From: an uncultured Bacillota bacterium | GTDB lineage: Bacteria; Sysuimicrobiota; Sysuimicrobiia; Sysuimicrobiales; Segetimicrobiaceae | Direction: 5' to 3' | DNA length: 64,000 nt | Assembly (NCBI GenBank): GCA_963804645.1 | Contig: CAWDRG010000005.1 | Coordinates: 224,001 to 288,000, forward strand | Shown here: positions 1 to 64,000 of the stretch, piece after piece | Position numbering within the stretch: the stretch's first letter is position 1 | How the letters are laid out: each line of letters begins with the position of its first letter | Made by a program: the position numbers and the translations under genes | Notes under the pieces: generated by a model | The model's input: the letters and a program-made list of their open reading frames with translations, nothing else | Told to the model about the DNA's origin: nothing | The model's database searches: none

Positions 1-1030
1 GGTGCACGCCGTCCATCGAAAACGCCACGACCCCGCCGCGGTCGCCGCTCTGCGGCCCGAGCAGTTGAATCCCCGGCACCTCGCGCAGGCGCGCCATCGC
101 GTACGCGGTGATCTCGCGCTCGTGCGCCGCGACGGCCTCCATGCCGAGCCGCTCCAGGTACTCGACGGCGGCCCCGAGCGCGACCGCCCCGGCCGCGTTG
201 GGCGTCCCGGCTTCGAACTTCCAGGGCAGTTCGTTCCACGTGGCGTGATCGAGCCAGACGTCGCTGATCATTTCGCCGCCGCCGAGAAACGGCTCCATGC
301 GCTCGAGGAGGTCGCGGCGGCCCCAGAGCACGCCGATGCCCATCGGCGCCAGCATCTTGTGCCCGGTGAATCCGAAAAAGTCGCAGCCGAGCGCCTGCAC
401 GTTCACCGGCCGATGCGGCGCGCTCTGCGCGCCGTCGACCACGACGACCGCCCCCTGCGCGCGGGCCGCGCGGGCGATCTCCGCGACGGGGTTGACGGTC
501 CCCAACGTGTTGCTGATGTGGGTCACGGCCACGAGCTTCGTCCGCTCGGTCAAGAGGCGCCGGAACTCGTCCATCTCGAGCCGGCCCTCCTCATCGAAGG
601 GGACATGCCGGAGGCGCGCGCCGCGCTCCTGTGCCACAAACTGCCAGGGCACGAGGTCGCTGTGATGCTCCATCTCGGTCAGCAGGATCTCGTCGCCGGC
701 GCCGACGTGGCGCCGGCCCCACGAGTACGCGACGAGGTTCAGCGCCTCGGTGACGTTGCGCGTGAAGATGATCTCCTCCGGTCCCGCGGCGCCGATGAAC
801 CGGGCGATCGTCGCGCGGGCCGCCTCGTAGGCCTCGGTCGCGCGCTCGGCGATCGAGTACACGCCGCGGTGCACGTTGGCGTTGTACTCCTCGTAGAAGC
901 GGAGATAGGCGTCCAGCACCTGGCGCGGCTTCTGGGAGGTCGAGGCACTGTCCAGATACACGAGCGGCTTCCCGTGGACGCGCTGCGCGAGGATCGGGAA
1001 GTCATCGCGAATCGTTCGGGAGATCGCCAT
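1..1030 (-). CDS. sufS: Cysteine desulfurase SufS (3' end runs off the window)
   Basis: Manual translation from ATG at 1030 (GGAGG RBS upstream): MAISRTIRDDFPIL...VYLDSASTSQKP...NANVHRG...EHHS...DGAQ...FTGHKM...KFEAGTP. Lies in the suf operon. Confidence 0.95.
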   Translation of the reverse strand, partial: MAISRTIRDDFPILAQRVHGKPLVYLDSASTSQKPRQVLDAYLRFYEEYNANVHRGVYSIAERATEAYEAARATIARFIGAAGPEEIIFTRNVTEALNLVAYSWGRRHVGAGDEILLTEMEHHSDLVPWQFVAQERGARLRHVPFDEEGRLEMDEFRRLLTERTKLVAVTHISNTLGTVNPVAEIARAARAQGAVVVVDGAQSAPHRPVNVQALGCDFFGFTGHKMLAPMGIGVLWGRRDLLERMEPFLGGGEMISDVWLDHATWNELPWKFEAGTPNAAGAVALGAAVEYLERLGMEAVAAHEREITAYAMARLREVPGIQLLGPQSGDRGGVVAFSMDGVH

Positions 1031-1041
1031 GGCTGGGCCTC

Positions 1042-1386
1042 CTACCGCCGGTGCGGCACCCCGCTCGTCGTCTGCGCGTCGGGCGAGATCAGGACCGCGT
1101 CCCCTTCCACCCGCACCGGGTAGACCGCCACCGACCGCACCGCCGGCAGCGACAGCACCCGGCCGGTCTTCACGTTGAAGCGCGACCCGTGCTTGGGGCA
1201 CACGACGATGTCCCCGACGATGCCGCCCTCGGCCAGGGACGCGTCCTCGTGCGTGCAGGTATCGTCGATCGCGTAGAACTGCCCGTCCACGTTGGCCAGC
1301 GCCACCCGGTGCCCCTCGACGTCGACCCGCACCACCGACCCGGGCGGGACGTCCGAGGCGCGCGCCACGCGCACAAACTCGCTCAC
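1042..1386 (-). CDS. Rieske [2Fe-2S] ferredoxin (suf-associated)
   Basis: C-terminal part of ORF 1042..2631: VSEFVRVA...CTHE...CPKHGSRF (CxH...CxxH). GTG start overlaps the sufD stop (GTGA). Confidence 0.92.
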   Translation of the reverse strand: MSEFVRVARASDVPPGSVVRVDVEGHRVALANVDGQFYAIDDTCTHEDASLAEGGIVGDIVVCPKHGSRFNVKTGRVLSLPAVRSVAVYPVRVEGDAVLISPDAQTTSGVPHRR

Positions 1387-2714
1387 ACGTAGTCCCCCAT
1401 TTTCTGCTCGATCGCGCGGGAGAGCCGCTCGCGGATCATCTCGAGCGGGATCCGGTCGAAGATCTCCGCGAAAAACCCGTCGACCATCATGCGCACCGCC
1501 GCGGCGCGCCGGAGCCCGCGGCTCATCAGATAGAAGATCTGCTCCTCGTTGAGTCGGCTCGTGCTCGCGCCGTGCGTGCAGCGGAGGTCGTTCGCGAGGA
1601 TCTCGAGCTTCGGCATGCTGTCCGCGCGGGCGCCCTCCGAGAGGATCAGGTTGCGGTTCAGCTGGAACGCGTTGGTCTTCTGGGCCCCCGCGTCCGCGCG
1701 AATCAGGCCCGAGAACACGGACCGGGCTTTGTCCTTCAGGGCGCCCTTGTACAGGAGATCGCTCGTGGTGCTCGGCGCCGCGTGCTCCTGCAGCGTGTGA
1801 TAGTCGAAGTGCTGGGTCCCGTCCCCGAACTGCACCCCGAGCATCTCCGAGGTGCCCCCCGGGGCGGCGAGCCGCGATTCGACGTTGGTCTTCACGAGCC
1901 CGGCCCCGAACGCCACCATCAGGCTGTTGACCGTCGCGTCGCGCTCGACGACCGTCCGCACCATCCCGGTCTCCCAGACGTTGCGGCCCCAATCCTCCAG
2001 GTTCACGTAGCGCAGCTGGGCCCCGGCCTTGGGAATCAGCTCCACGACGGGATTGACGAGCGTGCGCGCGCGCCCCTCCGTGGACTGGGACAGCTCGACG
2101 AGCGTGACCCGGCTCCGCGCGCCGGCGACGACGAGCGTGTGGGGCGAATACAGCACGCCGTCGCGGTCCAGGTGGGTCGCGGTCACGAGCGGCAGATCGA
2201 CCTCGACATCGTCCGGCACATACAGAAACGTCCCCCCGGCCCACAGCGCCCCGTGCAGCGCCCGATACTTGTTCTCGTCGTCCCGGACGATGCTGCCGAA
2301 ATGCGGCCGGACGAGGTCGCCGTGCGAGCGCACCGCGTCGGCGAGCGACGTGAACACGATCCCCTGCGCCGCGAGCTCGGGCGCCACGCGCGCCTGCACC
2401 TCGATGCCGTTCACGACAAACCGGATCGCGGAGGCCCCGAGCGGATCGCCCACGAGCCGCAGCAGCGCCTCGGGGGGCTTCTCCCGCCGCGGCGCGCCGC
2501 CGCCCAGCGGCACGAGCGCGTCGAGGTCGAGCGCGCTCAGGTCCGTCCGCCGCCACTCCTCGTCGGCCGACGGCGGCAGCGGCAGGCGGAGGAACGCCTC
2601 CCACGCCGCGGCACGGCGCTCGCGCAGCCACCCCGGCTCATGGGCCTCCGCCGAGCGCTGCTCGACGACCTCCCGGCTGAGCGTGCTGTTGGTCACCTGA
2701 TGCGGATCGCTCAC
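1383..2714 (-). CDS. sufD: Fe-S cluster assembly protein SufD
   Basis: EEWRRTD N-terminal motif; C-terminal KLEILANDLRCTHGAS...FYLMSRG. Confidence 0.93.
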   Translation of the reverse strand: MSDPHQVTNSTLSREVVEQRSAEAHEPGWLRERRAAAWEAFLRLPLPPSADEEWRRTDLSALDLDALVPLGGGAPRREKPPEALLRLVGDPLGASAIRFVVNGIEVQARVAPELAAQGIVFTSLADAVRSHGDLVRPHFGSIVRDDENKYRALHGALWAGGTFLYVPDDVEVDLPLVTATHLDRDGVLYSPHTLVVAGARSRVTLVELSQSTEGRARTLVNPVVELIPKAGAQLRYVNLEDWGRNVWETGMVRTVVERDATVNSLMVAFGAGLVKTNVESRLAAPGGTSEMLGVQFGDGTQHFDYHTLQEHAAPSTTSDLLYKGALKDKARSVFSGLIRADAGAQKTNAFQLNRNLILSEGARADSMPKLEILANDLRCTHGASTSRLNEEQIFYLMSRGLRRAAAVRMMVDGFFAEIFDRIPLEMIRERLSRAIEQKMGDYV

Positions 2715-2777
2715 GTGTCCCCTCCGTCCCGTGTGGCCGCGCGCACCACGAGGTGGCTGCGCCGCGGACCGACGGTC

Positions 2778-2809
2778 GGGGAGGGCAGGGCGGACGCCCT
2801 GCCCTCCCC
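2778..2809. other. Strong intergenic hairpin between sufB and sufD
   Basis: GGGGAGGGCAGGGCG-GA-CGCCCTGCCCTCCCC perfect inverted repeat with no U-tract; more likely an mRNA stabiliser than a terminator. Confidence 0.6.
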
Positions 2810-2866
2810 ATCGCCTTCACCGTCGTGTCGCCGCGCGTACGGGCGCGGCCGCCCGGGGGCGCGGTC

Positions 2867-4276
2867 CTAGCCGACCGAGCCCTCCATCTCAAGCTGGATC
2901 AGGCGGTTGAGCTCGACGCTGTACTCCATCGGCAGCTCGCGGGAAATCGGCTCGATGAAACCGCGCACGATCATGCTCATCGCCTCGTCCTGATTGATAC
3001 CGCGGCTCATCAGGTAGAACAGCTGCTCGTCGGAGACCTTGGACACCGTCGCCTCGTGCGTCACCTGCACGTCGTCCTCGTCGATCTCCATGGTCGGGTA
3101 CGTGTCGGACCGCGACTGATCGTCCAAGATCAGCGCGTCGCAGCGCACCGCGCACTTGCTCCCGTGGGCGCCCGGATACACCTTCACGAGGCCCCGATAG
3201 CCCGCTCGGCCGCCCGACTTGCTGATCGACTTGCTGACGACCGACGACTGGGTGTGCGGGGCGGCGTGGATCACCTTGCCGCCGGGATCCTGGTGCTGTC
3301 CCGCGCCGGCAAACGCGATCGACAGGATCTCCGCCTTGGCGCCCGGTTCCAGCATGTACACGCTGGGGTACTTCATCGTGAGCTTGCTGCCGAGGTTGCC
3401 GTCCACCCACTCCATCGTCGCGTCGCGATACGCCACCGCGCGCTTGGTCACGAGGTTGTACACGTTCTTCGACCAGTTCTGGATCGTCGTGTACCGGACG
3501 CGGGCGCCTTCCTTGACGATGATCTCCACCACGGCGCTGTGCAGCGAGTCGCTGGTGTAGGTCGGCGCGGTGCAGCCCTCGACGTAATGGACGTGCGAGC
3601 CGCGCTCGGCAATGATCAGCGTGCGCTCGAACTGCCCCATGTTCTGCGCGTTGATCCGGAAGTACGCCTGCAGCGGCACCGTGACGTGGACGCCCTCCGG
3701 CACATACACGAATGAGCCGCCGCTCCACGCCGCGCTGTTGAGCGCCGCGAACTTGTTGTCCTCCGGGGGCACGACGGTCCCGAAGTACTCCTTCACGATA
3801 TCCGGATATTCGCGCAGCGCGGAGTCCATGTCGAGGAAGACCACGCCCAGCTTCGTCCACTCCTCGCGGAGGCTGTGGTACACGACCTCGCTCTCGTACT
3901 GCGCGCCGACCCCGGCGAGGTATTTCTTCTCGGCCTCCGGGATGCCCAGGCGGTCGAACGTGCGCTTGATGTCCGGCGACACGTCGTCCCACGTCTTCCC
4001 CTGGTTCTCCATCGGCTTCATGTAGTAGTAGATGTCATCGAAATTGATCTCGCCCACGTTCCCGCCCCACGTCGGCATCGGCTTCTTGTCGAAGACGCCG
4101 AGCGAGTGGAGCCGGTAGGCCCGCATCCAGTCGGGCTCGCTCTTCATGTGGGAGATCTGCTCGATCACCCCGCGGTTCAGCCCCTTTTGGGCCTTGAACG
4201 CATAGGTGTCGTCACGGTCGTGGAACCCGTACTTGTACTGATCGAGATCGATGCCGAGCGGATTCACGACAGCCAC
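2867..4276 (-). CDS. sufB: Fe-S cluster assembly protein SufB
   Basis: [52 protein letters not shown]. Confidence 0.97.
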
Positions 4277-4304
4277 GGGCAGCCCCTCCTCTTAGTGCCT
4301 CACC

Positions 4305-5141
4305 TTAGTGCCTCACCCAGAACACCTTGCCGGCGCTCCGCACTTCGCCCTCGCCGACGACCTCCGCGGCCACACGCTCATACTGCGCCCGGATGCCGTC
4401 GTACCCGATCTGATCGAGCTCGTCCGCGAGATCCTTTTCCCCCGAGGTCACGATCCGCCCGTCGAACATCACGTGCACCCGGGTCGGATGGATGTACTTG
4501 AGGATGCGCGGGTAGTGCGTGATCACCAAGGCGCCCATCTTCCGGCCGGACGCCTCGTACATCTGGTTCACGCCGGCCGCCACGATCTTCACCGCGTCGA
4601 CGTCGAGCCCCGAGTCGGTCTCATCCATGATCGCGATCTCCGGCTCGAGGAGGGCCATCTGCAGGATCTCGGCCCGCTTCTTCTCGCCGCCGCTGAACCC
4701 CTCATTCACGTAGCGGCCGAGGACCGACGGATCCACCTGCAGCTCCGCCACCTTGGCGCGGATCAACTTCTGGAATTCCGCGAGGCTCATCAGCTGATCC
4801 TTGTCGAACCCGCGCCGCGCGCTGACGGCCGTTCGCAGGAAGCTGGCCATCGTCACGCCGGGGATCGTCACCGGGTACTGGAACGCGATAAAGAGGCCCT
4901 TGCGGGCCCGCTCGTCGGGCGCCATGGCCACGAGATCCTCGCCCTTGTACAGGATCTCGCCCTTGATCACCTGATAGAACGGGTTGCCCATCAGCACGTT
5001 GGCGAGCGTGCTCTTTCCGGAACCGTTCGGCCCCATCAGCGCATGGATCTCGCCGGTCCGGACCTCCAGATTGGCCCCTTTGAGGATGACCTTGTCCTCC
5101 ACCTGCGCCCACAGATCCTTGATCACGAGTTCGGCGCTCAT
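4305..5141 (-). CDS. sufC: Fe-S cluster assembly ATPase SufC
   Basis: GPNGSGKST, FQYP, NEGFSGGEKKR, DETDSGLD. ATG at 5141 follows a GGAGG RBS. Confidence 0.96.
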   Translation of the reverse strand: MSAELVIKDLWAQVEDKVILKGANLEVRTGEIHALMGPNGSGKSTLANVLMGNPFYQVIKGEILYKGEDLVAMAPDERARKGLFIAFQYPVTIPGVTMASFLRTAVSARRGFDKDQLMSLAEFQKLIRAKVAELQVDPSVLGRYVNEGFSGGEKKRAEILQMALLEPEIAIMDETDSGLDVDAVKIVAAGVNQMYEASGRKMGALVITHYPRILKYIHPTRVHVMFDGRIVTSGEKDLADELDQIGYDGIRAQYERVAAEVVGEGEVRSAGKVFWVRH

Positions 5142-5230
5142 CCGTCCCTCCGCCTGAAGACCCGCTCGGACCGGGCCGGGACACCCCTTACCAGGCACCC
5201 CGGCTCAGGCACCCGACGCCTTGCTGCGGG

Positions 5231-5295
5231 ATTGTCGAGTAACCTAGTCATGTTTCCTGAATTCGAGTATAGCGACCGGTGTCCTGGATTGTCAA
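5231..5295 (-). promoter_or_regulatory. sigma70-type suf promoter plus IscR/Rrf2-like operator
   Basis: Minus strand TTGACA (5295-5290)-N18-TATACT (5271-5266). Downstream AAACATGACTAGGTTACTCGACAAT (5255-5231) resembles type-1 IscR boxes. Confidence 0.65.
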
Positions 5296-5403
5296 TCGAA
5301 GGGTTGCCTAACTTATCGTCTCCCGCGCCCGAGAGGCGCGTCGCGCCGGTGCGGCGAACCCGACACGGTCGAACGGCGGCACCACCACGGCACGGGAGGG
5401 CAC

Positions 5404-6225
5404 ATGGCGACTGACACGAGCACACTGCTGAGCACCGCGGTCGGGCGGCGGGTGTACGACCTCGAGCAGCCGCGCACGAGCCGCATGCCGATCCACCCGA
5501 ACCATCGGCCGGGGTACTTTTATCATCTGCATCGGCGCCACCGCGACGGCTACGACCCGGAGCATCTGGGCCCTCGCAGCGGGGCCTCCGGCACGCTGCT
5601 CATGATGGAGCACTCCGGCACGCACATCGACGCGCTCTCGCACCAGGCGGCGAATCTCACGCTCTACGGCGGGATCGAGGTCACCCCGAGCATCGAGACC
5701 GCGGCCGGATTCACCGCGCACGGCATCGAGACGATGGCGCCCATCGTCGCGCGCGGGGTGCTGCTCGACGTCGCCGCCACGCGCGGCGCAGATCCGCTCC
5801 CGCCCCACTACCGGATCACCGCCGACGATCTTGAGGCTGCGTCGAGCCGGGCCGGCGTGGCCGTGCGGCCGGGGGACGCTCTGCTCGTCCGCACCGGGTA
5901 TGCCAAACTCTGGGGCGACGAAGCGCGGTATCTCGCGGCCGCGGGCGTCAGCCGCGAGGGATCCCTCTGGGCCGCGCATCACCAGGTCGCGTATGTCGGG
6001 TGCGACAACATGGCCTGGGACGAGCCCGACGAGCGCGATCCCGACACGGGCGCCACGCTGTTCGGTCACCTGCACCTGCTGGCGCGATGCGGGATTCCGA
6101 TCATCGAAAATGTGACCCTGGAGGAATTGAGCCGGGACGGCCGCGCAGAGTTTCTCTTCGTGTGCCTGCCCCTGAAGTTCGTCGGCGCCACCGGCTCGCC
6201 GGTGCGGCCGATCGCGATCGCCTAG
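5404..6225 (+). CDS. Cyclase family metal-dependent hydrolase (kynurenine formamidase-like)
   Basis: HSGTHIDALSH motif, GDALLVRTG, IIEN, C-terminal GATGSPVRPIA. Confidence 0.9.
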   Translation: MATDTSTLLSTAVGRRVYDLEQPRTSRMPIHPNHRPGYFYHLHRRHRDGYDPEHLGPRSGASGTLLMMEHSGTHIDALSHQAANLTLYGGIEVTPSIETAAGFTAHGIETMAPIVARGVLLDVAATRGADPLPPHYRITADDLEAASSRAGVAVRPGDALLVRTGYAKLWGDEARYLAAAGVSREGSLWAAHHQVAYVGCDNMAWDEPDERDPDTGATLFGHLHLLARCGIPIIENVTLEELSRDGRAEFLFVCLPLKFVGATGSPVRPIAIA

Positions 6226-6812
6226 GACGGACGCGATCCCCGAAGGCCGTCAACCGGCGCGCCCTCGATCGGCCACTCCGTGATATCGAACAGCGCGTCA
6301 AAGCCGTAGCCGGCGCTGATGATCCCTTCCCGGCCGCCCTCGTGCCGGTCGACCACGGCGAGAATCAGGGGGACGCGGGCTCCGGCCGCTTCCGCGACCC
6401 GGGCCGCCCGCAGCGCCTGCCCGCCCGTCGTCACCACGTCTTCCAGCACGACGGCTCGATCGCCGGCGTCGAGCTGCCCCTCCACCGTCCGCGCGGTGCC
6501 GTGGTCCTTGGCCTCCGGCCGCACAATCGCGAAGGGAATGCCGGTCTCCAAGGAGAGGGCGGTCGCCAGCGGTACGCCGCCGAGCGCCGGCCCGACCAAA
6601 CGGTTCACGTCGGCCGGAAGCGCCCGGGCGAGCAGGCGCGCGATGTCACGGAGCAGGTGGGGGTCGGTCTCGAATCGATACTTGTCGATGTAATAGGTGC
6701 TGCGGCGTCCGGAGCTCAGGGTAAACTCTCCCCGGAGAAAGGCGGCCCGCACGAGCCGCGCCCACGTGCGTTCGCGCAGCCGCTGCAGCAGGTCGTCTGG
6801 GATCCGCTCCAT
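6222..6812 (-). CDS. pyrE: Orotate phosphoribosyltransferase
   Basis: GEFTLSSGRRSTYYIDK, KDHGT, PRPP-binding VVLEDVVTTGGQ. Confidence 0.88.
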   Translation of the reverse strand: MERIPDDLLQRLRERTWARLVRAAFLRGEFTLSSGRRSTYYIDKYRFETDPHLLRDIARLLARALPADVNRLVGPALGGVPLATALSLETGIPFAIVRPEAKDHGTARTVEGQLDAGDRAVVLEDVVTTGGQALRAARVAEAAGARVPLILAVVDRHEGGREGIISAGYGFDALFDITEWPIEGAPVDGLRGSRPS

Positions 6813-6817
6813 CGATC

Positions 6818-7450
6818 CTAGCGCGGGGCCGCCGGCGACCCGACGAGGCCGACGCTCGAGAGCAGCAGCTTCGTGAGCGGGGCGATGACGTCTTCGAGCG
6901 GGTTGGGTTTGCCGGTATTGAGCCAGCGCACCACCACTTCTCCGATGGCACCGATCCACACGTACGCGGCCATCTCCGTGTCCTGCTCGGCGATCTTGCC
7001 GTCTTGGACGGCCCGATCCAGGTAGCCCCGGAGCACCTCGACCAGCATCGTCTTGAGCGCGATCCGCTTCCCCTGAAACTCGGCTCCGGCGGCGGGCCAG
7101 TCGATCAGCACGATCGTCGCCAGGGCGCGGTGGGCCTGGAAGTGGCGAAGCAGCGCCGCGACCGCGGCCTCGACCTGTGCGACCAATCCGCGCCCCCGTC
7201 CCATGCCGAGCTGAAGTTCCTGCGCCACCGAGGCCGCGTACTCGTCGACGAGGGAGACGAAGATCTCTTCCTTGGTATCGAAATAAAAGTAGACGGCCCC
7301 CTTAGAGGTGCCGGAGGCCTTGACGATATCATCGACGACCGATCGATAGAACCCCTTCTCGGAAAAAACCTGTTCGGCGGAAGCGAGGATTCTTCGACGT
7401 GTATCTTCACGTTGCGAGACCCTGCTCGCTCGGTCGACCGTCGTCGCCAT
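6818..7450 (-). CDS. TetR/AcrR family transcriptional regulator
   Basis: N-terminal HTH (ILASAEQVFSEKGF...SKGAVYFYFDTKEEIF). Confidence 0.92.
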   Translation of the reverse strand: MATTVDRASRVSQREDTRRRILASAEQVFSEKGFYRSVVDDIVKASGTSKGAVYFYFDTKEEIFVSLVDEYAASVAQELQLGMGRGRGLVAQVEAAVAALLRHFQAHRALATIVLIDWPAAGAEFQGKRIALKTMLVEVLRGYLDRAVQDGKIAEQDTEMAAYVWIGAIGEVVVRWLNTGKPNPLEDVIAPLTKLLLSSVGLVGSPAAPR

Positions 7451-7473
7451 CAGTCTCAGTCCCCCCCAATCCA

Positions 7474-7529
7474 AGACTGACCAGTCAGTCTCTCGCCTGA
7501 GTATAGGATCAGTTGAATGACGATGTCAA
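7474..7529 (-). promoter_or_regulatory. TetR gene promoter with palindromic operator
   Basis: TTGACA (7529-7524)-N18-TATACT (7505-7500). Perfect palindrome AGACTGAC-CA-GTCAGTCT at 7474-7491 in the 5' leader. Confidence 0.75.
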
Positions 7530-7610
7530 ACCGTTACATGTCATAGTATCGAACGTACGATCGATAATGGAATGCATGTGCGAACGAGAGATTGGGTGCC
7601 GGGAAGAGCC

Positions 7611-7976
7611 TCAGGAGCCCATCTCGCGCTCTAACAACTCCATCTGGGCATCGCTCAGTCCGAAGTGGTGCCCCACCTCATGCACCACCGTGAGGCGCAC
7701 CTCGCGCAGCACGTCCTCGTTCGTGTGGCAGATCGCCTCGATATTGTCCTGGTAGATGATGATGATTTCCGGCAGCTCGTACGCGGTGAACGACGACTGT
7801 TCGAACTCGGTCGCGCCGTGGTAGAGACCGAGGATGTCTCCGCCCAGTTCGGCCGCGACCTCGCGGGAAGGACGCGCCTCAACGAGCACGGCGACGTTGC
7901 GGAGGCGCGCGGCGAACGCCGGGGGCAGCCCCTCAAGCGCCTGGGCGACGAGCCGCTCAAATGCGGCGCGCCGCAC
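7611..7976 (-). CDS. Minimal zincin-like metallopeptidase (DUF1025-type)
   Basis: LGLYHG...VVHEVGHHFGLSD (HExxH). Confidence 0.88.
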   Translation of the reverse strand: MRRAAFERLVAQALEGLPPAFAARLRNVAVLVEARPSREVAAELGGDILGLYHGATEFEQSSFTAYELPEIIIIYQDNIEAICHTNEDVLREVRLTVVHEVGHHFGLSDAQMELLEREMGS

Positions 7977-7999
7977 GAGCGGTCGCTCCCGGCCGCATC

Positions 8000-8281
8000 C
8001 TACGCCTGTTCCGCCAGGTGCTGGCGGATCAGCGCCTCCGCCTGCGGCACCACGGCGTTCCAGTCTGTGCCTTCCATCCTGGTAATGGTAATGAAATCAT
8101 TCAGCAGAAAGACCTGCCGGACGCCGTCGATGCCGAGCAAGTCCTTCGCGAGGGGCGATGCCGCGGTCGCGGCATCGGTAAACGTCTGGCTCCGCCCCTC
8201 GGTCATCCGTCGATTCACCACGAACTTGAGGGCGTTCACGTTGGGCGTCTGCTGTACGGTCACGGTCAGTGTCGCGGCCAC
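8000..8281 (-). CDS. Stand-alone NifU/Nfu N-terminal domain protein
   Basis: QQTPNVNALKF...SPLAKDLLGIDGVRQVFLLNDFITITR...W. Confidence 0.85.
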   Translation of the reverse strand: MAATLTVTVQQTPNVNALKFVVNRRMTEGRSQTFTDAATAASPLAKDLLGIDGVRQVFLLNDFITITRMEGTDWNAVVPQAEALIRQHLAEQA

Positions 8282-8311
8282 ATCTGCCTCCCGGAAACTC
8301 TGTGTATCTGT

Positions 8312-10087
8312 TTAGTGGTCTCCGCTGCCAGGCGGAGCCGCGCGCTCTAGCACCGGCGGGTTCGACGGGGACACGGTGGTGCCCGACGGCGGCGCGGCGG
8401 CCCCGGGACGCTCGGACGACTGCGGCTGGGGCGCCGGGGCGGGAGGCTGCGTGGGGGCCGGCGAGTCCACGCTCGGGTTCGTCCCCGACGCCGCGGCGGG
8501 CGGTGCCCCGAGCGGCGGTCCCTGGCTCACGAGCACATCCACCGCGCCGTTCGCCCCAAGGCTCGTTCCGGGGGCCTCAAACTGGTAGATGACGTTGCCC
8601 GCCGGGACCTGGTCGTCGCGCGAATAATTCACGGCGCCGAGCCGCAGCCCCGCGGCCTCGAGCAGCTGCGCCGCCTGCGCCACGGGCTTCCCTTCGACGG
8701 CGGGCACGGTCCCCGAGCCCTCGCTGACGGTCAGCTCGATGATCGTTCCTTTGATCGCCTCTCGTCCGGGCGGAGGATTCTGGTCGATGATCGCGCCGAA
8801 CGGCACGCGGGGATCCTGCCGCTGTCCCGTGACCTTGACGCCCAGATTGAGCGGCAGCACGGCACTCCCCGCGTCCTGCACGGTCTCGCCGATAAGGGAC
8901 GGCACGACGGAATGCGCCCCGAACCACGCCTGCCGATACGCGAACCCGAGGGCCGCGCCGACGGCGAGCACGGCCGCAGCGATCGCCACGGCCCGCGCCC
9001 ACGTACGACCCTCGCGCGTCCAGCGCCGCGTGTCCGCGGGCCCGGCAGTGCCGCGGGACGGCTCGGCCGCTGCCGGATCGACCTCCGGCATCTTCCCGGT
9101 CTCCCCCGGTGCCGCCGCAATCAGCCGCACGGTCGCGCCGTCGCGGCCCGTTTCCACCCCGGGGGGCGGCGGGGCGCCCGCCGCCTCCAGCACCGCGGTT
9201 TCATCGGGGTGATCGGCGGCATGGGCGAGCAGATCGGCGGCCGCCGACAGCGCCGCCGCGGCGGCCGCGGCCGTGGGAAACCGATCGTCGGGCCGCTTCT
9301 GCAGCAGCCGGTTCACGATCTCCACCGTGCGCGAAGAGAGATCGGCGCGCAGGTGCGCGATGTCCGGCACCGTATCGCGAACGTGCCGCAGGGCGACCGC
9401 CACCGGGGTATCCCCATCAAACGGCACACGCCCGGTAAGCAGCTCAAACAGCACCACGCCCAGCGCGTATTGGTCCGCCGCCGGGCCCGCGGCCTCTCCG
9501 CGGGCCTGCTCGGGCGCGAGATACTGCGCGGAGCCCAGCACGCTCCCGACCGACGTCAGGCTGGTCTCATCGAGGACGCGGGCGATCCCGAAATCGGCGA
9601 CCTTCACATGATGCGCGTCGGTGAGCAGGATGTTGTGGGGTTTGATGTCGCGGTGCACCACCCCCTGGCCGTGCGCGTACGCCAGCGCCTCGGCGACTTC
9701 CGCCGCGAGGCGCAGCGCGTCCGCCTCTCCGAGCGGGCCGTGCTGGCGGAGCAGATCGCGCACGGTCCCGCCCGAGACATACTCCATCGCGATGAACGGC
9801 GAGGGACCGTCGTCGCCGCAGTCGTACACCGTCACGATGCGCTCGTGCGTCAGGCTCATGACGGCCGAGGCCTCGCGCCGGAAGCGGTGCCGGATCTCCT
9901 CGTCGCGCGCCAACGGCTCCCCGAGCAGCTTGACGGCGCACACGGTATTGCGCTCGCGATCCCACGCGCGGTACACCGTCGCCATCCCGCCGCTGCCGAG
10001 GAGGTCGCCGAGCGCAAATCGCCCGCCCGATGGGCGAGGGGTGCCCGAATCGGCCGGGTGCAGGCGGGGCTGCTCGGGGTCGATCAC
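8312..10087 (-). CDS. pknB: Hanks-type Ser/Thr kinase with TM helix and two PASTA domains (PknB/PrkC-like)
   Basis: GSGGMATVY, HRDIKPHN, DFGIAR, YLAPEQ; TM helix followed by VVPSLIG and TVPAVEG PASTA repeats. Confidence 0.9.
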   Translation of the reverse strand: MIDPEQPRLHPADSGTPRPSGGRFALGDLLGSGGMATVYRAWDRERNTVCAVKLLGEPLARDEEIRHRFRREASAVMSLTHERIVTVYDCGDDGPSPFIAMEYVSGGTVRDLLRQHGPLGEADALRLAAEVAEALAYAHGQGVVHRDIKPHNILLTDAHHVKVADFGIARVLDETSLTSVGSVLGSAQYLAPEQARGEAAGPAADQYALGVVLFELLTGRVPFDGDTPVAVALRHVRDTVPDIAHLRADLSSRTVEIVNRLLQKRPDDRFPTAAAAAAALSAAADLLAHAADHPDETAVLEAAGAPPPPGVETGRDGATVRLIAAAPGETGKMPEVDPAAAEPSRGTAGPADTRRWTREGRTWARAVAIAAAVLAVGAALGFAYRQAWFGAHSVVPSLIGETVQDAGSAVLPLNLGVKVTGQRQDPRVPFGAIIDQNPPPGREAIKGTIIELTVSEGSGTVPAVEGKPVAQAAQLLEAAGLRLGAVNYSRDDQVPAGNVIYQFEAPGTSLGANGAVDVLVSQGPPLGAPPAAASGTNPSVDSPAPTQPPAPAPQPQSSERPGAAAPPSGTTVSPSNPPVLERAAPPGSGDH

Positions 10088-10097
10088 GTGCTCGGCG

Positions 10098-11000
10098 TCA
10101 GTGCAGCCGCTGCGGCGCGGTCAGCCCCGGAAGGTCGGTGGCCCACGACGCCCGCCGCACAAACGTCATAATCGGCGGAAGGTATCCCCGGATCAGCGAG
10201 ATGACGCGCTCGGGAGACATGATCCCGCTGCCGGTCAGCAGCGTCCAGCGGGTCTCGACCATCGCCGCGAGGTGCAGCGCGAGTTCCATCGGAATCACGC
10301 CCGCGTCGGCGAGGGGCAGGAAGACTTCCCACCGGCGCGGCAGCCGGGCGATGCCGAACGTGGTCAGCATCGCCTTCGCGATGCCCGTGGCCGCGCCGCT
10401 CGCGTTGCTGAACACCCCCACGATCTGGCTCACCCGCTCGGCATCCTGCGCGACGGCCTCGACGTCCCGCGTAAACATCTCCAAGATCGGCACCGAGGTC
10501 AGCACGCGCGCCAGGCGCCAGCCGATCCGAATCGGATCGACCATGCGCACGGTCTGCGACGCGGTGCGCACGGAGTCGTCCGTCGAGGCAAGACCGAACG
10601 ATCTGGCCTTGAGGATCGTCTCCTGCGCCTCCTCCAGGAGGTGCGGCCGCTCCTGTGCGAGGCGCTCCGCGGTCTCGCGCACGAACGCCTCGCGCGCGGG
10701 AGGATTGTTGTCGACGAGCAGCGTCCCCCAGGTCACCACTTCGTGCACGACGGTCAGCAAGTGGGCGTTGAGCGCAAAGGGCATCAGGAAGCCGGGGGCG
10801 TCGCCGAGGGGATTGCTCGCCCCCAGCCCTTCCAGATACTCGGCGATCGCGTCGACCCCGATCTCATCGCCGAACAGAATGCCGATCTCGATGTCGGAAT
10901 CGGGCCACGTCCGATCGACCGCCGGCTGTCCATAGAGATAGACGGCCGACACCTCTTCTTCGCCCCGGAAGAACTCTGTCAAGTGATCGAACGCGGACAC
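10098..11000 (-). CDS. Fusion of minimal nucleotidyltransferase (MNT) and HEPN/DUF86-like domains, catalytic motifs degenerate
   Basis: N-terminus AVYLYGQ...PDSDIEIGIL...LN...HEVVTWGTLL matches the MNT pattern. C-terminus P..WEVFLPLADAGVIP..LA..LAAMVETRWTLLTG matches DUF86. GTG start follows GAGGGA; extended -10 TGTTACAAT at 11050-11042. Confidence 0.7.
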   Translation of the reverse strand: MSAFDHLTEFFRGEEEVSAVYLYGQPAVDRTWPDSDIEIGILFGDEIGVDAIAEYLEGLGASNPLGDAPGFLMPFALNAHLLTVVHEVVTWGTLLVDNNPPAREAFVRETAERLAQERPHLLEEAQETILKARSFGLASTDDSVRTASQTVRMVDPIRIGWRLARVLTSVPILEMFTRDVEAVAQDAERVSQIVGVFSNASGAATGIAKAMLTTFGIARLPRRWEVFLPLADAGVIPMELALHLAAMVETRWTLLTGSGIMSPERVISLIRGYLPPIMTFVRRASWATDLPGLTAPQRLH

Positions 11001-11117
11001 GGCGACGGGCTCCCTCAGTCTTCGCGGTCGAAAACACGCCCATTGTAACACAGCCCGCGTCCGCGCCGGGGTACCCGGCGGGGACGCGGGCCGTGCCGGA
11101 CCGCGCGAGGGGCGCGG

Positions 11118-15572
<4,455 letters not shown>

Positions 15573-15629
15573 CGTGCGATCCCCCTCCCGCGCGTCACGG
15601 CGCGCTTCGAACAGGATCGCGTCCGCCCC

Positions 15630-15687
15630 AAAAGCAAAAGTCCGGGGGAGCGATCCTGTGTGAGAGGAACCTCTCCCTCGGGCTTTT
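15630..15687 (-). terminator. Intrinsic terminator forming the riboswitch expression platform
   Basis: Minus strand AAAAGCCCGAGGGAG pairs (13 of 15 positions) with CTCCCCCGGACTTTT, followed by GCTTTT. It overlaps the aptamer 3' strand. Confidence 0.75.
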
Positions 15688-15780
15688 GTCCCGACGGTGT
15701 AGCGCCGCGTGGGCCGCCTGTGCCGCTCGGTCCGGTCCGGCCGCTACGCGGGCCGCGGAACCCTAGGCACACTCCCTCCC
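15662..15780 (-). ncRNA. ykkC-family riboswitch, probably subtype 2a (ppGpp-sensing)
   Basis: Minus strand GGGAGGGA-GTGTGCCTAGGGTTCCG...GGACCGAGCGGCACAGG...TACACCGTCGGGACAAAAGCCCGAGGGAGAGG-TTCCTCTC carries the ykkC hallmarks plus a P0 stem (GAGGGA/TTCCTC). It sits upstream of gltB. Confidence 0.88.
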
Positions 15781-15856
15781 GCCGACGACACGTCCGGGTG
15801 CCATCGGGTACGACGGGTGCTGGTATGAGTTGAGGCTGAGTGCGGATATTTTGTAA

Positions 15857-15885
15857 TTAGTATCGGAATCTCCGATGATTGTCAA
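15857..15885 (-). promoter_or_regulatory. gltB/riboswitch promoter with a palindrome in the spacer
   Basis: TTGACA (15885-15880)-N17-TACTAA; inverted repeat ATCGGA-ATC-TCCGAT at 15862-15876. Confidence 0.6.
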
Positions 15886-15986
15886 GATGGCCGCTCGAAT
15901 CGTTCGGGTCAGCTCGAACAATCCGCCCATGGCTCGGCCGGCAAATCCGGAATCCGGCGTGGCCCGTCTCGATCTCCGGCGCCGCG

Positions 15987-17138
15987 CTATCCCCGATGGT
16001 ACGCGACGGCGCCGCGCACCACCGTCAGCGCGACCCGGTGCTCCCGGTCGAGCACTACGAGATCCGCGTCACCGCCCACGGTGATGCGCCCTTTCCGCTC
16101 GAGGCCGAGCAGCCGCGCCGGAATCAGCGTCGCGGCCTGCACCGCCTCGCGGAAGCTCACCTCCGCGTCCGCCGCGAAGTTGCGCACCGCCCGGTCCAGC
16201 TGCAGCATGCTGCCCGCGAGCGTCCCGTCCGGCAGCCGCGGCGCGCCGTCCCGCAGCTCAATCGTCGCGCCCCCGAGCGTGTACGAGCCGCGCTCCATGC
16301 CCGCCGCGGACACCGCGTCCGTGACGAGCGCGATCCGGCCGGTCCCCGCCGTGCGCGCAATCAGCCGCAGCACCGCGGGGTGCACGTGCACCCGGTCGGC
16401 GATCACGCTCACCGTGAGCCCGCGGGTCAAGAGCGCGGCGCCCACCGCGCCCGGCTCGCGGTGGTGCAGCCCGCGCATCGCGTTGAACACGTGGGTGACG
16501 AGCCGGATCCCCCACTGCGCCGCCTCGCGGACCTCGTCGTAGCCCGCATCGGTGTGCCCAGCCGCCGCGACGACCCGCTCCACGACCAAGAACCGGACGA
16601 CCGCCTCGGCGCCTTCCAGCTCCGGGGCAAGCGTGACCACGCGGACCGCCCCCTGCGCCCGCCGCAAGGTCTCCGCGATCTCCGGCACCGACGGATGCCG
16701 CAGATGCTGCGCGCGGTGGGCGCCTCGGCGCAGCGGGTTGAGATACGGCCCCTCGAGATGGACGCCGAGGACCTCGGGGAGCGCCCCGGGAGCGCGGGCG
16801 ACGTCCGACGCCACCCACGCGGCATGGCGCATCTCCTCGAGCGGCGCGCTGACGATCGTCGGCAGGTACGCGGTGACGCCGGTCCCCGCGAGGTAGCGGC
16901 CGAGTGTCTCGTAGTCGCGCGCGTCCGCCCGCAGGCAATCCACGCCGGCGCCGCCGTTCACCTGCAGGTCGATCAGCCCGGGGATCAACACGCCCTCGGG
17001 GAACCGCAGCACGCCCGCATCGCCGCCCGGCGGCGGCTCGCCCGCCGCGACGCGCGTGATGCGCCCATCCTCGACCGTGACGAATCCGGGCGTCAGGTCG
17101 CGGTCGGGGGCCAACACGGTACCGGCGGCGACAATCAT
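15987..17138 (-). CDS. nagA: N-acetylglucosamine-6-phosphate deacetylase
   Basis: PGLIDLQVNG, HLEGPYLN...RGAH, TLAPE, THVFNAM, LVTDA, LAGS. Confidence 0.93.
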   Translation of the reverse strand: MIVAAGTVLAPDRDLTPGFVTVEDGRITRVAAGEPPPGGDAGVLRFPEGVLIPGLIDLQVNGGAGVDCLRADARDYETLGRYLAGTGVTAYLPTIVSAPLEEMRHAAWVASDVARAPGALPEVLGVHLEGPYLNPLRRGAHRAQHLRHPSVPEIAETLRRAQGAVRVVTLAPELEGAEAVVRFLVVERVVAAAGHTDAGYDEVREAAQWGIRLVTHVFNAMRGLHHREPGAVGAALLTRGLTVSVIADRVHVHPAVLRLIARTAGTGRIALVTDAVSAAGMERGSYTLGGATIELRDGAPRLPDGTLAGSMLQLDRAVRNFAADAEVSFREAVQAATLIPARLLGLERKGRITVGGDADLVVLDREHRVALTVVRGAVAYHRG

Positions 17139-17264
17139 CGGTGGCGTTGGTTTCCGGTCCGTCCGCTGGCCTTCCTGCGGGCGAACGACCCGGCCAAACC
17201 GAGCCGACCGCCGGCGCGTAGCTACGAGGCAGGCGCACCCCGACATCCCGGAGAAGAAAGGAGG

Positions 17265-17732
17265 GTGACGATACGGCCGCTCGGGGCGACGGACGTCGTT
17301 GCGTGTGCAGAGATTCTGCTGAGCCTCCCGCTCTGGCAGCGCTATGGGACCACGCGGCAGGATGCCCTGGCGCTGTTCACGCGCGCCGCCTCGGGCACGG
17401 CGCGGGTCGCGGAACGCGGCGGGCGCGTCGCCGGGTTCGTCGTCTACAGCCTTCGCGGCACGTTTGACCACAGCGGGTACGTGCGCGCCATCGGGGTCGG
17501 CGCGGGGGATCAGGGACGCGGCGTGGGAAGTCTCTTAATGGATGCGGCCGAGCAGGAAATTCTCGCCCAGGGGCCCAACGTGTTTCTTTTGGTGTCCGCG
17601 GACAACGCGGCCGCGCGACGCTTCTACGAGCGGAGGAGCTACCGCGAGATCGGCGAGATCCCCGACTACGTCGGGCCCGGCCTCACGGAGATCTTATATC
17701 GGAAGACGACCGGCCCGATCGGTCGTGGATGA
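17265..17732 (+). CDS. GNAT family N-acetyltransferase
   Basis: C-terminal part of ORF 15879..17732; acetyl-CoA motif QGRGVGSLL and NAAARRFYER. GTG start follows a purine-rich RBS. Confidence 0.85.
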   Translation: MTIRPLGATDVVACAEILLSLPLWQRYGTTRQDALALFTRAASGTARVAERGGRVAGFVVYSLRGTFDHSGYVRAIGVGAGDQGRGVGSLLMDAAEQEILAQGPNVFLLVSADNAAARRFYERRSYREIGEIPDYVGPGLTEILYRKTTGPIGRG

Positions 17733-17820
17733 CGGATGCACGGACCGGACAGACGGATCGAGGACGGCGCCCGACGGCAGCGTGCCGCGGGGCCGGCGCG
17801 TCATTCAAGGAGGTGAAGCA

Positions 17821-19344
17821 ATGCGTGCGAAGCACTGGTTCGTTCTCGCCCTTGCGCTGCTGCTCATCGTACCGTTCGCGGCGCGCACCAACGCCGCGCC
17901 GTCGAAGGTCACTCTGACCCTCGGCATCGACCAGGAGGCCGTCGGCCTGGACCCCAACAAGGTGACGTCGTTCGCGTCGTTCCGGCGGGTCGACCTCATG
18001 TACAACAAGCTCGTGAAGTACGACCCGAGCCTGCACATCGTGGGGGATCTCGCGACGTCGTGGGACACGCCCGACAACCGGACGTACGTGTTCCACCTCG
18101 TGCCCGGGGTGAAGTTCCACGACGGGACCACGATGACCGCGGACGACGTGGTGTTCACGATCCAGCGGGTGCTCGATCCGAAGACGGCCTCCCCCGCGCG
18201 CTCGTACCTGGACGCGGTCGACAGTGTGACGGCGGTGGACCCGGTCACGGTGCGGCTGCATCTCCAGTACCCGCTCGCCTCGGTCCTCTCGGCGCTGACG
18301 TCGAATAACCTGTCGATCGTCGAGCGCGCGGCGGTCGAGAAGAACGGCGACCTCCAGAAGACGGATGGGGGCACCGGGCCGTTCATGCTGGCCCAGTGGG
18401 TCCCCGACAACTACATGACGCTGGAGAAGAACCCCTACTACTTCCGGCGGGGCCTCCCGAAGGTCGACGAGATCGTGATCCGCATCATTCCGGACGAGTC
18501 GTCCCTGCTCACGGGCGTGCGGAGCCACAGCCTCGACATGGCGTCGGTCTCCGACGGCAGCGTCGTCAAGCAGGCCCAGGCGGTCGAGGGGCTGCAGGTG
18601 GTCCAGGTGCCGAGCCTCAATCTCCGCATCTTCTCGTTCAATACGACGCGCCCGCCGTTCAACGACCCGAAGGTGCGTGACGCGATCGCCTACGCGATCG
18701 ACCGGCAGGCGATCGTGAACGCGGCGGAGTTCGGGTTCGCCACGGTGAGCGGGCCGGTCCCGGCGCCCGACAAGGCCTACGCGCTGCCGGTCTCGGCGTT
18801 CCCCGAGTACCACACGAATCCCGCCAAGGCGAAGCAGATGCTGCAGGAGGCCGGCGCGGCCGGCGCGTCCTTCCAGATCGTGGCCTCGCCGTCGTACGAG
18901 GGCGGCCTCGCAGTCGCCCAGGTCATCCAGGCGCAGCTGCACGCGATCGGCCTCAACCCGTCGATCGAGAACGTCGAGTACGGCAACTACATCAACCTGT
19001 GGGTCAAGCGCGACTTCGACACGATGGTCGAGCTGCGCGGCGGCGATCCCGATCCCGACCGGTTCCTGTACCGGACGTTCTACAGCACCGGGGCGGTGAA
19101 TAACTTCCTATTCAAGAACGCCTCCGTCGACCAGCTGCTCGACCGCGGCCGGGTGCACGAGACGGTCGCCGACCGGAAGCCGATCTACGATGACCTGCAG
19201 CGCGCGCTCGTCACGGACGCGCCCGCGGTCTTCCTCTACACGCCGGACGTGAACGCGGTGCTCGCGGCTTACGTCAAAGGCTTCGCGCTGGTCCCGACCG
19301 GTTCGCTGGACTACCTGCAGCAGACGTCGATCCAACCGCACTAG
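17821..19344 (+). CDS. Peptide/nickel ABC transporter substrate-binding protein (family 5)
   Basis: Signal peptide; LDP, GVKFHDG...TADDVVFT, GTGPF, PFNDPKVRDAIAYAIDR. Confidence 0.92.
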   Translation: MRAKHWFVLALALLLIVPFAARTNAAPSKVTLTLGIDQEAVGLDPNKVTSFASFRRVDLMYNKLVKYDPSLHIVGDLATSWDTPDNRTYVFHLVPGVKFHDGTTMTADDVVFTIQRVLDPKTASPARSYLDAVDSVTAVDPVTVRLHLQYPLASVLSALTSNNLSIVERAAVEKNGDLQKTDGGTGPFMLAQWVPDNYMTLEKNPYYFRRGLPKVDEIVIRIIPDESSLLTGVRSHSLDMASVSDGSVVKQAQAVEGLQVVQVPSLNLRIFSFNTTRPPFNDPKVRDAIAYAIDRQAIVNAAEFGFATVSGPVPAPDKAYALPVSAFPEYHTNPAKAKQMLQEAGAAGASFQIVASPSYEGGLAVAQVIQAQLHAIGLNPSIENVEYGNYINLWVKRDFDTMVELRGGDPDPDRFLYRTFYSTGAVNNFLFKNASVDQLLDRGRVHETVADRKPIYDDLQRALVTDAPAVFLYTPDVNAVLAAYVKGFALVPTGSLDYLQQTSIQPH

Positions 19345-19463
19345 CCGAGGACACGTGGCGGGGGCGGCGGCGCGCCGAGCGCCGCCCCCCGGCCGTCGGA
19401 GCGTCCTCCGTTGCGCGCCCCCGGTCGCCGTGCCCGGACCGTGAGCCCCGCCGTGTGCCGCCG

Positions 19464-20411
19464 ATGACCTCGTACCTCGCCGGACGCCTGGTCGGCCTCC
19501 TCCCCGTGCTGTGGGGCGTCTCGGTCGTGGTGTTCCTGCTCGTCCATCTGCTGCCGGGCGACGCGGTCCAGATGTTTCTCGGCACCCAGGTCGGGCTCGC
19601 GCCCGCGCAGATGGAAGAACTCCGGCGCCTGTTCGGCATCGACAAGCCGCTCCCGCTGCAGTACCTGGACTGGATCGGCCGTGTGCTGCTCGGCGACTTC
19701 GGCGTCTCGCTCCGGACGGGGCAGCCGGTGCTGCCGACCATCCTCGCGCGGTTTCCGCTCAGCCTGGAGATCACGCTCCTGGCGCTCGCGACCGCGCTCG
19801 TGATCGCGCTCCCGGCCGGGATCATCGCGGCGCTGCACCGCGGCACCGCGATCGACGCGCTCGTCAGCGTGGTGGGATTGATCGGGCTGAGCATCCCGAA
19901 CTTCTGGCTCGCCGCGATGCTGCTCATTCTGCTCGCGAGCCTGCCGATCGCCTCGATCGGCGTCTACGTCAAGTTCACGACGGATCCGATCGCCAACCTC
20001 ACGGTCATGACGCTGCCCGCCGTCTCACTCGGCGTGTCGCTCGCGGCCGTCATCATGCGGTTCGTGCGGTCGTCGATGCTCGAGGTGTTGGGGGAGGACT
20101 ACGTCCGCACCGCCCGGGCGAAGGGGCTGGTCGAGCGCGTCGTGATCGACCGGCACGCGCTGCGCAACGCCCTGATCCCGGTGATCACCGTCATCGGGTT
20201 CCAGGCCGGCTACCTGCTCGGCGGCACGGTCGTGATCGAGGAAGTGTTCGCGCTGCCCGGCATGGGCCGGCTGGCCCTGGACGCGATCGGTCAGCGCGAT
20301 TACCCCGTGATCCAGGGCGTGGTGCTGTTGATCGCGGGGCTGTTCGTGCTCACGAACCTCGCCGTCGACCTCCTGTACTCGGTCGTCGATCCCCGGGTGC
20401 GGTACGGATGA
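19464..20411 (+). CDS. Peptide ABC permease (DppB/OppB-like)
   Basis: DYVRTARAKG, HALRNA, RDYPVIQG, DPRVR. Confidence 0.92.
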   Translation: MTSYLAGRLVGLLPVLWGVSVVVFLLVHLLPGDAVQMFLGTQVGLAPAQMEELRRLFGIDKPLPLQYLDWIGRVLLGDFGVSLRTGQPVLPTILARFPLSLEITLLALATALVIALPAGIIAALHRGTAIDALVSVVGLIGLSIPNFWLAAMLLILLASLPIASIGVYVKFTTDPIANLTVMTLPAVSLGVSLAAVIMRFVRSSMLEVLGEDYVRTARAKGLVERVVIDRHALRNALIPVITVIGFQAGYLLGGTVVIEEVFALPGMGRLALDAIGQRDYPVIQGVVLLIAGLFVLTNLAVDLLYSVVDPRVRYG

Positions 20412-21304
20412 GCACCGTTCCGAAATCCGCGATCGGGGCGGCCCGCCACGGCCGCGCGCCGGAGGAACGTCCCCGCCACGCGTCGCGCCTGTGGGCGTTC
20501 CTGCACATTCCCGGCGCGGTCATCGGGGCCGCGATCGTGCTCGCCTACCTGTTTGCCGCGGCCTGCGCACCGCTGCTCGCGCCCACGGACCCGCTCGGGA
20601 TGACGCAGACGCTGCTCGCGCCTCCGGGCCCGGGCCATCCGTTCGGCACCGACCAGTTCGGGCGGGACATTCTGAGCCGGCTCCTCTTCGGCTCCCGGGT
20701 CTCACTCGAGATCTCGGTGGCGTCCGTCGCGGTGGCCCTCGCCGGCGGCGGCACGGTCGGGATCCTCGCCGGGTACTACGGCGGCCTCCTCGACAACGTC
20801 CTGATGCGGGCGATGGACGTCATCTTCGCGTTTCCCGCGATCCTGCTCGCGATCGCGATCATGGCGGTGGCCGGCACCCGCCCGCCGGTGCTCGTCGCGG
20901 CGATCGGACTCGTGTACATCCCGCAGTTCGCGCGGGTCGCCCGCGGCGGCGTGGTGCAGGCGCGCGGCTTGGATTACGTCGAGGCGGCGAGGGCCCAGGG
21001 CGCCCCGGTGGCGCGAATCCTCCTCCATCACATCCTGCCGAACATCGCCGCGCCGGTGATCGTGCAGACCTCGCTCAGCCTCTCGTTCGCGATCCTGACC
21101 GAGTCGGCCCTGAGCTTCCTCGGCCTCGGCATGCAGCCGCCGACCCCGTCGTGGGGCAACATGCTCGCGGACTCCCGCCGGTTCATGACCACGGCGCCCT
21201 GGACCGTCGTGTTCCCGGGGATCACCATCTCGCTGATCGTGCTCGGCTTCAACCTGCTCGGCGACGGGCTGCGCGATCTGCTGGACCCGCGGCTCCGTCT
21301 GTGA
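20408..21304 (+). CDS. Peptide ABC permease (DppC/OppC-like)
   Basis: HPFGTDQFGRD, YVEAARAQGA, HILPN, PSWG, GDGLRDLLDPR. Confidence 0.92.
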   Translation: MSTVPKSAIGAARHGRAPEERPRHASRLWAFLHIPGAVIGAAIVLAYLFAAACAPLLAPTDPLGMTQTLLAPPGPGHPFGTDQFGRDILSRLLFGSRVSLEISVASVAVALAGGGTVGILAGYYGGLLDNVLMRAMDVIFAFPAILLAIAIMAVAGTRPPVLVAAIGLVYIPQFARVARGGVVQARGLDYVEAARAQGAPVARILLHHILPNIAAPVIVQTSLSLSFAILTESALSFLGLGMQPPTPSWGNMLADSRRFMTTAPWTVVFPGITISLIVLGFNLLGDGLRDLLDPRLRL

Positions 21305-21346
21305 GGCGCACGCTCGAGCGCGGATGCCGTTCCGGAGGCCACGACG

Positions 21347-22249
21347 ATGGCGCACGCACGTGATCCGCTGACCGAAACGATCAACGACCGCACGCGGGAC
21401 TTCGACGCGCTGCCGATGCTGGAGCAGGCCCGTCTGATGAACGAAGAGGACCGGCGCGTCCCTGAGGCGGTCGCGAACGAGCTGCCGCGCGTCGCCGAGG
21501 CGGCCGCGCGGATCGCGGATGCGCTGCGGCGCGGCGGCCGCCTCGTGTACGTCGGGGCGGGCACGAGCGGCCGCGTCGCCGCGCTGGACGCCGCCGAATG
21601 CCCCCCGACGTTTGGGACGCCCCCGGACCTCGTCCAAGCGGTGGTCGCCGGCGGCCCGGGGGCGCTGCTGGAGGCCGTCGAGGGCGCCGAGGACGACGGG
21701 GCAGCCGGCGCGCGTGAGATGGACGCCCGTCAGGTCGGCCCGCGCGATGCGGTGGTCGGGATCGCCGCGAGCGGCGAGACGCCGTTCGTGCTCGGCGCCG
21801 TCCGCCGGGCGCGCGAGCGCGGCGCCGCGACGATCGCCGTCGCGTGCTCTCCCGCGTCGTCGCTCGAGGCCGCGTGCGAGCTTGCGATCACGCCGCTGAC
21901 GGGCCCCGAGGTCATCGCCGGCAGTACGCGCCTCAAAGCCGGCACCGCGCAGAAGCTCGTCCTGAACATGCTGAGCACCCTCGCGATGGTGCGGCTCGGG
22001 AAGGTCTACGGCAACTTGATGGTGGACATGCAGGCGACCAACGAGAAACTGCGCCGCCGCGCGGTCCGCATCGTCGCGGCGGCCGCCCACACCGACGAGG
22101 CCGCGGCCGCCGCGGCGCTCGAACGCGCCGGCGGGCGGGTGCCGGTCGCCATTGTGATGCTCGGGCGAGGCATCGGGCCGGACGAGGCGGCGCGGCGGCT
22201 CGACGCGGCCGGCAGCGTCCGGGGCGCGCTGGGGGAGGCGCCGCGATGA
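21347..22249 (+). CDS. murQ: N-acetylmuramic acid 6-phosphate etherase
   Basis: GAGTSGR...DAAECPPTFG, AVEGAED, GSTRLKAGTAQKLVLNMLST, NLMVD. Confidence 0.96.
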   Translation: MAHARDPLTETINDRTRDFDALPMLEQARLMNEEDRRVPEAVANELPRVAEAAARIADALRRGGRLVYVGAGTSGRVAALDAAECPPTFGTPPDLVQAVVAGGPGALLEAVEGAEDDGAAGAREMDARQVGPRDAVVGIAASGETPFVLGAVRRARERGAATIAVACSPASSLEAACELAITPLTGPEVIAGSTRLKAGTAQKLVLNMLSTLAMVRLGKVYGNLMVDMQATNEKLRRRAVRIVAAAAHTDEAAAAAALERAGGRVPVAIVMLGRGIGPDEAARRLDAAGSVRGALGEAPR

Positions 22250-23547
22250 CGCTGCGGCGGCGTGCGTCCCCGCGGGCCCGAAGCACCGCGCCGGCGCGGA
22301 CGCGTCGCGCGCCCGGACCGCGCGACGACGGGTGGCTTCGCCTTCGCGCGAAGACGACTAAGCGGATCGTCGGCGTGATCTCCGGCACCTCCGCGGACGG
22401 CATCACCGCCGCGCTCGTCGACATCACGGACACCCCGCGCCGCGGATCCCCGGGGCGGCGCCCGGATCCGTACCGCCCGAGCGTCCGGCTCGTCGCACAC
22501 GTGACCGTCCCCTACCCGGATGAGGTCCGGGCGCGCGTCATCCGCGTGTTCACGGAACCGGCGACCACGCAGGCGATCGCGTCGCTGCACTACCTGCTCG
22601 GCGAGTACTTTGCGGACGCCGCGGCGGCCGCGGTGCGCAAGGCACGGACGCGGATGGCCGACGTCGATCTCATCGCGTCGCACGGCCAAACCGTCGCCCA
22701 CGTCGGCGTCCCCGACCCCACGGATCCCTGGAGCCGGGCATGCACGATGCAGCTCGCCGAGGCCGCGGTCATCGCCGAGCGCACGGGCCGTCCGGTGCTC
22801 TCCGACTTCCGGGCCGCCGACATCGCCGCCGGAGGCCAGGCGGCGCCGTTCGTGCCGTACGCCGACATCGTCCTGTTCGCGGGCCCCGAGGGCCGCATCG
22901 CCCTCAACCTCGGAGGCATCTCGAACATCACCGTGCTACCCGCCGGCGGCCGGCGGAACGACGTCTACGCGTTCGACTGCGGCCCCGCCAACATGGTGAT
23001 CGACGGCCTGATCCGCCACTACTCGGGGGGTGCGGAGACCTACGACCGCGACGGGGCGCGCGCCGCCCGCGGCACCGTGCGCGCGGACCTGCTCCGCGAA
23101 CTGCTCGACGATCCCTTCGTCAACGCGCCGCCGCCGAAGACGGCCGGACACGAGCAGTTCGGGCGGCCGTTCCTTGAGGCGCTCCTCCGGGCGTGGGGAC
23201 ATCTCCCCGCCGACGACCTCGTGGCCACCGCCACAGCGTTTGCCGCGGAGGCGGTGGCGCGCAACATCGCCCGGTTCGTCCTCCCGCGCCACGCGATCGT
23301 GGATCTGGTCGCCGCCGGCGGGGGCGTGCACAACCCTGTCCTGATGGCTCGCCTCGAGCGCGCCATCGCGCCGATCCGTCTGCGGCGCATCGAAGAGTTC
23401 GGCATCCCGGCCGACGCGAAGGAGGCGCTCGCGTTCGCGCTGCTCGGGCACGCGACGGTGATGGGACTGCCGGGCAACCTCCCCCGCGTGACCGGCGCGC
23501 GGCACCCGGCCGTGCTCGGCAAGTGGGCGTGGCCGCCGCCCCGGTGA
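22246..23547 (+). CDS. anmK: Anhydro-N-acetylmuramic acid kinase
   Basis: ISGTSADG, SHGQT, DFRAADIAAGGQAAP, NLGGISN, FDCGPAN, KEALAFA. Confidence 0.93.
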   Translation: MTLRRRASPRARSTAPARTRRAPGPRDDGWLRLRAKTTKRIVGVISGTSADGITAALVDITDTPRRGSPGRRPDPYRPSVRLVAHVTVPYPDEVRARVIRVFTEPATTQAIASLHYLLGEYFADAAAAAVRKARTRMADVDLIASHGQTVAHVGVPDPTDPWSRACTMQLAEAAVIAERTGRPVLSDFRAADIAAGGQAAPFVPYADIVLFAGPEGRIALNLGGISNITVLPAGGRRNDVYAFDCGPANMVIDGLIRHYSGGAETYDRDGARAARGTVRADLLRELLDDPFVNAPPPKTAGHEQFGRPFLEALLRAWGHLPADDLVATATAFAAEAVARNIARFVLPRHAIVDLVAAGGGVHNPVLMARLERAIAPIRLRRIEEFGIPADAKEALAFALLGHATVMGLPGNLPRVTGARHPAVLGKWAWPPPR

Positions 23548-24650
23548 GCACGCCCGGCGCGTTTGGACCGGCGGTCCAGCTGCTCGAGGACGGGGTCGGG
23601 CGCGCCTACCCCGGCGCCGTGCTCGCCGTCCTGTTCCGCGGCGAGATCGTGCTCCGCCGGGCCGTGGGGCTCGCGGCCCGGACGCCGGCTCCCAGACCGG
23701 CGCTCCCCACCACGATCTACGATCTCGCCTCGCTTACGAAGGTCGTGGCCACGACCCCGATGGTCCTGCAGGCGGCGGCGGAGGGGCGGCTCGCCCTCGA
23801 CGACCCTCTGCCGACCTATCTGCCGGAATGCCGCCACGATGGGGTGACGCTCCGACACCTGCTGTCCCACACGTCAGGCCTGCCGGCATGGATCCCCTTT
23901 TATCTCGACGCGCGCGGCCGCGGCGAGATCGTCGCACGGGCGGCCGCGACCCCGCGTGTCCATCCCCCGGGCACGCAGGTCGTGTACAGCGACCTCGGGT
24001 TTATCCTGCTCGGCGAGGTCGCGCGCCGAACGCTCGGCGCCCCACTCGACCGGCTCGCGCGTGACCGAGTGACCGGCCCGCTCGGCATGGTCGATACCGG
24101 CTACCTGCCCTCGCCCGCCCTGCTGGACCGGATCGCACCGACCGAGGACGGGACCGTGATCGAGCAGGAGATGGCCGGCACGGCGGGCGTCCGGCACACG
24201 TGGCGCAAGACGCTGATCTGGGGCGAGGTCCACGACAGCAACGCGCACGCGATGGGCGGGGTCTCCGGCCACGCGGGGCTGTTCGGGACCGCCGACGACC
24301 TGCTCGCCTACGCGCGCATGTGGCTCACCGAGGACCCCCGGGGCGTGGTGCTGACCCCCACGCTCGTGCGCGACGCGATCTCGCCGGCGACGTCCGGCCC
24401 CGCCGCGCGGGGACTGGGCTGGGCGCTCGCGGGCACGCAGGCCTGGTGGGGAGACGACCTCTCCCCGCGCGCGTACGGGCACACCGGCTTCACGGGTACC
24501 GCGATCGTCATCGATCCCGAGCGGGCGCTCGCGATCGTCCTGCTGGCGAACGCGATCCACCTCGGCCGCGACCGTACGGAGATCCTGGCGCTTCGGCCCC
24601 GCATCGCGTCCGCCGTGTCACGCGCGCTGCCGCAGTCCGGCGCGCGCTGA
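23544..24650 (+). CDS. Beta-lactamase-fold serine hydrolase (AmiE-like amidase candidate)
   Basis: SxxK (ASLTK), LLSHTSG, YSD, GHAGLF, GHTGFTG; follows murQ and anmK. Confidence 0.85.
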   Translation: MSTPGAFGPAVQLLEDGVGRAYPGAVLAVLFRGEIVLRRAVGLAARTPAPRPALPTTIYDLASLTKVVATTPMVLQAAAEGRLALDDPLPTYLPECRHDGVTLRHLLSHTSGLPAWIPFYLDARGRGEIVARAAATPRVHPPGTQVVYSDLGFILLGEVARRTLGAPLDRLARDRVTGPLGMVDTGYLPSPALLDRIAPTEDGTVIEQEMAGTAGVRHTWRKTLIWGEVHDSNAHAMGGVSGHAGLFGTADDLLAYARMWLTEDPRGVVLTPTLVRDAISPATSGPAARGLGWALAGTQAWWGDDLSPRAYGHTGFTGTAIVIDPERALAIVLLANAIHLGRDRTEILALRPRIASAVSRALPQSGAR

Positions 24651-24846
24651 CGTGCGTTACCTGCACGCACGCTGACGGGGATCGCGGATCCGGAACGGCC
24701 GCTCCCCCGGCCGGGCAGACGCCGCACCACGCCGACGCGAAATACTCCTGCCGCCTGATAGTCGACAGAATCCACGAACCGGTAGCATGGGCCATATGAG
24801 CCACGGCGGGGCACCTCGATCGCTGTTCGCTCGGGAGGTCCGTTCG

Positions 24847-25260
24847 ATGCCGGCCCGCGTCGTCATTACCCCGCGTGCGGCGGCACTGGTCCGCCGCCTG
24901 CAGGAGCAATACGGTCCGCTGATGTTCCATCAGTCCGGCGGGTGCTGCGATGGCAGCGCGCCGATGTGCTTCCGCCGAGATCAGTTCCGCGTCGGCGGCG
25001 GGGATGTGCTGCTCGGCGTCATCGAAGGCTGCCCGTTCTATATCGGCGGGGCGCAGTTCGAGGCCTGGGCGTGCTCGCAGCTGATCATCGACGTCGGATC
25101 GGCCGGGGGTGACAGCTTCTCCCTGGAAGTCCCGGAGGGCGTGCGCTTTGTCACCCGGTCTCGGATTTTGACGGACGCGGAGGTGGCGGAACTCGACGCC
25201 GGGGGCCCTCCTCCACGCGGGCCTGAGGCGCCGCGCGCCGCGCCGGCGCACCCGCGCTGA
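24847..25260 (+). CDS. DUF779 family protein
   Basis: [27 protein letters not shown]; a family typically linked to AldB. Confidence 0.9.
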
Positions 25261-25456
25261 ACGACCGGCGTCGACGCGTTCGGCGCACAGCAGCCCAGAC
25301 GCCCGGCGATCGGCCCCCCGCCACAAATACATCCGCCGCCTCATTTCCTGCGGCCGCCGCACCGTGTACCCTAGGGTGGGACGCGAATATCGCCCCTACG
25401 CCGCGCATGGGAAGGAGGAATGCCCTGGCTCGACGGTCCGAAAGGAGGACGCGGTC

Positions 25457-26992
25457 ATGTCGATGCAAACGCTCCCTCGCAATACCCTCGACCCTGCCCG
25501 CGCGCAACTCAAGCTGAAGGCGCGCTACGACAACTTCATCGGCGGCCGATGGACGGCGCCGACCAAGGGACAGTACTTCACCGATACCAGCCCGGTCAAC
25601 GGAACGCCCCTCTGTGAGGTCGCGCGGTCGACCGCCGAGGACGTTGAGCTCGCCCTCGACGCCGCGCACGCCGCCAAGGATGCCTGGGGACGTACCGCCC
25701 CGGCGGTTCGAGCGCAGCTCATGAACACGATCGCCGACCGGATCGACGCGGGGCTCGAGCTCCTCGCGCTCGCCGAGACGATCGATAACGGCAAGCCGAT
25801 CCGGGAGACCCGCGCCGCCGACGTGCCGCTGGCCGCGGATCACTTCCGCTACTTCGCCGGCTGCATCCGTGCGGAGGAAGGTACGCTGGCCGAACTCGAC
25901 AACGACACCGTCGCCTATCACTTCCACGAGCCGCTGGGCGTGGTCGGGCAGATCATCCCGTGGAATTTCCCCCTCCTGATGGCGGCGTGGAAGATGGCCC
26001 CGGCCCTGGTCGCCGGCAACTGCGTGGTGATCAAGCCGGCCTCAGAGACGCCGCTGAGCCTCGCGCTGCTGATGGAAATGATCGGCGATGTGCTGCCCCC
26101 CGGCGTGCTCAATGTCGTGAACGGGTACGGGACGGAGGTCGGCACGCCCCTCGCGTCGAGCCCGCGCATCGCGAAGATCGCGTTCACCGGCGAGACAACG
26201 ACGGGCCGGTTGATCATGCAGTACGCGTCGGAGAACCTGATCCCAATGACACTCGAGCTCGGCGGCAAGTCGCCGAATATCTTCCTGGCCGACGTGATGG
26301 ACGCCGACGATGCGTTCCTCGACAAGGCGTTGGAAGGCTTCGCCTTGTTCGCGTTCAACAAGGGCGAAGTGTGCACGTGCCCGTCGCGCGCCCTGATCCA
26401 GGAGTCGATCTTCGACAAGTTCATGGAGCGCGCCGTCGCCCGGGTCGCCAGGATGACGCAGGGCAACCCCCTCGACCCCACGACCATGGTGGGCGCCCAG
26501 AACTCGAAGGGCCAGCTCGAAAAGATCCTCCATTACATCGATGTCGGGAAGCAGGAAGGTGCCCGCTGCGCGATCGGCGGTGAACGCGCCTATCCCGGCG
26601 GCGATCTCGACACCGGCTACTATGTGAAGCCGACGGTGTTCGTCGGCCACAACAAGATGCGGGTCTTCCAGGAAGAGATCTTCGGCCCAGTCCTCTCGGT
26701 GACGACGTTCAAGACCGTGGACGAAGCGATTGCCATCGGCAACGACACGGTCTACGGATTGGGCGCCGGCGTGTGGTCGCGCGACGGCACCAACGCCTAC
26801 CGCGTCGGGCGGGAGATCAAGGCGGGCCGCGTCTGGACCAACTGCTACCACGTGTATCCGGCCCATGCGGCGTTCGGCGGGTACAAGCAGTCCGGGTTTG
26901 GCCGCGAGACGCACAAGATGATCCTGGACCACTACCAGCAGACCAAGAACCTGCTCGTCAGCTACAGTCCGAAGGCGATGGGGTTCTTCTAA
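25457..26992 (+). CDS. aldB: Aldehyde dehydrogenase (AldB/ExaC type)
   Basis: [47 protein letters not shown]. Confidence 0.92.
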
Positions 26993-27005
26993 GCTGACGA
27001 TCTTT

Positions 27006-27049
27006 GCCGGTGCCGCGGGGGAGACGCCTCACGTCCCCGCGGCACCGGC
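27006..27049. terminator. 15-bp hairpin between convergent genes
   Basis: GCCGGTGCCGCGGGG-N14-CCCCGCGGCACCGGC between aldB and the aminotransferase; no clear U-tract. Confidence 0.55.
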
Positions 27050-27066
27050 ATGTTCCGGCGTGTCCG

Positions 27067-27963
27067 CTACCCGCGAGAGGCGCGGACCGTCTCGTCCGCG
27101 CTCGCCGCCAGGCGACGGTACGCCGCCAGCAAGGCGGCCGTGACCGGCCCCAGCTCTCCGGATCCAATGGTCCGGCCGTCGATCTCCACGACCGGGACGA
27201 GTTCCTGGACCGTGCCGGTCGTAAACACCTCATCCGCGGAATAGAAATCAAACAGAGAAAAGTCACCCTCGCGCGCCTGCCGCCCGCCGGCGCGGGCCAG
27301 CTCGAGCGTGACGCGCCGGGTGATCCCGTGCAGGCACGCGGTCGACCACGGCGTGGCCAGCGCACCGTCCCGGACCAGAAAGATGTTCGACGAATCGGTC
27401 TCGGCGATGAACCCGCGCCGGTCGAGCATCAGCGCGCCGTCCACCCCGGCCCGGTTGGCTTCCAGCTTCGCGAGAATGCTGTTCAGCTGATTCGCGCTGT
27501 GGATCCCAGGATCGAGGACGTCCGGTTCGGGCCGGCGGATCCCCACCGTCCGTAGCCGGATGCCCGAGGGCACCTCCGGCACGGGCTTCCGCTCCGGAAT
27601 GATCACGACCGTTGCGGCGCCGTCCACGTTCCGGGGATCCATGCCGGAGGTGCGCCGCTCGCCGCGGCTGACCATCAGGCGGATGTGCACCCCGTCGCGG
27701 AAGTCGTTGGCCCGCAGCGTCGCGTACACCGCGTCGCCGAGCGCGGCCCGGTCCATCAGGATCGCGATCTCCACGGCCTTCGCAGACCGGTACAGACGAT
27801 CCAGGTGCTCTGCGAGCTTGAACACCACCCCGTGGTAGAGCCGCAGGCCTTCCCAGACGGCATCGCCCGACTGGAACGACGCGTCGAACACCGAGACACA
27901 CGCGCGCGCGCGCGGCACGATGTTCCCGTCGACGTAGACGAGCAGTTCGGCCCCCTGCCCCAC
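27067..27963 (-). CDS. Class IV PLP aminotransferase-like protein (IlvE/D-amino acid transaminase family)
   Basis: GDAVWEGLR...HLDRL, SNIF, LHGITRR, ADEVFTTGT. Confidence 0.88.
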   Translation of the reverse strand: MGQGAELLVYVDGNIVPRARACVSVFDASFQSGDAVWEGLRLYHGVVFKLAEHLDRLYRSAKAVEIAILMDRAALGDAVYATLRANDFRDGVHIRLMVSRGERRTSGMDPRNVDGAATVVIIPERKPVPEVPSGIRLRTVGIRRPEPDVLDPGIHSANQLNSILAKLEANRAGVDGALMLDRRGFIAETDSSNIFLVRDGALATPWSTACLHGITRRVTLELARAGGRQAREGDFSLFDFYSADEVFTTGTVQELVPVVEIDGRTIGSGELGPVTAALLAAYRRLAASADETVRASRG

Positions 27964-28045
27964 CGCCGCACCTCGTGGCGATCGTCCAGCGGATCCCATC
28001 GCGTTCGGCGCTTCCGTCTTGGGGCTCGGACTTCCTCCACCGGCC

Positions 28046-29059
28046 TCACGGTGCCCGGACAAGATCGCCGGCGCCGGCGCGCGCGAGGATCTCATCGACG
28101 GTCACCGCGGCGCCGCGCCGGTCCGCCTCGATCGCCGCCTCGGTCACGGCGACATTGATCAATCCGGTCACGCCGTCGACCTCGGGGTCGCGCCCCTCGC
28201 GGACGCTCCTGGCGAAGTCGTCCAGTTCGTCACGCAGGGTGTCCACGGGATCGAGCCGGACCGGACGGGAGTCGCCCTTCGGGTCGTCGACGACGAGTCC
28301 GCTCTGCTGATCCCACCGGGCGTTGGCCGACGAGCCGAACAGGCGCACGGCACGGGCCAGCGGACTCACGTAGCTCGTCCCGACGACCCCGAGGGCGCCC
28401 GTACCGAACTCCAGCATCGTCACCGTGGTGTCCGGAATCTCGGCCGCGATCACGAGCCGCCGCTGCCACCCGAAGACCCGGCGCACCGGCCCCAGGAGGT
28501 ACTGCAGCGTATCGACCTCGTGCACGGCGAGCAGCGTGAGGGGGCCGCCCGGGGCGGCCGAGGCGCTCCACCGCCACTGATCCGGGCGGAGGCTGAGCCC
28601 GGCGTCCCGGGAGAAGTGGCCCTCGGCCAGCACGACGCGCCCCAGCACGCCGTCATCGAGCAGGCGGCGCATGGCGCGGACATGGGCATCGCGGCGGCTG
28701 TTGTGCCCGACGGCGAGGACCAGCCGGCGCGCGGCCGCGTCCTGGACGAGCACGGCGGCCTCGCGCACGGTGTTGGCCAACGGCTTCTCGATCAGGACAT
28801 GCTTGCCGGCCCCAAGCGCGGCCATCCCAAGCTCGACGTGCAGGGAATTCGGCGCCGCGATGATCACCGCCTCGAGCTCCGGGTGCGCCAAGAACCGCGT
28901 GAGGTCGTCGTACACGGCGTACCCCTCGACCGGAACGATCGGCGGCGGATAGACGGCCGCGATCTCAAGGATCCCAAGCCCGCTCGCCGCGGTCAGGCGC
29001 GCGCGGCCGAATCCGTCCGCGCCAATGAGCCCTGCCCTCAGCGGTCGGAGGTCGCCCAT
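28046..29059 (-). CDS. Gfo/Idh/MocA family oxidoreductase
   Basis: GLIGADGFG, PNSLH, GKHVLIEKP, VHEVD. Confidence 0.9.
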   Translation of the reverse strand: MGDLRPLRAGLIGADGFGRARLTAASGLGILEIAAVYPPPIVPVEGYAVYDDLTRFLAHPELEAVIIAAPNSLHVELGMAALGAGKHVLIEKPLANTVREAAVLVQDAAARRLVLAVGHNSRRDAHVRAMRRLLDDGVLGRVVLAEGHFSRDAGLSLRPDQWRWSASAAPGGPLTLLAVHEVDTLQYLLGPVRRVFGWQRRLVIAAEIPDTTVTMLEFGTGALGVVGTSYVSPLARAVRLFGSSANARWDQQSGLVVDDPKGDSRPVRLDPVDTLRDELDDFARSVREGRDPEVDGVTGLINVAVTEAAIEADRRGAAVTVDEILARAGAGDLVRAP

Positions 29060-31725
29060 CCCTTGACCAAGTCCAGATGGAGACGTTCGATCGGCGACGC
29101 GATGTCCATTGCCGCCGCACCCATCGGCGTGTGGGTGTAGAGATTGTCGTAGTGCGGGAAGGCAGTGGGATCGAACGGCCGCCCGTCGACCACGAGCGGC
29201 CCCGTCCACGCCAGTTCGAGCGCGCGCCCACTCGGGGTGCTCCAGGAGACGCGCCCATCCGCGATCCGCGGGGCATGCGCCCGCATCGTCCGGCAGAACT
29301 GTCCGAACTCGCCGTCGGTGGCGGCCCGCGCCGCCCGGCACGCCCACGCCCGTCCGGGGCCGGCGCTGCGCAGCTCCTGGGCCGTATGCGGTCCCGCCGC
29401 CGTCAGCCGCAGGTCGCCGTCGCCCCACAGCCCCACGTAGCCACGGTGGACCCGGGCGAAGGCCCAGGGTCCGTCGAGGACGTACTCGTCGAACGTCTCG
29501 CTGGGAAAGTAGGCGTGCGTGAATGGCAGCCCGCCGCCGAGTGAGAGATCATAGACGCAGAGCACCGCGTCGTCGGCCATGGTCACGCGCGGCAGCCGGG
29601 CCGAGCCGGCCCAAAAATTGGGCCGCGCGTTCTCGTGCTCCTGGCTGTTGCCGGGATGGGTGGTGAAGACGACCGCGTCGGGACCGAGCGTCGCCTGCCA
29701 CAGATGCTCCTGGATGCCCACGGCGCCCGGCCGCTGGTCGAGGGCCGCTGCGAGCATAAAATCGGGCGTCCGACGAGTCAGCGTGCTCACCTGCCAGTGC
29801 TCGCGCCGCAGGTCGTACTGAGCTCGAAACCGGCCCGCCGAGTGCGCCCGCGTCACGAGGAGCTCGGGGAGATCGGCCCCGATCCACTGCAGGGCGTCGG
29901 GGACGCGGTACCGCCGCGCCAGCGACAACAGCCCGGTCGCGCGGACTTCCGCCCCAAAGCCGCCGAGGCCCCAGGCGATGCGCTGCAGCCCGGAGGTGTT
30001 CTCGGCACGCGCGGTCTTGAGCGACGCCACGTAGGTGCGTCCGTGGCTCGCGCCGTGCACGCCGCGCCACGACTGGCACGCGAGGACGAAGAAGATCTTG
30101 TGGAGCATCGCCGTCGCCATGCGGCGCAGGAGGTCGTTCGCCGCGAACTCCGCGAGGGCGAGCATCGCGTAGGCGTCCAGCGCGAGATACGTGTTGGAAT
30201 CCCATTCGGAGAAGCCGCCCCGCAGCCTCCGCACGATCCATTCGCGAATCCTCGGCTTGGCACGCCGCATCTGCGCGCGGCCGGTCCAGCCGCTGTTGTC
30301 GAAGACGACGTCGGGCCACCGCTGGCCGGCCAGGTAGGCCGCGACGTGAAACAGGATCTGATGATTCTCGGTATGGTAGCACATCCCGTCGACGCCGGGC
30401 TCGTCGATCCAGAACTTGAAGCCGCGGAACGCCGCCTCGATGCGACGATGGTCGGCGGGGCGCAGGGCCGTGGGGTCGGCGAGGCGGTGCAGCAGCGCCA
30501 GCAGGTCGACCGCGTAGAAATCCGCGCAGTCGCAGCGGTGCTCGAGGAACTCGCACGCCAGCCCGACCGCCTCCGGCTCGACGAGGCGCGCACGCCCGAG
30601 TTCCACGGCCGCGAGGGCCCCCACCACCTGCGTCGGCATCAGCGCGGCGTGGGCGAGCCCCTCGCGGCGGCGCGCGTCGTAGGGATCGGCCGCGGGCTCT
30701 GCGGACGCTCGGGCCCCGTCGGCCTGCAGCCAGATCTCGCGTTCGACGCGGAACGGCGTCCCGTCGGACGGACTCAGCCGAAGCCGCCAGCCTTTCTCGA
30801 AGGGAAGGGCGGCGCGGTCGTCCCCGGAGGCACGGCTTGAGAGGCTCGCCGCCTCTCCCGGGGCGACCCGCAGTTGCGCCGACGCAATCGGACGCTCGGG
30901 CTGCCGCATCCCGCGGTCGCCGGGGAACACCGTGTGCGGCGGCGACGGCACCACCTCCGCGAGGACGTCCAGGGGCACCGGCGCCGCGCGGTCGAGCCAG
31001 AACCGCACGGCCCGGTCCGAAAACTCGAACCGCCGCACCGAGAGCCGCGACATCTCCTCCGCCGCGCGCCCCCACCGGGGGGCCGGCACCCCGCCGAGCG
31101 GCAGCCCCGTCAGCACCTGCGCCGGCACGCGCACCCGCAGGCCCAGCGCCAGCCGTGCCTCACGCCATCCGATCATGCGGCCGTGCACCCACAGGTCGTT
31201 CCAGCCGGCCGACAGCGGCAGGACCAGCGGGACGGCCTGGGGCTGGACGTACTCAAATCGGGTGTGCGCGAGAATCCGCACGCCGTTCAGCCACACCTGC
31301 GCCGGGCCGACCGTGAGCAGGTCGCCGGCCGCCTCCTGCGCGGTCTCGGCCACGAGGCCGGCATATGTCCAAGCGTCCATCCGCGTCGGGGAGAAGTTGA
31401 AGAGGCTGAAATCGACGACCTGATCCTCGTCGGTCGCCGCGTAGTCCCATCGCGTCCCCGGGGCCGGCCCCTCTCCGAACAGCGCCGGACGGCCCCCGGG
31501 TCGCCACTCCTCAGGCGGCAGCCATTGGTCGACCTGCACTTTGAGCCCGAGCGAATCGGGCGCGTTGCTAATGGCCCACCGGCCGTCGCGGCCGAACGGC
31601 GATCCGTCCGGCCGAATGACTTCCCGGAGGTTCGTCAGGAAGGTACTCACGGGGCCGGACCGCAGCCAGTGCCGAATCTCTCCCGCCGTGCCGAGGGCGT
31701 AGTGCATCGAGGCGGCCTCGGTCAT
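29038..31725 (-). CDS. Large hypothetical protein (895 aa) in the sugar-utilisation operon
   Basis: Long GC3-biased ORF with GGAG RBS, overlapping the next gene; motif-like DCADF, TENHQI, GFSEWDSNTY. Confidence 0.85.
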   Translation of the reverse strand: MTEAASMHYALGTAGEIRHWLRSGPVSTFLTNLREVIRPDGSPFGRDGRWAISNAPDSLGLKVQVDQWLPPEEWRPGGRPALFGEGPAPGTRWDYAATDEDQVVDFSLFNFSPTRMDAWTYAGLVAETAQEAAGDLLTVGPAQVWLNGVRILAHTRFEYVQPQAVPLVLPLSAGWNDLWVHGRMIGWREARLALGLRVRVPAQVLTGLPLGGVPAPRWGRAAEEMSRLSVRRFEFSDRAVRFWLDRAAPVPLDVLAEVVPSPPHTVFPGDRGMRQPERPIASAQLRVAPGEAASLSSRASGDDRAALPFEKGWRLRLSPSDGTPFRVEREIWLQADGARASAEPAADPYDARRREGLAHAALMPTQVVGALAAVELGRARLVEPEAVGLACEFLEHRCDCADFYAVDLLALLHRLADPTALRPADHRRIEAAFRGFKFWIDEPGVDGMCYHTENHQILFHVAAYLAGQRWPDVVFDNSGWTGRAQMRRAKPRIREWIVRRLRGGFSEWDSNTYLALDAYAMLALAEFAANDLLRRMATAMLHKIFFVLACQSWRGVHGASHGRTYVASLKTARAENTSGLQRIAWGLGGFGAEVRATGLLSLARRYRVPDALQWIGADLPELLVTRAHSAGRFRAQYDLRREHWQVSTLTRRTPDFMLAAALDQRPGAVGIQEHLWQATLGPDAVVFTTHPGNSQEHENARPNFWAGSARLPRVTMADDAVLCVYDLSLGGGLPFTHAYFPSETFDEYVLDGPWAFARVHRGYVGLWGDGDLRLTAAGPHTAQELRSAGPGRAWACRAARAATDGEFGQFCRTMRAHAPRIADGRVSWSTPSGRALELAWTGPLVVDGRPFDPTAFPHYDNLYTHTPMGAAAMDIASPIERLHLDLVKGWATSDR

Positions 31726-31762
31726 GGTGCTCCCATCGCACGCACATCCGGCGCGCGGGGCG

Positions 31763-32593
31763 TCATCCCTTGATGCCGGTCGCGGCGATCCCGCTGACGA
31801 GATACCGCTGCAGGACGGCGAACACGATCGTGAGCGGCACCATGGTCAAGACCGTGAGGGCCAGGAGGGAGTTCCAATCGGTCACGAGCGATCCGCTGAA
31901 CTGGGCGAGCCCGAGCTGCAACGTGTACAGGTTCGGATTGTTGATCACGATCAGCGGCCAGAGGAAGTCGTTCCACCGCCACACCACCGAGAAGATGGCG
32001 AGCACGGCCAGCGCGGGCGTCGCCAGGGGAAGGATGATGCGGGCAAAGATCCGCCACTCCCCCGCCCCGTCGATGCGGGCCGCCTCGATCAATTCGTCCG
32101 GGATCGTGACCATGTACTGGCGCAGCAGAAACACGCCGGTCGGCGTCGCCGACGGAGGGATGATGATCCCCCACAGCGTGTTCACGAGGCCGAGCTTCGC
32201 GAGCGTCAGGTACACGGGGACCATGATGGCCTGCAGCGGAATCATCAGCGTCCCCAGCATGATGAGAAAGATGAGGTCCCGCCCGCGGAACGAGTATTTG
32301 CTCAGCGCGAACGCCGCCATGGAGTTAATGGCGAGCGTCAGCACCGTGGCCGCCACCGTCACCGTCAGGCTGTTGATGAGATCGCGCACGAACGGGAAGC
32401 TGTGGATGGCGTTGGTGTAGTTCGAGATCATCCACTGGCTCGGCCAGAGGGGCGGCGGAATCTTATAGATCTCTTGGAGCGATTTGAAGGACGAGCTGAC
32501 CACCCAGAGCACCGGGAGGAACATGATGACGACCCCGGCCACCAGCGCCAGGTAGGTCAGGCTCATGGCGAACAGCGACGGTCGGCTTCTCAT
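31763..32593 (-). CDS. Carbohydrate ABC permease (MalG-like)
   Basis: IPDELIEAARIDGA, WNDFLWP. Confidence 0.93.
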   Translation of the reverse strand: MRSRPSLFAMSLTYLALVAGVVIMFLPVLWVVSSSFKSLQEIYKIPPPLWPSQWMISNYTNAIHSFPFVRDLINSLTVTVAATVLTLAINSMAAFALSKYSFRGRDLIFLIMLGTLMIPLQAIMVPVYLTLAKLGLVNTLWGIIIPPSATPTGVFLLRQYMVTIPDELIEAARIDGAGEWRIFARIILPLATPALAVLAIFSVVWRWNDFLWPLIVINNPNLYTLQLGLAQFSGSLVTDWNSLLALTVLTMVPLTIVFAVLQRYLVSGIAATGIKG

Positions 32594-32642
32594 CGCGCGC
32601 CTCCCGCCGGCCCGCGGGGGGCCGGGTCGCGGTGTCCCCGCA

Positions 32643-33572
32643 TCAGATCGCCTCGCCCAGGCGCCCCATGAGGTACTGGAGGCCCGTTAGGATGCCGAGC
32701 ACGATCACGAGGAGGAGCGATGCCGCCGCTGCGAGGCCGAACTCGGTCTGCTGAAACGCCGCGCGATAGATGTACTGCACGATCATGAGGGTCGAGAACC
32801 CCGGCCCGCCCCCCGTCAGCACATAGATGTACTCAAAGGCCTGGAACGCGCGGATCGTCCCGAGAATGAACACGACCACCAGCGACGGCGTCAAGAGCGG
32901 CAGCGTCACAAACAGGAGGGTGTTCCAGCGGCTCGCGCCGTCGACCTCGGCGGCCTCGTACAGCGCGGGCTGGATGGCCTGCAGTCCCGCGAGCAGGATC
33001 AGGGCGAAGAACCCCACAGTCGCCCACACGTTGCTGATGATCACCCAGTCCATGGCGTACCCGGGCCGCAGCAGCCACGGCTGAATGGGCAGGCCGATCA
33101 TCCGTAGGAACGCGTTCAACAGACCGTACTGGGTGTTCAGCACCCAGCGCCAGATCTCCGCGACGATGACGGGCGAGAGCAGAAACGGGTAGAAGAAAAT
33201 GCCGCGGAAGAACCCCCGGGCGCGGATGGGGCCGTTCAGCAGCAGCGCGATCGCCAGCGCAAAGAACATGGTGAACACCATGTCTCCCACGACGAACACG
33301 GCCGTATTCCGGGACGCGCTCCAGAAGACGTCGTCGCGACCCATCTCGGCGAAGTTGCCGAGACCGACCCACACGGGCGGCGTCGCGAGCGTGACGCGAA
33401 ACAGGCTCAGATAAAAATTGTAGAGTGCGGGGATAATGATGAATACGCCGAACACGAGGACGTTCGGCCCGAGGAACAGCAGCGGCGCGTACCACGGCCA
33501 CGCGTGCCTGCGGCCAGCGGCGGGACGGGCCCGAGGATCCGGACCCGTTCCGCGCGCTGCCTGTACGGCCAC
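32643..33572 (-). CDS. Carbohydrate ABC permease (MalF-like)
   Basis: LYEAAEVDGA, LTGGGP. Confidence 0.93.
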   Translation of the reverse strand: MAVQAARGTGPDPRARPAAGRRHAWPWYAPLLFLGPNVLVFGVFIIIPALYNFYLSLFRVTLATPPVWVGLGNFAEMGRDDVFWSASRNTAVFVVGDMVFTMFFALAIALLLNGPIRARGFFRGIFFYPFLLSPVIVAEIWRWVLNTQYGLLNAFLRMIGLPIQPWLLRPGYAMDWVIISNVWATVGFFALILLAGLQAIQPALYEAAEVDGASRWNTLLFVTLPLLTPSLVVVFILGTIRAFQAFEYIYVLTGGGPGFSTLMIVQYIYRAAFQQTEFGLAAAASLLLVIVLGILTGLQYLMGRLGEAI

Positions 33573-33583
33573 GCCCGCGCTCC

Positions 33584-34840
33584 TTATTTGATCAGGTCTT
33601 GAGCTTTGGCCTGGGCCGCGTCCAGCGCCTGCTGGACCGTGAGCTGGCCGATGATCGCCTGCGTCACCCGGTCGCGCACCTCGTCGGCGACCTGCTGGAA
33701 ATGCCGGTTGTAGTTGTCGGTGTACGCCGACTTGGGCATCATGGCGATGCCCTTGATGAACGTGTTCATGTCATCGTTGCCGGCCGCGTACTTCACGCCG
33801 CTCTGCAGCAGATCCAAGCGGGTCGGCAGCAGATAGGCCTCTTGATCGTAGGCTTCCATCGAGGCCTTGCTCCCCAGGTACTCCATGAACCGGGCGAGCT
33901 TGGCGGGCGCCTTGCTGCTCTTGAACGCGACCAGGAAGTTCCCGCCGGGCATCCCGCCGCACTGGACCTGGCACGCGTTGAGCACGACCTGCCAGTCAAA
34001 CTTGCTGCCGATCGTGTCCTGGAAGAACGACATCTGCCAGTTGCCCGAGATATAGAACACGAGCTGCTGATTCACGAACAGCTGCCGCGCATCGGCGTAC
34101 CCGGACCCCCCGCCCGCCCAGACTTCGAGCGGCATGGCCCCGTTCTTGTTCACATCGACGAAAAAGTTGACCGCCTGCAGGTTCGCCGGACTGGTGATCC
34201 GCACGCCCTTGCCGTCGGGCGTAAAGTAGCCGCCGCCGTAGGATTGGATGAACCCGTCGAGCCGGTGTCCGCTCCGATCCAGCGCCGCCGCGTACGGCAC
34301 GCCGGCGGCCTTCGCGACTTTGGTCGCGAGGTCCATCCAGGTCGCCCACGAGACCTTGTCGCCCTTCGGGAGGGCCAGTCCGGCCTTCTTGACGAGCGTC
34401 AGGTTGATGAACGGACCGTTCATCGTGAGGTCGTGGGGGAATCCGAACACCGCCCCGCTCGGCAGCGTCGTCAGCGACATCGCCCCCGGGAGGAACTGCT
34501 TGGCAAACGACTTATCCTGGAAGTAGGGCCTGAGGTCCAGGGCATAGTTGTCGTACAGGTACGGCGCGGTGACCCGCGCGAGGTCGGGCGCCTGCCCGGC
34601 CGACGCCTGCGTGGTCAACAGGGTGTCCAGGTTCGCGAACGGGACCACCGACAACTCGACCTTGGTATCGGGATTCTGAGAGTTGTAGACGCTCACGAGC
34701 GCCTGGATGGCCGGCAGGTCCGAGCCGTTGGTGTACCAGACGAAGCGCAGGGTATCCACCGTCGGGGCGGCGGTGCCCATTCCAATCGATGCCGCCACGA
34801 GGCTGACGATGGCAAGGCCGACCAGAAGCAGCCGTCTCAT
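33584..34840 (-). CDS. Carbohydrate ABC substrate-binding protein
   Basis: Signal peptide, family-1 SBP features, directly upstream of the permeases. Confidence 0.9.
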   Translation of the reverse strand: MRRLLLVGLAIVSLVAASIGMGTAAPTVDTLRFVWYTNGSDLPAIQALVSVYNSQNPDTKVELSVVPFANLDTLLTTQASAGQAPDLARVTAPYLYDNYALDLRPYFQDKSFAKQFLPGAMSLTTLPSGAVFGFPHDLTMNGPFINLTLVKKAGLALPKGDKVSWATWMDLATKVAKAAGVPYAAALDRSGHRLDGFIQSYGGGYFTPDGKGVRITSPANLQAVNFFVDVNKNGAMPLEVWAGGGSGYADARQLFVNQQLVFYISGNWQMSFFQDTIGSKFDWQVVLNACQVQCGGMPGGNFLVAFKSSKAPAKLARFMEYLGSKASMEAYDQEAYLLPTRLDLLQSGVKYAAGNDDMNTFIKGIAMMPKSAYTDNYNRHFQQVADEVRDRVTQAIIGQLTVQQALDAAQAKAQDLIK

Positions 34841-34864
34841 AGTTCCCCTCCCTTATTTCGCGAC

Positions 34865-37180
34865 TCACCGCTGAATCGCCGCGGTCACGTATCGCGATCC
34901 GTCCGGCTGGATCCCGGCATCCGCGACCGCAAGCGCGCCCTCAACCTCCACGCTCCTCCCTTCGCCGGCAGGCAACCTAAATGTGATCTCTCGATACGGT
35001 AGTGCGTATCCGTCGTGACGTATGGTCAGGCCGAGGCGGATGCTCGCCTGCTCACACGCGATGCGGAAACAGAGCTCGCTGTACCCGCCTCGAGTGTACT
35101 CCATCGAGGTTCCATCGTCCTCGTAAACGACGGCCTCCGCGGTCCCGCGGCCGCGGTGGGGGAACACCCGCACCTCCCGGCGCTCCGGCCGCCCGTCGGT
35201 CGCGGCCGCGGCGGGATCACCGAGCGGGACCAGACTGCCGGCCAGCGCCAGCACCGTAGGATGCTCCAGCGGCAGGGCCACGTCCTGGTCGCCCGGAGCG
35301 TAATACCGGGTTTGATCGAACGAGTACCAGCCCTCGGTGCCCGGCAGGTAGACCCGAGCCCCCCGCACGCCGGGCTCGAACACGCCGGGGACCAGCAGCG
35401 ACGGCCCGAGCATGAACACGGCGGATTCCTCGAGGCAGCGGGGATCGTCCGGAAAGGCGTAGGCGAGCGGCCGGTGAATCGGCGCGCCCGTCCGGCTGTG
35501 TTCGACAAACAGGCTGTACAGATACGGCAGCAGCCGGTAGCGCAGCCGGATCGCCTCCCGCACGAACGGAAACACCTCCGGGTACATCCACGGCTCCGTC
35601 GGCGGGGTCTTCCAGGAATTCATGTAGAAGCGCGGGTGGAAGATCAGCTGCTGGATCCATCGGACGAAGAGTTCGGGCGTGGGCGCGTCCCCAAAGAAAC
35701 CTCCGGCGTCGTGCGTGGTCGCCGCGAACCCCGAGAGCGCCAGCCCGAGGCCCATCGGGAGGTTGTAGCGCACCGTGCGCCAGGACGTGCTGTTGTCCCC
35801 GGACCAGGTCTGCGCGTACCGCTGCGTGCCGATCGACGCCGAGCGGGTAATAAGGAACGGCCGCGCCTCGGGAGCCCACTCCCGAAGGGCCTCGTACGAG
35901 GCCTGCGCCATGAGCCGCATCTGGACCGCGGCGTGCGCCGGGGCCCCATCCGCCGTGAACGCGTCCCCGACCGCGTACTCGTTGTTGTCGTTCCAGACGC
36001 CCTCGATGCCGTGGGCCAGAAGCTGCGACGTCACCCCGGCCTTCCACCAGGCGCGGACCGCGGGCTGCGTGAAATCCGGCCAGGAGGCGTCTCCGTCCCA
36101 AAAGCCCTCGCGCACGGAGTCTCCGGCGGCGTTGCGCACGAACCCCCCCTGCTCGGCCAGCCGCGCGTAGTCGGGGTGATCGGTCAGCAGCGCCGGCTTG
36201 ATATTCGCGACGACGTGGAGCCGACGCCCCGTGAGCGCCGCGACAAAGCGTCCCGGATCCGGGATGCGGTCGCGATTCCAGTGGAACACGTAGCGCTTGC
36301 CGTCCCGGAGCGTATAGCCGGATCCCAGCTGAATGCCGTCGCAGGGGAGGTCTTCGGCCCGGCAGCGGTCGGCGAAGCGCACGAGGGCCGCCTCCGGATC
36401 GGCGTCGTCGGCGTATGCCATCCCGGAGTGCAGGTAGCCCAGGCTCCACCGCGGCGGCAGCCCGGGCCGTCCGATCAGGTCGGTGATGCGTCCCACCAGT
36501 GCGGGCAGCGTCTCGGCGCCGATCAGGTAGTACTCCAGACCGCCGGCCTGCATCTCCGCGTACCGAAACGGGCCGTAGTAATGGTGAATCTCCGCACCAA
36601 AGTCCACCACCATCCGACACGGGACGTCGTACAGGATCGCGAAATACGAGCCGTGCGGCGTCCGCGTCAGGTACAGCGGCCAGTGTTTGTACAGCGGATC
36701 CGACCATTCGGCGTTATAGCCGCACGCGTCCGTGGGCTCCAGCCGGTATCGCCGGTGGTGATGGTTGAGGTCGCCGCTCACTTCGCCCAGGCCGAAGTAC
36801 ACATCCTGGAGCGCCCTGGTCATCGTGTGGCGGATCCATCCGTCCCGGCGGGTGTACGCGAGATAGGGATGGTCGGAAGTCAGGGGCCGCCCGCGGCTGC
36901 TCCAGCGCAGCCAGAACGGCGCGAGGGACACGTCGAGCGCCAGCACGCCCCACGCGAGCCGGACCGTCGCGGCGTCGGTCCGCACCTCGGCGAGGAGCGG
37001 CGGGTCCGTCACCGCCACGGCGCGCTCCCATTCCTCGTGCGGCGTCGTCGTGACACGAACCCTGACGGTATCGCGGGCGATGCCGGTCACGCGGCACGAT
37101 GCCGACGCCGGCCCCGCAAACACGTACGTGGGTCCATCCAGCGCGGTGGCGGAGACCTCGGGAAGCACGCGGTCAGTCAT
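34865..37180 (-). CDS. Glycoside hydrolase family 31 (Aec37-like alpha-glycosidase)
   Basis: FGLGE, DPLYKHWP, PPRWSLGY, KRYVFHWN, nucleophile motif WNDNNE, acid/base motif WSGDN. The start at 37180 is inferred. Confidence 0.9.
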   Translation of the reverse strand: MTDRVLPEVSATALDGPTYVFAGPASASCRVTGIARDTVRVRVTTTPHEEWERAVAVTDPPLLAEVRTDAATVRLAWGVLALDVSLAPFWLRWSSRGRPLTSDHPYLAYTRRDGWIRHTMTRALQDVYFGLGEVSGDLNHHHRRYRLEPTDACGYNAEWSDPLYKHWPLYLTRTPHGSYFAILYDVPCRMVVDFGAEIHHYYGPFRYAEMQAGGLEYYLIGAETLPALVGRITDLIGRPGLPPRWSLGYLHSGMAYADDADPEAALVRFADRCRAEDLPCDGIQLGSGYTLRDGKRYVFHWNRDRIPDPGRFVAALTGRRLHVVANIKPALLTDHPDYARLAEQGGFVRNAAGDSVREGFWDGDASWPDFTQPAVRAWWKAGVTSQLLAHGIEGVWNDNNEYAVGDAFTADGAPAHAAVQMRLMAQASYEALREWAPEARPFLITRSASIGTQRYAQTWSGDNSTSWRTVRYNLPMGLGLALSGFAATTHDAGGFFGDAPTPELFVRWIQQLIFHPRFYMNSWKTPPTEPWMYPEVFPFVREAIRLRYRLLPYLYSLFVEHSRTGAPIHRPLAYAFPDDPRCLEESAVFMLGPSLLVPGVFEPGVRGARVYLPGTEGWYSFDQTRYYAPGDQDVALPLEHPTVLALAGSLVPLGDPAAAATDGRPERREVRVFPHRGRGTAEAVVYEDDGTSMEYTRGGYSELCFRIACEQASIRLGLTIRHDGYALPYREITFRLPAGEGRSVEVEGALAVADAGIQPDGSRYVTAAIQR

Positions 37181-37451
37181 CGCAGCGGCATGAACACAAC
37201 GTCTCCAGTCTGACGCCCGGAGCGCGCTCCCACCGCGCACCCGGCCGCGCTCCAGGAGAGGCACAAGCACTCGCCGTGAACCTTCCGTCCTACGTTTCTG
37301 AACTCCTCTCATCGTGCCGTGCGCCCGGTGCCCCAGGCCGCGGCGCAGCGCTGAGGAACGCGCGGACGCGTCCGCACGGCGTCTGGAGGAAACCGCCGTG
37401 GAACTCTCCAAGTACCCGACACGCCTGTCCGTCGACGAACGGGAGGAGATC

Positions 37452-38060
37452 ATGATGCGGAGAGCGCTGATTGCCGGTGCCCTGGCGGCGACGCTGTGTG
37501 CGGCCACGGCCGCGGGCGCCCAGGACACCCGCAAGATCGTGGCCGTCGTGGATTTCCAGGACGACGTGCACGGATGGACGAACACGAGCCAGGTCGTGAC
37601 CGATCGGCTGATCTCAGAGCTCAGGAACGACGCCGCGGTGCAGGTCTTAGCGCGCGGGCAGGTGGAAACCGCGCTGCAGAGCGCCAACGTGGGGACGCAG
37701 GGAGTGCTTGACGCGGGGGCCGCCCAGAAGATTGGACAATCGCTGGGGGCCGCCTACGTGGTGATGGGAGAGATCGACCAGTTCAACTGGGAGTACCACA
37801 GCGCGACCGTCCTCGTAGCGACGATCGTCCAGCAATCGGCCACTGTGGACCTCAAAGGCAAAGTGCTGGACGTGACGGGTGGACAGGTGATCGGGCAGCC
37901 CCAGGGCAAGGGGCAGATCACACAGACCGGCGGATCCACCTGGGTCGGGCCGTGGTGGTCCGACGTGTCGGTGGACAACTTCGACAACGAGCTGATCGGC
38001 AAGGCCACCAAGCAGTCGGTCGAACAGTTCGCGAAACAGGCGGTCCCGATGCTGAAATAG
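37452..38060 (+). CDS. Secreted CsgG/TolB-N-like protein
   Basis: Signal peptide; VAVVDF, AQKIGQSLGAAYVVMGEI, KVLDVTGGQVI; GGAGGAG RBS. Confidence 0.7.
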   Translation: MMRRALIAGALAATLCAATAAGAQDTRKIVAVVDFQDDVHGWTNTSQVVTDRLISELRNDAAVQVLARGQVETALQSANVGTQGVLDAGAAQKIGQSLGAAYVVMGEIDQFNWEYHSATVLVATIVQQSATVDLKGKVLDVTGGQVIGQPQGKGQITQTGGSTWVGPWWSDVSVDNFDNELIGKATKQSVEQFAKQAVPMLK

Positions 38061-38194
38061 GCCGCCGCGGCGGCCCACCACGGTGCTCCTGACACAACCG
38101 GACCGGGCCCGGGCCTCCGTCCCGGACGCACCCGGGGCACAGGGCCGGTGGAAGCCCCTGTGCCCGCGGTCCCCTCGCCGTCCGTGCGCGCTCC

Positions 38195-40597
38195 CTACGC
38201 CCCGGCGGGCGGCGTGAACGTCGTCACCACCGGCGGCGTCCCCACGTACTTCTCCACCTGCACCAGCACCGAGTTCGTCGGGTTCCCGCCCGACAACTTC
38301 GAACTCGGCGTGTCCGTCGTCAGGTTGTTCACGTTCCCGTGCCGGTCCAGCGTCCCCACCGACCCCGGCGTCAGCGGATCCGACCACGCCCCCTCGTTCA
38401 GCACCATCACGCCCCGCCGCACCCGCGCCGTCACCAGCGCCCCCGCCAGCGTCTGCCCCCGCCCGTTGAACACCCGCACCACGTCGCCGTTCATGATCCC
38501 CCGCGCCGCCGCGTCCTGGGGGCTAATCCAGAGCGGTTCCCGCCCCGCCACCTCATACGCGTGCCGCAGCCCCGTCTGATCCAACTGCGAGTGCAGCCGG
38601 TTCTTCGGGTGCGACGATAGCAGGTGCAGCGGGTACTGCGCCGTCTCCGGACTCCCCAGCCATTCCGTCGGCGGCAGCCACGTCGCGTGCGGCGGCGTGT
38701 CGTCATAGTTGAACCCCGCGATCGTGCTCGAGTACAGCTCGATCTTCCCCGACGGCGTCCCGAGCGGGTTGTTCGCCGGGTCGGCGCGGAACTGCGCGTA
38801 CGCGACCACCTCGTTGGCGGCATCCGGGGTGGGGAACTCCAGGTACCCCTGCTTCCAGAACGTGTCGAAGTCCGGCATCGTCAGACCCCGCTCCTGAGCC
38901 TGCTGCACGGCCGCCCCGTAGAACTGCCGCAGCCACGCCATCTCGTCCTTGCCCTCCGTGTACTGCTGACCGAAGCCGAGACGGGACGCCAGCCCGGCGC
39001 AGATGTCGAAGTCGCTGCGCGATTCGAACAGCGGCGGCACCATCTGCTGCATCGCCATGATAAACCGGTCGGTGTTGAACAGGTCGTTGCGCTCCATCGT
39101 CGTCGTCGCCGGCAGCACGATGTCGGCATGCCGCGCGGTCGGCGTCCACGCGTAGTCGTGCACGATCGTGACCTCCGGCCGCTGCCACGCCACGAACGCC
39201 CGGTTCGTGAACTGCGCCTGATTCAAGTGGTTCGACCCCGCCAGGTACACCAGCTTGATGTCCGGATACGTCAGCTTCCGCCCGTCGTAGTCCACCGTCT
39301 TCCCCGGACTCTGGATCAGGTCGATCCACAGGTTGAGCGGCACGAAGTCCTTCACGGGATTGACGCCCGCGGACAGCCCCGGCACGCTCGGCGCGCTCCC
39401 GAACGGCACGCCCAGCGCACCCGGGAAGTCGCACTGCAGTCCGCCGCCCGGAAGGCCGATCTGGCCGAGCATCGATGACAGCGTAATGAGCATCCAGATC
39501 GGCTGCTCGCCGTGCGACGACCGCTGCAGCGAATATCCTCCGATCAGCATCGTCCGGGACTTGGCCATCCGGCGCGCAAGCGTGCGAATCGTCTCGGCCG
39601 GCACCTCCGTGATCGCGGCCGCCCACTCCGGCGACTTCGCCTGCCCGTCGCTCTTCCCGCTCAGGTAGTCCGCGAACTGCGCAAATCCCACCGTGTACTT
39701 GTCCAGAAACGCCTTGTCGTACAGGTTCTCCGTGTACAGCACGTGCGCAAGGCCCAGCATCAGCGCCGTGTCCGTGTTCGGCCGGATCACGATCCGCTCG
39801 GGCCGCAGGTACTGGTCCGTGTCCGATTCCACCGGGTTGACCGAGACCACCGGGATCTTCGCGTCCCGCAGCCGTGCGATCCACTCCATGTCGAAGTGTC
39901 CGGCGGAGCCTCCGGACCGCATCTCGGCGTTGCGCAGCGGGTCGTATCCCACCGTGACGATGAGCGTGGTGTTTTTCAGGATGACCGGCCAGACCGACTG
40001 CCGCGGCGCCGCATCGCCCAAGATGTGCGGCGTGATCACCGGCAGCACCGGTGCGCTGTACGAGTTGATCCGGAACACAAACCCGCCGTACATCGTCAAC
40101 ATCCGCTGCACGGCCCCGCCGCCGCTGTGAAAGTTGCCCGGGCTCTGCCAGCCCTGCGACGAATAAATCGACCGGTTGCCGTACTGGGTCTTCACGCGCT
40201 TCAGCTCGCCGGCGACGATGTCGAGCGCCTCGTCCCACGACACGCGCACGAACGGCTCGAGGCCCCGCTGCGTCGCGTCGCTCTGCGACCGGTTCTTGTA
40301 GAAGCCCTGACGGATCATCGGGTACTTCACGCGATCCGGGGCATACAGCAGATCCGGCATCGCCGTGACCATCGCGTTCGGGTAGCGATCCGTGGCGAAC
40401 GGCACCGTCTTCACGAGCCGGCCGCCCACGACCTGACCACTGTACGGGCCCCAATGGGCAACGCCCAGGCGCGTGCCGGGTGGAGCATCCGCGGCCGCCG
40501 CGCCGACGGGCAACGCCCCCATCAGCGGTGCCACCATGGTGCCTCCGACGAGCAGCCCGCTCTGACTCAGGAACGACCTTCTGGTAATTGGCTTCAT
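38195..40597 (-). CDS. Tat-exported molybdopterin oxidoreductase, DMSO/TMAO/biotin-sulfoxide reductase family (copy 1)
   Basis: TRRSFL Tat motif; AHWG, RVKYPMIR, FVRVSWDEA, Ser ligand in SYSAPV, PNTDTALMLG, ADIVLPATT, RLHSQL. No N-terminal Fe-S cysteines. Confidence 0.92.
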   Translation of the reverse strand: MKPITRRSFLSQSGLLVGGTMVAPLMGALPVGAAAADAPPGTRLGVAHWGPYSGQVVGGRLVKTVPFATDRYPNAMVTAMPDLLYAPDRVKYPMIRQGFYKNRSQSDATQRGLEPFVRVSWDEALDIVAGELKRVKTQYGNRSIYSSQGWQSPGNFHSGGGAVQRMLTMYGGFVFRINSYSAPVLPVITPHILGDAAPRQSVWPVILKNTTLIVTVGYDPLRNAEMRSGGSAGHFDMEWIARLRDAKIPVVSVNPVESDTDQYLRPERIVIRPNTDTALMLGLAHVLYTENLYDKAFLDKYTVGFAQFADYLSGKSDGQAKSPEWAAAITEVPAETIRTLARRMAKSRTMLIGGYSLQRSSHGEQPIWMLITLSSMLGQIGLPGGGLQCDFPGALGVPFGSAPSVPGLSAGVNPVKDFVPLNLWIDLIQSPGKTVDYDGRKLTYPDIKLVYLAGSNHLNQAQFTNRAFVAWQRPEVTIVHDYAWTPTARHADIVLPATTTMERNDLFNTDRFIMAMQQMVPPLFESRSDFDICAGLASRLGFGQQYTEGKDEMAWLRQFYGAAVQQAQERGLTMPDFDTFWKQGYLEFPTPDAANEVVAYAQFRADPANNPLGTPSGKIELYSSTIAGFNYDDTPPHATWLPPTEWLGSPETAQYPLHLLSSHPKNRLHSQLDQTGLRHAYEVAGREPLWISPQDAAARGIMNGDVVRVFNGRGQTLAGALVTARVRRGVMVLNEGAWSDPLTPGSVGTLDRHGNVNNLTTDTPSSKLSGGNPTNSVLVQVEKYVGTPPVVTTFTPPAGA

Positions 40598-40787
40598 CGC
40601 GACCTCCCCATCCGTGTTGGTTCGTAGACCGCGGGTCGCACGTGCACCCGGTCCACGACCCCCTACACCATACCGACTGCCCGGGCCGGCGTGCATCCGC
40701 TCTCAACCCGATTCCGCGTACGGCCGCGTGGGCGACGCGTCGGGCGCGGCACGACCGTGCGGGACGAAAATTACTGCCTCGGACGGA

Positions 40788-40816
40788 TAGGCGCGCTGCG
40801 CAAACTCCGATACAGT
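40788..40816 (+). promoter_or_regulatory. Promoter of 6S-like RNA copy 1
   Basis: TAGGCG-N17-TACAGT; the RNA terminal stem starts 7 nt after the -10. The same geometry occurs in copy 2. Confidence 0.65.
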
Positions 40817-40822
40817 GTGGGT

Positions 40823-41002
40823 GGAGCGCACACGGCGACGTGCCGGATCACATGCCGCGGTCGCGGGAGTTACGCATCGGCCACGTTCACTTCGGACCGG
40901 CGCCCGAGCGGGCTTGGGCACGATCCCGGAGAGCACCAGCCGACGGGAGACCCCGAGGACCACGCCTGAAGATGGCACAGGCCGTTCTAGTAGGTGCGCT
41001 CC
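40823..41002 (+). ncRNA. 6S RNA-like rod-shaped ncRNA (copy 1, ~180 nt)
   Basis: Nested stems GGAGCGCAC/GTGCGCTCC, ACGGC/GCCGT, GTGCC/GGCAC, GGTC/GACC, a central bubble, TCGGC/GCCGA, CTTCGG/CCGGAG and apical GCCCGAG/CTTGGGC; T-run after the 3' end. Confidence 0.75.
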
Positions 41003-41173
41003 TCGAATTTTTCCAACGCTCCGAACCTGACCATGCACTGTCACCGATGGACGTGCATGACCCGTCCGCGCCGTGGGCGAGGACTTTCCGGACCGGCGCA
41101 GAACTTCGCGACCGGGCGCCCCGCTGCGGGCGCACCGAGGGATGGAACCAGCGGAACTCGAGGAGGTTCAAGC

Positions 41174-42505
41174 ATGAATGCCACACTCACGCGACGCGAC
41201 GTGCTGGCCGCCGCGGCCCTCGCCCTGGCCGGCCTGGCGTCTGGGGACGCGGCATCGGCGGCGGTTCCGAAGGTCGGCCCGATCAACATCTTGATCAACG
41301 ACTCGCCCTGGTACCACGGCTTTGAGCAGCTGGTACAGCTGTACCAGCAAACAACGGGCAATCAAGTCAAACTCACCGTCACGCCGTTCACCGGCATGCT
41401 CGAGCAAACGCGCAACACGGTCACCGGCCCCGAAAGCACCTTCGACATCGTGAATTTGAACGAAGCGTGGTACGCGACGTTCTACGCGGGCGGGTTTGTG
41501 TCCCCGATCAAGTCGATCGATCCCAGTTTCCAGCTGGATCCCAATATTATCGAGTACGTCTACTCGACCCGGTGGAACTTTCAGAAGAAGTACTCGACCC
41601 CGGACGGCGCCCTGCTCGGCCTCCCGATCAACGGGAACATCCAGGCGCTCTATTACCGCGCGGACCTCTTCCAGCAGGCGGGGCTCAAACCGCCGGAGAC
41701 CTGGACTGACGTCGCCGCGGCGGCGAAGCGGTTCCACAATCCGCCGAACATGTACGGGTTTGCCCAGCGCGGCCAGCGGGCGGGATGGTCGTGCGGGTTT
41801 GACTGGTTTGCGTTCCTCCGCGCCCATAAGAGCGACTGGGTCGCCAATCCGCCGGCCGACTGGGCCGTGACGATCGACAGCGCCGCGGCCAAGGCGTCCC
41901 TCGCGGAATGCGACGACCTGCTCAAATCCTATGGACCGCCGAATCTCGCGGGACTCGGCAACGCCGAACTGACCCAACTGTTGGCGAGCGGCAAGTTGGC
42001 GATGGCGAACGCGGTGATCGCGACCTTCCCGTTGCTCGACGACCCTCAGAGTTCGGCCGTCGTCAACAAGGTCAACGTCACGGTGATGCCGAGGGCGGCG
42101 AACGGGGTGCACGCGACGACGTCTGGCATCTGGGTCATGTCGATTCCTCACAACCTCCCGGACGCGCGGAAGAAGGCGGCGCTGACCTTCTTACAGTGGG
42201 CGCTCACGAAAGACGCACAGATCCAGTACACGAAATTCGGGGCCATCCCGGTGCGCCAGGACGTGTACAAGTCCGATCTTGCCAACCAGCCCCAATTCCG
42301 CTGGATGAAGGCCATGGCCGCGAGCACCTCGTACATCCACGAAAACGTCCGCATTCCGGAAGGCCCGCAGATTACGGACAGCATCGAGCTGCACGTGAAT
42401 CAGCTGTACGCGGGCCAGATGTCCGTCGACCAAGCGGCCGACGCGATGGCCCAAGACATCTACGGCATCTTGCAAAAGGGAGGGTACCCGACGAAGCGCG
42501 GCTGA
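41174..42505 (+). CDS. Carbohydrate ABC substrate-binding protein with Tat-like signal
   Basis: TRRDVL, LYYRADLF...PPETW; AGGAGG RBS. Confidence 0.9.
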   Translation: MNATLTRRDVLAAAALALAGLASGDAASAAVPKVGPINILINDSPWYHGFEQLVQLYQQTTGNQVKLTVTPFTGMLEQTRNTVTGPESTFDIVNLNEAWYATFYAGGFVSPIKSIDPSFQLDPNIIEYVYSTRWNFQKKYSTPDGALLGLPINGNIQALYYRADLFQQAGLKPPETWTDVAAAAKRFHNPPNMYGFAQRGQRAGWSCGFDWFAFLRAHKSDWVANPPADWAVTIDSAAAKASLAECDDLLKSYGPPNLAGLGNAELTQLLASGKLAMANAVIATFPLLDDPQSSAVVNKVNVTVMPRAANGVHATTSGIWVMSIPHNLPDARKKAALTFLQWALTKDAQIQYTKFGAIPVRQDVYKSDLANQPQFRWMKAMAASTSYIHENVRIPEGPQITDSIELHVNQLYAGQMSVDQAADAMAQDIYGILQKGGYPTKRG

Positions 42506-42535
42506 GCGCGGCCGTCGGCGGCCAACCCGCGCGCG

Positions 42536-43303
42536 TTATCGTTCGGCGCCGCCGACCCAGCGTACCGCGCCGGTCCAAAAGCGGGCATACTGGTTCCACC
42601 TCGTGAAGTATTCGCCCCAATGCGGACACGGGTCCGAGCTGAACGCGAGCACGCGGGCCCGGCCGAAGGTGCCGACCGCCAGGAGCGGGTACTCCTCGAT
42701 CGTGGCCAACAACACTGCCCCGGGCTTGAGCTTAGACTTGTTGTAGCCGAAGAAGACCGGACAGTCCTCCCAAGGAATATCCCGCGTGACCGGATGGTCC
42801 GCCTTCAGAATACGAGGGCGTACGCCTTCCGGCGTATCCTCACGATCGTCCACGACGTTCAGTACCTCGAGCGGCAGCGCCTCGGCGAGCGCCGTCCCGT
42901 ACCAGTGCGCCGCCCCGTTGCGGCCCTGAAAGCTGACGTACCCGCCCGCATAAATCAGCCCGCCTCCCTCGCGGACAAACCGCGTCAGTTCGCGCATGCG
43001 GTTCGGCCGAGGGCGGAGCGGCTGCCCCTCCTCCAGCGGATAGGTCGTAAAGGTGTCGGCCCCAATGTCGCTGAGGATGACCACGTCGTAGTCGGCGCGG
43101 AGCGCCTCCGCCGTTTCGGGAAACTGCATGAAGGTCAGGTACGGCGGCAGGTGCGTGACCCTGATGTCGGGATCGGACGCGAGCGCGTTTCGCAGATGGC
43201 GGGCCGCATCTTTCACGCGGCTGACGTACTGGGTCACCTCGGCACCCTTCACCTCGGTCTCGAGCCGAATCGAGCCGTCTCCCACGTACAACACGCGAAT
43301 CAT
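42536..43303 (-). CDS. Class I glutamine amidotransferase-like protein (DUF1355 type)
   Basis: YDVVILSDIGA, GGLIYAGGYVSFQG, SDPCPHW. Confidence 0.82.
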   Translation of the reverse strand: MIRVLYVGDGSIRLETEVKGAEVTQYVSRVKDAARHLRNALASDPDIRVTHLPPYLTFMQFPETAEALRADYDVVILSDIGADTFTTYPLEEGQPLRPRPNRMRELTRFVREGGGLIYAGGYVSFQGRNGAAHWYGTALAEALPLEVLNVVDDREDTPEGVRPRILKADHPVTRDIPWEDCPVFFGYNKSKLKPGAVLLATIEEYPLLAVGTFGRARVLAFSSDPCPHWGEYFTRWNQYARFWTGAVRWVGGAER

Positions 43304-43382
43304 ATGCACAACCTCCGGTCGGAGTATCCTGCCACGCGCGGCCCCGCCGCATGCCCGATCGGCCCCGCGCGCCGCCAGGCGG

Positions 43383-44687
43383 TCACGACAGGGGCCGCGC
43401 GGGCCCGCGGGGCGACACTTGATCCGGATCGTTCGCCACCGCGCCGGCGGGGACCGGCAGACGGCCGGTGCGAAGTGGATCGTCGGTCTCCGCCATCCAC
43501 CGCTCGAGGCGCGCCCGCATCTCGAGCAGCGCGGCCGCGTAGGCCGGCGATTCGGCGACGTTGCACGCCTCCCCGGGATCAAAGACCAGGTCGTACAACT
43601 GCTCCGCGGTGACCGGACGATCCCGCCACCCAGACGCGAGCCACAGGTCTTTTCCGGGGCTGTCGTCCGTGTTCGCGAGCACCGGTGTCGCACGGCCGTC
43701 AAAGCGCCGGATGTACTTGTACCGGCGCGTGCGCACGGCACGCTGCGGTTCGTACGCCGCGTGGTAGTTGATTTCAGCCACGACCTGATCGCGGACCTCG
43801 TCCGCATCCCCGCGCACCAGAGGCAGCAGCGACGTCCCCTGCACCCAGCCGGGGGCGGAAATCCCGAGCAACTCGCAGAGCGTCGGAAACAAGTCGATAT
43901 GAGACACCAGCGCGTCGCAGACCCGTCCGCCGGTGAAGCCCCCGGGACCCCGCAGCACCAGCGTCACGCCGATGCCGTGGTCCGTCAACGTACACTTCAT
44001 CCCGGGAAACGGCGGCCCGTGGTCGGTCGTAAAGATGACCAGCGTCTCTCCCGCTCCTCCTCGGCCGTCGATCGCGCGCAGGACCTCCCCGACTCCCTCG
44101 TCGAGCGCCCGGAGGCTGGCGTTGAACGCGGCGACATCGCACCGGATGGCCGGCGTGTCGGGCAGCGTTGGCGGAGGCAGACAATAGCGCGGGTCCGCGG
44201 CGGCTCCGGGCGGCGGAAATTCACGGTGGGTCTCCCAGAACCCCACGGACAAGAAAAACGGCCGGTCAGGCGGCTGCGTAAGAAATGCCGCGGCGGCCGA
44301 CGCCACGTCTCGCGCGCACCGGCTCGCTGCGGCGAGGGTCGCATCGTATCCGACGCGGACCGTCCGGCGCGCGATGTGCTGCACCCCGACGGCGGCGCTG
44401 TAGTATCCGGCCGTACGCAACGTATGCACCAGGTGACGGCCGTAGTCGTACAGAGCGAATCCGCGATGCGCCAATCCGAGCATGCCGTTCGTATGCGGAT
44501 ACTGCCCGGTCAGCAGTGCGGCGCGGCTCGGCGAACACGTCGGCGCGGCGCTGTATGCCTGCCGGCAGAGCATTCCGTCTTCCGCGAGCGCCTGGATGTT
44601 CGGGGTCGGGACGTCATGGCCAAATGGACGCACGTAGCGCCCGGTGTCGTGGGAATGCAGGTACACGATGTTTGGCGGTCGCGTCAT
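43383..44687 (-). CDS. Cys-type formylglycine sulfatase (sulfamidase/SGSH-like)
   Basis: PNIVYLHSHD, CSPSRAALLTG, TTDHG, EQLYDL..DP.E. Confidence 0.92.
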   Translation of the reverse strand: MTRPPNIVYLHSHDTGRYVRPFGHDVPTPNIQALAEDGMLCRQAYSAAPTCSPSRAALLTGQYPHTNGMLGLAHRGFALYDYGRHLVHTLRTAGYYSAAVGVQHIARRTVRVGYDATLAAASRCARDVASAAAAFLTQPPDRPFFLSVGFWETHREFPPPGAAADPRYCLPPPTLPDTPAIRCDVAAFNASLRALDEGVGEVLRAIDGRGGAGETLVIFTTDHGPPFPGMKCTLTDHGIGVTLVLRGPGGFTGGRVCDALVSHIDLFPTLCELLGISAPGWVQGTSLLPLVRGDADEVRDQVVAEINYHAAYEPQRAVRTRRYKYIRRFDGRATPVLANTDDSPGKDLWLASGWRDRPVTAEQLYDLVFDPGEACNVAESPAYAAALLEMRARLERWMAETDDPLRTGRLPVPAGAVANDPDQVSPRGPARPLS

Positions 44688-45745
44688 CTGATAATCTCCT
44701 CCGCGTGTGTCTCAGCGGCACGGTAGATCGCCTCGGCGATCACCACCGCCGCCAACCCGTCGTGGGCAGACCGATCAGGCGGTGCCTCGCCCCTCACCAT
44801 CGCCAGCCAATGGCGATGCTGCCGCAGCCCGACGTCTTCGGGAACAATCTCCGGCGCGACCCACCCGCTGTCACGGTGCACCGCCAGCGGCCCGCGCTCG
44901 GTACGCAGCCACGCCGTTCCGCGTGTCCCGTAGATCTCCAGGCGGAACCGATCGGTGCCGGCGCGTTCGGCATAGCACATCTCATGGACGCCTCGCAGCC
45001 CGCTGTCAAACGTATAGAGCGCGAGCGCCACGTCTTCGAGTTCGGGCACCACCACCCGACCCTCCCGGATGGTGCGTTCGTGCACGGTCCTCGCGGTTGT
45101 CGCCTGGACCGCCCGAATCTCGCCAAAGAGGTACCGCAGCAGATCGATCCCGTGGCTGCCGAGCTGCATCACGACCCCGCCTGCCGCCTGGTCCTTGCGG
45201 TAGAACCATGCCGCCCAATCCGCCCCGGGGGTCGCGTTGCGCTGAGACACCATGGCCAGCGACCCCAGCGCCTCTTCCGCAAGCAGCCGGCGGATCGTCT
45301 CGATCTCGGGGAAGTATCTGTGCATGAAACTGACGCACAGCAACACCCCGGCGTGCTCCGCAGCGGCCATGATCTCGAGACATTCCGCGCGGTTGCGCGC
45401 CATCGGTTTCTGCAGCAAAATGGCCTTCCCGGCGCGCGCCGCGTCCACGGCCATGGGCGCGTGGGTGAAATCCGGCGTGGCGATCACCACGGCATCAATA
45501 TCGCGCCGGTCCAGAATATCCTGGTACCGGGTTGTCGCCATGGGAACGCCATGCCTCCGGGCCTCGGCCTGCACCCTCTCGCCGTCGCGGCTAAACAACG
45601 CGACGACCGCGGCGCCCGCGTCCTGCAGCCCTCGGATGTGGTACGCGCTGATGGAGCCCGCGCCCAAGACGCCCACCCGAACGCGCATGAGGCCGGCCGC
45701 GCGCGTACGCCGCACAGAGACCGGCAGCGCGTCCCGACCGCTCAC
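44684..45745 (-). CDS. Gfo/Idh/MocA family oxidoreductase
   Basis: GVLGAGSI, ATPDFTH, GKAILLQKP, GSHGID. Confidence 0.9.
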   Translation of the reverse strand: MSGRDALPVSVRRTRAAGLMRVRVGVLGAGSISAYHIRGLQDAGAAVVALFSRDGERVQAEARRHGVPMATTRYQDILDRRDIDAVVIATPDFTHAPMAVDAARAGKAILLQKPMARNRAECLEIMAAAEHAGVLLCVSFMHRYFPEIETIRRLLAEEALGSLAMVSQRNATPGADWAAWFYRKDQAAGGVVMQLGSHGIDLLRYLFGEIRAVQATTARTVHERTIREGRVVVPELEDVALALYTFDSGLRGVHEMCYAERAGTDRFRLEIYGTRGTAWLRTERGPLAVHRDSGWVAPEIVPEDVGLRQHRHWLAMVRGEAPPDRSAHDGLAAVVIAEAIYRAAETHAEEIIR

Positions 45746-46572
45746 TTGAGGGCGCCCAGGGTCAGCCCCCGCACGATCTGCCGCTGCGCCAGAACGACGA
45801 CGATGATCGCCGGGATCGTGGCAAAAAATGCGGCCGCGCTCATGTCGCCGTAGCGGATGACGTACTGCTGCGCGTACTTGGCGATGCCGACCGGAATCGT
45901 CACGGCGTTCGTGGCCGTCAGGTTCAGGGCGAAGAGAAACTCGTTCCAGCTAAACACAAAACTCAGAATCGCGACGGCCGCGAGTCCCGGAGCGATCAGC
46001 GGGGCAACGATCTGGACAAACGTCCGGACGTTCGAGGCCCCGTCGATGTGGGCCGCCTCCTCTAGCTCCGTCGGCAGGTCGCCCACGAAGCTCTGCACGA
46101 TCCAGACGGCCATCGGCAGGTTGAGCACCAGGTAGGATAGGATGAGCGCGAGCCGGGTGTCGTACAGTCCGAGCGCACGGAACAAGAGGTAGTAGGGGCC
46201 AACGATCGTGACACCGGGCACCATGTGGAAGATTAACACCCACCCGGCGACGATCGCGGCCGTGTGTCGCGGCCAACGAAACCGCTCCAGGCTGTAGCCC
46301 GCAAGCGCCGCCACCACCACCACCAACGCCGTGGCGACGCTCGCCACCACGAGGCTATTGACCGTGTTCACGATGAAATTGGACTGCAGACTAAAAAATA
46401 GGTGGGTGTAATTGTCCAGCGTCGGCCGGAACACCCACGCCCCGGTGAGGATATCGATCTGGTACTTGATCGACGTGAGGAACGTCAGGACGAAGGGGAT
46501 CAACGTAACAAGCACGCCGAGGGCGAGGACCGGCAGTGCGAGCGCCGGCGAGCGCCGGCCGAAGATCCTCAC
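45742..46572 (-). CDS. Carbohydrate ABC permease (MalG-like)
   Basis: LEEAAHIDGA, WNEFLFA. Confidence 0.92.
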   Translation of the reverse strand: MRIFGRRSPALALPVLALGVLVTLIPFVLTFLTSIKYQIDILTGAWVFRPTLDNYTHLFFSLQSNFIVNTVNSLVVASVATALVVVVAALAGYSLERFRWPRHTAAIVAGWVLIFHMVPGVTIVGPYYLLFRALGLYDTRLALILSYLVLNLPMAVWIVQSFVGDLPTELEEAAHIDGASNVRTFVQIVAPLIAPGLAAVAILSFVFSWNEFLFALNLTATNAVTIPVGIAKYAQQYVIRYGDMSAAAFFATIPAIIVVVLAQRQIVRGLTLGALK

Positions 46573-47561
46573 GCGCGCGCCTCTCGGCGGCGGGCCGCGC
46601 GTAGGTAGACCGCCACAAATACCACGGTCGTGAGGATCGTGACAACGGAGAGAAACGCGGCGTAGCCCATGCGGGACTGCGGAAAAAACACCTGATAAAT
46701 GTAGAAGCTGATCACTTCGGAAGCCGTCCCGGGGCCGCCGCCGGTCAACAGAAAGACCTCATCGAACACCTTGAAGGCAAAAATCGTCCGAAAGAGCACC
46801 GCCACGAGAATCGTCGGTCGCAGCAGCGGAAGGACGACATACCGGAGCACTTGCCATCCCGACGCCCCGTCCACGCGCGCGGCCTCGATCGGCTCGGCGG
46901 GCAACGATTCGAAGCCGGCGAGCATCAAGAGAAACACAAACGACGTCCAGTGCCAGATATCGACAACCATGATCGAAGGAAGCGCCAGGTGGGGATTCGC
47001 GGTCCAGCTCTGGGCCGGCAGGTGCAGGAATCGCAGGACGACGTTGAAAATCCCGGTTTCGTAGTTGTACATCAGACTCCAGATCGTGCCGATCGCGATG
47101 CCGGGCACCAGGATTGGAATCATCAACAGTTGCCGTGCAAGACCGGCCGCTCTCCCGACTTCACTCGCGAGCAGCGCCAAGGTGAACCCGAGCACGGTTT
47201 CCACCACGACCGTCACGACAACAAACACGATCGTGTTGCCGATCGCGGCGAAAAACACATGGTCGCGCAGCAACGTGCGGAGATTGTCGAGGCCCGACCA
47301 CGTCCAAATGACCTGCCCTTGGCCGAAGGACACCGTCGAGAAGCTCATGCCGACCAACTCGAGGAGCGGGAACACGGTGAGCGCCAGCAACACCAACAGG
47401 GCCGGCAGGAGCGCCCAGTACTGAAACGCGCGATCGAACCGCTCGCCGAGCGGTCCGCGACGTCTCGGCGCGGTCTCGCGCGCCCCCGTGCTCCCAAACG
47501 CACAGCCTTTCACGCCACTCTCCGTGCGCGTCGATTCGCACATCCGGTCGACGCGACTCAC
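46569..47561 (-). CDS. Carbohydrate ABC permease (MalF-like); start uncertain
   Basis: DIWHWT, IEAARVDGA, LTGGGP. Confidence 0.9.
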   Translation of the reverse strand: MSRVDRMCESTRTESGVKGCAFGSTGARETAPRRRGPLGERFDRAFQYWALLPALLVLLALTVFPLLELVGMSFSTVSFGQGQVIWTWSGLDNLRTLLRDHVFFAAIGNTIVFVVVTVVVETVLGFTLALLASEVGRAAGLARQLLMIPILVPGIAIGTIWSLMYNYETGIFNVVLRFLHLPAQSWTANPHLALPSIMVVDIWHWTSFVFLLMLAGFESLPAEPIEAARVDGASGWQVLRYVVLPLLRPTILVAVLFRTIFAFKVFDEVFLLTGGGPGTASEVISFYIYQVFFPQSRMGYAAFLSVVTILTTVVFVAVYLRAARRREARA

Positions 47562-47721
47562 CGCGGTCTGGAGCCGTCGGCGTCAAGGATCTCCGGGAAA
47601 CGGCCCCTCGCGCAGAGAAGCCGGTCGCTCGATATTCGCGACCATGCTACCCCGTCCTCCCGCGCGCCTACGGAGGATGAGTGGAGGAACCGTTTTGCGC
47701 GTCCCCGAACCCGAGTGCCGC

Positions 47722-48714
47722 ATGGGATATTTCCTCGGGGTCGACGGCGGTGCCTCCAGCACAAGCTGCGCGGTGTGCGACGATGACGGCGCAGTCCTCG
47801 GCATCGGCCGCGGGTACGCCAGCAACCACATCCTCGCGCCCGGCGGACGAGAGCGCGCGCGCGCCGCGGTCGGCGGGGCCATCCAGGCGGCACTGCGGGC
47901 AGCCGGGCTCGGGACGATCGAGTACCGTGCGGTCCAGTTCGGCATGACCGGAATCGTGGCAGGCAGCGAGCGTGCGGATGCGTTCGCGGAGGTCGCTGCG
48001 GATCTGCTCAAGGCCGAGACGGTGCTCATCCATGAGGATTCCTGGATTGCGCTCGCCGGCGCCCTGGCCTGCGGGTCCGGTGTCATGGTCATCGCCGGGA
48101 CCGGGTCGATCGCCGTGGGCCTGGATCCCGACGGCCGCGTCGCCCGCGCCGGGGGCTGGGGCTACCTCTTCGGAGACGACGGCAGCGCGTTCGCGTTGGG
48201 CCGCGGCGGCGTGCACGCCGCGCTCCACGCCCGCGACGGCACCGGGCCGGACACGAACCTGGTCGAGCACATCCCTGCGGTGGTCGGCATGGACCTGGCC
48301 GCGATCACGTGGGAGTATTACCAAGGACGTCTCGACCGCGCCGTGATCGCTCGGCTGGCCGCCGTGGTCACGGAGTCGGCCGCCGCGGGCGATCCCGTCG
48401 CCCGGCGCCTCGTCGCGGAGGCCGCCACGGCGCTGGCGAACCTTGCGGCGGCGGTGACCCACCGCCTTCACTGGCCTGATGGCGCCACCGCGGTCGCACC
48501 GGTGGGTGGGGTGTTCGACGCCGGCGCGACCATCCTGCATCCGCTGCGCGAGGCGCTCGCCTCCCGCGCCCCCGGGGCGGTTCTCGTGCCCCCGCGGTAC
48601 GACCCGGCCGCGGGCGCTCTGCTGCTGGCGCTGCGCGCGGCGGGTGTGCCGCACACCCCCGAGCGGCTCGCACTGCTCGCCGCGACGTGGGAACTGCGGT
48701 CGACCGCGCCGTGA
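47722..48714 (+). CDS. BadF/BcrA-type N-acetylhexosamine kinase
   Basis: LGVDGGASST, IAGTGS, RAGGWGYLFGDDGSA. Confidence 0.88.
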   Translation: MGYFLGVDGGASSTSCAVCDDDGAVLGIGRGYASNHILAPGGRERARAAVGGAIQAALRAAGLGTIEYRAVQFGMTGIVAGSERADAFAEVAADLLKAETVLIHEDSWIALAGALACGSGVMVIAGTGSIAVGLDPDGRVARAGGWGYLFGDDGSAFALGRGGVHAALHARDGTGPDTNLVEHIPAVVGMDLAAITWEYYQGRLDRAVIARLAAVVTESAAAGDPVARRLVAEAATALANLAAAVTHRLHWPDGATAVAPVGGVFDAGATILHPLREALASRAPGAVLVPPRYDPAAGALLLALRAAGVPHTPERLALLAATWELRSTAP

Positions 48715-49409
48715 GCTCCGGGTGGGAGCACCGGCTGCGGGGCGGCCTGATCGTGTCGTGCCAGGCGCTGCCGGACAGTCCCCTGCGTGATCCGGACATG
48801 ATCGCCGCGCTCGCACGATGTGCCGAGCGCGGCGGTGCCGTGGGCGTCCGCATCGACGGCCCGGCGGACATCGCCGCGGTCCGCCGCGTGGTCACCCTGC
48901 CGATCATCGGACTCTACAAGGTCGCCCGCGATCGACCGGTGTACATTACGCCGACGTTCGCGGAGGCGCACGCCATCGCGCACGCCGGAGCGGACCTCAT
49001 CGCGCTGCAGGCGACGCGAGAGCGCGGCACGGACCGGACCGCCGACCCGCTGGCCGCCCTCATCGCCCGCATTCACGCGGAATGCGGGATCCCGGTGATG
49101 GCGGATGTCTCGAGCCTGGACGAGGGGCTCGGGGCTGCCGCGAGCGGGGCCGATGTCGTCGCCACTACGATGGCGGGCTACACTCCGCACAGCCGGCAGA
49201 TGAGCGGACCCGATCTCGAGCTGATTCGCGAACTCGCCCAGGCCCTCGCCGTTCCGATCGTGGCCGAAGGACGGATCTCAACGCCGGAGGAGGCCGCGGC
49301 GGCGCGCCGCGCCGGCGCGTTTGCGGTGGTCGTCGGCCGCGCGATCACGATGCCTGAGGCCATTACGGCCAGGTTTGTCTCGGCCGTCGGCAGCGCTGCG
49401 GGTACCTAA
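48711..49409 (+). CDS. nanE: N-acetylmannosamine-6-phosphate 2-epimerase
   Basis: GLIVSCQA, PIIGLYK, VYITPT, MAD, TTMAGYT, AEGRI, VVVGRAIT. Confidence 0.93.
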   Translation: MSSGWEHRLRGGLIVSCQALPDSPLRDPDMIAALARCAERGGAVGVRIDGPADIAAVRRVVTLPIIGLYKVARDRPVYITPTFAEAHAIAHAGADLIALQATRERGTDRTADPLAALIARIHAECGIPVMADVSSLDEGLGAAASGADVVATTMAGYTPHSRQMSGPDLELIRELAQALAVPIVAEGRISTPEEAAAARRAGAFAVVVGRAITMPEAITARFVSAVGSAAGT

Positions 49410-49476
49410 CCAGGACGGGCACAGGGCCGGTGGAAGCCCCTGTGCCCGCGGTCCCCTCGCCGTCCGTGCGTGCGCT

Positions 49477-51882
49477 CTATGCCCCTGCGGGCGGCGTGAA
49501 CGTCGTCACCACCGGCGGCGTCCCCACGTACTTCTCCACCTGCACCAGCACCGAGTTCGTCGGGTTCCCGCCCGACAACTTCGAACTCGGTGTGTCCGTC
49601 GTCAGGTTGTTCACGTTCCCGTGCCGGTCCAGCGTCCCCACCGACCCCGGCGTCAGCGGATCCGACCACGCCCCCTCGTTCAGCACCATCACGCCCCGCC
49701 GCACCCGCGCCGTCACCAGCGCCCCCGCCAGCGTCTGCCCCCGCCCGTTGAACACCCGCACCACGTCGCCGTTCATGATCCCCCGCGCCGCCGCGTCCTG
49801 GGGGCTAATCCAGAGCGGTTCCCGCCCCGCCACCTCATACGCGTGCCGCAGCCCCGTCTGATCCAACTGCGAGTGCAGCCGGTTCTTCGGGTGCGACGAT
49901 AGCAGGTGCAGCGGGTACTGCGCCGTCTCCGGACTCCCCAGCCATTCCGTCGGCGGCAGCCACGTCGCGTGCGGCGGCGTGTCGTCATAGTTGAACCCCG
50001 CGATCGTGCTCGAGTACAGCTCGATCTTCCCCGACGGCGTCCCGAGCGGGTTGTTCGCCGGGTCGGCGCGGAACTCCGCGTACGCGACCACCTGGTTGGC
50101 GGCGTCCGTGACCGGGAATTCCAGGTACCCCTGCTTCCAGAACGTGTCGAAGTCCGGCATCGTCAGACCCCGCTCCTGAGCCTGCTGCACGGCCGCCCCG
50201 TAGAACTGCCGCAGCCACGCCATCTCGTCCTTGCCCTCCGTGTACCGGTCGCCAAGGCCCAGCCGGGGTGCCAGCCCCGCACAGATGTCGAAGTCGCTGC
50301 GCGATTCGAACAGCGGCGGCACCACCTGCTGCATCGCGATGATGAACCGGTCCGTGCTGCAGAGGTCGTTGCGCTCCATCGTCGTCGTCGCCGGCAGCAC
50401 GATGTCGGCATGCCGCGCGGTCGGCGTCCACACGTAGTCGTGCACGATCGTGACCTCCGGCCGCTGCCACGCCACGAACGCCCGGTTCGTGAACTGCGCC
50501 TGATTCAAGTGGTTCGACCCCGCCAGGTACACCAGCTTGATGTCCGGATACGTCAGCTTCCGCCCGTCGTAGTCCACCGTCTTCCCCGGACTCTGGATCA
50601 GGTCGACCCACAGGTTGAGCGGCACGAAGTCCTTCACGGGGTTGACCCCGGTCGGCAGCCCCGCCACGCTCGGCGCGCTGCCGATCGGCAGCCCCAACCC
50701 GCTGCTCGGCGAGTCAGCCTGCAGCCCGCCGCCCGGAAGGCCGATCTGCCCCAGCATCGACGCAAGGGTCACGAGCATCCAGATCGGCTGTTCGCCGTGC
50801 GACGCCCGCTGCATGGAGTATCCGCCCATCGTGATCGTGCGCGACTTAGCCATCCGGCGCGCGAGCGTGCGAATCGTCTCGGCCGGCACCTCCGTGATCG
50901 CGGCCGCCCACTCCGGCGACTTCGCCTGCCCGTCGCTCTTCCCGCTCAGATAGTCCGCGAACTGCGCAAACCCCACCGTGTACTTGTCCAGAAACGCCTT
51001 GTCGTACAGGTTCTCCGTGTACAGCACGTGCGCAAGGCCCAGCATCAGCGCCGTGTCCGTGTTCGGCCGGATCGCGATCCGCTCGGGCCGCAGGTACTGG
51101 TCCGTGTCCCCTTCCACCGGGTTGATCGAGACCACCGGGATCTTCGCGTCCCGCAGCTGCGCGATCCATGCCATGTCGAAGTGCGTGCCGTTCCCGCCCG
51201 AACGCATCTCCGCGTTCCGGAGCGGATCGTGCCCGAAGAATACGATCAGGGTGCTGTGCTGGAGAATCACCGGCCATGCCGACTGCCGCGGCGCCGCATC
51301 GCCCAAGATGTGCGGCGTGATCACCGGCAGCACCGGCGCGCTGTACGAGTTGATCCGGAACACGTAGCCGCCGTACATGCCCAACAGACGCTGTACGGCC
51401 CCGCCGGCACTGTGAAAGTTCCCGGCGCTCTGCCAGCCTTGCGCCGAATAGATCGACCGGTTGCCGTACTGGGTCTTCACGCGCTTCAGCTCGCCGGCGA
51501 CGATGTCGAGCGCCTCGTCCCACGACACGCGCACGAACGGCTCGAGGCCCCGCTGCGTCGTGTCGCTCTGCGACCGGTTCTTGTAGAAGCCCTGGCGGAT
51601 CATCGGGTACTTCACGCGGTTCGGAGCGTACAGCAGATCCGGCATCACTGTGACCATCACGTTCGGGTAGCGATCCGTGGCGAACGGCACCGTCTTCATC
51701 AACCGTCCCCCTGCCACCTGGGCGCTGAACGGGCCCCAATGCGCGACGCTGATGCGCGTCGCGGTCTCGGCATCTGCGGCCGCCGCGCCGGTCGGCAGCA
51801 CCCCTACCAGCGGCGCTGCCACCACGCCTCCGAGGAGCAACCCGCTCTGGCTCAGGAACGACCTTCTCGTGACTGGTTTCAT
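49477..51882 (-). CDS. Tat-exported molybdopterin oxidoreductase, DMSO/TMAO/biotin-sulfoxide reductase family (copy 2)
   Basis: Same motifs as copy 1; the C-terminal ~190 aa are identical by eye. Confidence 0.92.
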   Translation of the reverse strand: MKPVTRRSFLSQSGLLLGGVVAAPLVGVLPTGAAAADAETATRISVAHWGPFSAQVAGGRLMKTVPFATDRYPNVMVTVMPDLLYAPNRVKYPMIRQGFYKNRSQSDTTQRGLEPFVRVSWDEALDIVAGELKRVKTQYGNRSIYSAQGWQSAGNFHSAGGAVQRLLGMYGGYVFRINSYSAPVLPVITPHILGDAAPRQSAWPVILQHSTLIVFFGHDPLRNAEMRSGGNGTHFDMAWIAQLRDAKIPVVSINPVEGDTDQYLRPERIAIRPNTDTALMLGLAHVLYTENLYDKAFLDKYTVGFAQFADYLSGKSDGQAKSPEWAAAITEVPAETIRTLARRMAKSRTITMGGYSMQRASHGEQPIWMLVTLASMLGQIGLPGGGLQADSPSSGLGLPIGSAPSVAGLPTGVNPVKDFVPLNLWVDLIQSPGKTVDYDGRKLTYPDIKLVYLAGSNHLNQAQFTNRAFVAWQRPEVTIVHDYVWTPTARHADIVLPATTTMERNDLCSTDRFIIAMQQVVPPLFESRSDFDICAGLAPRLGLGDRYTEGKDEMAWLRQFYGAAVQQAQERGLTMPDFDTFWKQGYLEFPVTDAANQVVAYAEFRADPANNPLGTPSGKIELYSSTIAGFNYDDTPPHATWLPPTEWLGSPETAQYPLHLLSSHPKNRLHSQLDQTGLRHAYEVAGREPLWISPQDAAARGIMNGDVVRVFNGRGQTLAGALVTARVRRGVMVLNEGAWSDPLTPGSVGTLDRHGNVNNLTTDTPSSKLSGGNPTNSVLVQVEKYVGTPPVVTTFTPPAGA

Positions 51883-52128
51883 CGCGTCCCCCCCGCCGTG
51901 CTAGTCTCCCGCGTACCGCCGCTGGGCGGGTCGGCACCCGCCGCCCCTCCACCGGTCCCGCGGGTCGAAGTTCTCACCAAAACAGAGATGGAACTCCGCC
52001 ACGTCTACCATACCGACGGCCCGGGCCGACGCCTATCCCCTCTCAACCTGATTCCGCGCTCGCACGGCAGACCCGCCTGAGGGTGACGCGCCTCGGCCGC
52101 GCGCGGCGCAAATAGTCTCTCGGACTGA

Positions 52129-52157
52129 TAGGCACGCGGGAAATCGTGGGATACACT
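52129..52157 (+). promoter_or_regulatory. Promoter of 6S-like RNA copy 2
   Basis: TAGGCA-N17-TACACT; the RNA stem begins 7 nt after the -10. Confidence 0.65.
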
Positions 52158-52163
52158 ATGCAT

Positions 52164-52340
52164 GGAGCGCACGCGGCGATGTGCCGAGTCAAACGCCGCG
52201 GTCGGGATGCCGAGAGTCGGCCACGTTCACTCCGGGCAGTCGCCCAAGAACGACGGGCAGGACGCCGGAGAGCACCAGCCGACGGTAGGCCCCGGAGGCC
52301 GCGTCTGAAGACGGCACCGGCCGCACCAACAGTGCGCTCC
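52164..52340 (+). ncRNA. 6S RNA-like rod-shaped ncRNA (copy 2, ~177 nt)
   Basis: GGAGCGCAC/GTGCGCTCC, GCGGC/GCCGC, GTGCCG/CGGCAC, GCGGTC/GGCCGC, bubble, TCGGC/GCCGA, CTCCGG/CCGGAG; followed by TAAATTTTT. Confidence 0.75.
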
Positions 52341-52416
52341 TAAATTTTTCGCCGGAGACTCGCACCGATGCCGCCGTGTCGATTTGACGACGCGTACGGC
52401 ACGCCGACGCCCGGCG

Positions 52417-53274
52417 TCAGCCCAACTTGCGGAGCCGCGGGTCGAGCATATCCCGCACGCCGTCGCCCACAAAGTTGAACCCGAGCACGAGGCACAGAAT
52501 CGCGAGCGCGGGAAACGTCGCGATCCACCACTGGTCCATCAGGAAGTTGCGCCCTTCGGAGACCATGAGTCCCCACTCCGGCGTCGGCGGCTGCGCCCCG
52601 AACCCGATAAACGACAGCCCCGCCGAGATGAGGATGATGGAGCCGATGTTGAGCGTCGCCTGGACGAACAGCGGCGCGAGCGCGTTGGGGATGAGATGGC
52701 GCACGATGATGACGACGTCGGTGGCCCCCTGCGCCCGCGCGGCTTCGACATAGTCTTTCGTCCGCAGCGTCAGGATCTGGGCACGCATCACCCGTGCATA
52801 CGACGGCCATGAGGTAATCGCGATTGCGATCAGGGCGTTCGTCAGGCTCGGTCGCAGAATGGCGGAGATCGCCATGGCCAGAATCAAACTCGGAAACGCC
52901 AGGAACATGTCCGTCACGCGCATCAGCGACTCGTCCCACCACGCCCCCAGCCAGCCGGCGCTGGTGCCGGTGATGACGCCGAACGCGGCAGCGGCCGATA
53001 CCACGGTGATGCCGGAGACGACGGAGATGCGGGCGCCGTAGACCACCCGGCTGTAGACGTCGCGGCCGAGCGAGTCCAGACCGAACGGGTGCGCGGTGCT
53101 CGGCGCCCCGAGCCGCTTCGCGAGATCCTGGGCGAGCGGGTCTTGAAGGGCGAGCCACGGGGCGAGCAGCGCGATCAGCACGAACGCCGCGATCAATCCC
53201 ACGCCGATCAGCGTGAGCGGACTCCGGCGCACCGCACGCCAGGCGACGTGCGTGGCCCCGCGGTCCCGGGTCAC
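52417..53274 (-). CDS. Peptide ABC permease (DppC-like)
   Basis: HPFGLDSLGRD, YVEAARAQGA, PEWG, GDGVRDMLDPR. Confidence 0.92.
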   Translation of the reverse strand: MTRDRGATHVAWRAVRRSPLTLIGVGLIAAFVLIALLAPWLALQDPLAQDLAKRLGAPSTAHPFGLDSLGRDVYSRVVYGARISVVSGITVVSAAAAFGVITGTSAGWLGAWWDESLMRVTDMFLAFPSLILAMAISAILRPSLTNALIAIAITSWPSYARVMRAQILTLRTKDYVEAARAQGATDVVIIVRHLIPNALAPLFVQATLNIGSIILISAGLSFIGFGAQPPTPEWGLMVSEGRNFLMDQWWIATFPALAILCLVLGFNFVGDGVRDMLDPRLRKLG

Positions 53275-53275
53275 G

Positions 53276-54289
53276 CTACGTGTATCGGATCTGTGGGTCC
53301 AGGTAGGCGTAGACAACGTCGACTCCCAGGTTGAACAGCGCAAAAATCACCGCGGCGACCAACGTGACCCCCAGCACCGCCGGCACGTCCACGCTCACGG
53401 CGGAGTTCGTCGCGTACCGGCCGATCCCCGGCCAGGAAAAGATCGTCTCGGTCAGAATCGCGCCCGACAACAGGTCTCCGAACGTCAGGCCCAGCACCGT
53501 CACCGTGGGCAGCAGCGCGTTGCGCAGCCCGTGGCGGAGAATGACGCGCACTTCGCGGATTCCCTTGGCGCGCGCCGTGCGCACGTAGTCCTGACGCAGC
53601 ACCTCCAGGAGGCTGCTCCGCATCATCCGCATGATCAGGCCCGTGATGGCGTACCCGAGCACGATCGCCGGCAGCACGAGGTGGCGGACGGCGTCCACGA
53701 ACGCGTCCCAGTTCCCCGACAGCAGCGCGTCCACCGCCACCATCCCGGTGAGGGGCGGCGGCGGCGGCGTGTAGATGCTCAGCTCGCCGGGCCCCGGCAG
53801 AATCCCGAGACGAAAGTAAAACAGTCCGAGCAGCAGCAGCCCGACGTAAAATACGGGCAGCGACGTCCCGCCGAGCGCGAAGACGCGCGCCACCTGATCG
53901 GGCCACGCGTCCTTGTAGACCGCCGAGATGATGCCGGCGGGCACGCCGATGATCACGGCGAACAACAGCGCGCTGGAGGCGAGCTCGACCGTCGCCGGCA
54001 GGTACTGCGCCAGATCGGCGCCGACGGGCCGGGTATCCGCGATCGACGTCCCGAAATCGCCCCGCAGGAGCCCGCGGAGATAGATCGCGTACTGCACCGG
54101 GAGCGGGCGGTCGAGCCCGATCTGGTGGCGGACCTTCGCGTAGAGCGCCGGGGGCGCGTGCTCGCCGAGGATCGCGGAGAGCGGGTCGGCCGGCACGACA
54201 TGGGTGAGCACAAACGTGATCAGCGTCACCCCGAACAGCACGAACACGGTCAGACCGGCGCGGCGCGCCAGATAGCGCAGGAGGCTCAT
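53276..54289 (-). CDS. Peptide ABC permease (DppB-like)
   Basis: DYVRTARAKG, HGLRNA, FSWPGIG, DPQIR. Confidence 0.92.
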   Translation of the reverse strand: MSLLRYLARRAGLTVFVLFGVTLITFVLTHVVPADPLSAILGEHAPPALYAKVRHQIGLDRPLPVQYAIYLRGLLRGDFGTSIADTRPVGADLAQYLPATVELASSALLFAVIIGVPAGIISAVYKDAWPDQVARVFALGGTSLPVFYVGLLLLGLFYFRLGILPGPGELSIYTPPPPPLTGMVAVDALLSGNWDAFVDAVRHLVLPAIVLGYAITGLIMRMMRSSLLEVLRQDYVRTARAKGIREVRVILRHGLRNALLPTVTVLGLTFGDLLSGAILTETIFSWPGIGRYATNSAVSVDVPAVLGVTLVAAVIFALFNLGVDVVYAYLDPQIRYT

Positions 54290-54334
54290 CGTGGGAGGCG
54301 GGGGCCGGCCAGCGCCGGCCCCCGCGGTCGAGCG

Positions 54335-55930
54335 TTACTGCTTGACGATGTGCGTGAAATCGATGAAGTTCACCGGGTCGAACGCGAGACTCTGGATCCG
54401 CTTCGACACCCCGAACGACAGCAGCGGCTGGTACAGCATCGCGAACGGGCCGTTCTGATTCATCCCGTCGTTGATCTGCTTGTAGAGCCCGGCCCGCTCA
54501 GGTGTGTTCGTCAACCCGCCCGCCTGCTCGGCGAGCTTGGAGAGCGGATCGTTGTAAAACTGGACGCGCCAGGCCAGCGACTTCTGCGTGTAGTCCGCGA
54601 ACGGCTTGGCGAAGTCATCCGGGTCGGGATAGTCGACGAACCAGCTCTGAATGATCATCTGGGTCTTCTGGGCCCGGTACAGGCCCAGCTTCTCCGAGGT
54701 CACCAGCTGCCGCACGTCCACGCGGATCCCGACTGCGGCGAGGTCGTTCTTGATCTTGGAGGCAAGGTCGCCGGAGGACACGCCGCCCGGCTCCGTGCCG
54801 GTCGAGGCGAGCAGCTCGACGTTGAACCCGCTGGCGAAGCCGGCCTCCGACAGCAGCTGCTTCGCCTTCGCCACGTCGTGCACGGGCAGTGATGCGTCGT
54901 ACCCGAACAGTCCCTTCGGGATCACGCCCTGCAGCGGCGCCCCGTTGCCCGCGATCAGGTCGTTGATGATGCCGTTGTAGTCGATGGCGTACTTCACGGC
55001 CTGCAAGACCTGCGCCTTGCCGAACGCCGGGACGTTCTTCACGTCCATCCCGAGGTACTCCATGGCCAGGTTCGGGGTCGACGCGACGTAGAACCCCGAG
55101 CTGCGCTTCAGATCCGCGAGCTGCTGGGACGTCAGCGTCCAGGCGATGTCCGCATCACCCCGGTTCAGCACCTGCTGCTGCACCGTGCTTTCCATAATGT
55201 TCGGGAACACGATGCGCTTGACCGTAGGCGCCGGTCCGAGATTGTAATTCGGATTGGCGACGAGATCGATCGTTACCTGGCGCTGCCACTCCGCGAGCAT
55301 GTACGGACCGCTGCCCGCCGAGTGATCGTTCAGCCACGCGGTCCCGAAGTCGCCCCCCTGGATGTGGGCACGCACCGTCTTGCTGTCGACAATGCTCACG
55401 ACCGGGTTGGCCATGATCGACAGGAACGCCCCGGGGCTGAACGCGGTGGGCACGTTGATCACCACCGTGTACGGGTCGGGCGCCGTGACCGCGGTCGCGA
55501 CGTTCTTATCGTCGATCCCCATCTGGGTAATCAGCCAGGACGCGGGATCCTTCGGGAGGGTCACCACGCGCTGGAAACTGTACAGCACGTCGTCCGCGGT
55601 CAGCGTGTTGCCGCTGGAAAACTTGATACCGTGCCTCAGGTGGAAGGTGAACGTCCGGCCGTCCTTGCTCACGTCCCACGATGAGGCGACGTCGGGTCCG
55701 ACCTGCGTCAGCTTGCCGATCGGAAACTTGACGAGCGTGGAATACATCGGCAGCACCGCGACGATGCCGGACTCCTCGTACGCGAGGTTGGGGTCCAGCG
55801 TGATCGCGTCCGAGATGTCCTTGGCGACGACCACCGTCTGCTGAGGGCCGTACCCGGCCGAGCTGCCCGGCACTACCCCCCAGACACCCAACAGGAAGAT
55901 CGCAATAACGATCAGGGCGAGTTTTTTCAT
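54335..55930 (-). CDS. Peptide ABC substrate-binding protein (DppA-like)
   Basis: Signal peptide MKKLALI..., TLDP, FHLRHGIKFSSGN.LTADDV, GSGPY. Confidence 0.92.
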   Translation of the reverse strand: MKKLALIVIAIFLLGVWGVVPGSSAGYGPQQTVVVAKDISDAITLDPNLAYEESGIVAVLPMYSTLVKFPIGKLTQVGPDVASSWDVSKDGRTFTFHLRHGIKFSSGNTLTADDVLYSFQRVVTLPKDPASWLITQMGIDDKNVATAVTAPDPYTVVINVPTAFSPGAFLSIMANPVVSIVDSKTVRAHIQGGDFGTAWLNDHSAGSGPYMLAEWQRQVTIDLVANPNYNLGPAPTVKRIVFPNIMESTVQQQVLNRGDADIAWTLTSQQLADLKRSSGFYVASTPNLAMEYLGMDVKNVPAFGKAQVLQAVKYAIDYNGIINDLIAGNGAPLQGVIPKGLFGYDASLPVHDVAKAKQLLSEAGFASGFNVELLASTGTEPGGVSSGDLASKIKNDLAAVGIRVDVRQLVTSEKLGLYRAQKTQMIIQSWFVDYPDPDDFAKPFADYTQKSLAWRVQFYNDPLSKLAEQAGGLTNTPERAGLYKQINDGMNQNGPFAMLYQPLLSFGVSKRIQSLAFDPVNFIDFTHIVKQ

Positions 55931-56085
55931 CAGCCACTCCTCCTTGGTCACACCACGCAGGGTACCGAGCGGCAGGGCACCTTGTCGCTTGTGACCAAGT
56001 TCGGCGGGTGGCAGGCGTTTCCTCTATCCGGCCCGCGCCCGGCGGGCGGCAGGGCCCCTCGACGCCCGGTCCTCGTGCCCCCCGG

Positions 56086-56736
56086 TCACCCGTCGGAGGA
56101 TGGGGCTTCGGTCCCCGGTCCCGCGTCCGGACCGCTGCCCCAGGCGAGCGCCGGCAGCGACTGGTCGATCGCGAAGGTCGCGAAGGCCATCACGGCCGCC
56201 CGCGAGTGAAATGGCAGCCGTTCCGCGACCCCGAGCTTGGCAATCCCGTGCACCAGCGACCAGGCCACGAGCGCCCGGCGAAGCGTGTCCCCCGCCGGGA
56301 GCGCCCCGTCGCGCTGACACGCCTCGATGCATTCGACGAGCGTCCCAAATGCCTGCGCCGCGGCCTCCGCCAGCCCCGGATCCAACGCCGCGGGCGCCGG
56401 CGCGTCAAACATGACCGCAAAGTGGGCCGGCCGCCGCAGCGCAAACGACACATAACCCGAGCCGACGCGCCGGAGGCGGTCGAGCGCCGTGGCGCGCGGG
56501 GCGACCGCGTCCCGCATCGCCTGTGTGAGCTCCCGGAACCCTTGGGCCGCGACGGCCGCGAGCAGCGCGTCCTTATCCCGAAAGTGGCGGTACGGCGCGT
56601 TGTGCGACACTCCCGCCCTCCGGGCGACCTCGCGCAGCGTGAATCCGCTCGGTCCGACCTCCGCGATCAGATCGATCGCCGCGCCGAGCAGGGTCTCCCG
56701 CAGATCCCCGTGATGGTACGGTCGTGTGCGCCGCAT
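56086..56736 (-). CDS. TetR family regulator (WHG-like C-terminal domain)
   Basis: YHHGDLR, LREVARRAGVSHNAPYRHF, WSLVHG. Confidence 0.92.
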   Translation of the reverse strand: MRRTRPYHHGDLRETLLGAAIDLIAEVGPSGFTLREVARRAGVSHNAPYRHFRDKDALLAAVAAQGFRELTQAMRDAVAPRATALDRLRRVGSGYVSFALRRPAHFAVMFDAPAPAALDPGLAEAAAQAFGTLVECIEACQRDGALPAGDTLRRALVAWSLVHGIAKLGVAERLPFHSRAAVMAFATFAIDQSLPALAWGSGPDAGPGTEAPSSDG

Positions 56737-56758
56737 CTCTGCTTCCCTATACCACAAA

Positions 56759-56811
56759 ATGTTGACATGAGCAACATCGTGCGGTACCATAGATGTGGAC
56801 AGTGACCACAT
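56759..56811 (+). promoter_or_regulatory. Promoter overlapped by two TetR-type operators
   Basis: TTGACA (56762)-N17-TACCAT (56785). Palindromes ATGTTG-N7-CAACAT (56759-56777) and ATGTGG-N7-CCACAT (56793-56811). Confidence 0.8.
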
Positions 56812-56838
56812 TCGTCCGCAGTTGGGGAGGAAATTTCC

Positions 56839-58482
56839 ATGACGCACGTCGGCACCCCGTACAAGCAGCGCCCCCTCGAAGACACCTACGACGCAGTCGT
56901 GATCGGGTCGGGCGTCGGCGGCCTAACGGCCGCCGCCCTGCTCGCGAAGCACGCCGGCAAGCGGGTGCTGGTCCTGGAGCGCCACTACACGGCCGGGGGG
57001 TTCACCCACGTGTTCCGGCGGCCGAAATATGAATGGGACGTTGGCGTCCACTACGTCGGCCGCGTCAACGTGCCAGGCTCCGACGTGCGCGCCGCGTTTG
57101 ATCATGTGACGGACGGCCGCCTCCGGTGGCACGCGATGCCGGACGTGTACGACCGCGTGCAGATCGCGGACCGCCATTATGACTTTCCGACCGGCCTCGA
57201 GCGGTTCCGCGACCGCATGCGCGGGTACTTCCCCAACGAAGCGGCGGCGATCGATCGGTACCTCGGCGCCGTCCTCGCCGCGAATCGGGCCAGCACGCCC
57301 TACATGGCCGAGCGCGCCCTGCCCGCCGCGGTCGCGCGGCTGATCGGCGGCACGATGCGCGCGGGCTTTCTGCGGTACGCCGACCGCACCACCGGCGAGG
57401 TGCTGCACGAGTGCACCCGCGACCCCGAGCTGACCGCCGTGCTCACCGGTCAGTGGGGTGACTACGGGCTCCCGCCCGCGCAGAGCAGCTTCGCGATGCA
57501 CGCCGCGGTCGTCTCCCACTACCTTGAGGGCGCGGCGTACCCGGTCGGCGGCGCGTCCGAGATCGCCTCGAGCATCGCGCCCGCCATCGAAGCAGCCGGT
57601 GGAGACATCGTGGTCGCCGCGGAGGTGGCTGAGATCCTGCTCGATCGACGCGGCCGCGCCGCCGGCGTGCGGATGGCGGACGGGCGTGACATCCGCAGCC
57701 CCCTCGTGATCAGCGACGCCGGCGCGGTCAACACGTTCGCCCGGCTGCTCCCTCCGGGGTGCGGCCCGGCGCGCAGGGTGCTCGAGGAGATCAAGGACAT
57801 TCCTCCCTCCCTCAGCCACGTGTGCCTCTATGTGGGCCTCACGCGCGGCCCAGGCAGCCCGGAGTTCGATGCGACCAATCTCTGGATCTACGAGGGGCCC
57901 GACCACGACGCGGCGCTCGCGCGCTTCACCGCCGATCCGGAAGCCCCCTGGCCGTTCCTGTTCATGTCCTTCCCGTCGGCGAAGGATCCGACGTTCGCCG
58001 ATCGCTATCCGGGCCGTGCCACGATCGAGATCGTCGCGCCGATGCCCTACCGCAGCGTCGCCCCCTGGGCGGAGACGGGCTGGCGGCGGCGCGGCACGAC
58101 CTACGACGCGTTCAAGCAGGCGCTCGCCGCTCGGCTCCTCGACGCGCTCGACCACCACGTGCCGAGCGTGCGCGGCCGGATCGACTACACCGAACTGTCG
58201 ACGCCGCTCTCCACCCGACACTTCGCCAACTACGCGCACGGCGAGATCTACGGCCTCGCGGCGGTGCCGGCGCGGTTTCGCGTGCGCACGTTCGGTGCGC
58301 GCACGCCCATCCCGAATCTGTACCTGACGGGGCAGGACGCGTGCAGCGCGGGCGTCACCGGCGCGCTGTTCGGCGGGGTCCTCGCGGCGTCGGCGATCCT
58401 GGGTCGCAACCTCGCTGCGGTAGTGACGCGGCCGGCCCGCCGGCCCGCCGCGAATCTCGCAACGCTCCCCCGGGCGTCATAG
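56839..58482 (+). CDS. FAD-dependent oxidoreductase, phytoene desaturase/retinol saturase family
   Basis: IGSGVGGL, ERHYTAGG, WDVGVHY, STPLST, NLYLTGQD. Confidence 0.88.
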   Translation: MTHVGTPYKQRPLEDTYDAVVIGSGVGGLTAAALLAKHAGKRVLVLERHYTAGGFTHVFRRPKYEWDVGVHYVGRVNVPGSDVRAAFDHVTDGRLRWHAMPDVYDRVQIADRHYDFPTGLERFRDRMRGYFPNEAAAIDRYLGAVLAANRASTPYMAERALPAAVARLIGGTMRAGFLRYADRTTGEVLHECTRDPELTAVLTGQWGDYGLPPAQSSFAMHAAVVSHYLEGAAYPVGGASEIASSIAPAIEAAGGDIVVAAEVAEILLDRRGRAAGVRMADGRDIRSPLVISDAGAVNTFARLLPPGCGPARRVLEEIKDIPPSLSHVCLYVGLTRGPGSPEFDATNLWIYEGPDHDAALARFTADPEAPWPFLFMSFPSAKDPTFADRYPGRATIEIVAPMPYRSVAPWAETGWRRRGTTYDAFKQALAARLLDALDHHVPSVRGRIDYTELSTPLSTRHFANYAHGEIYGLAAVPARFRVRTFGARTPIPNLYLTGQDACSAGVTGALFGGVLAASAILGRNLAAVVTRPARRPAANLATLPRAS

Positions 58483-58719
58483 CCGCGCCGCACTCGTCTC
58501 GCGCGGCCAGCCGACGGAGTAGGAGCCGATGGTCGCGGATCCGACCAGAAGACGGGGTGCGGCGATGGCTCTAGCAGTCGATTCCACCGCGTGGACGCGA
58601 GCGTGAACATCTCACGTGACGACCGTTGCCCGGGCGCGCCCAGCGGCGTTTTCGCGATGCACGTGCTCGTCGGGACGTGAGCGCGACGAGCGTCCGGGGC
58701 GATGTGGTGCTCGGTGAGC

Positions 58720-58890
58720 TCAGCGCGCGGGGCGGCGCTCGAGCCCAAGCGCCCTCTTTACGGCGTCCGGAAACGTCCGGGATGCGATTTTCCCGGGGGC
58801 GACGGCGATCACGTACATATCATTGATGTTCACCATCAGCGCGGCGGCGCCACACAACACCGCGGCACACACAGATCTGTTGATCGCCAT
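58720..58890 (-). CDS. Small ORF (56 aa), not in the ORF track; possible peptide or gene remnant
   Basis: GAGGAG RBS just upstream of the ATG; MAINRSVCAAVLCGAAALMVNINDMYVIAVAPGKIASRTFPDAVKRALGLERRPAR. Confidence 0.45.
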   Translation of the reverse strand: MAINRSVCAAVLCGAAALMVNINDMYVIAVAPGKIASRTFPDAVKRALGLERRPAR

Positions 58891-59054
58891 AGTCTCCTCG
58901 GGGGGGGATTTGCGCCATGTGTTCGACTCATCTTTCGCGGCCCCCTACAGACGCCGGACGCAGGCGTGCGGGCCCGTCCGGACAGGAGCGCCCGCCGAGG
59001 ATCAGGCGCCGACCTGATTGTGCGACGCCCACCGCCGTCCGTATACTTGCGGCA

Positions 59055-60216
59055 ATGCACACCCACGGCGCGCCCGGCGCCCTCGATTTTGCACAGCGGC
59101 CGCTTCTCGTATTCTGGGAAACGACCCGCGCCTGCGCCCTCGCCTGCCGCCACTGCCGCGCCTCGGCGCTGCACGATCCGCTGCCGGGAGAACTGACGAC
59201 GGCGGAGGGAGAAGCGCTCATCGACGAGGTCGCGCGGTTCGGGACCCCGCCCCCCGTCGTCGTGTTCACGGGCGGGGACTGCCTTGAGCGCCGCGACCTC
59301 GACCATCTGGTCGCCCGCGCGGCGGCCCACGGCCTTCGCCTGGCCCTGGCACCGTCGGTCACGCCGGCGCTGACGCCGGACCGGCTCGCGCCCCTGCGCG
59401 CTCTCGGCGCGCGGGCGGTGTCGATCAGCCTCGACGGCGCGCGCCCGGACACGCACGACGCGATCCGAGGGGTCCCCGGCCACTTCGCGCGGACCGTCGA
59501 GGCGCTCCGCCTGCTCGCGTCGGAGGGGTTCGCGGTCCAGGTCAACACGACCGTCATGCGCCGGAACGTCGGGGAACTCGCGGATGTCGCCGCGCTCCTG
59601 CGGGACACGGGCGTCCATATTTGGGAGGTGTTCTTCCTCATCGCCGTCGGGCGGGGCATCGACTGCGATGAGCTCTCACCCCAGCAGCACGAGGACGTCT
59701 GCCACTGGCTCGTCGACGCGGCGCGCCGCGGCCTCGTCGTCCGCACCGTCGAAGCGCCATTCTACCGCCGCGTCGCGCTCCAGCGGGCGGACATCGGCAC
59801 GGGGGACGTCCGGCAGACCTTCCGCCTTGGACCGCTGTACGATCAACTCGCCGTCCGACTCGACGCGCTCCTGGGCGGTCCGACGCGGGCGCCGGCGGCG
59901 CCGACCATGGGAACGCGGGACGGCCACGGCATCGTCTTCATCGCGCACAACGGGGATGTGTATCCCTCGGGCTTCCTGCCCGTACCGCTCGGCAACGTGC
60001 GCACAACCCCGCTCGTGGACCTGTACCGCGATCACCCGCTGCTCCATGCGATTCGCCGCGCGGAGTTTTCGGGGCGATGCGGCGACTGCCGGTTTGCCCA
60101 GACTGTGCGGCGGATCTCGCGCACGCGCGTACGCGCGCACGGGGAATCCGCTCGCCAGCGACCCCGCGTGCCCGTACCCCGTCGTGACCAGGACGCCGGT
60201 CGGCACCGCGCAGTGA
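59055..60216 (+). pseudogene. Radical SAM/SPASM protein (TIGR04053/AhbD-NirJ-like) with a frameshift near the 3' end
   Basis: WETTRACALACRHCRA (CxxxCxxC), FTGGD, SISLDG, QVNTTV. The SPASM motif CGDCRF..|LCGGSRARA..DPAC is split across two frames at ~60097-60102. Confidence 0.8.
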
Positions 60217-60307
60217 CGCGCGGGCACGCGTCCCAAGCCCTGCCGTGATCGTTGGACCCGGCCGCCCAGCACGCCGCGCCGCCGGCCCGCCGGAAGTCCC
60301 CGCGCCC

Positions 60308-61219
60308 CTACCGTCCGACGAACAGGGGGTTGGTCCAGGCGCGCTCGCCGCTCGGGCCCACCACGTCGATGCGCACGAAGCGCTCCCGTCCCCGCAGCGT
60401 GAGGCGGGCGTGGGCGACCGGCGCGTCCTCGGCGAGGACCCGTTTGCCCCACCGCGCGTCGCACATGAACCGCACCTCGCGGGCGCCGGGCGCACCGATG
60501 TGGACGTCGACGGTCTCCCCGTCGATCCTGACGTCGTCCAGCACGGCCCCGGTGGACGCGTAGAACGCGCCGTCGCGCAGCGCCCCCACGACGGCGTCCG
60601 GGGTCAAGGCGCCCGCCCGCAGCATCGTCCACGCCCGGCCGCTGTCGCCCCACCGCCAGTGGGTGTCGTCGTTCGCGATGCCGAACATCGGCTTGCCCGC
60701 GGTCAGGCAGTCGTCCCAGTGGACGCCGCCGTCGCCCTTGGCGATGTCCAGATCCACGTTGGTGTTGTAGACTTCGAGGCCGATGATCCCGTCGAGCGGC
60801 AGCAGGTCGTCGACCACGAGGTTGCTCCAGTACGGGTGCGCGACGAACGCGACGGCGCCGGCCTGGCGCAGGCGGTCCACGACCTCCTGCGCGGGCAGCG
60901 CGTGGCGCGACGCGGCGTCCCTGGGCAGGTCGATCATGCCGCGCAGCCCGATCCCGACGATGTGATAGGGCTCGCCGAACCGGGCGCGGCCCGCGTCGAC
61001 CTCAATCCCCGGGACCAGCACCATGGCGCGGCCCGCGGCCGGCCGCGCTGACGTAAGCCGGTTGTGGTCCGTGATCGCCAGCGCGTCGTACCCGTGGTCC
61101 GCGTACCAGGCGACCGCGTCCTCGACCGACAGGCCCCCGTCGGACTCCGTCGTATGGCAGTGAAACATGCCCCGGTACCACCGACCGGGGAGCGCGAACG
61201 GATTCAGACAATTCGTCAC
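60308..61219 (-). CDS. PHP-domain metallophosphoesterase (CehA/McbA-like)
   Basis: FHCHTTESDG, AITDHN, AHPYW, LEVYN, ANDDTH. Confidence 0.87.
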   Translation of the reverse strand: MTNCLNPFALPGRWYRGMFHCHTTESDGGLSVEDAVAWYADHGYDALAITDHNRLTSARPAAGRAMVLVPGIEVDAGRARFGEPYHIVGIGLRGMIDLPRDAASRHALPAQEVVDRLRQAGAVAFVAHPYWSNLVVDDLLPLDGIIGLEVYNTNVDLDIAKGDGGVHWDDCLTAGKPMFGIANDDTHWRWGDSGRAWTMLRAGALTPDAVVGALRDGAFYASTGAVLDDVRIDGETVDVHIGAPGAREVRFMCDARWGKRVLAEDAPVAHARLTLRGRERFVRIDVVGPSGERAWTNPLFVGR

Positions 61220-61229
61220 GGCGCCTCCT

Positions 61230-62765
61230 TCACGGCGTGTCGAGCCAGCCGCGCGTACGCGCGACGGCGCGCTTCCACATGGCATAGCCGCTGTCGCGCT
61301 CGTCGGCCGACCACTGCGGCTCGAACGTCCGGTCCACCGCCCAGTGCTGCGCGACCGCTTCCAGCGACGCCCACACTCCCCGCGCCAACCCGGCGGCGTA
61401 CGCCGCGCCGAGCGCCGTCGTCTCGCTGACCCTCGGGCGCACGACCGGGACTCCCAGCACGTCGGCCTGCAGCTGCATCAGCAGGTCGTTCCGGGACGCT
61501 CCCCCGTCGACGCGCAGGCTCGGGAGGGCGAGCGCGGAGTCCGCGGCCATCGCGTCGACGACCTCGCGCGTCTGGTAGCAGATCGCCTCGAGCGTCGCGC
61601 GGACCAGATGCGCCCGCGTCGCGTAGCGGGTCAGGCCGACGATGGCCCCCCGGGCCGTCATGTCCCAGTACGGCGCAAAGAGTCCGGAAAACGCCGGGAC
61701 GAAATACACGCCGCCGTTATCAGGCACGGACGCGGCCACCGCCTCGGTCTCCGCCGCGCTCCCGATCAGACCGAGGTTGTCCCGGAGCCACTGCACCGCC
61801 GATCCGGCGACCGCGATGGATCCTTCGAGCGCGTAGGCGATCTCGCCCGGCAGGGCGTACGCCGTCGTCGACAGGAGCCCGCTCCGGCTCGGCACCGGGG
61901 TCGGGCCGACGTGCTGCAGCAGGAAGCACCCGGTCCCGTACGTATTCTTGGCGTCCCCGGGCGCGCGGCAGGCCTGTCCCACCAGCGCCGCCTGCTGGTC
62001 GCCGAGCGCGCCGCACACCGGCACGCCCAGGCCGAGGGGGCCGTCCGCCCGCGTCTCCCCATACCGCTCGCTGCTGAGCCGAATCGCCGGCAGCACGGCC
62101 TCGGGGATCCCGAACAGCGCGAGCATCTCGGGGTCCCAGGCGCGGGACCGCAGGTTCATCAACTGGGTGCGGGACGCGTTCGTGACGTCGGTGACGTGCA
62201 CGCCGCCCGCGGGCCCGCCCGTCAGCCACCAAATCAACCACGCGTCGATCGTGCCGAGGCAAAGGTCACCGCGCTCGGCGCGGCTCCGCGCGTCGGGGAT
62301 GTGCTCGAGCAGCCAGGCCGCCTTCGAGGCCGAAAAATAGGTGGCGACCGGCAGCCCGGTCCGCTCGCGGATCATGGGCTCCAGGCCGCGCCGGATCAGA
62401 TCCGCGCAGAACTCGCGCGTGCGGGTGTCCTGCCAGACCAGCGCATGGTGCACGGGACGGCCAGTGCGGCGGTCCCACAAGAGCACCGTCTCGCGCTGGT
62501 TCGTGATCCCAAGCGCGGCCACGCCCCCGCCCGGAATCCCGTCCAGGGCCGCCCGGGTCACCCGGACCGCGGCCCGCCAGATTTCCTCGGCGTCGTGCTC
62601 CACCCACCCCGGGCGCGGGGTGATCTGCGCGTGCTCGGCGTACTCGGATGTCACGGGCCGCCCGGCCGCATCGAAGACGATGCACCGCGTCCCGGTCGTC
62701 CCCTGATCGATCGCGGCGACGTACGGTCCCGAAGCCGCCGGCGGGGCCGGGCTCACTGCTCCCAC
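61230..62765 (-). CDS. glpK: Glycerol kinase
   Basis: [54 protein letters not shown]. Confidence 0.96.
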
Positions 62766-62844
62766 GCCCGCGTGCCGACGCCCGCCGACATCGGGACGGC
62801 GACCGCCTGGGCCGGTGCGGTCACAGCCCCGGCGGTCGCGTCAC

Positions 62845-64000
62845 TCACTTAATGCCCATCGTGCGGTTGTACGTGGCGATCGCTTGATTGACCAGACCGG
62901 CGCAGTTCGCCAGCGACTGCTGCGCCGTCGACTTCCCCAGGACCGTCGCCTCGATCGCATCCTCCGACCGGGCCCGCGCCTCGGGGAAGACGCCCAGCAG
63001 CCCTCCCTGGGTCGCCTTGTTGATCGGACTACTCCGCAGCTCGCTGATCGCCGTCAGGAACTGCGGGTACTGCGAGAGCGTCTGCTGCGCCACCGGCTGA
63101 TGGTAGGCATCGCGCCGCACCGGGAAGTATCCGGTGGAGACGTACCACGCCGCCTGCTGCTCCGGCGCGGCGATAAACTTAACATACTCCCACGCCGCTT
63201 GCTGCTCCGTCGCGGGCCGGCCGGCGAGAATCCAGACCGACGCGCCCCCGACAATGCTGCCGCCGTTCTTGGCGCTCGGCGGCTTCGGGAAGTATCCGGT
63301 CCCCATCTGGAAGCGCCCGCCGATCCCGGTGAGCAGGCTCTTCACTACGGCCGTCGAGTCCCATGTCATCGCCGTCTGCCCCGCCGCGAACGCGCGCTGG
63401 CTCGCCGCGGTCGGCCGGCCGGGGTTCGTCGCGACGCCCTTTTTCACCATCCCGGCCCACCAGTCCAGAATGCGGGCCCCCTCCGGCTCGTGGTCGTAGA
63501 CGACCGCGGTGGCCTCGGCGTCCCGGCCGTTCCCGTTGTTCACGTACAGGGCGCCCTGGCGCGCCAGCAGCTGTTCGAAGAACCACCCGTAGATCGCGAT
63601 CGTGATCCCCGACGTCGTGGCGCCGCTCTGCACCAGCTTGGTCGCGTACGCTTCGATCTCCTCAAACGTCTGCGGCGGCCGGTTCACGTCGAGCCCCGCC
63701 TTTTGGAACATATCCTTGTTGTAGTACAGGATCGCGGTCGACGTGTTGAACGGCATCGAGTACAGGCGCGACCCGATCCGGTAGTAGCCCAGGATGTTCG
63801 GCTCCAACTGGCTGATGTCGAACTTCTCCTTGTCGATGAACTCCTGCATCGGCACGATCGCCTTGCTGTCGATCATGAAGCGGGTCCCGATGTCGTACAC
63901 CTGGCTCACCGCCGGCACGGACGACGAGCCGAGCGAGGCCCGGAGCTTGTTAATCAGATCGTCGTAGCTGCCCTGGAACTGCGCGTCGACCTGAATGTCC
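62845..64000 (-). CDS. ugpB: UgpB-like (glycerol-3-phosphate) ABC substrate-binding protein; 5' end outside the window
   Basis: FQGSYDD, QVYDIGTRFM, SMPFNTSTAILYYNKD, VGGASVW, TGYFPV; the frame stays open to the window edge. Confidence 0.78.
   Translation of the reverse strand, partial: DIQVDAQFQGSYDDLINKLRASLGSSSVPAVSQVYDIGTRFMIDSKAIVPMQEFIDKEKFDISQLEPNILGYYRIGSRLYSMPFNTSTAILYYNKDMFQKAGLDVNRPPQTFEEIEAYATKLVQSGATTSGITIAIYGWFFEQLLARQGALYVNNGNGRDAEATAVVYDHEPEGARILDWWAGMVKKGVATNPGRPTAASQRAFAAGQTAMTWDSTAVVKSLLTGIGGRFQMGTGYFPKPPSAKNGGSIVGGASVWILAGRPATEQQAAWEYVKFIAAPEQQAAWYVSTGYFPVRRDAYHQPVAQQTLSQYPQFLTAISELRSSPINKATQGGLLGVFPEARARSEDAIEATVLGKSTAQQSLANCAGLVNQAIATYNRTMGIK

Follow-up and report, generated by a model that had tools for sequence, protein, structure and literature searches.

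Layout of the Repeat Units

The window (the whole stretch of 64,000 nucleotides of DNA from an uncultured soil bacterium that was analysed) carries two copies of a unit of about 2.9 kb, at positions 38135–41012 and 49417–52350, and a third copy is present on contig C11 of the same genome, referred to here as G000 (G000:C11:199083–201896). Each unit is composed of a hairpin at its left edge, a reductase gene on the minus strand, back-to-back promoters and an RNA of about 185 nt on the plus strand. This arrangement had been described in the initial annotation, and a comparison of direct repeats and identity profiles recovered all parts at their positions. Direct repeats connect 38135–38434 with 49417–49716 (98% identity), 39422–39721 with 50707–51006 (90%), 40877–40908 with 52217–52248 (84%) and 40916–40984 with 52255–52323 (83%). 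The identity profile of the units shows abrupt borders at about 38143 and 40978, beyond which identity is 25–53%.

The hairpin at the left border of unit 1 (38135–38166, minus strand) is located 3′ of the first reductase gene. Direct reading of the sequence shows that it is identical in unit 2, where the repeat match places it at the left border and 3′ of the second reductase gene (49417–49448, minus strand). The reductase genes span 38195–40597 (copy 1) and 49477–51882 (copy 2), both on the minus strand. Their promoters were located on the same strand at 40667–40713 (copy 1, AAT-N13-GATG-N21-TATGGT) and 52007–52053 (copy 2), so that the enzyme-side promoter block described earlier was found again in both window units. 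The RNA promoters lie on the plus strand at 40770–40816 (copy 1, −10 box TACAGT) and 52111–52157 (copy 2), and are followed by the RNAs at 40823–41012 and 52164–52350, respectively. The spacers between the promoter blocks have diverged, as had been stated, with 35–63% identity over 40635–40777.

The DNA between the two units encodes a BadF/BadG-type kinase, NanE, ABC permeases, a sulfatase and a GFO/IDH/MocA oxidoreductase. With sugar-utilisation genes between the units and no transposase, an origin of the units from a mobile element was ruled out.

Contigs from metatranscriptomes map to this region. A 176-nt contig from one run lies on 40854–41026 (RNA copy 1), and contigs of four runs from a single study on peat lie on the reductase gene; all of these are assembled contigs, from which neither strand nor ends nor expression level can be read, and carry-over of DNA is possible. 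No contig covered the end of the neighbouring GH31 gene, the intergenic spacer or the greater part of the solute-binding protein gene; contigs cannot show absence.

Reductases of the TorA/BisC Superfamily

The two window reductases have lengths of 800 and 801 aa and are 91% identical at the protein level. Direct reading of the translations revealed twin-arginine leaders in copy 1 (MKPITRRSFLSQSGL..., with the motif TRRSFL) and copy 2 (MKPVTRRSFLSQSGL...). Together with the profile matches to the TorA/BisC family, these leaders support the earlier prediction of a Tat-exported molybdopterin S/N-oxide reductase. Compared with TorA, DorA and BisC, the window reductases match the TIGR00509 (bisC_fam) and TorA models over the full length, with scores of 942.8 and 954.2 bits for copies 1 and 2 against TIGR00509 (curated cut-off 1017.55) and of 805 and 824 bits against TorA NF011682 (cut-off 909). 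Judged by these scores, which are under the curated cut-offs of all matched models, they are members of the TorA/BisC superfamily and not equivalogs. The comparison further covers the C11 paralogues, which possess the Pfam domains Molybdopterin_N, Molybdopterin and Molydop_binding, and a gene for a TorD/DmsD-family chaperone in the C11 cluster. A gene for a TorC-like pentahaem partner was not found adjoining reductase copies 1 and 2. G000 alone harbours at least six reductase paralogues.

A Structured RNA with Its Own Promoter

In the window units the 5′ end of the RNA (GGAGCGCAC) pairs with its 3′ end (GTGCGCTCC), which is followed by a T-run. Both window RNAs match our covariance model R1 over the full length (model positions 1–172), with 146.5 bits for copy 1 (fold −83.9 kcal/mol, z −2.5) and 170.5 bits for copy 2 (fold −94.3 kcal/mol, z −4.6). 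Since R1 was built partly from the window copies, these scores follow from its construction, and the independent support comes from about 40 lower-scoring relatives. The length of the RNA is 162–190 nt within the family, with a family consensus of about 172 nt and about 185 nt for the copies of the form that we call type A, to which the window RNAs belong.

Forty-nine sequences aligned independently with MAFFT gave a consensus of 35 base pairs, and 95.9% of the cells in the alignment can pair. Compensatory changes were seen in 21 of these 35 pairs; shuffled alignments had 12.2 ± 1.5, with 0 of 500 shuffles reaching 21, and a control with slid partners had 6–9 pairs with compensatory changes. 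Both the single-sequence folds and the consensus form a rod of seven helices with small internal loops between them. The widest unpaired regions, measuring 12 by 12 alignment columns, are close to the apex, and the single-sequence folds pair most of these positions. Pairs 27–169, 79–118 and 83–113 are mostly G-U, a pairing that would turn into A-C mismatches on the opposite strand. A −10-like box (TAnnnT) is positioned exactly 6 nt upstream of the 5′ G at all 15 type-A loci. The compensatory changes, the positioned −10 box and the 3′ T-run strongly support the view that this is a genuine structured RNA with its own promoter. Its internal loops, among them GA(N)A/AGUA and UCAAAC/GAAGAC, are conserved and common to the type-A RNA and to a paralogue, type H, which suggests binding of a conserved protein partner.

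Relation to 6S RNA and Other Known RNAs

The RNA had been taken to be 6S-like. We searched with the 6S model RF00013 in the window at the gathering score, over 36000–54500 at E ≤ 5, on a 261-nt slice at E ≤ 10 and across the whole G000 genome at E ≤ 10, and obtained no match in any of these searches. All models of Rfam 15, applied with permissive thresholds to the window slice and to one type-H copy, gave matches at chance level only (E 3–5). Within the phylum, RF00013 did match in 67 of the 94 genomes (63 above the cut-off), at loci that differ from the R1 matches, and a canonical 6S RNA occurs together with the R1 RNA in 61 of the 94 genomes, i.e., in 61 of the 74 carriers of the RNA (these counts include the unpublished genomes G034 and G062). 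The question whether a separate housekeeping 6S RNA exists has a different answer for the phylum, where it is encoded at another locus in these 61 genomes, and for G000, where none was detected. In G000, RF00013, blastn with the weak 6S RNA of a relative from the genus, nhmmer with and without filters (using an alignment of 6S RNAs from the lineage), a fuzzy core motif, and Rfam searches of two syntenic intergenic regions all failed to reveal a canonical 6S RNA. As the assembly is 96.8% complete, this falls short of proven absence.

6S RNA is described as a hairpin-like rod with a large central bubble that resembles an open promoter (PMC9130861). The type-A RNA is similar to 6S RNA in its length (about 170–190 nt), in its mostly double-stranded rod with paired 5′ and 3′ ends, in having its own promoter and in its presence in most genomes of the lineage. 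It differs by its locus, by the lack of a match to RF00013, and by the lack of a large central unpaired bubble, which appeared neither in the single-sequence folds nor in the consensus of 49 sequences. The 6S sequence of the lineage, taken from an alignment of its 6S RNAs, has no visible similarity to the type-A RNA. Another RNA to be considered is Ms1 of Actinobacteria, which is reported to bind the core of RNA polymerase (PMC4191392; PMC9130861) and is described as measuring about 300 nt, with additional terminal hairpins besides a central bubble (PMC9130861). As far as these descriptions go, Ms1 is comparable as a second rod-like RNA that exists beside 6S RNA or replaces it in a lineage, and Rfam models miss both. 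The RNA of the phylum is shorter (about 172–185 nt), however, and has no bubble of the Ms1 type.

Two further candidates were rejected. SRP RNA was ruled out, as a full-length large SRP RNA (RF01854, 204.9 bits) is encoded on contig C10. A riboswitch or leader of the solute-binding protein gene at 41174–42502 was also ruled out, since copies 2 and 3 of the RNA have different or convergent downstream genes. Our data demonstrate that the RNA is a type-A member of an unannotated family of rod-shaped RNAs that no Rfam model matches and that is separate from 6S RNA.

Distribution and Gene Neighbourhood in the Phylum

The R1 family was detected in 74 of the 94 genomes that represent the phylum, which is most likely Ca. 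Sysuimicrobiota/CSP1-3, and as a rule there is one copy. The RNA is expanded in the bacterium's own family, where all 23 genomes have 1–6 copies each; G000 itself has five members. Within the genus, the six genomes with a completeness of 86% or more contain 3–5 copies, and no canonical 6S RNA could be detected in 6 of 7 genomes. Enrichment cultures of the phylum are mentioned in PMC11604079. The lineage has two forms of the RNA, type A and the constitutively promoted paralogue type H. A scan of the collection with a gapped 18-base pattern was unspecific, with five true family members among the 80 loci listed.

Linkage of the RNA to a molybdoenzyme in relatives had been set beforehand as the test of the proposed module. 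A molybdoenzyme gene was present in the examined flanks of 0 of 12 type-A loci from 10 relatives, and the RNA adjoined 0 of the 10 loci of the closest reductase orthologues. One of these other genomes, the MAG L045, encodes the closest orthologue of reductase copies 1 and 2 (80% identical); its promoter does not match the strict pattern described below, and it lacks the RNA. The adjacency of RNA and enzyme is specific to G000. In 5 of the 12 loci of relatives the type-A RNA is adjoined by a divergent gene for a GAF-HisKA_3 kinase, and Hsp20, Usp, CBS-BON, cold-shock or PFK genes are found at other loci. Since RNA and enzyme are unlinked in relatives, the "module" is a lineage-specific co-duplication within a proposed wider regulon and not a dedicated two-part system.

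A Promoter Architecture Common to RNA and Reductase Genes

The promoters of the RNA and of the reductase have the architecture AAT-N13-GAT(A/G)-N21-TAnnnT in common. Its core is a quasi-palindrome, (A/T)ATCGG-N8-CCGAT(A/G), at about −54 to −33, followed by the TAnnnT −10 box. A regular expression (AAT-N13-GAT[AGC]-N21-TAnnnT) matched 12 of 15 type-A RNA promoters at the exact spacing and one more at N20; RNA promoter copy 1 has a 1-nt insertion relative to the shared architecture, as seen in the alignment. Among the reductase promoters, 4 of 8 matched at N21 and one more at N22, and two of these five matching promoters are from other MAGs in which the RNA is absent nearby. The −35 boxes had been described as non-consensus, which fits with our finding that a search of 38000–41200 for sigma-70 consensus promoters gave no match. 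The architecture is probably activator-dependent, as judged from these features of the sequence.

A weight matrix was trained on 11 sites from relatives only and scanned over G000. It recovered all three RNA promoters and all three adjoining reductase promoters. In the window the scores were 30.5 bits for RNA promoter copy 1 (C5:264770–264816), 27.9 bits for RNA promoter copy 2 (C5:276111–276157), 16.4 bits for reductase promoter copy 1 (C5:264667–264713) and 18.5 bits for reductase promoter copy 2 (C5:276007–276053); the last three also match the regular expression. At a threshold of at least 16 bits, G000 had 28 matches versus 3, 4 and 3 in three simulated genomes (Markov-2), and at a threshold of at least 18 bits there were 20 matches versus 2, 0 and 0. 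The initial annotation had also proposed that RNA and enzyme are co-induced. Co-induction is plausible because a conserved, probably activator-dependent architecture is common to both, even where the genes are unlinked; the part of the claim that made them a dedicated pair did not hold.

Genes Preceded by the Promoter Motif

The motif marks about 20–28 promoters in G000, where 3–4 are expected, and the regulon as used here is defined by the weight matrix and crude ORF calls. Besides the two matches that precede RNAs, 5 of the 28 have no called ORF downstream. Further matches lie 10–120 nt upstream of four genes of the CBS or CBS-BON type, of a fourth reductase gene with such a site, and of one cold-shock gene and one glutamate dehydrogenase gene. 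The islands on contigs C11 and C22 also contain two Usp genes and genes for PFK, GAPDH, PFOR, a NarL-type response regulator and a homologue of the GAF-HisKA_3 kinase. The regulator gene is located on C22 (L147:11267–11989). Some downstream genes have no evident role in stress, among them genes for a solute-binding protein, an MFS transporter, HlyD and a glycoside hydrolase. A 502-aa gene behind the motif site on contig C4 was considered as a GAF kinase and ruled out.

In mycobacteria, the DosR/DevR-type regulon includes Usp, alpha-crystallin, CBS and PFK-type genes that are controlled by a NarL-family regulator and a GAF-HisKA_3 kinase. Every one of these gene families occurs either in islands that bear the motif or beside type-A RNAs, and the NarL-type regulator is a candidate reader of the motif. 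The motif of G000 is presumably unlike the mycobacterial DosR box, so that the label "hypoxia/dormancy" derives from gene content alone. The main texts of two papers on the phylum are silent on DMSO, TMAO, dormancy, hypoxia and non-coding RNA. A parallel is DrrS (MTS1338) of Mycobacterium tuberculosis, which is described as a stand-alone small RNA with a promoter within the stress/dormancy regulon of a NarL-family response regulator (PMC5360333). Going by that description, DrrS differs from the type-A RNA in its unrelated sequence; the regulator of the type-A RNA is a predicted one, and a constitutive paralogue of this RNA exists.

A Proposed Stress Regulon and Its Alternatives

The RNA copies are only 76% and 70% identical, while the reductase genes form a mosaic with 77–100% identity that includes a stretch of 400 nt at 100%. 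An RNA tree left the three copies of G000 unresolved. A back-to-back promoter unit of the C11 stress island may have been copied twice into sugar-utilisation loci, and gene conversion may afterwards have homogenised portions of the reductase coding sequence.

We consider it reasonably probable that one stress regulon, with an activator that reads the common site, covers both the RNA and the reductase, and that their adjacency in G000 stems from duplication of the unit. A dimeric activator would read the quasi-palindrome, and the likeliest candidate is a response regulator of the NarL/LuxR type whose partner is the GAF-HisKA_3 sensor kinase encoded in the same islands. This activator would switch on a regulon resembling a hypoxia/dormancy regulon, with CBS, CBS-BON and cold-shock proteins, S/N-oxide reductases and the type-A RNA, located in islands that also carry Usp and PFK. 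RNA and reductase would be co-induced because both belong to one regulon, and their co-regulation in a single stress regulon is likely.

An exported S/N-oxide reductase with its own 6S-like decoy of RNA polymerase, coupling an electron acceptor to global transcription, as first proposed, is very unlikely. All three type-A RNAs of G000 are divergent to a reductase paralogue, promoter architecture is common to both partners, the fold is rod-like with roughly the length of 6S RNA, and RF00013, blastn, nhmmer and the two syntenic regions left a canonical 6S RNA undetected in G000. Against this, the linkage is confined to G000 with respect to both RNA loci and enzyme loci of relatives, RF00013 does not match the RNA even on short slices, 61 of 94 genomes have a 6S RNA elsewhere, the consensus fold is missing the large central bubble, and many unrelated genes have this promoter signal in front of them. 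A dedicated system of enzyme and decoy is not supported.

The restriction of the linkage to G000 would also be expected if neighbours in the C11 island had simply been copied jointly and the likeness of their promoters had no regulatory meaning for the pair. The unit borders coincide with the outer ends of both genes, and gene conversion accounts for the high identity inside the genes. However, type-A RNAs and reductases that are unlinked in other genomes are preceded by the motif with unchanged spacing to the −10 box, its matches outnumber those in simulated genomes by a factor of about 7 or more, and both old RNA copies retain their structure via compensatory changes. Passive co-duplication as the whole explanation is a doubtful one, which we still give some weight. 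We attach next to no credence to the idea that the conserved block functions as DNA, for example as a recombination site or a long palindromic operator, and is not an RNA gene. A long imperfect inverted repeat does adjoin the promoters, but most sequences keep G-U pairs that are meaningless in DNA and broken on the opposite strand, the −10 box is positioned and a T-run follows at the 3′ end, the element is conserved throughout the phylum in unrelated contexts, and a contig from an RNA library has about its size.

The family of about 172 nt could be a phylum-specific RNA that associates with a core machine such as the ribosome or RNA polymerase, with a constitutive type H and a stress-induced type A; in the bacterium's genus the expanded family might have taken over 6S-like global control, and the type-A copies would then answer to the switch that also governs anaerobic S/N-oxide respiration. 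We put this forward as a speculation that is improbable as a whole.

Implications

Lying beside an enzyme gene does not turn a rod-like RNA into 6S RNA, and repetition does not turn a gene pair into a system. What is new is a well-supported family of structured RNAs, absent from Rfam, in a candidate phylum without cultured members, and one lineage has diversified this family into paralogues with different promoters. From sequence alone, a candidate stress regulon emerges with a promoter signal, about 20–28 targets, and a candidate sensor kinase and regulator. The regulon and the RNA provide concrete markers for metatranscriptomics of soil and peat.

Three copies of the repeat unit

Repeat finding in the window, which spans positions 224001-288000 of contig C5 in the subject genome (G000), revealed two copies of the unit about 11.28 kb apart, with 98% identity between 38135-38434 and 49417-49716, 90% between 39422-39721 and 50707-51006, and 83-84% over two blocks between 40877-40984 and 52217-52323. 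In a base-by-base profile the edges of unit 1 are sharp (near 38143 and 40978), identity beyond them is 25-53%, and a strong hairpin lies exactly at the left edge of each unit. An intergenic region of about 225-280 nt separates the reductase gene from the RNA. The initial annotation was accurate in describing two copies with hairpin, enzyme gene, back-to-back promoters and RNA. This observation stands, and its extent is larger than first reported: a whole-genome search of G000 revealed a third RNA copy at C11:201709-201895 (contig C11), which is 70% identical and likewise divergent to a gene for a Tat-type molybdopterin oxidoreductase. Since the intergenic region of the C11 unit is homologous to those of both window units, the whole unit was multiplied and not the gene alone. 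The DNA between the window units (41174-49409) is an ordinary gene cluster for the use of amino sugars and sulfated sugars (genes for a solute-binding protein, a GATase1-like protein, a sulfatase, a GFO/IDH/MocA oxidoreductase, two ABC permeases, a BadF/BadG-type kinase and NanE).

Both window reductase genes, on the minus strand, encode proteins of 800/801 aa with a TRRSFL twin-arginine leader. The bisC-family S/N-oxide reductase model was matched full-length by copies 1 and 2 (943 and 954 bits) and TorA models were also matched, every score being under the curated cut-offs; both proteins belong to the superfamily as putative S/N-oxide reductases. G000 has six reductase paralogues including the window copies. 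The gene of the C11 unit opens a tandem array of three paralogues, after which come a TorD/DmsD-family chaperone gene and, just past it, a fourth, more distant paralogue. Copies 1 and 2 share 91% protein identity, copy 1 shares 72% with the C11 copy, and the best orthologue in another MAG shows 80%. At the nucleotide level, identity between the two window genes (compared over 38143-40635 and 49425-51920) is mosaic, ranging from 100% over 400 nt to 77%, with 100% blocks abutting blocks of 77-85%, as is typical where paralogues undergo gene conversion. RNA and spacer of the two units are just 63-78% identical. These values suggest that the duplication is old and that its coding parts are undergoing homogenisation by gene conversion.

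A structured RNA family found throughout the phylum

The RNA element on the plus strand starts with 5' GGAGCGCAC; its pairing partner, GTGCGCTCC, lies about 175 nt further on and is followed by a T-run. It folds into a long irregular hairpin, with −83.9 kcal/mol (z −2.5) and −94.3 kcal/mol (z −4.6) for the two copies. A blastn search found one homologue in each of six relatives. R1, a covariance model based on nine sequences, detected the RNA in all 23 genomes of G000's family (1-6 copies apiece) and in 74 of 94 genomes for the class, equivalent here to the whole phylum as sampled; these counts take in one match each in the unpublished genomes G034 and G062. Beyond the family the RNA is mostly single-copy, and in family f4 (12 genomes) model R1 did not find it. 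G000 itself has five members: three of type A (5' GGAGCGCAC), which are the reductase-adjoining copies, and two nearly identical ones of type H (5' GAGGCGCAA) on C9 and C15. Six members are present in the relative G010, and type-H-like RNA genes form tandem pairs, with a distance of about 300 nt, at G013:C21:20789-21267 and G021:C33:96041-96551. Five loci in named public records match R1, one of them from Candidatus Geohabitans tengchongensis (NCBI: Candidatus Sysuimicrobiota), which makes Sysuimicrobiota (= CSP1-3) the most likely phylum. PMC11604079 describes this phylum as uncultivated and probably facultatively anaerobic.

For 49 sequences aligned independently with MAFFT, RNAalifold gave 35 pairs in seven helices, with compensatory changes in 21 of these pairs and 95.9% of cells paired. 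None of 500 column shuffles matched the alignment on any of five measures, and when the partners were slid by 1-3 columns, pairing fell to 36-54% and the number of compensatory pairs to 6-9. At several pairs most sequences have G-U, and therefore the RNA strand is fixed. The strongly conserved unpaired nucleotides are GA(N)UCAAAC facing GAAGAC, and GA(N)A facing AGUA, the latter forming a loop that may resemble a loop-E or sarcin-ricin-type motif. These data are best read as evidence of a new structured RNA family that is phylum-wide.

Part of the unit is present in twenty public runs. In one peat study, all four metatranscriptome runs gave contigs that fall on the reductase gene, between 38146 and 40568; one run also contained a contig of 176 nt, differing at three positions, which falls on 40854-41026 and so roughly on the RNA. 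As contigs, these data are silent on strand, ends and level; DNA carry-over is possible, as are contributions from copy 2 or strain variants.

Relation to 6S RNA and linkage to the reductase

The RNA had been proposed to be a 6S-like decoy of RNA polymerase that forms a regulatory system with the enzyme. Against Rfam 15 the window gave no match at gathering scores, and no 6S appeared on the unit region or short slices at E ≤ 5 or E ≤ 10. The 6S model RF00013 matched in 67 of the 94 phylum genomes (63 above cut-off), always at loci distinct from those of R1; in G041, for example, 6S is located at C1:2697358 and R1 RNAs at C1:710644 and C1:2283537. Both RNAs occur in 61 genomes, R1 alone in 13, 6S alone in six and neither in 14. 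Because the two co-occur at different loci, which is decisive, the RNA is not 6S. The 6S of this lineage has no visible similarity to the R1 family and, while a passage in PMC9130861 gives a large central bubble as the defining feature of 6S RNA, the R1 consensus has no such bubble. SRP RNA was rejected as well, being located elsewhere in G000. No canonical 6S was found in G000: RF00013 was absent from the whole genome in a covariance search, and blastn, nhmmer, a core-motif search and two syntenic intergenic regions did not reveal one either. Among the seven genomes of the genus, G000 and its relatives G001-G006, RF00013 matched in just one (G006, weakly, at 43.9 bits and under cut-off) and in 14 of 16 genomes in the remainder of the family.

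The reading as a system of 6S-like decoy and enzyme does not stand. The initial annotation held that RNA homologues lying apart from molybdoenzymes in relatives would refute the module, and this was observed. At 12 type-A loci in 10 relatives, annotated mostly for about 1.5 kb per side (two, on short contigs, for less), no molybdopterin oxidoreductase was present in the flanks. Model R1 likewise gave no match on 35 reductase loci of other genomes, including the 10 closest (45-80% identity, up to 3 kb flank). The linkage of RNA and enzyme is confined to G000. The type-A loci of relatives have a divergent GAF-HisKA_3 sensor kinase gene (5/12), Hsp20 (3/12), PFK (3/12), LonB (2/12, one also with a cold-shock gene), CBS-BON (1/12) or Usp (1/12) as neighbours; further ones are malic enzyme, CtaG, an RNase-J-like gene and alcohol dehydrogenase. 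Beyond the family, the single-copy RNA is divergent to nnr (NAD(P)H-hydrate repair) at 12 of 18 loci and often downstream of glmS and acpS (loci L129-L146, families f5, f2 and f7), usually lying between acpS and nnr and transcribed against the glmS-acpS-nnr row.

A shared promoter and a candidate stress regulon

At all 15 type-A loci a TAnnnT box ends 6 nt ahead of the 5' G, with a conserved block AATAC...CCGAT(A/G)G upstream of it. Reductase promoters carry AATC(G/A)G...C(G/C)GAT(A/G) at the same distance to their own TAnnnT box. The pattern AAT-N13-GAT[AGC]-N21-TAnnnT is exact in 12 of the 15 type-A RNA promoters, occurs at N20 in one more, and has small variants in two (copy 1 and G011). 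It was found at N21 in four of eight examined reductase promoters and at N22 in another (L047); two of these five (L047, L052) are from MAGs without the RNA nearby. The block is a quasi-palindrome, (A/T)ATCGG-N8-CCGAT(A/T), at about −54 to −33, and overlaps the −35 position in the manner of class II activator sites. The shared activator-type promoter makes co-induction of RNA and reductase likely. Type-H copies have another, sigma-70-like promoter (TTGnCG-17-TAnAAC) and no match to a weight matrix of this architecture.

This matrix was built from 11 sites of relatives only, and both strands of G000 were scanned. It recovered all three RNA promoters and all three adjoining reductase promoters. 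At 16 bits or more, G000 gave 28 matches and three genomes simulated with a Markov-2 model gave 3, 4 and 3; the values were 20 versus 2, 0 and 0 at 18 bits or more, and 11 versus 1, 0 and 0 at 20 bits or more. Most additional matches lie 10-120 nt ahead of an ORF as called by a crude ORF caller, which reported none for five further matches. These ORFs encode four CBS or CBS-BON proteins, the fourth C11 reductase, a cold-shock protein, glutamate dehydrogenase, a solute-binding protein, an MFS transporter, HlyD and others. A 502-aa ORF at C4:2986-4494 (L151), without a Pfam match at E ≤ 0.01, directly follows a 25.9-bit site, among the best motif sites.

The matches are concentrated in two islands (C11:187-218 kb; C22:18-47 kb), which also encode two Usp, PFK, GAPDH, PFOR, transhydrogenase, adenylate kinase, an ADP-forming acyl-CoA synthetase and a NarL/LuxR-type response regulator; a homologue of the GAF-HisKA_3 kinase is located in the C11 island. 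Within about 30 kb (C11:187000-218500; L149, L044, L150) this island combines at least seven motif sites and four S/N-oxide reductase paralogues with genes for a TorD-like chaperone, CHAD, four CBS or CBS-BON proteins, Usp, a cold-shock protein, PFK, adenylate kinase, the acyl-CoA synthetase and the kinase homologue.

In gene content the candidate regulon presumably resembles the mycobacterial DosR dormancy regulon, although its promoter motif is different. The DosR regulon includes a small RNA, DrrS (PMC5360333). For the RNA described here a protein-binding role is our leading guess, with binding of RNA polymerase as a minority possibility. In G000, one stress-regulon paralogue of the RNA family would have been co-duplicated with a co-regulated reductase gene.

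Follow-up and report, generated by a model that had tools for sequence, protein, structure and literature searches.

Two intergenic segments of the window (the whole 64,000-nt stretch of DNA analysed here) each look like a small-RNA gene, and an earlier note on this DNA read them as divergent 6S paralogues or a new 6S-like class. The locus thus raises the question of whether these segments, hereinafter copies A and B, encode an RNA of their own and, if so, whether that RNA is 6S RNA or a member of some other family.

Two irregular rods at the end of a segmental duplication

The two segments and the features described for them are present in the sequence as claimed, with the order TAGGCG/TAGGCA-N17-TACAGT/TACACT, rod and T-run found at both (Table 1). 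Both copies form unbranched, irregular rods of ~185 nt with a GGAGCGCAC/GTGCGCTCC closure. Copy A folds at -87.6 kcal/mol (z -2.9; 1 of 200 shuffles equally good) and copy B at -94.3 kcal/mol (z -4.5; 0 of 200); as the reverse strands of both fold slightly better, free energy leaves the strand undecided. On a 54-pair consensus structure, the copies differ at 11 of the 108 paired columns (10%) versus 34 of the 73 unpaired ones (47%), a comparison biased in favor of the structure because the consensus was derived from these same sequences. Eight pairs are altered: three on both sides with pairing kept, three by wobble-compatible single changes, and two by a change that breaks the pair in one copy. 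All three compensatory changes named in the earlier note were seen. The alignment further shows single-base indels between the copies, which consequently have no common reading frame.

Copies A and B form the end of a 2.9-kb segmental duplication, unit A of which stops exactly at the T-run of the RNA. In blastn alignments the coding part of the duplication is 92.1% identical over 2493 columns, and the intergenic and RNA part 74.5% identical over 357 columns.

Table 1. Features of the two rod RNA loci and their surroundings (window coordinates)
Feature	Position	Strand	Evidence or remark
Copy A rod RNA, type 2	40823..41012	+	Sequence, fold, R1 and R2 matches, RNA-library contig
Copy A closing helix, GGAGCGCAC with GTGCGCTCC	40823-40831 with 40994-41002	+	Sequence
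Copy A 3' tail, TTTTT end	41008-41012	+	Sequence
Copy A type 2 promoter region	40768..40816	+	Sequence; AAATTAC 40768-40774, then GGATAGGCG in the -35 position (TAGGCG 40788-40793), 17-nt spacer, -10 TACAGT 40811-40816; first stem base 7 nt past the -10
Copy B rod RNA, type 2	52164..52349	+	Sequence, fold, R1 and R2 matches, RNA-library contig
Copy B rod (52164 to 52340), closing helix	52164-52172 with 52332-52340	+	Sequence
Copy B 3' TTTTT	52345-52349	+	Sequence
Copy B type 2 promoter region	52110..52157	+	Sequence, upstream-region alignment; AAATAG 52110-52115, TAGGCA 52129-52134, 17-nt spacer, TACACT 52152-52157
Segmental duplication, unit A	38135-41013		Partner unit B 49417-52350; blastn
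Tat-signal (RRSFLSQSGLL) BisC/TorA-family molybdopterin S/N-oxide reductase, 800 aa	38195..40597	-	ATG at 40597; divergent from copy A
Paralogous S/N-oxide reductase, 801 aa	49477..51882	-	Divergent from copy B
Conserved intergenic block between RNA promoter and molybdoenzyme gene	40667..40720		Partner 52007-52060; alignment, blastn

A phylum-wide RNA family with two subclasses

The window's genome (5.3 Mb) holds five copies of the rod RNA, three of type 2 (copies A and B and a third at C11:201708-201896) and two of a related type. A covariance model built from these three type 2 copies (R1) scored 201.3 bits on copy A and 209.2 bits on copy B and retrieved matches in all 23 genomes of the taxonomic family. 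A second model (R2), built from only 20 type 1 sequences and without the window copies, recovered copy B at 50.9 bits (E 7e-11) and copy A at 32.5 bits (E 2e-6), with both alignments spanning model positions 1-177.

Type 1 RNAs are ~175 nt long and mostly occur once per genome in a conserved gene neighborhood. The invariant elements of the family, namely UCAAAC opposite GAAGA, the apical stem CUUCGG/CCGGAGA, GGUAGG and the closing helix GGAG(C/G)GC, are present in both window copies, with copy A departing at UCACAU and GGGAGA. Missing from the window copies are the AGUA/GAA internal loop of type 1, which may be a sarcin-ricin-like motif, and its GUAA tetraloop. Since a regular helix, GUGCCG/CGGCAC, takes the place of this loop and the apex is ~30 nt longer, we assign the window copies to a distinct subclass, type 2, whose members have a longer or otherwise changed apex.

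In the window's phylum, 74 of 94 genomes carry the rod RNA (72 of 92 if the unpublished G034 and G078 are set aside); the order-, class- and phylum-level searches covered this identical set of 94. None of 151 sampled Bacillota gave a match under stricter filters, and as far as searched, the family is restricted to this phylum. Among six relatives in the window's genus, five have 3-8 copies (up to 8 in G002), and G004, which is 65% complete, has one. The phylum is uncultured and of high G+C content, and one congener bears the NCBI label 'Bacillota bacterium'.

Covariation supports the fold and assigns the strand

In two alignments (A8 and A10), whose fitting to the structures of the models favors the pairing counts, 93.5% of cells pair in a phylum-wide set of 59 distinct sequences, with both-side (compensatory) changes at 35 of the 54 pairs, and 92.3% pair in the type 2 set (n=16), with such changes at 23 of 54. 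None of 500 shuffles reached the respective number of compensatory pairs in either set, and slid controls for the phylum-wide set pair at 36-52%. With relatives included, pairing is thus seen to be maintained through compensatory changes. The same alignments bear on the strand: phylum-wide there are 390 G-U versus 74 A-C cells, with 93.5% paired versus 83.5% on the other strand, and for type 2 there are 46 G-U versus 22 A-C cells, with 92.3% versus 89.3% paired. The predicted promoter and U-tract agree with this assignment to the + strand.

These results bear on whether the rods might be non-functional, that is, MITE- or REP-like palindromic repeats or a large terminator hairpin, copied together with the duplicated gene. 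Such elements could account for the position of copies A and B at the end of a segmental duplication, for long imperfect palindromes that fold on either strand, and for the multiple copies of some genomes such as G002. They sit poorly with conservation across a phylum through compensatory changes, with a promoter co-conserved at a fixed distance, with the stable, syntenic position of type 1, with a total of only five copies in 5.3 Mb, and with A/B differences that fall far more often in unpaired than in paired columns. We regard this explanation as largely refuted and its probability as minimal.

Promoters, ends and RNA-library contigs

The layout of the copy A promoter region recurs in family f1, at its 15 type 2 loci, and upstream of locus L190. 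Type 2 promoters combine a weak -35 with an upstream AATAC element; those of type 1 have a near-consensus TTGAC(G/C)-N17-TGnTAnnnT. Generic sigma-70 and terminator scans made no call at copy A or B. The window hexamers hold 7 of 12 consensus positions by our own count, the threshold of the sigma-70 scan being 9 of 12, and no terminator was called because the rods exceed the length that the terminator rule of the scan allows. Given the sub-threshold sigma-70 score, the type 2 promoters may depend on an activator. A clear U-tract is absent from several type 2 relatives. When the window's genome was scanned with the P2 motif, seven strict matches were recovered versus two in a reversed control, too few to define a P2-motif regulon; one is the known C11 copy, another lies upstream of a ferredoxin-type oxidoreductase and pyruvate:ferredoxin oxidoreductase cluster, and a further one upstream of a permease and PLP-enzyme gene.

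Two peat metatranscriptome runs of one study supplied RNA-library contigs over both loci, of 197 nt on 40834-41031 (copy A) and of 155 nt on 52211-52365 (copy B). Being assembled from an RNA library that may contain DNA, these contigs do not give strand, ends or discreteness; both extend 16-19 nt beyond the T-run, and the transcript ends given here for copies A and B are predicted ones. The interval 42008-49522 and the flanks 40655-40833 and 41032-41179 are uncovered in four runs, although such holes prove nothing about transcript ends or DNA carry-over.

We consider it likely that copies A and B are genuine, separately transcribed + strand RNA genes of ~180-190 nt, which belong to an uncatalogued family of the phylum and act in trans. 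The analysis supports the earlier note insofar as it proposed independent, structured and paralogous small-RNA genes on this strand, as opposed to leaders or chance hairpins.

Relation to 6S RNA

Like 6S RNA (SsrS, RF00013; e.g., B. subtilis 6S-1/6S-2), the rod RNA is an unbranched, irregular rod in the range of ~180-200 nt that arises from pairing of its 5' and 3' ends, and it has its own gene; passages of PMC10578484 also describe Firmicutes paralogues of 6S that differ in expression. The family model nevertheless fails to recognize the rod RNA: RF00013 gave no match in the window at its gathering score (46.4 bits), on copy A or B at E<=10, on type 1 copies at either E<=1 or E<=10, or across the genome at E<=1. 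In control genomes, E. coli and B. subtilis among them, the same model does match. The likeness of a GTGCC...AGCACC...GGCAC series to Firmicutes 6S RNAs, to which the earlier note had pointed, found no support in any search.

The fold, too, departs from that of 6S. Passages of PMC10578484 name as the defining feature of 6S a central bubble, mostly single-stranded, with which the RNA imitates an open promoter. The rod RNA has the two irregular arms of a ~200-nt rod (177-190 nt) but lacks such a bubble: the covariation-supported fold has only small internal loops, and where 6S has its large bubble the rod RNA has short, sequence-invariant loops. These are at most 4x4 in the window copies, where a 3' bulge of 7-8 nt also adjoins the closing helix; in type 1 there are a 7x6 loop and two 4x4 loops. 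A k-turn in the 7x6 loop was considered by hand and dropped, as its G-A positions are wrongly placed for one.

Most genomes of the phylum hold a canonical 6S gene apart from the rod RNA. We found 6S above the Rfam cut-off at separate loci in 63 of the 94 genomes (61 of 92 without G034 and G078), and most of these carry the rod RNA as well (e.g., G046, with 6S at C1:2697358-2697546 and rod RNAs at C1:710644-710816 and C1:2283537-2283710). Folded in the same manner, the canonical 6S RNAs of the relatives show the classic fold, with an open center and a 3' hairpin, unlike the rod RNA. Copies A and B are genes of small RNAs other than the cell's 6S.

Some observations in the window's genus speak for a link to 6S. 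Canonical 6S escaped detection in the window's genome with RF00013, with BLAST using the 6S of the congener G006 and with a conserved 6S pattern, although absence is not established in an assembly that is 96.8% complete; a re-search of G001, G002, G003 and G005 at E<=1 and of G004 at E<=0.1 likewise found none, so that canonical 6S is undetected in six of the seven genomes of the genus. This same genus has the highest copy number of the rod RNA. One could accordingly see in copies A and B divergent 6S paralogues or a functional analogue that binds the RNA polymerase holoenzyme as a promoter mimic, with the stress-linked copies tuning transcription in dormancy. Their length of ~175-190 nt and irregular rod shape would fit, and passages of PMC10578484 report two 6S paralogues in Firmicutes such as B. 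subtilis. Against this stand the failure of every copy to match RF00013 at E<=10, a covariation-supported fold with no large single-stranded central bubble, the separate 6S locus of most phylum genomes, mostly alongside the rod RNA, and the classic fold of the lineage's own 6S, which bears no likeness to the rod. We hold this account to be unlikely.

A bolder reading, which we think unlikely, would make the rod RNA a new class of global regulatory or RNP RNA of an uncultured phylum, with a housekeeping isoform, whose promoter has DnaA-box-like and SOS-box-like elements, beside dormancy or hypoxia isoforms. In the window's genus, with its expansion to 3-8 copies and with 6S undetectable in six of the seven genomes, the rod RNA may on this reading have assumed the role of 6S and hold back the transcription or translation machinery. 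If the rod RNA does replace 6S in the genus, it would be a rare replacement of a near-universal regulator. Annotating such a gene as a '6S-like rod' from its shape alone is unsafe.

Gene neighborhoods and the leader hypothesis

All three type 2 copies of the window's genome adjoin a gene for a Tat-exported S/N-oxide molybdoenzyme and diverge from it. The neighbor of copy A matches the Pfam families Molybdopterin, Molydop_binding and Molybdopterin_N and scores 942.8 bits with NCBIfam bisC_fam, under the cut-off of 1017.55; its start was inferred from the alignment with the neighbor of copy B, to which it is 91% identical in protein sequence. The conserved block that separates the RNA promoter from the molybdoenzyme gene (Table 1) is presumably the gene's own promoter or 5' region. 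On the other side, copy A lies 160 nt ahead of a same-strand gene for a solute-binding protein, and copy B is followed by a convergent permease gene.

The constant position upstream of a molybdoenzyme gene, the same-strand transporter gene close behind copy A, and a reverse strand that by energy folds equally well could all suggest a cis-regulatory leader or riboswitch, either of the molybdoenzyme gene (e.g., one sensing the molybdenum cofactor) or of the downstream transporter gene. Yet G-U versus A-C counts, promoter and U-tract indicate that the RNA and the molybdoenzyme gene lie on opposite strands, neither the Moco riboswitch nor any other riboswitch family in Rfam matches it, and copy B is without a same-strand downstream gene. 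The molybdoenzyme link is moreover limited to the window's genome. In relatives, type 2 copies lie beside unrelated genes, and at none of 12 loci is there a molybdoenzyme gene; their neighbors include genes for GAF/HisKA_3 kinases (4), HSP20 (3), phosphofructokinase (3), Beta-Casp (3), LonB-like (2), FBPase (2), Usp (1) and CBS+BON (1) proteins, a set read as stress- or anaerobiosis-related from the Pfam names of genes in genomes that are related and so not independent of one another. The neighbors of type 1 also vary between families: it is upstream of a DUF255 gene in family f1 and divergent from yjeF in families f5 and f2. As the downstream genes differ both between copies A and B and between these families, the rod RNA is not a cis-leader on our analysis, and we give the leader explanation very little probability.

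Comparison with other RNA families

No Rfam family matched anywhere in the window at its gathering score, and none matched at E<=1 in 14 loci that hold the rod RNA, so that an RNA of ~175 nt is without a match among 4227 Rfam families; a full-text literature search, which had subscription journals and supplements outside its scope, found no description of such an RNA. At E<=10 the matches were at chance level, being the L31 leader, Sphinx_1, CRISPR-DR20, M23 and AAC_AAD_leader for copies A and B, and sucC (RF01759), mir-207 and GlsR20 for a type 1 copy. The sucC match covers 16 nt, CGAAGACGGU.A.A.G, which align with the unstructured 3' flank of that model (13.4 bits, E 3); the score is far under the gathering threshold (50), the two RNAs have no structure in common, and the motif belongs to a different taxon (Pseudomonas). 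We treat this match, too, as chance. An identity with SRP RNA (RF01854/RF00169) was rejected, as the SRP RNA of the genome lies elsewhere, at C10:47659-47921 (204.9 bits).

Among rod-like RNAs outside the 6S family, Ms1 of mycobacteria is a 6S-like rod of ~300 nt that binds the RNA polymerase core and occurs in actinobacteria. Ms1 resembles the rod RNA in being lineage-restricted, rod-like and abundant, in coexisting with or replacing 6S, and in its link to stationary phase or stress; it differs in its length and its actinobacterial range, a comparison made by description and by the absent Rfam match. The raiA, OLE, ROOL and similar orphan RNAs found by comparative genomics share with the rod RNA extensive covariation, invariant loops, a conserved GNRA loop, a narrow range and the lack of a known partner; unlike them, the rod RNA is smaller and unbranched, and it matches none of their Rfam families.

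A proposed mode of action

Most likely, the rod RNA is a structural RNA that binds protein, acts in trans and comes in condition-specific isoforms. Its invariant loops and strong covariation, together with the deep conservation of its promoter and its near-universal occurrence in the phylum, are the mark of an important RNP or regulatory RNA. On this proposal, each copy would be transcribed from its own promoter through the closing helix to the U-tract, and the product would act in trans as a scaffold or decoy for protein, as opposed to antisense pairing, with binding probably through the invariant purine-rich internal loops and the conserved apical stem (CUUCGG/CCGGAGA). Type 2 is a paralogue of type 1 placed head-to-head with, or next to, genes of stress, dormancy or anaerobic type, and one such unit of type 2 RNA and molybdoenzyme gene was duplicated within the window. 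The type 2 genes could provide an isoform for particular conditions, probably oxygen limitation or stress, and may be co-regulated with their divergent neighbors; both the inducing condition and the protein-binding mode are what we infer. Paralogues in stress neighborhoods that are without one conserved loop, next to a housekeeping gene, constitute a natural experiment for finding the partner of the RNA, and the R1 and R2 covariance models would permit annotation of such genes in soil and peat metagenomes.

Two rod-shaped RNA genes at the ends of a segmental duplication

The two look-alike hairpin segments described in the earlier note (copies A and B) are both present as it had them, along with promoter hexamers at a 17-nt spacing and a T-run after each rod (see the table). 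In both copies the stem begins 7 nt beyond the second hexamer, and each folds as a single unbranched irregular hairpin, with z-scores of -2.9 (A) and -4.5 (B) against dinucleotide shuffles. A generic scan for sigma-70 promoters and terminators made no call at either copy, and folding energy did not tell their strand. The two copies differ in 11 of 108 paired columns versus 34 of 73 unpaired ones. The proposal that the differences preserve pairing held for six of the eight changed pairs and failed for the other two, on a structure that was itself derived from the sequences of A and B.

Copies A and B form the final ~190 nt of the two units of a segmental duplication. Each unit otherwise consists of a gene on the minus strand, coding for an 800/801-aa molybdopterin S/N-oxide reductase (BisC/TorA family), so the rod RNA is transcribed divergently from it. 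Both enzymes possess a twin-arginine signal, and the proteins are 91% identical. The window has two rod-RNA genes because the RNA-plus-molybdoenzyme unit was duplicated. DNA identity between the units is 92% in the coding part, with some blocks at 100%, and 74.5% in the intergenic part and the RNA. Blocks of 99.5-100% identity (38294-38693 and 39094-39293, matching 49576-49975 and the corresponding copy B stretch) lie in molybdoenzyme genes that elsewhere show ~84-96% DNA identity; the sequences suggest gene conversion between the paralogues, with the RNA part excluded from it. A BLAST search of the genome with copy A recovered a third copy on contig 11, also divergent from a gene for a molybdoenzyme with a Tat signal. 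Such a partner accompanies the RNA class to which these copies belong (type 2, below) at all three loci of this genome and at none of 12 loci of its relatives, and is therefore peculiar to the window's genome. A cis-acting leader, for which copy A has a same-strand gene downstream (a solute-binding-protein gene after 160 nt), is largely excluded as a reading of the rod; the gene downstream of copy B, coding for a permease, is convergent.

Parts of this region are present in four peat metatranscriptome runs from one study. Among the contigs from these runs aligned on 38000-53000, one covers most of copy A and another part of copy B (see the table), with others on both molybdoenzyme genes and the solute-binding-protein gene. 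Copies A and B are hence present in RNA libraries, which is evidence of presence and not proof of a discrete transcript, because contigs reveal neither the ends of a transcript nor its strand or level, and DNA can occur in an RNA library.

Coordinates of the rod-RNA copies and associated features (window positions unless a contig of the window's genome, G000, is named)
Feature	Position	Strand	Details
Copy A	40823 to 41002	+	begins with GGAGCGCAC (40823), closes with GTGCGCTCC (40994-41002); TTTTT at 41008-41012
Copy A promoter hexamers	40788-40793; 40811-40816	+	TAGGCG, 17-nt spacer, TACAGT
Copy B	52164 to 52340	+	TTTTT at 52345-52349
Copy B promoter hexamers	52129-52134; 52152-52157	+	TAGGCA, 17-nt spacer, TACACT
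Duplication unit ending in copy A	38135-41013		
Duplication unit ending in copy B	49417-52350		
RNA-library contig on copy A	40834-41031		197 nt
RNA-library contig on copy B	52211-52365		155 nt
Type 1 copy (L043/L126)	G000:C9:30419-30594	-	R1 match at 30419-30593; nearly identical to the C15 copy
Type 1 copy (L044)	G000:C15:319978-320153	+	R1 match at 319981-320151; nearly identical to the C9 copy

Two homologous classes across the phylum

A covariance model built from the three type 2 copies of the window's genome (R1) matches all 23 genomes of the family, one to five times each, and the aligned matches split into two classes. Type 1 is about 175 nt long, is 87% identical across genera, and has the closing helix GGAGGCGC/GCGCCUCC and an apical hairpin CUUCGGGG-GUAA-CUCCGGAG. 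Type 2, the class of the window copies, closes with GGAGCGCAC/GUGCGCUCC, often has an extended apex, and has a GUGCCG/CGGCAC helix replacing the type 1 internal loop of AGUA opposite GAA. A second model (R2), based solely on 20 type 1 sequences, recovers both window copies at full length (50.9 and 32.5 bits); the two classes are therefore homologous. R2 matches 74 of the 94 genomes of the order, here equivalent to the class and phylum (72/92 without two unpublished genomes, G034 and G078), distributed by family as 22/22 in f1 (the window's family), 32/34 in f5, 17/22 in f2, 1/1 each in f6 and f7, 0/12 in f4 and 0/1 in f3. Genomes outside f1 mostly have one match and at most two, with up to eight in f1 (G002). 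None of 151 sampled Bacillota genomes matched under filters stricter than those of the phylum search. Among named records the closest come from uncultured MAGs; one of these, labelled 'Bacillota bacterium', is genome G003 of the window's genus.

In two genomes, type 1 genes occur as a tandem pair some 310-335 nt apart, both genes of a pair carrying a promoter region of their own (G013:C21:20783-20959 and 21091-21267; G021:C33:96040-96215 and 96375-96551). Partial matches lacking the closing helix occur in two congeners, at G003:C100:10416-10538 and G001:C124:69830-69952 (model positions 25-147) and on G003:C110 and G001:C122 (positions 66-107); truncation, a shorter form of the RNA or fragmentary sequence could account for them. 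A weak R2 match at window 58106-58208 on the minus strand (15.7 bits, E 0.025) is probably noise.

A conserved rod with invariant internal loops

Covariation with homologues, which the earlier note proposed to check, was seen phylum-wide. In an alignment of 60 hits (59 distinct rows) fitted to R2, standard pairs occupy 93.5% of 3151 cells, and 35 of 54 pairs show two-sided change, in 334 cells; none of 500 column shuffles attained any of five measures, and sliding the partners by 1-3 columns left pairing at only 36-52%. The type 2 alignment (16 sequences) has 92.3% of cells paired and compensatory change in 23/54 pairs. The reading of the rod as a junk palindrome is largely excluded. The strand is supported by 390 G-U versus 74 A-C cells and by 93.5% of cells pairing versus 83.5% on the opposite strand, with a weaker margin for type 2 (92.3% versus 89.3%); promoter and U-tract agree with it.

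In the consensus fold, eight short helices make up the rod, with small internal loops of nearly invariant sequence between them; the alignments give these loops as GAAGUA opposite GAAAAG, AAAC opposite NRAA, GAAA opposite GGUA, and CACGUGGAC opposite GGUAGGAACCGGCGG. By manual count, only L202 among the 60 rows lacks the apical GUAA loop, which the other 59 keep. The AGUA/GAA arrangement adjoining a helix presumably resembles the sarcin-ricin (loop E) motif. The internal loops, invariant and rich in purines, and an apical stem that is likewise conserved (GUAA-capped in type 1) suggest that a protein or other macromolecule recognizes the RNA, rather than that it acts by antisense pairing. The evidence is best explained by a family of structural RNAs that are transcribed independently and act in trans. 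The sucC motif of Rfam has an unstructured 3' flank that the conserved 3' strand CGAAGACGGU.A.A.G of a type 1 copy (L126:1529-1562) resembles, probably by chance (13.4 bits, E 3); this strand's motif recurs at window 52303-52318.

The rod RNA is distinct from 6S RNA

The earlier note had taken copies A and B for divergent 6S paralogues or a 6S-like class. The Rfam 6S model (RF00013) matched neither any rod-RNA copy nor the rest of the window's genome. The same model, over its curated cut-off, finds 6S RNA in 63 of the same 94 genomes (61/92 without the two unpublished ones) at loci separate from the rod RNA (e.g., G046). The 6S RNAs found there fold in the classic way, open at the centre and with a 3' hairpin (CACCCACCUG...CAGGUUCGGG), and bear no likeness to the rod RNA. 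A published account (PMC10578484) defines 6S by a central bubble that is mostly single-stranded and lies between two irregular arms, together with binding that depends on sigma and templating of pRNAs; the bubble is absent from the rod RNA. By the RF00013 null, the separate 6S loci and the missing bubble, the rod RNA is not a member of 6S, and a decoy role like that of 6S survives only as a functional analogy, which we consider improbable. SRP RNA was likewise rejected, the genome's SRP RNA being at another locus. Nor did a match to another known family emerge in Rfam 15, and a literature search found no description of such an RNA in the text accessible to it. We regard the rod RNA as a new family, though of a generally familiar type: a self-contained gene for a small, rod-shaped RNA.

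Within the window's genus, in related and incomplete assemblies, 6S is weakly recognizable in one congener (G006, 43.9 bits) and undetected in six of seven genomes: the window's own, G001, G002, G003 and G005 (re-searched at E<=1) and G004 (E<=0.1). Other genera of the family have it in 14/16 genomes. The pattern in the genus could stem from a single loss or divergence event.

Promoters and gene neighborhoods of the two classes

The type 1 upstream region is conserved phylum-wide, with TTGAC(G/C), 17 nt and an extended -10 (TGnTAnnnT), and the first stem base about 7 nt beyond the -10. A GAAC-N4-GTTC element, exact in 22/60 regions, abuts the -35 on its upstream side, with a different spacing in f1. 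The recA and lexA promoters of the window's genome carry GAACATATGTTT and GAACATCTGTTT (GAACAT(A/C)TGTTT), which makes the candidate LexA-type site at the type 1 promoter plausible but unproven. Farther upstream, 41 of 60 regions (-120 to -36) have DnaA-box-like 9-mers in the same orientation when up to one mismatch is allowed, where shuffles expect 0.7, the related genomes not being independent. These elements suggest putative DnaA and/or LexA control of rod-RNA genes. Both type 1 copies of the window's genome have a strong promoter (TTG-N17-TGnTAcaA) and, upstream, a perfect TTATCCACA and a palindrome, ATCCGGA-N18-TCCGGAT. Type 1 neighborhoods are stable within families: the f1 order is Peptidase_M20, DUF1844, RNA, DUF255 (DUF255 in 11/18 loci, M20 in 10/18), and in f5 and f2 the RNA follows glmS and acpS, divergent from yjeF-alr (YjeF in 11 of 20 loci examined; five of these 20 have a type 2-like promoter). 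The housekeeping role would fall to type 1.

The type 2 promoter has CGAT(A/G)G(C/G) at the -35 position, preceded by AATAC at a distance of 10 nt (15 loci of f1), a layout also found upstream of copies in four f5 genomes (G046, G062, G061, G069) and one f2 genome (G059). Neighbors at the 12 loci of relatives include head-to-head GAF/HisKA_3 sensor kinases (four), HSP20, phosphofructokinase (PFK) and Beta-Casp nucleases (three each), LonB-like proteases and FBPase (two each), and Usp and CBS+BON (one each); PFK, CBS+BON and Usp recur near the type 2-promoter copies in f5 and f2. We take this gene set to recall actinobacterial hypoxia or dormancy regulons, and by that analogy the neighborhoods appear to be of a stress/anaerobic type. 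Type 2 genes would then be paralogues with another, probably activator-dependent promoter, stress or anaerobic neighborhoods and one conserved loop missing.

A type 2-like promoter, AATAC-N10-CGATAGGCG-N17-TATGCT, also lies at G000:C22:21353 on the minus strand (L208), with genes for a ferredoxin-domain and pyridine-nucleotide oxidoreductase and for pyruvate:ferredoxin oxidoreductase downstream, which hints at a small anaerobic regulon with this promoter type in common.
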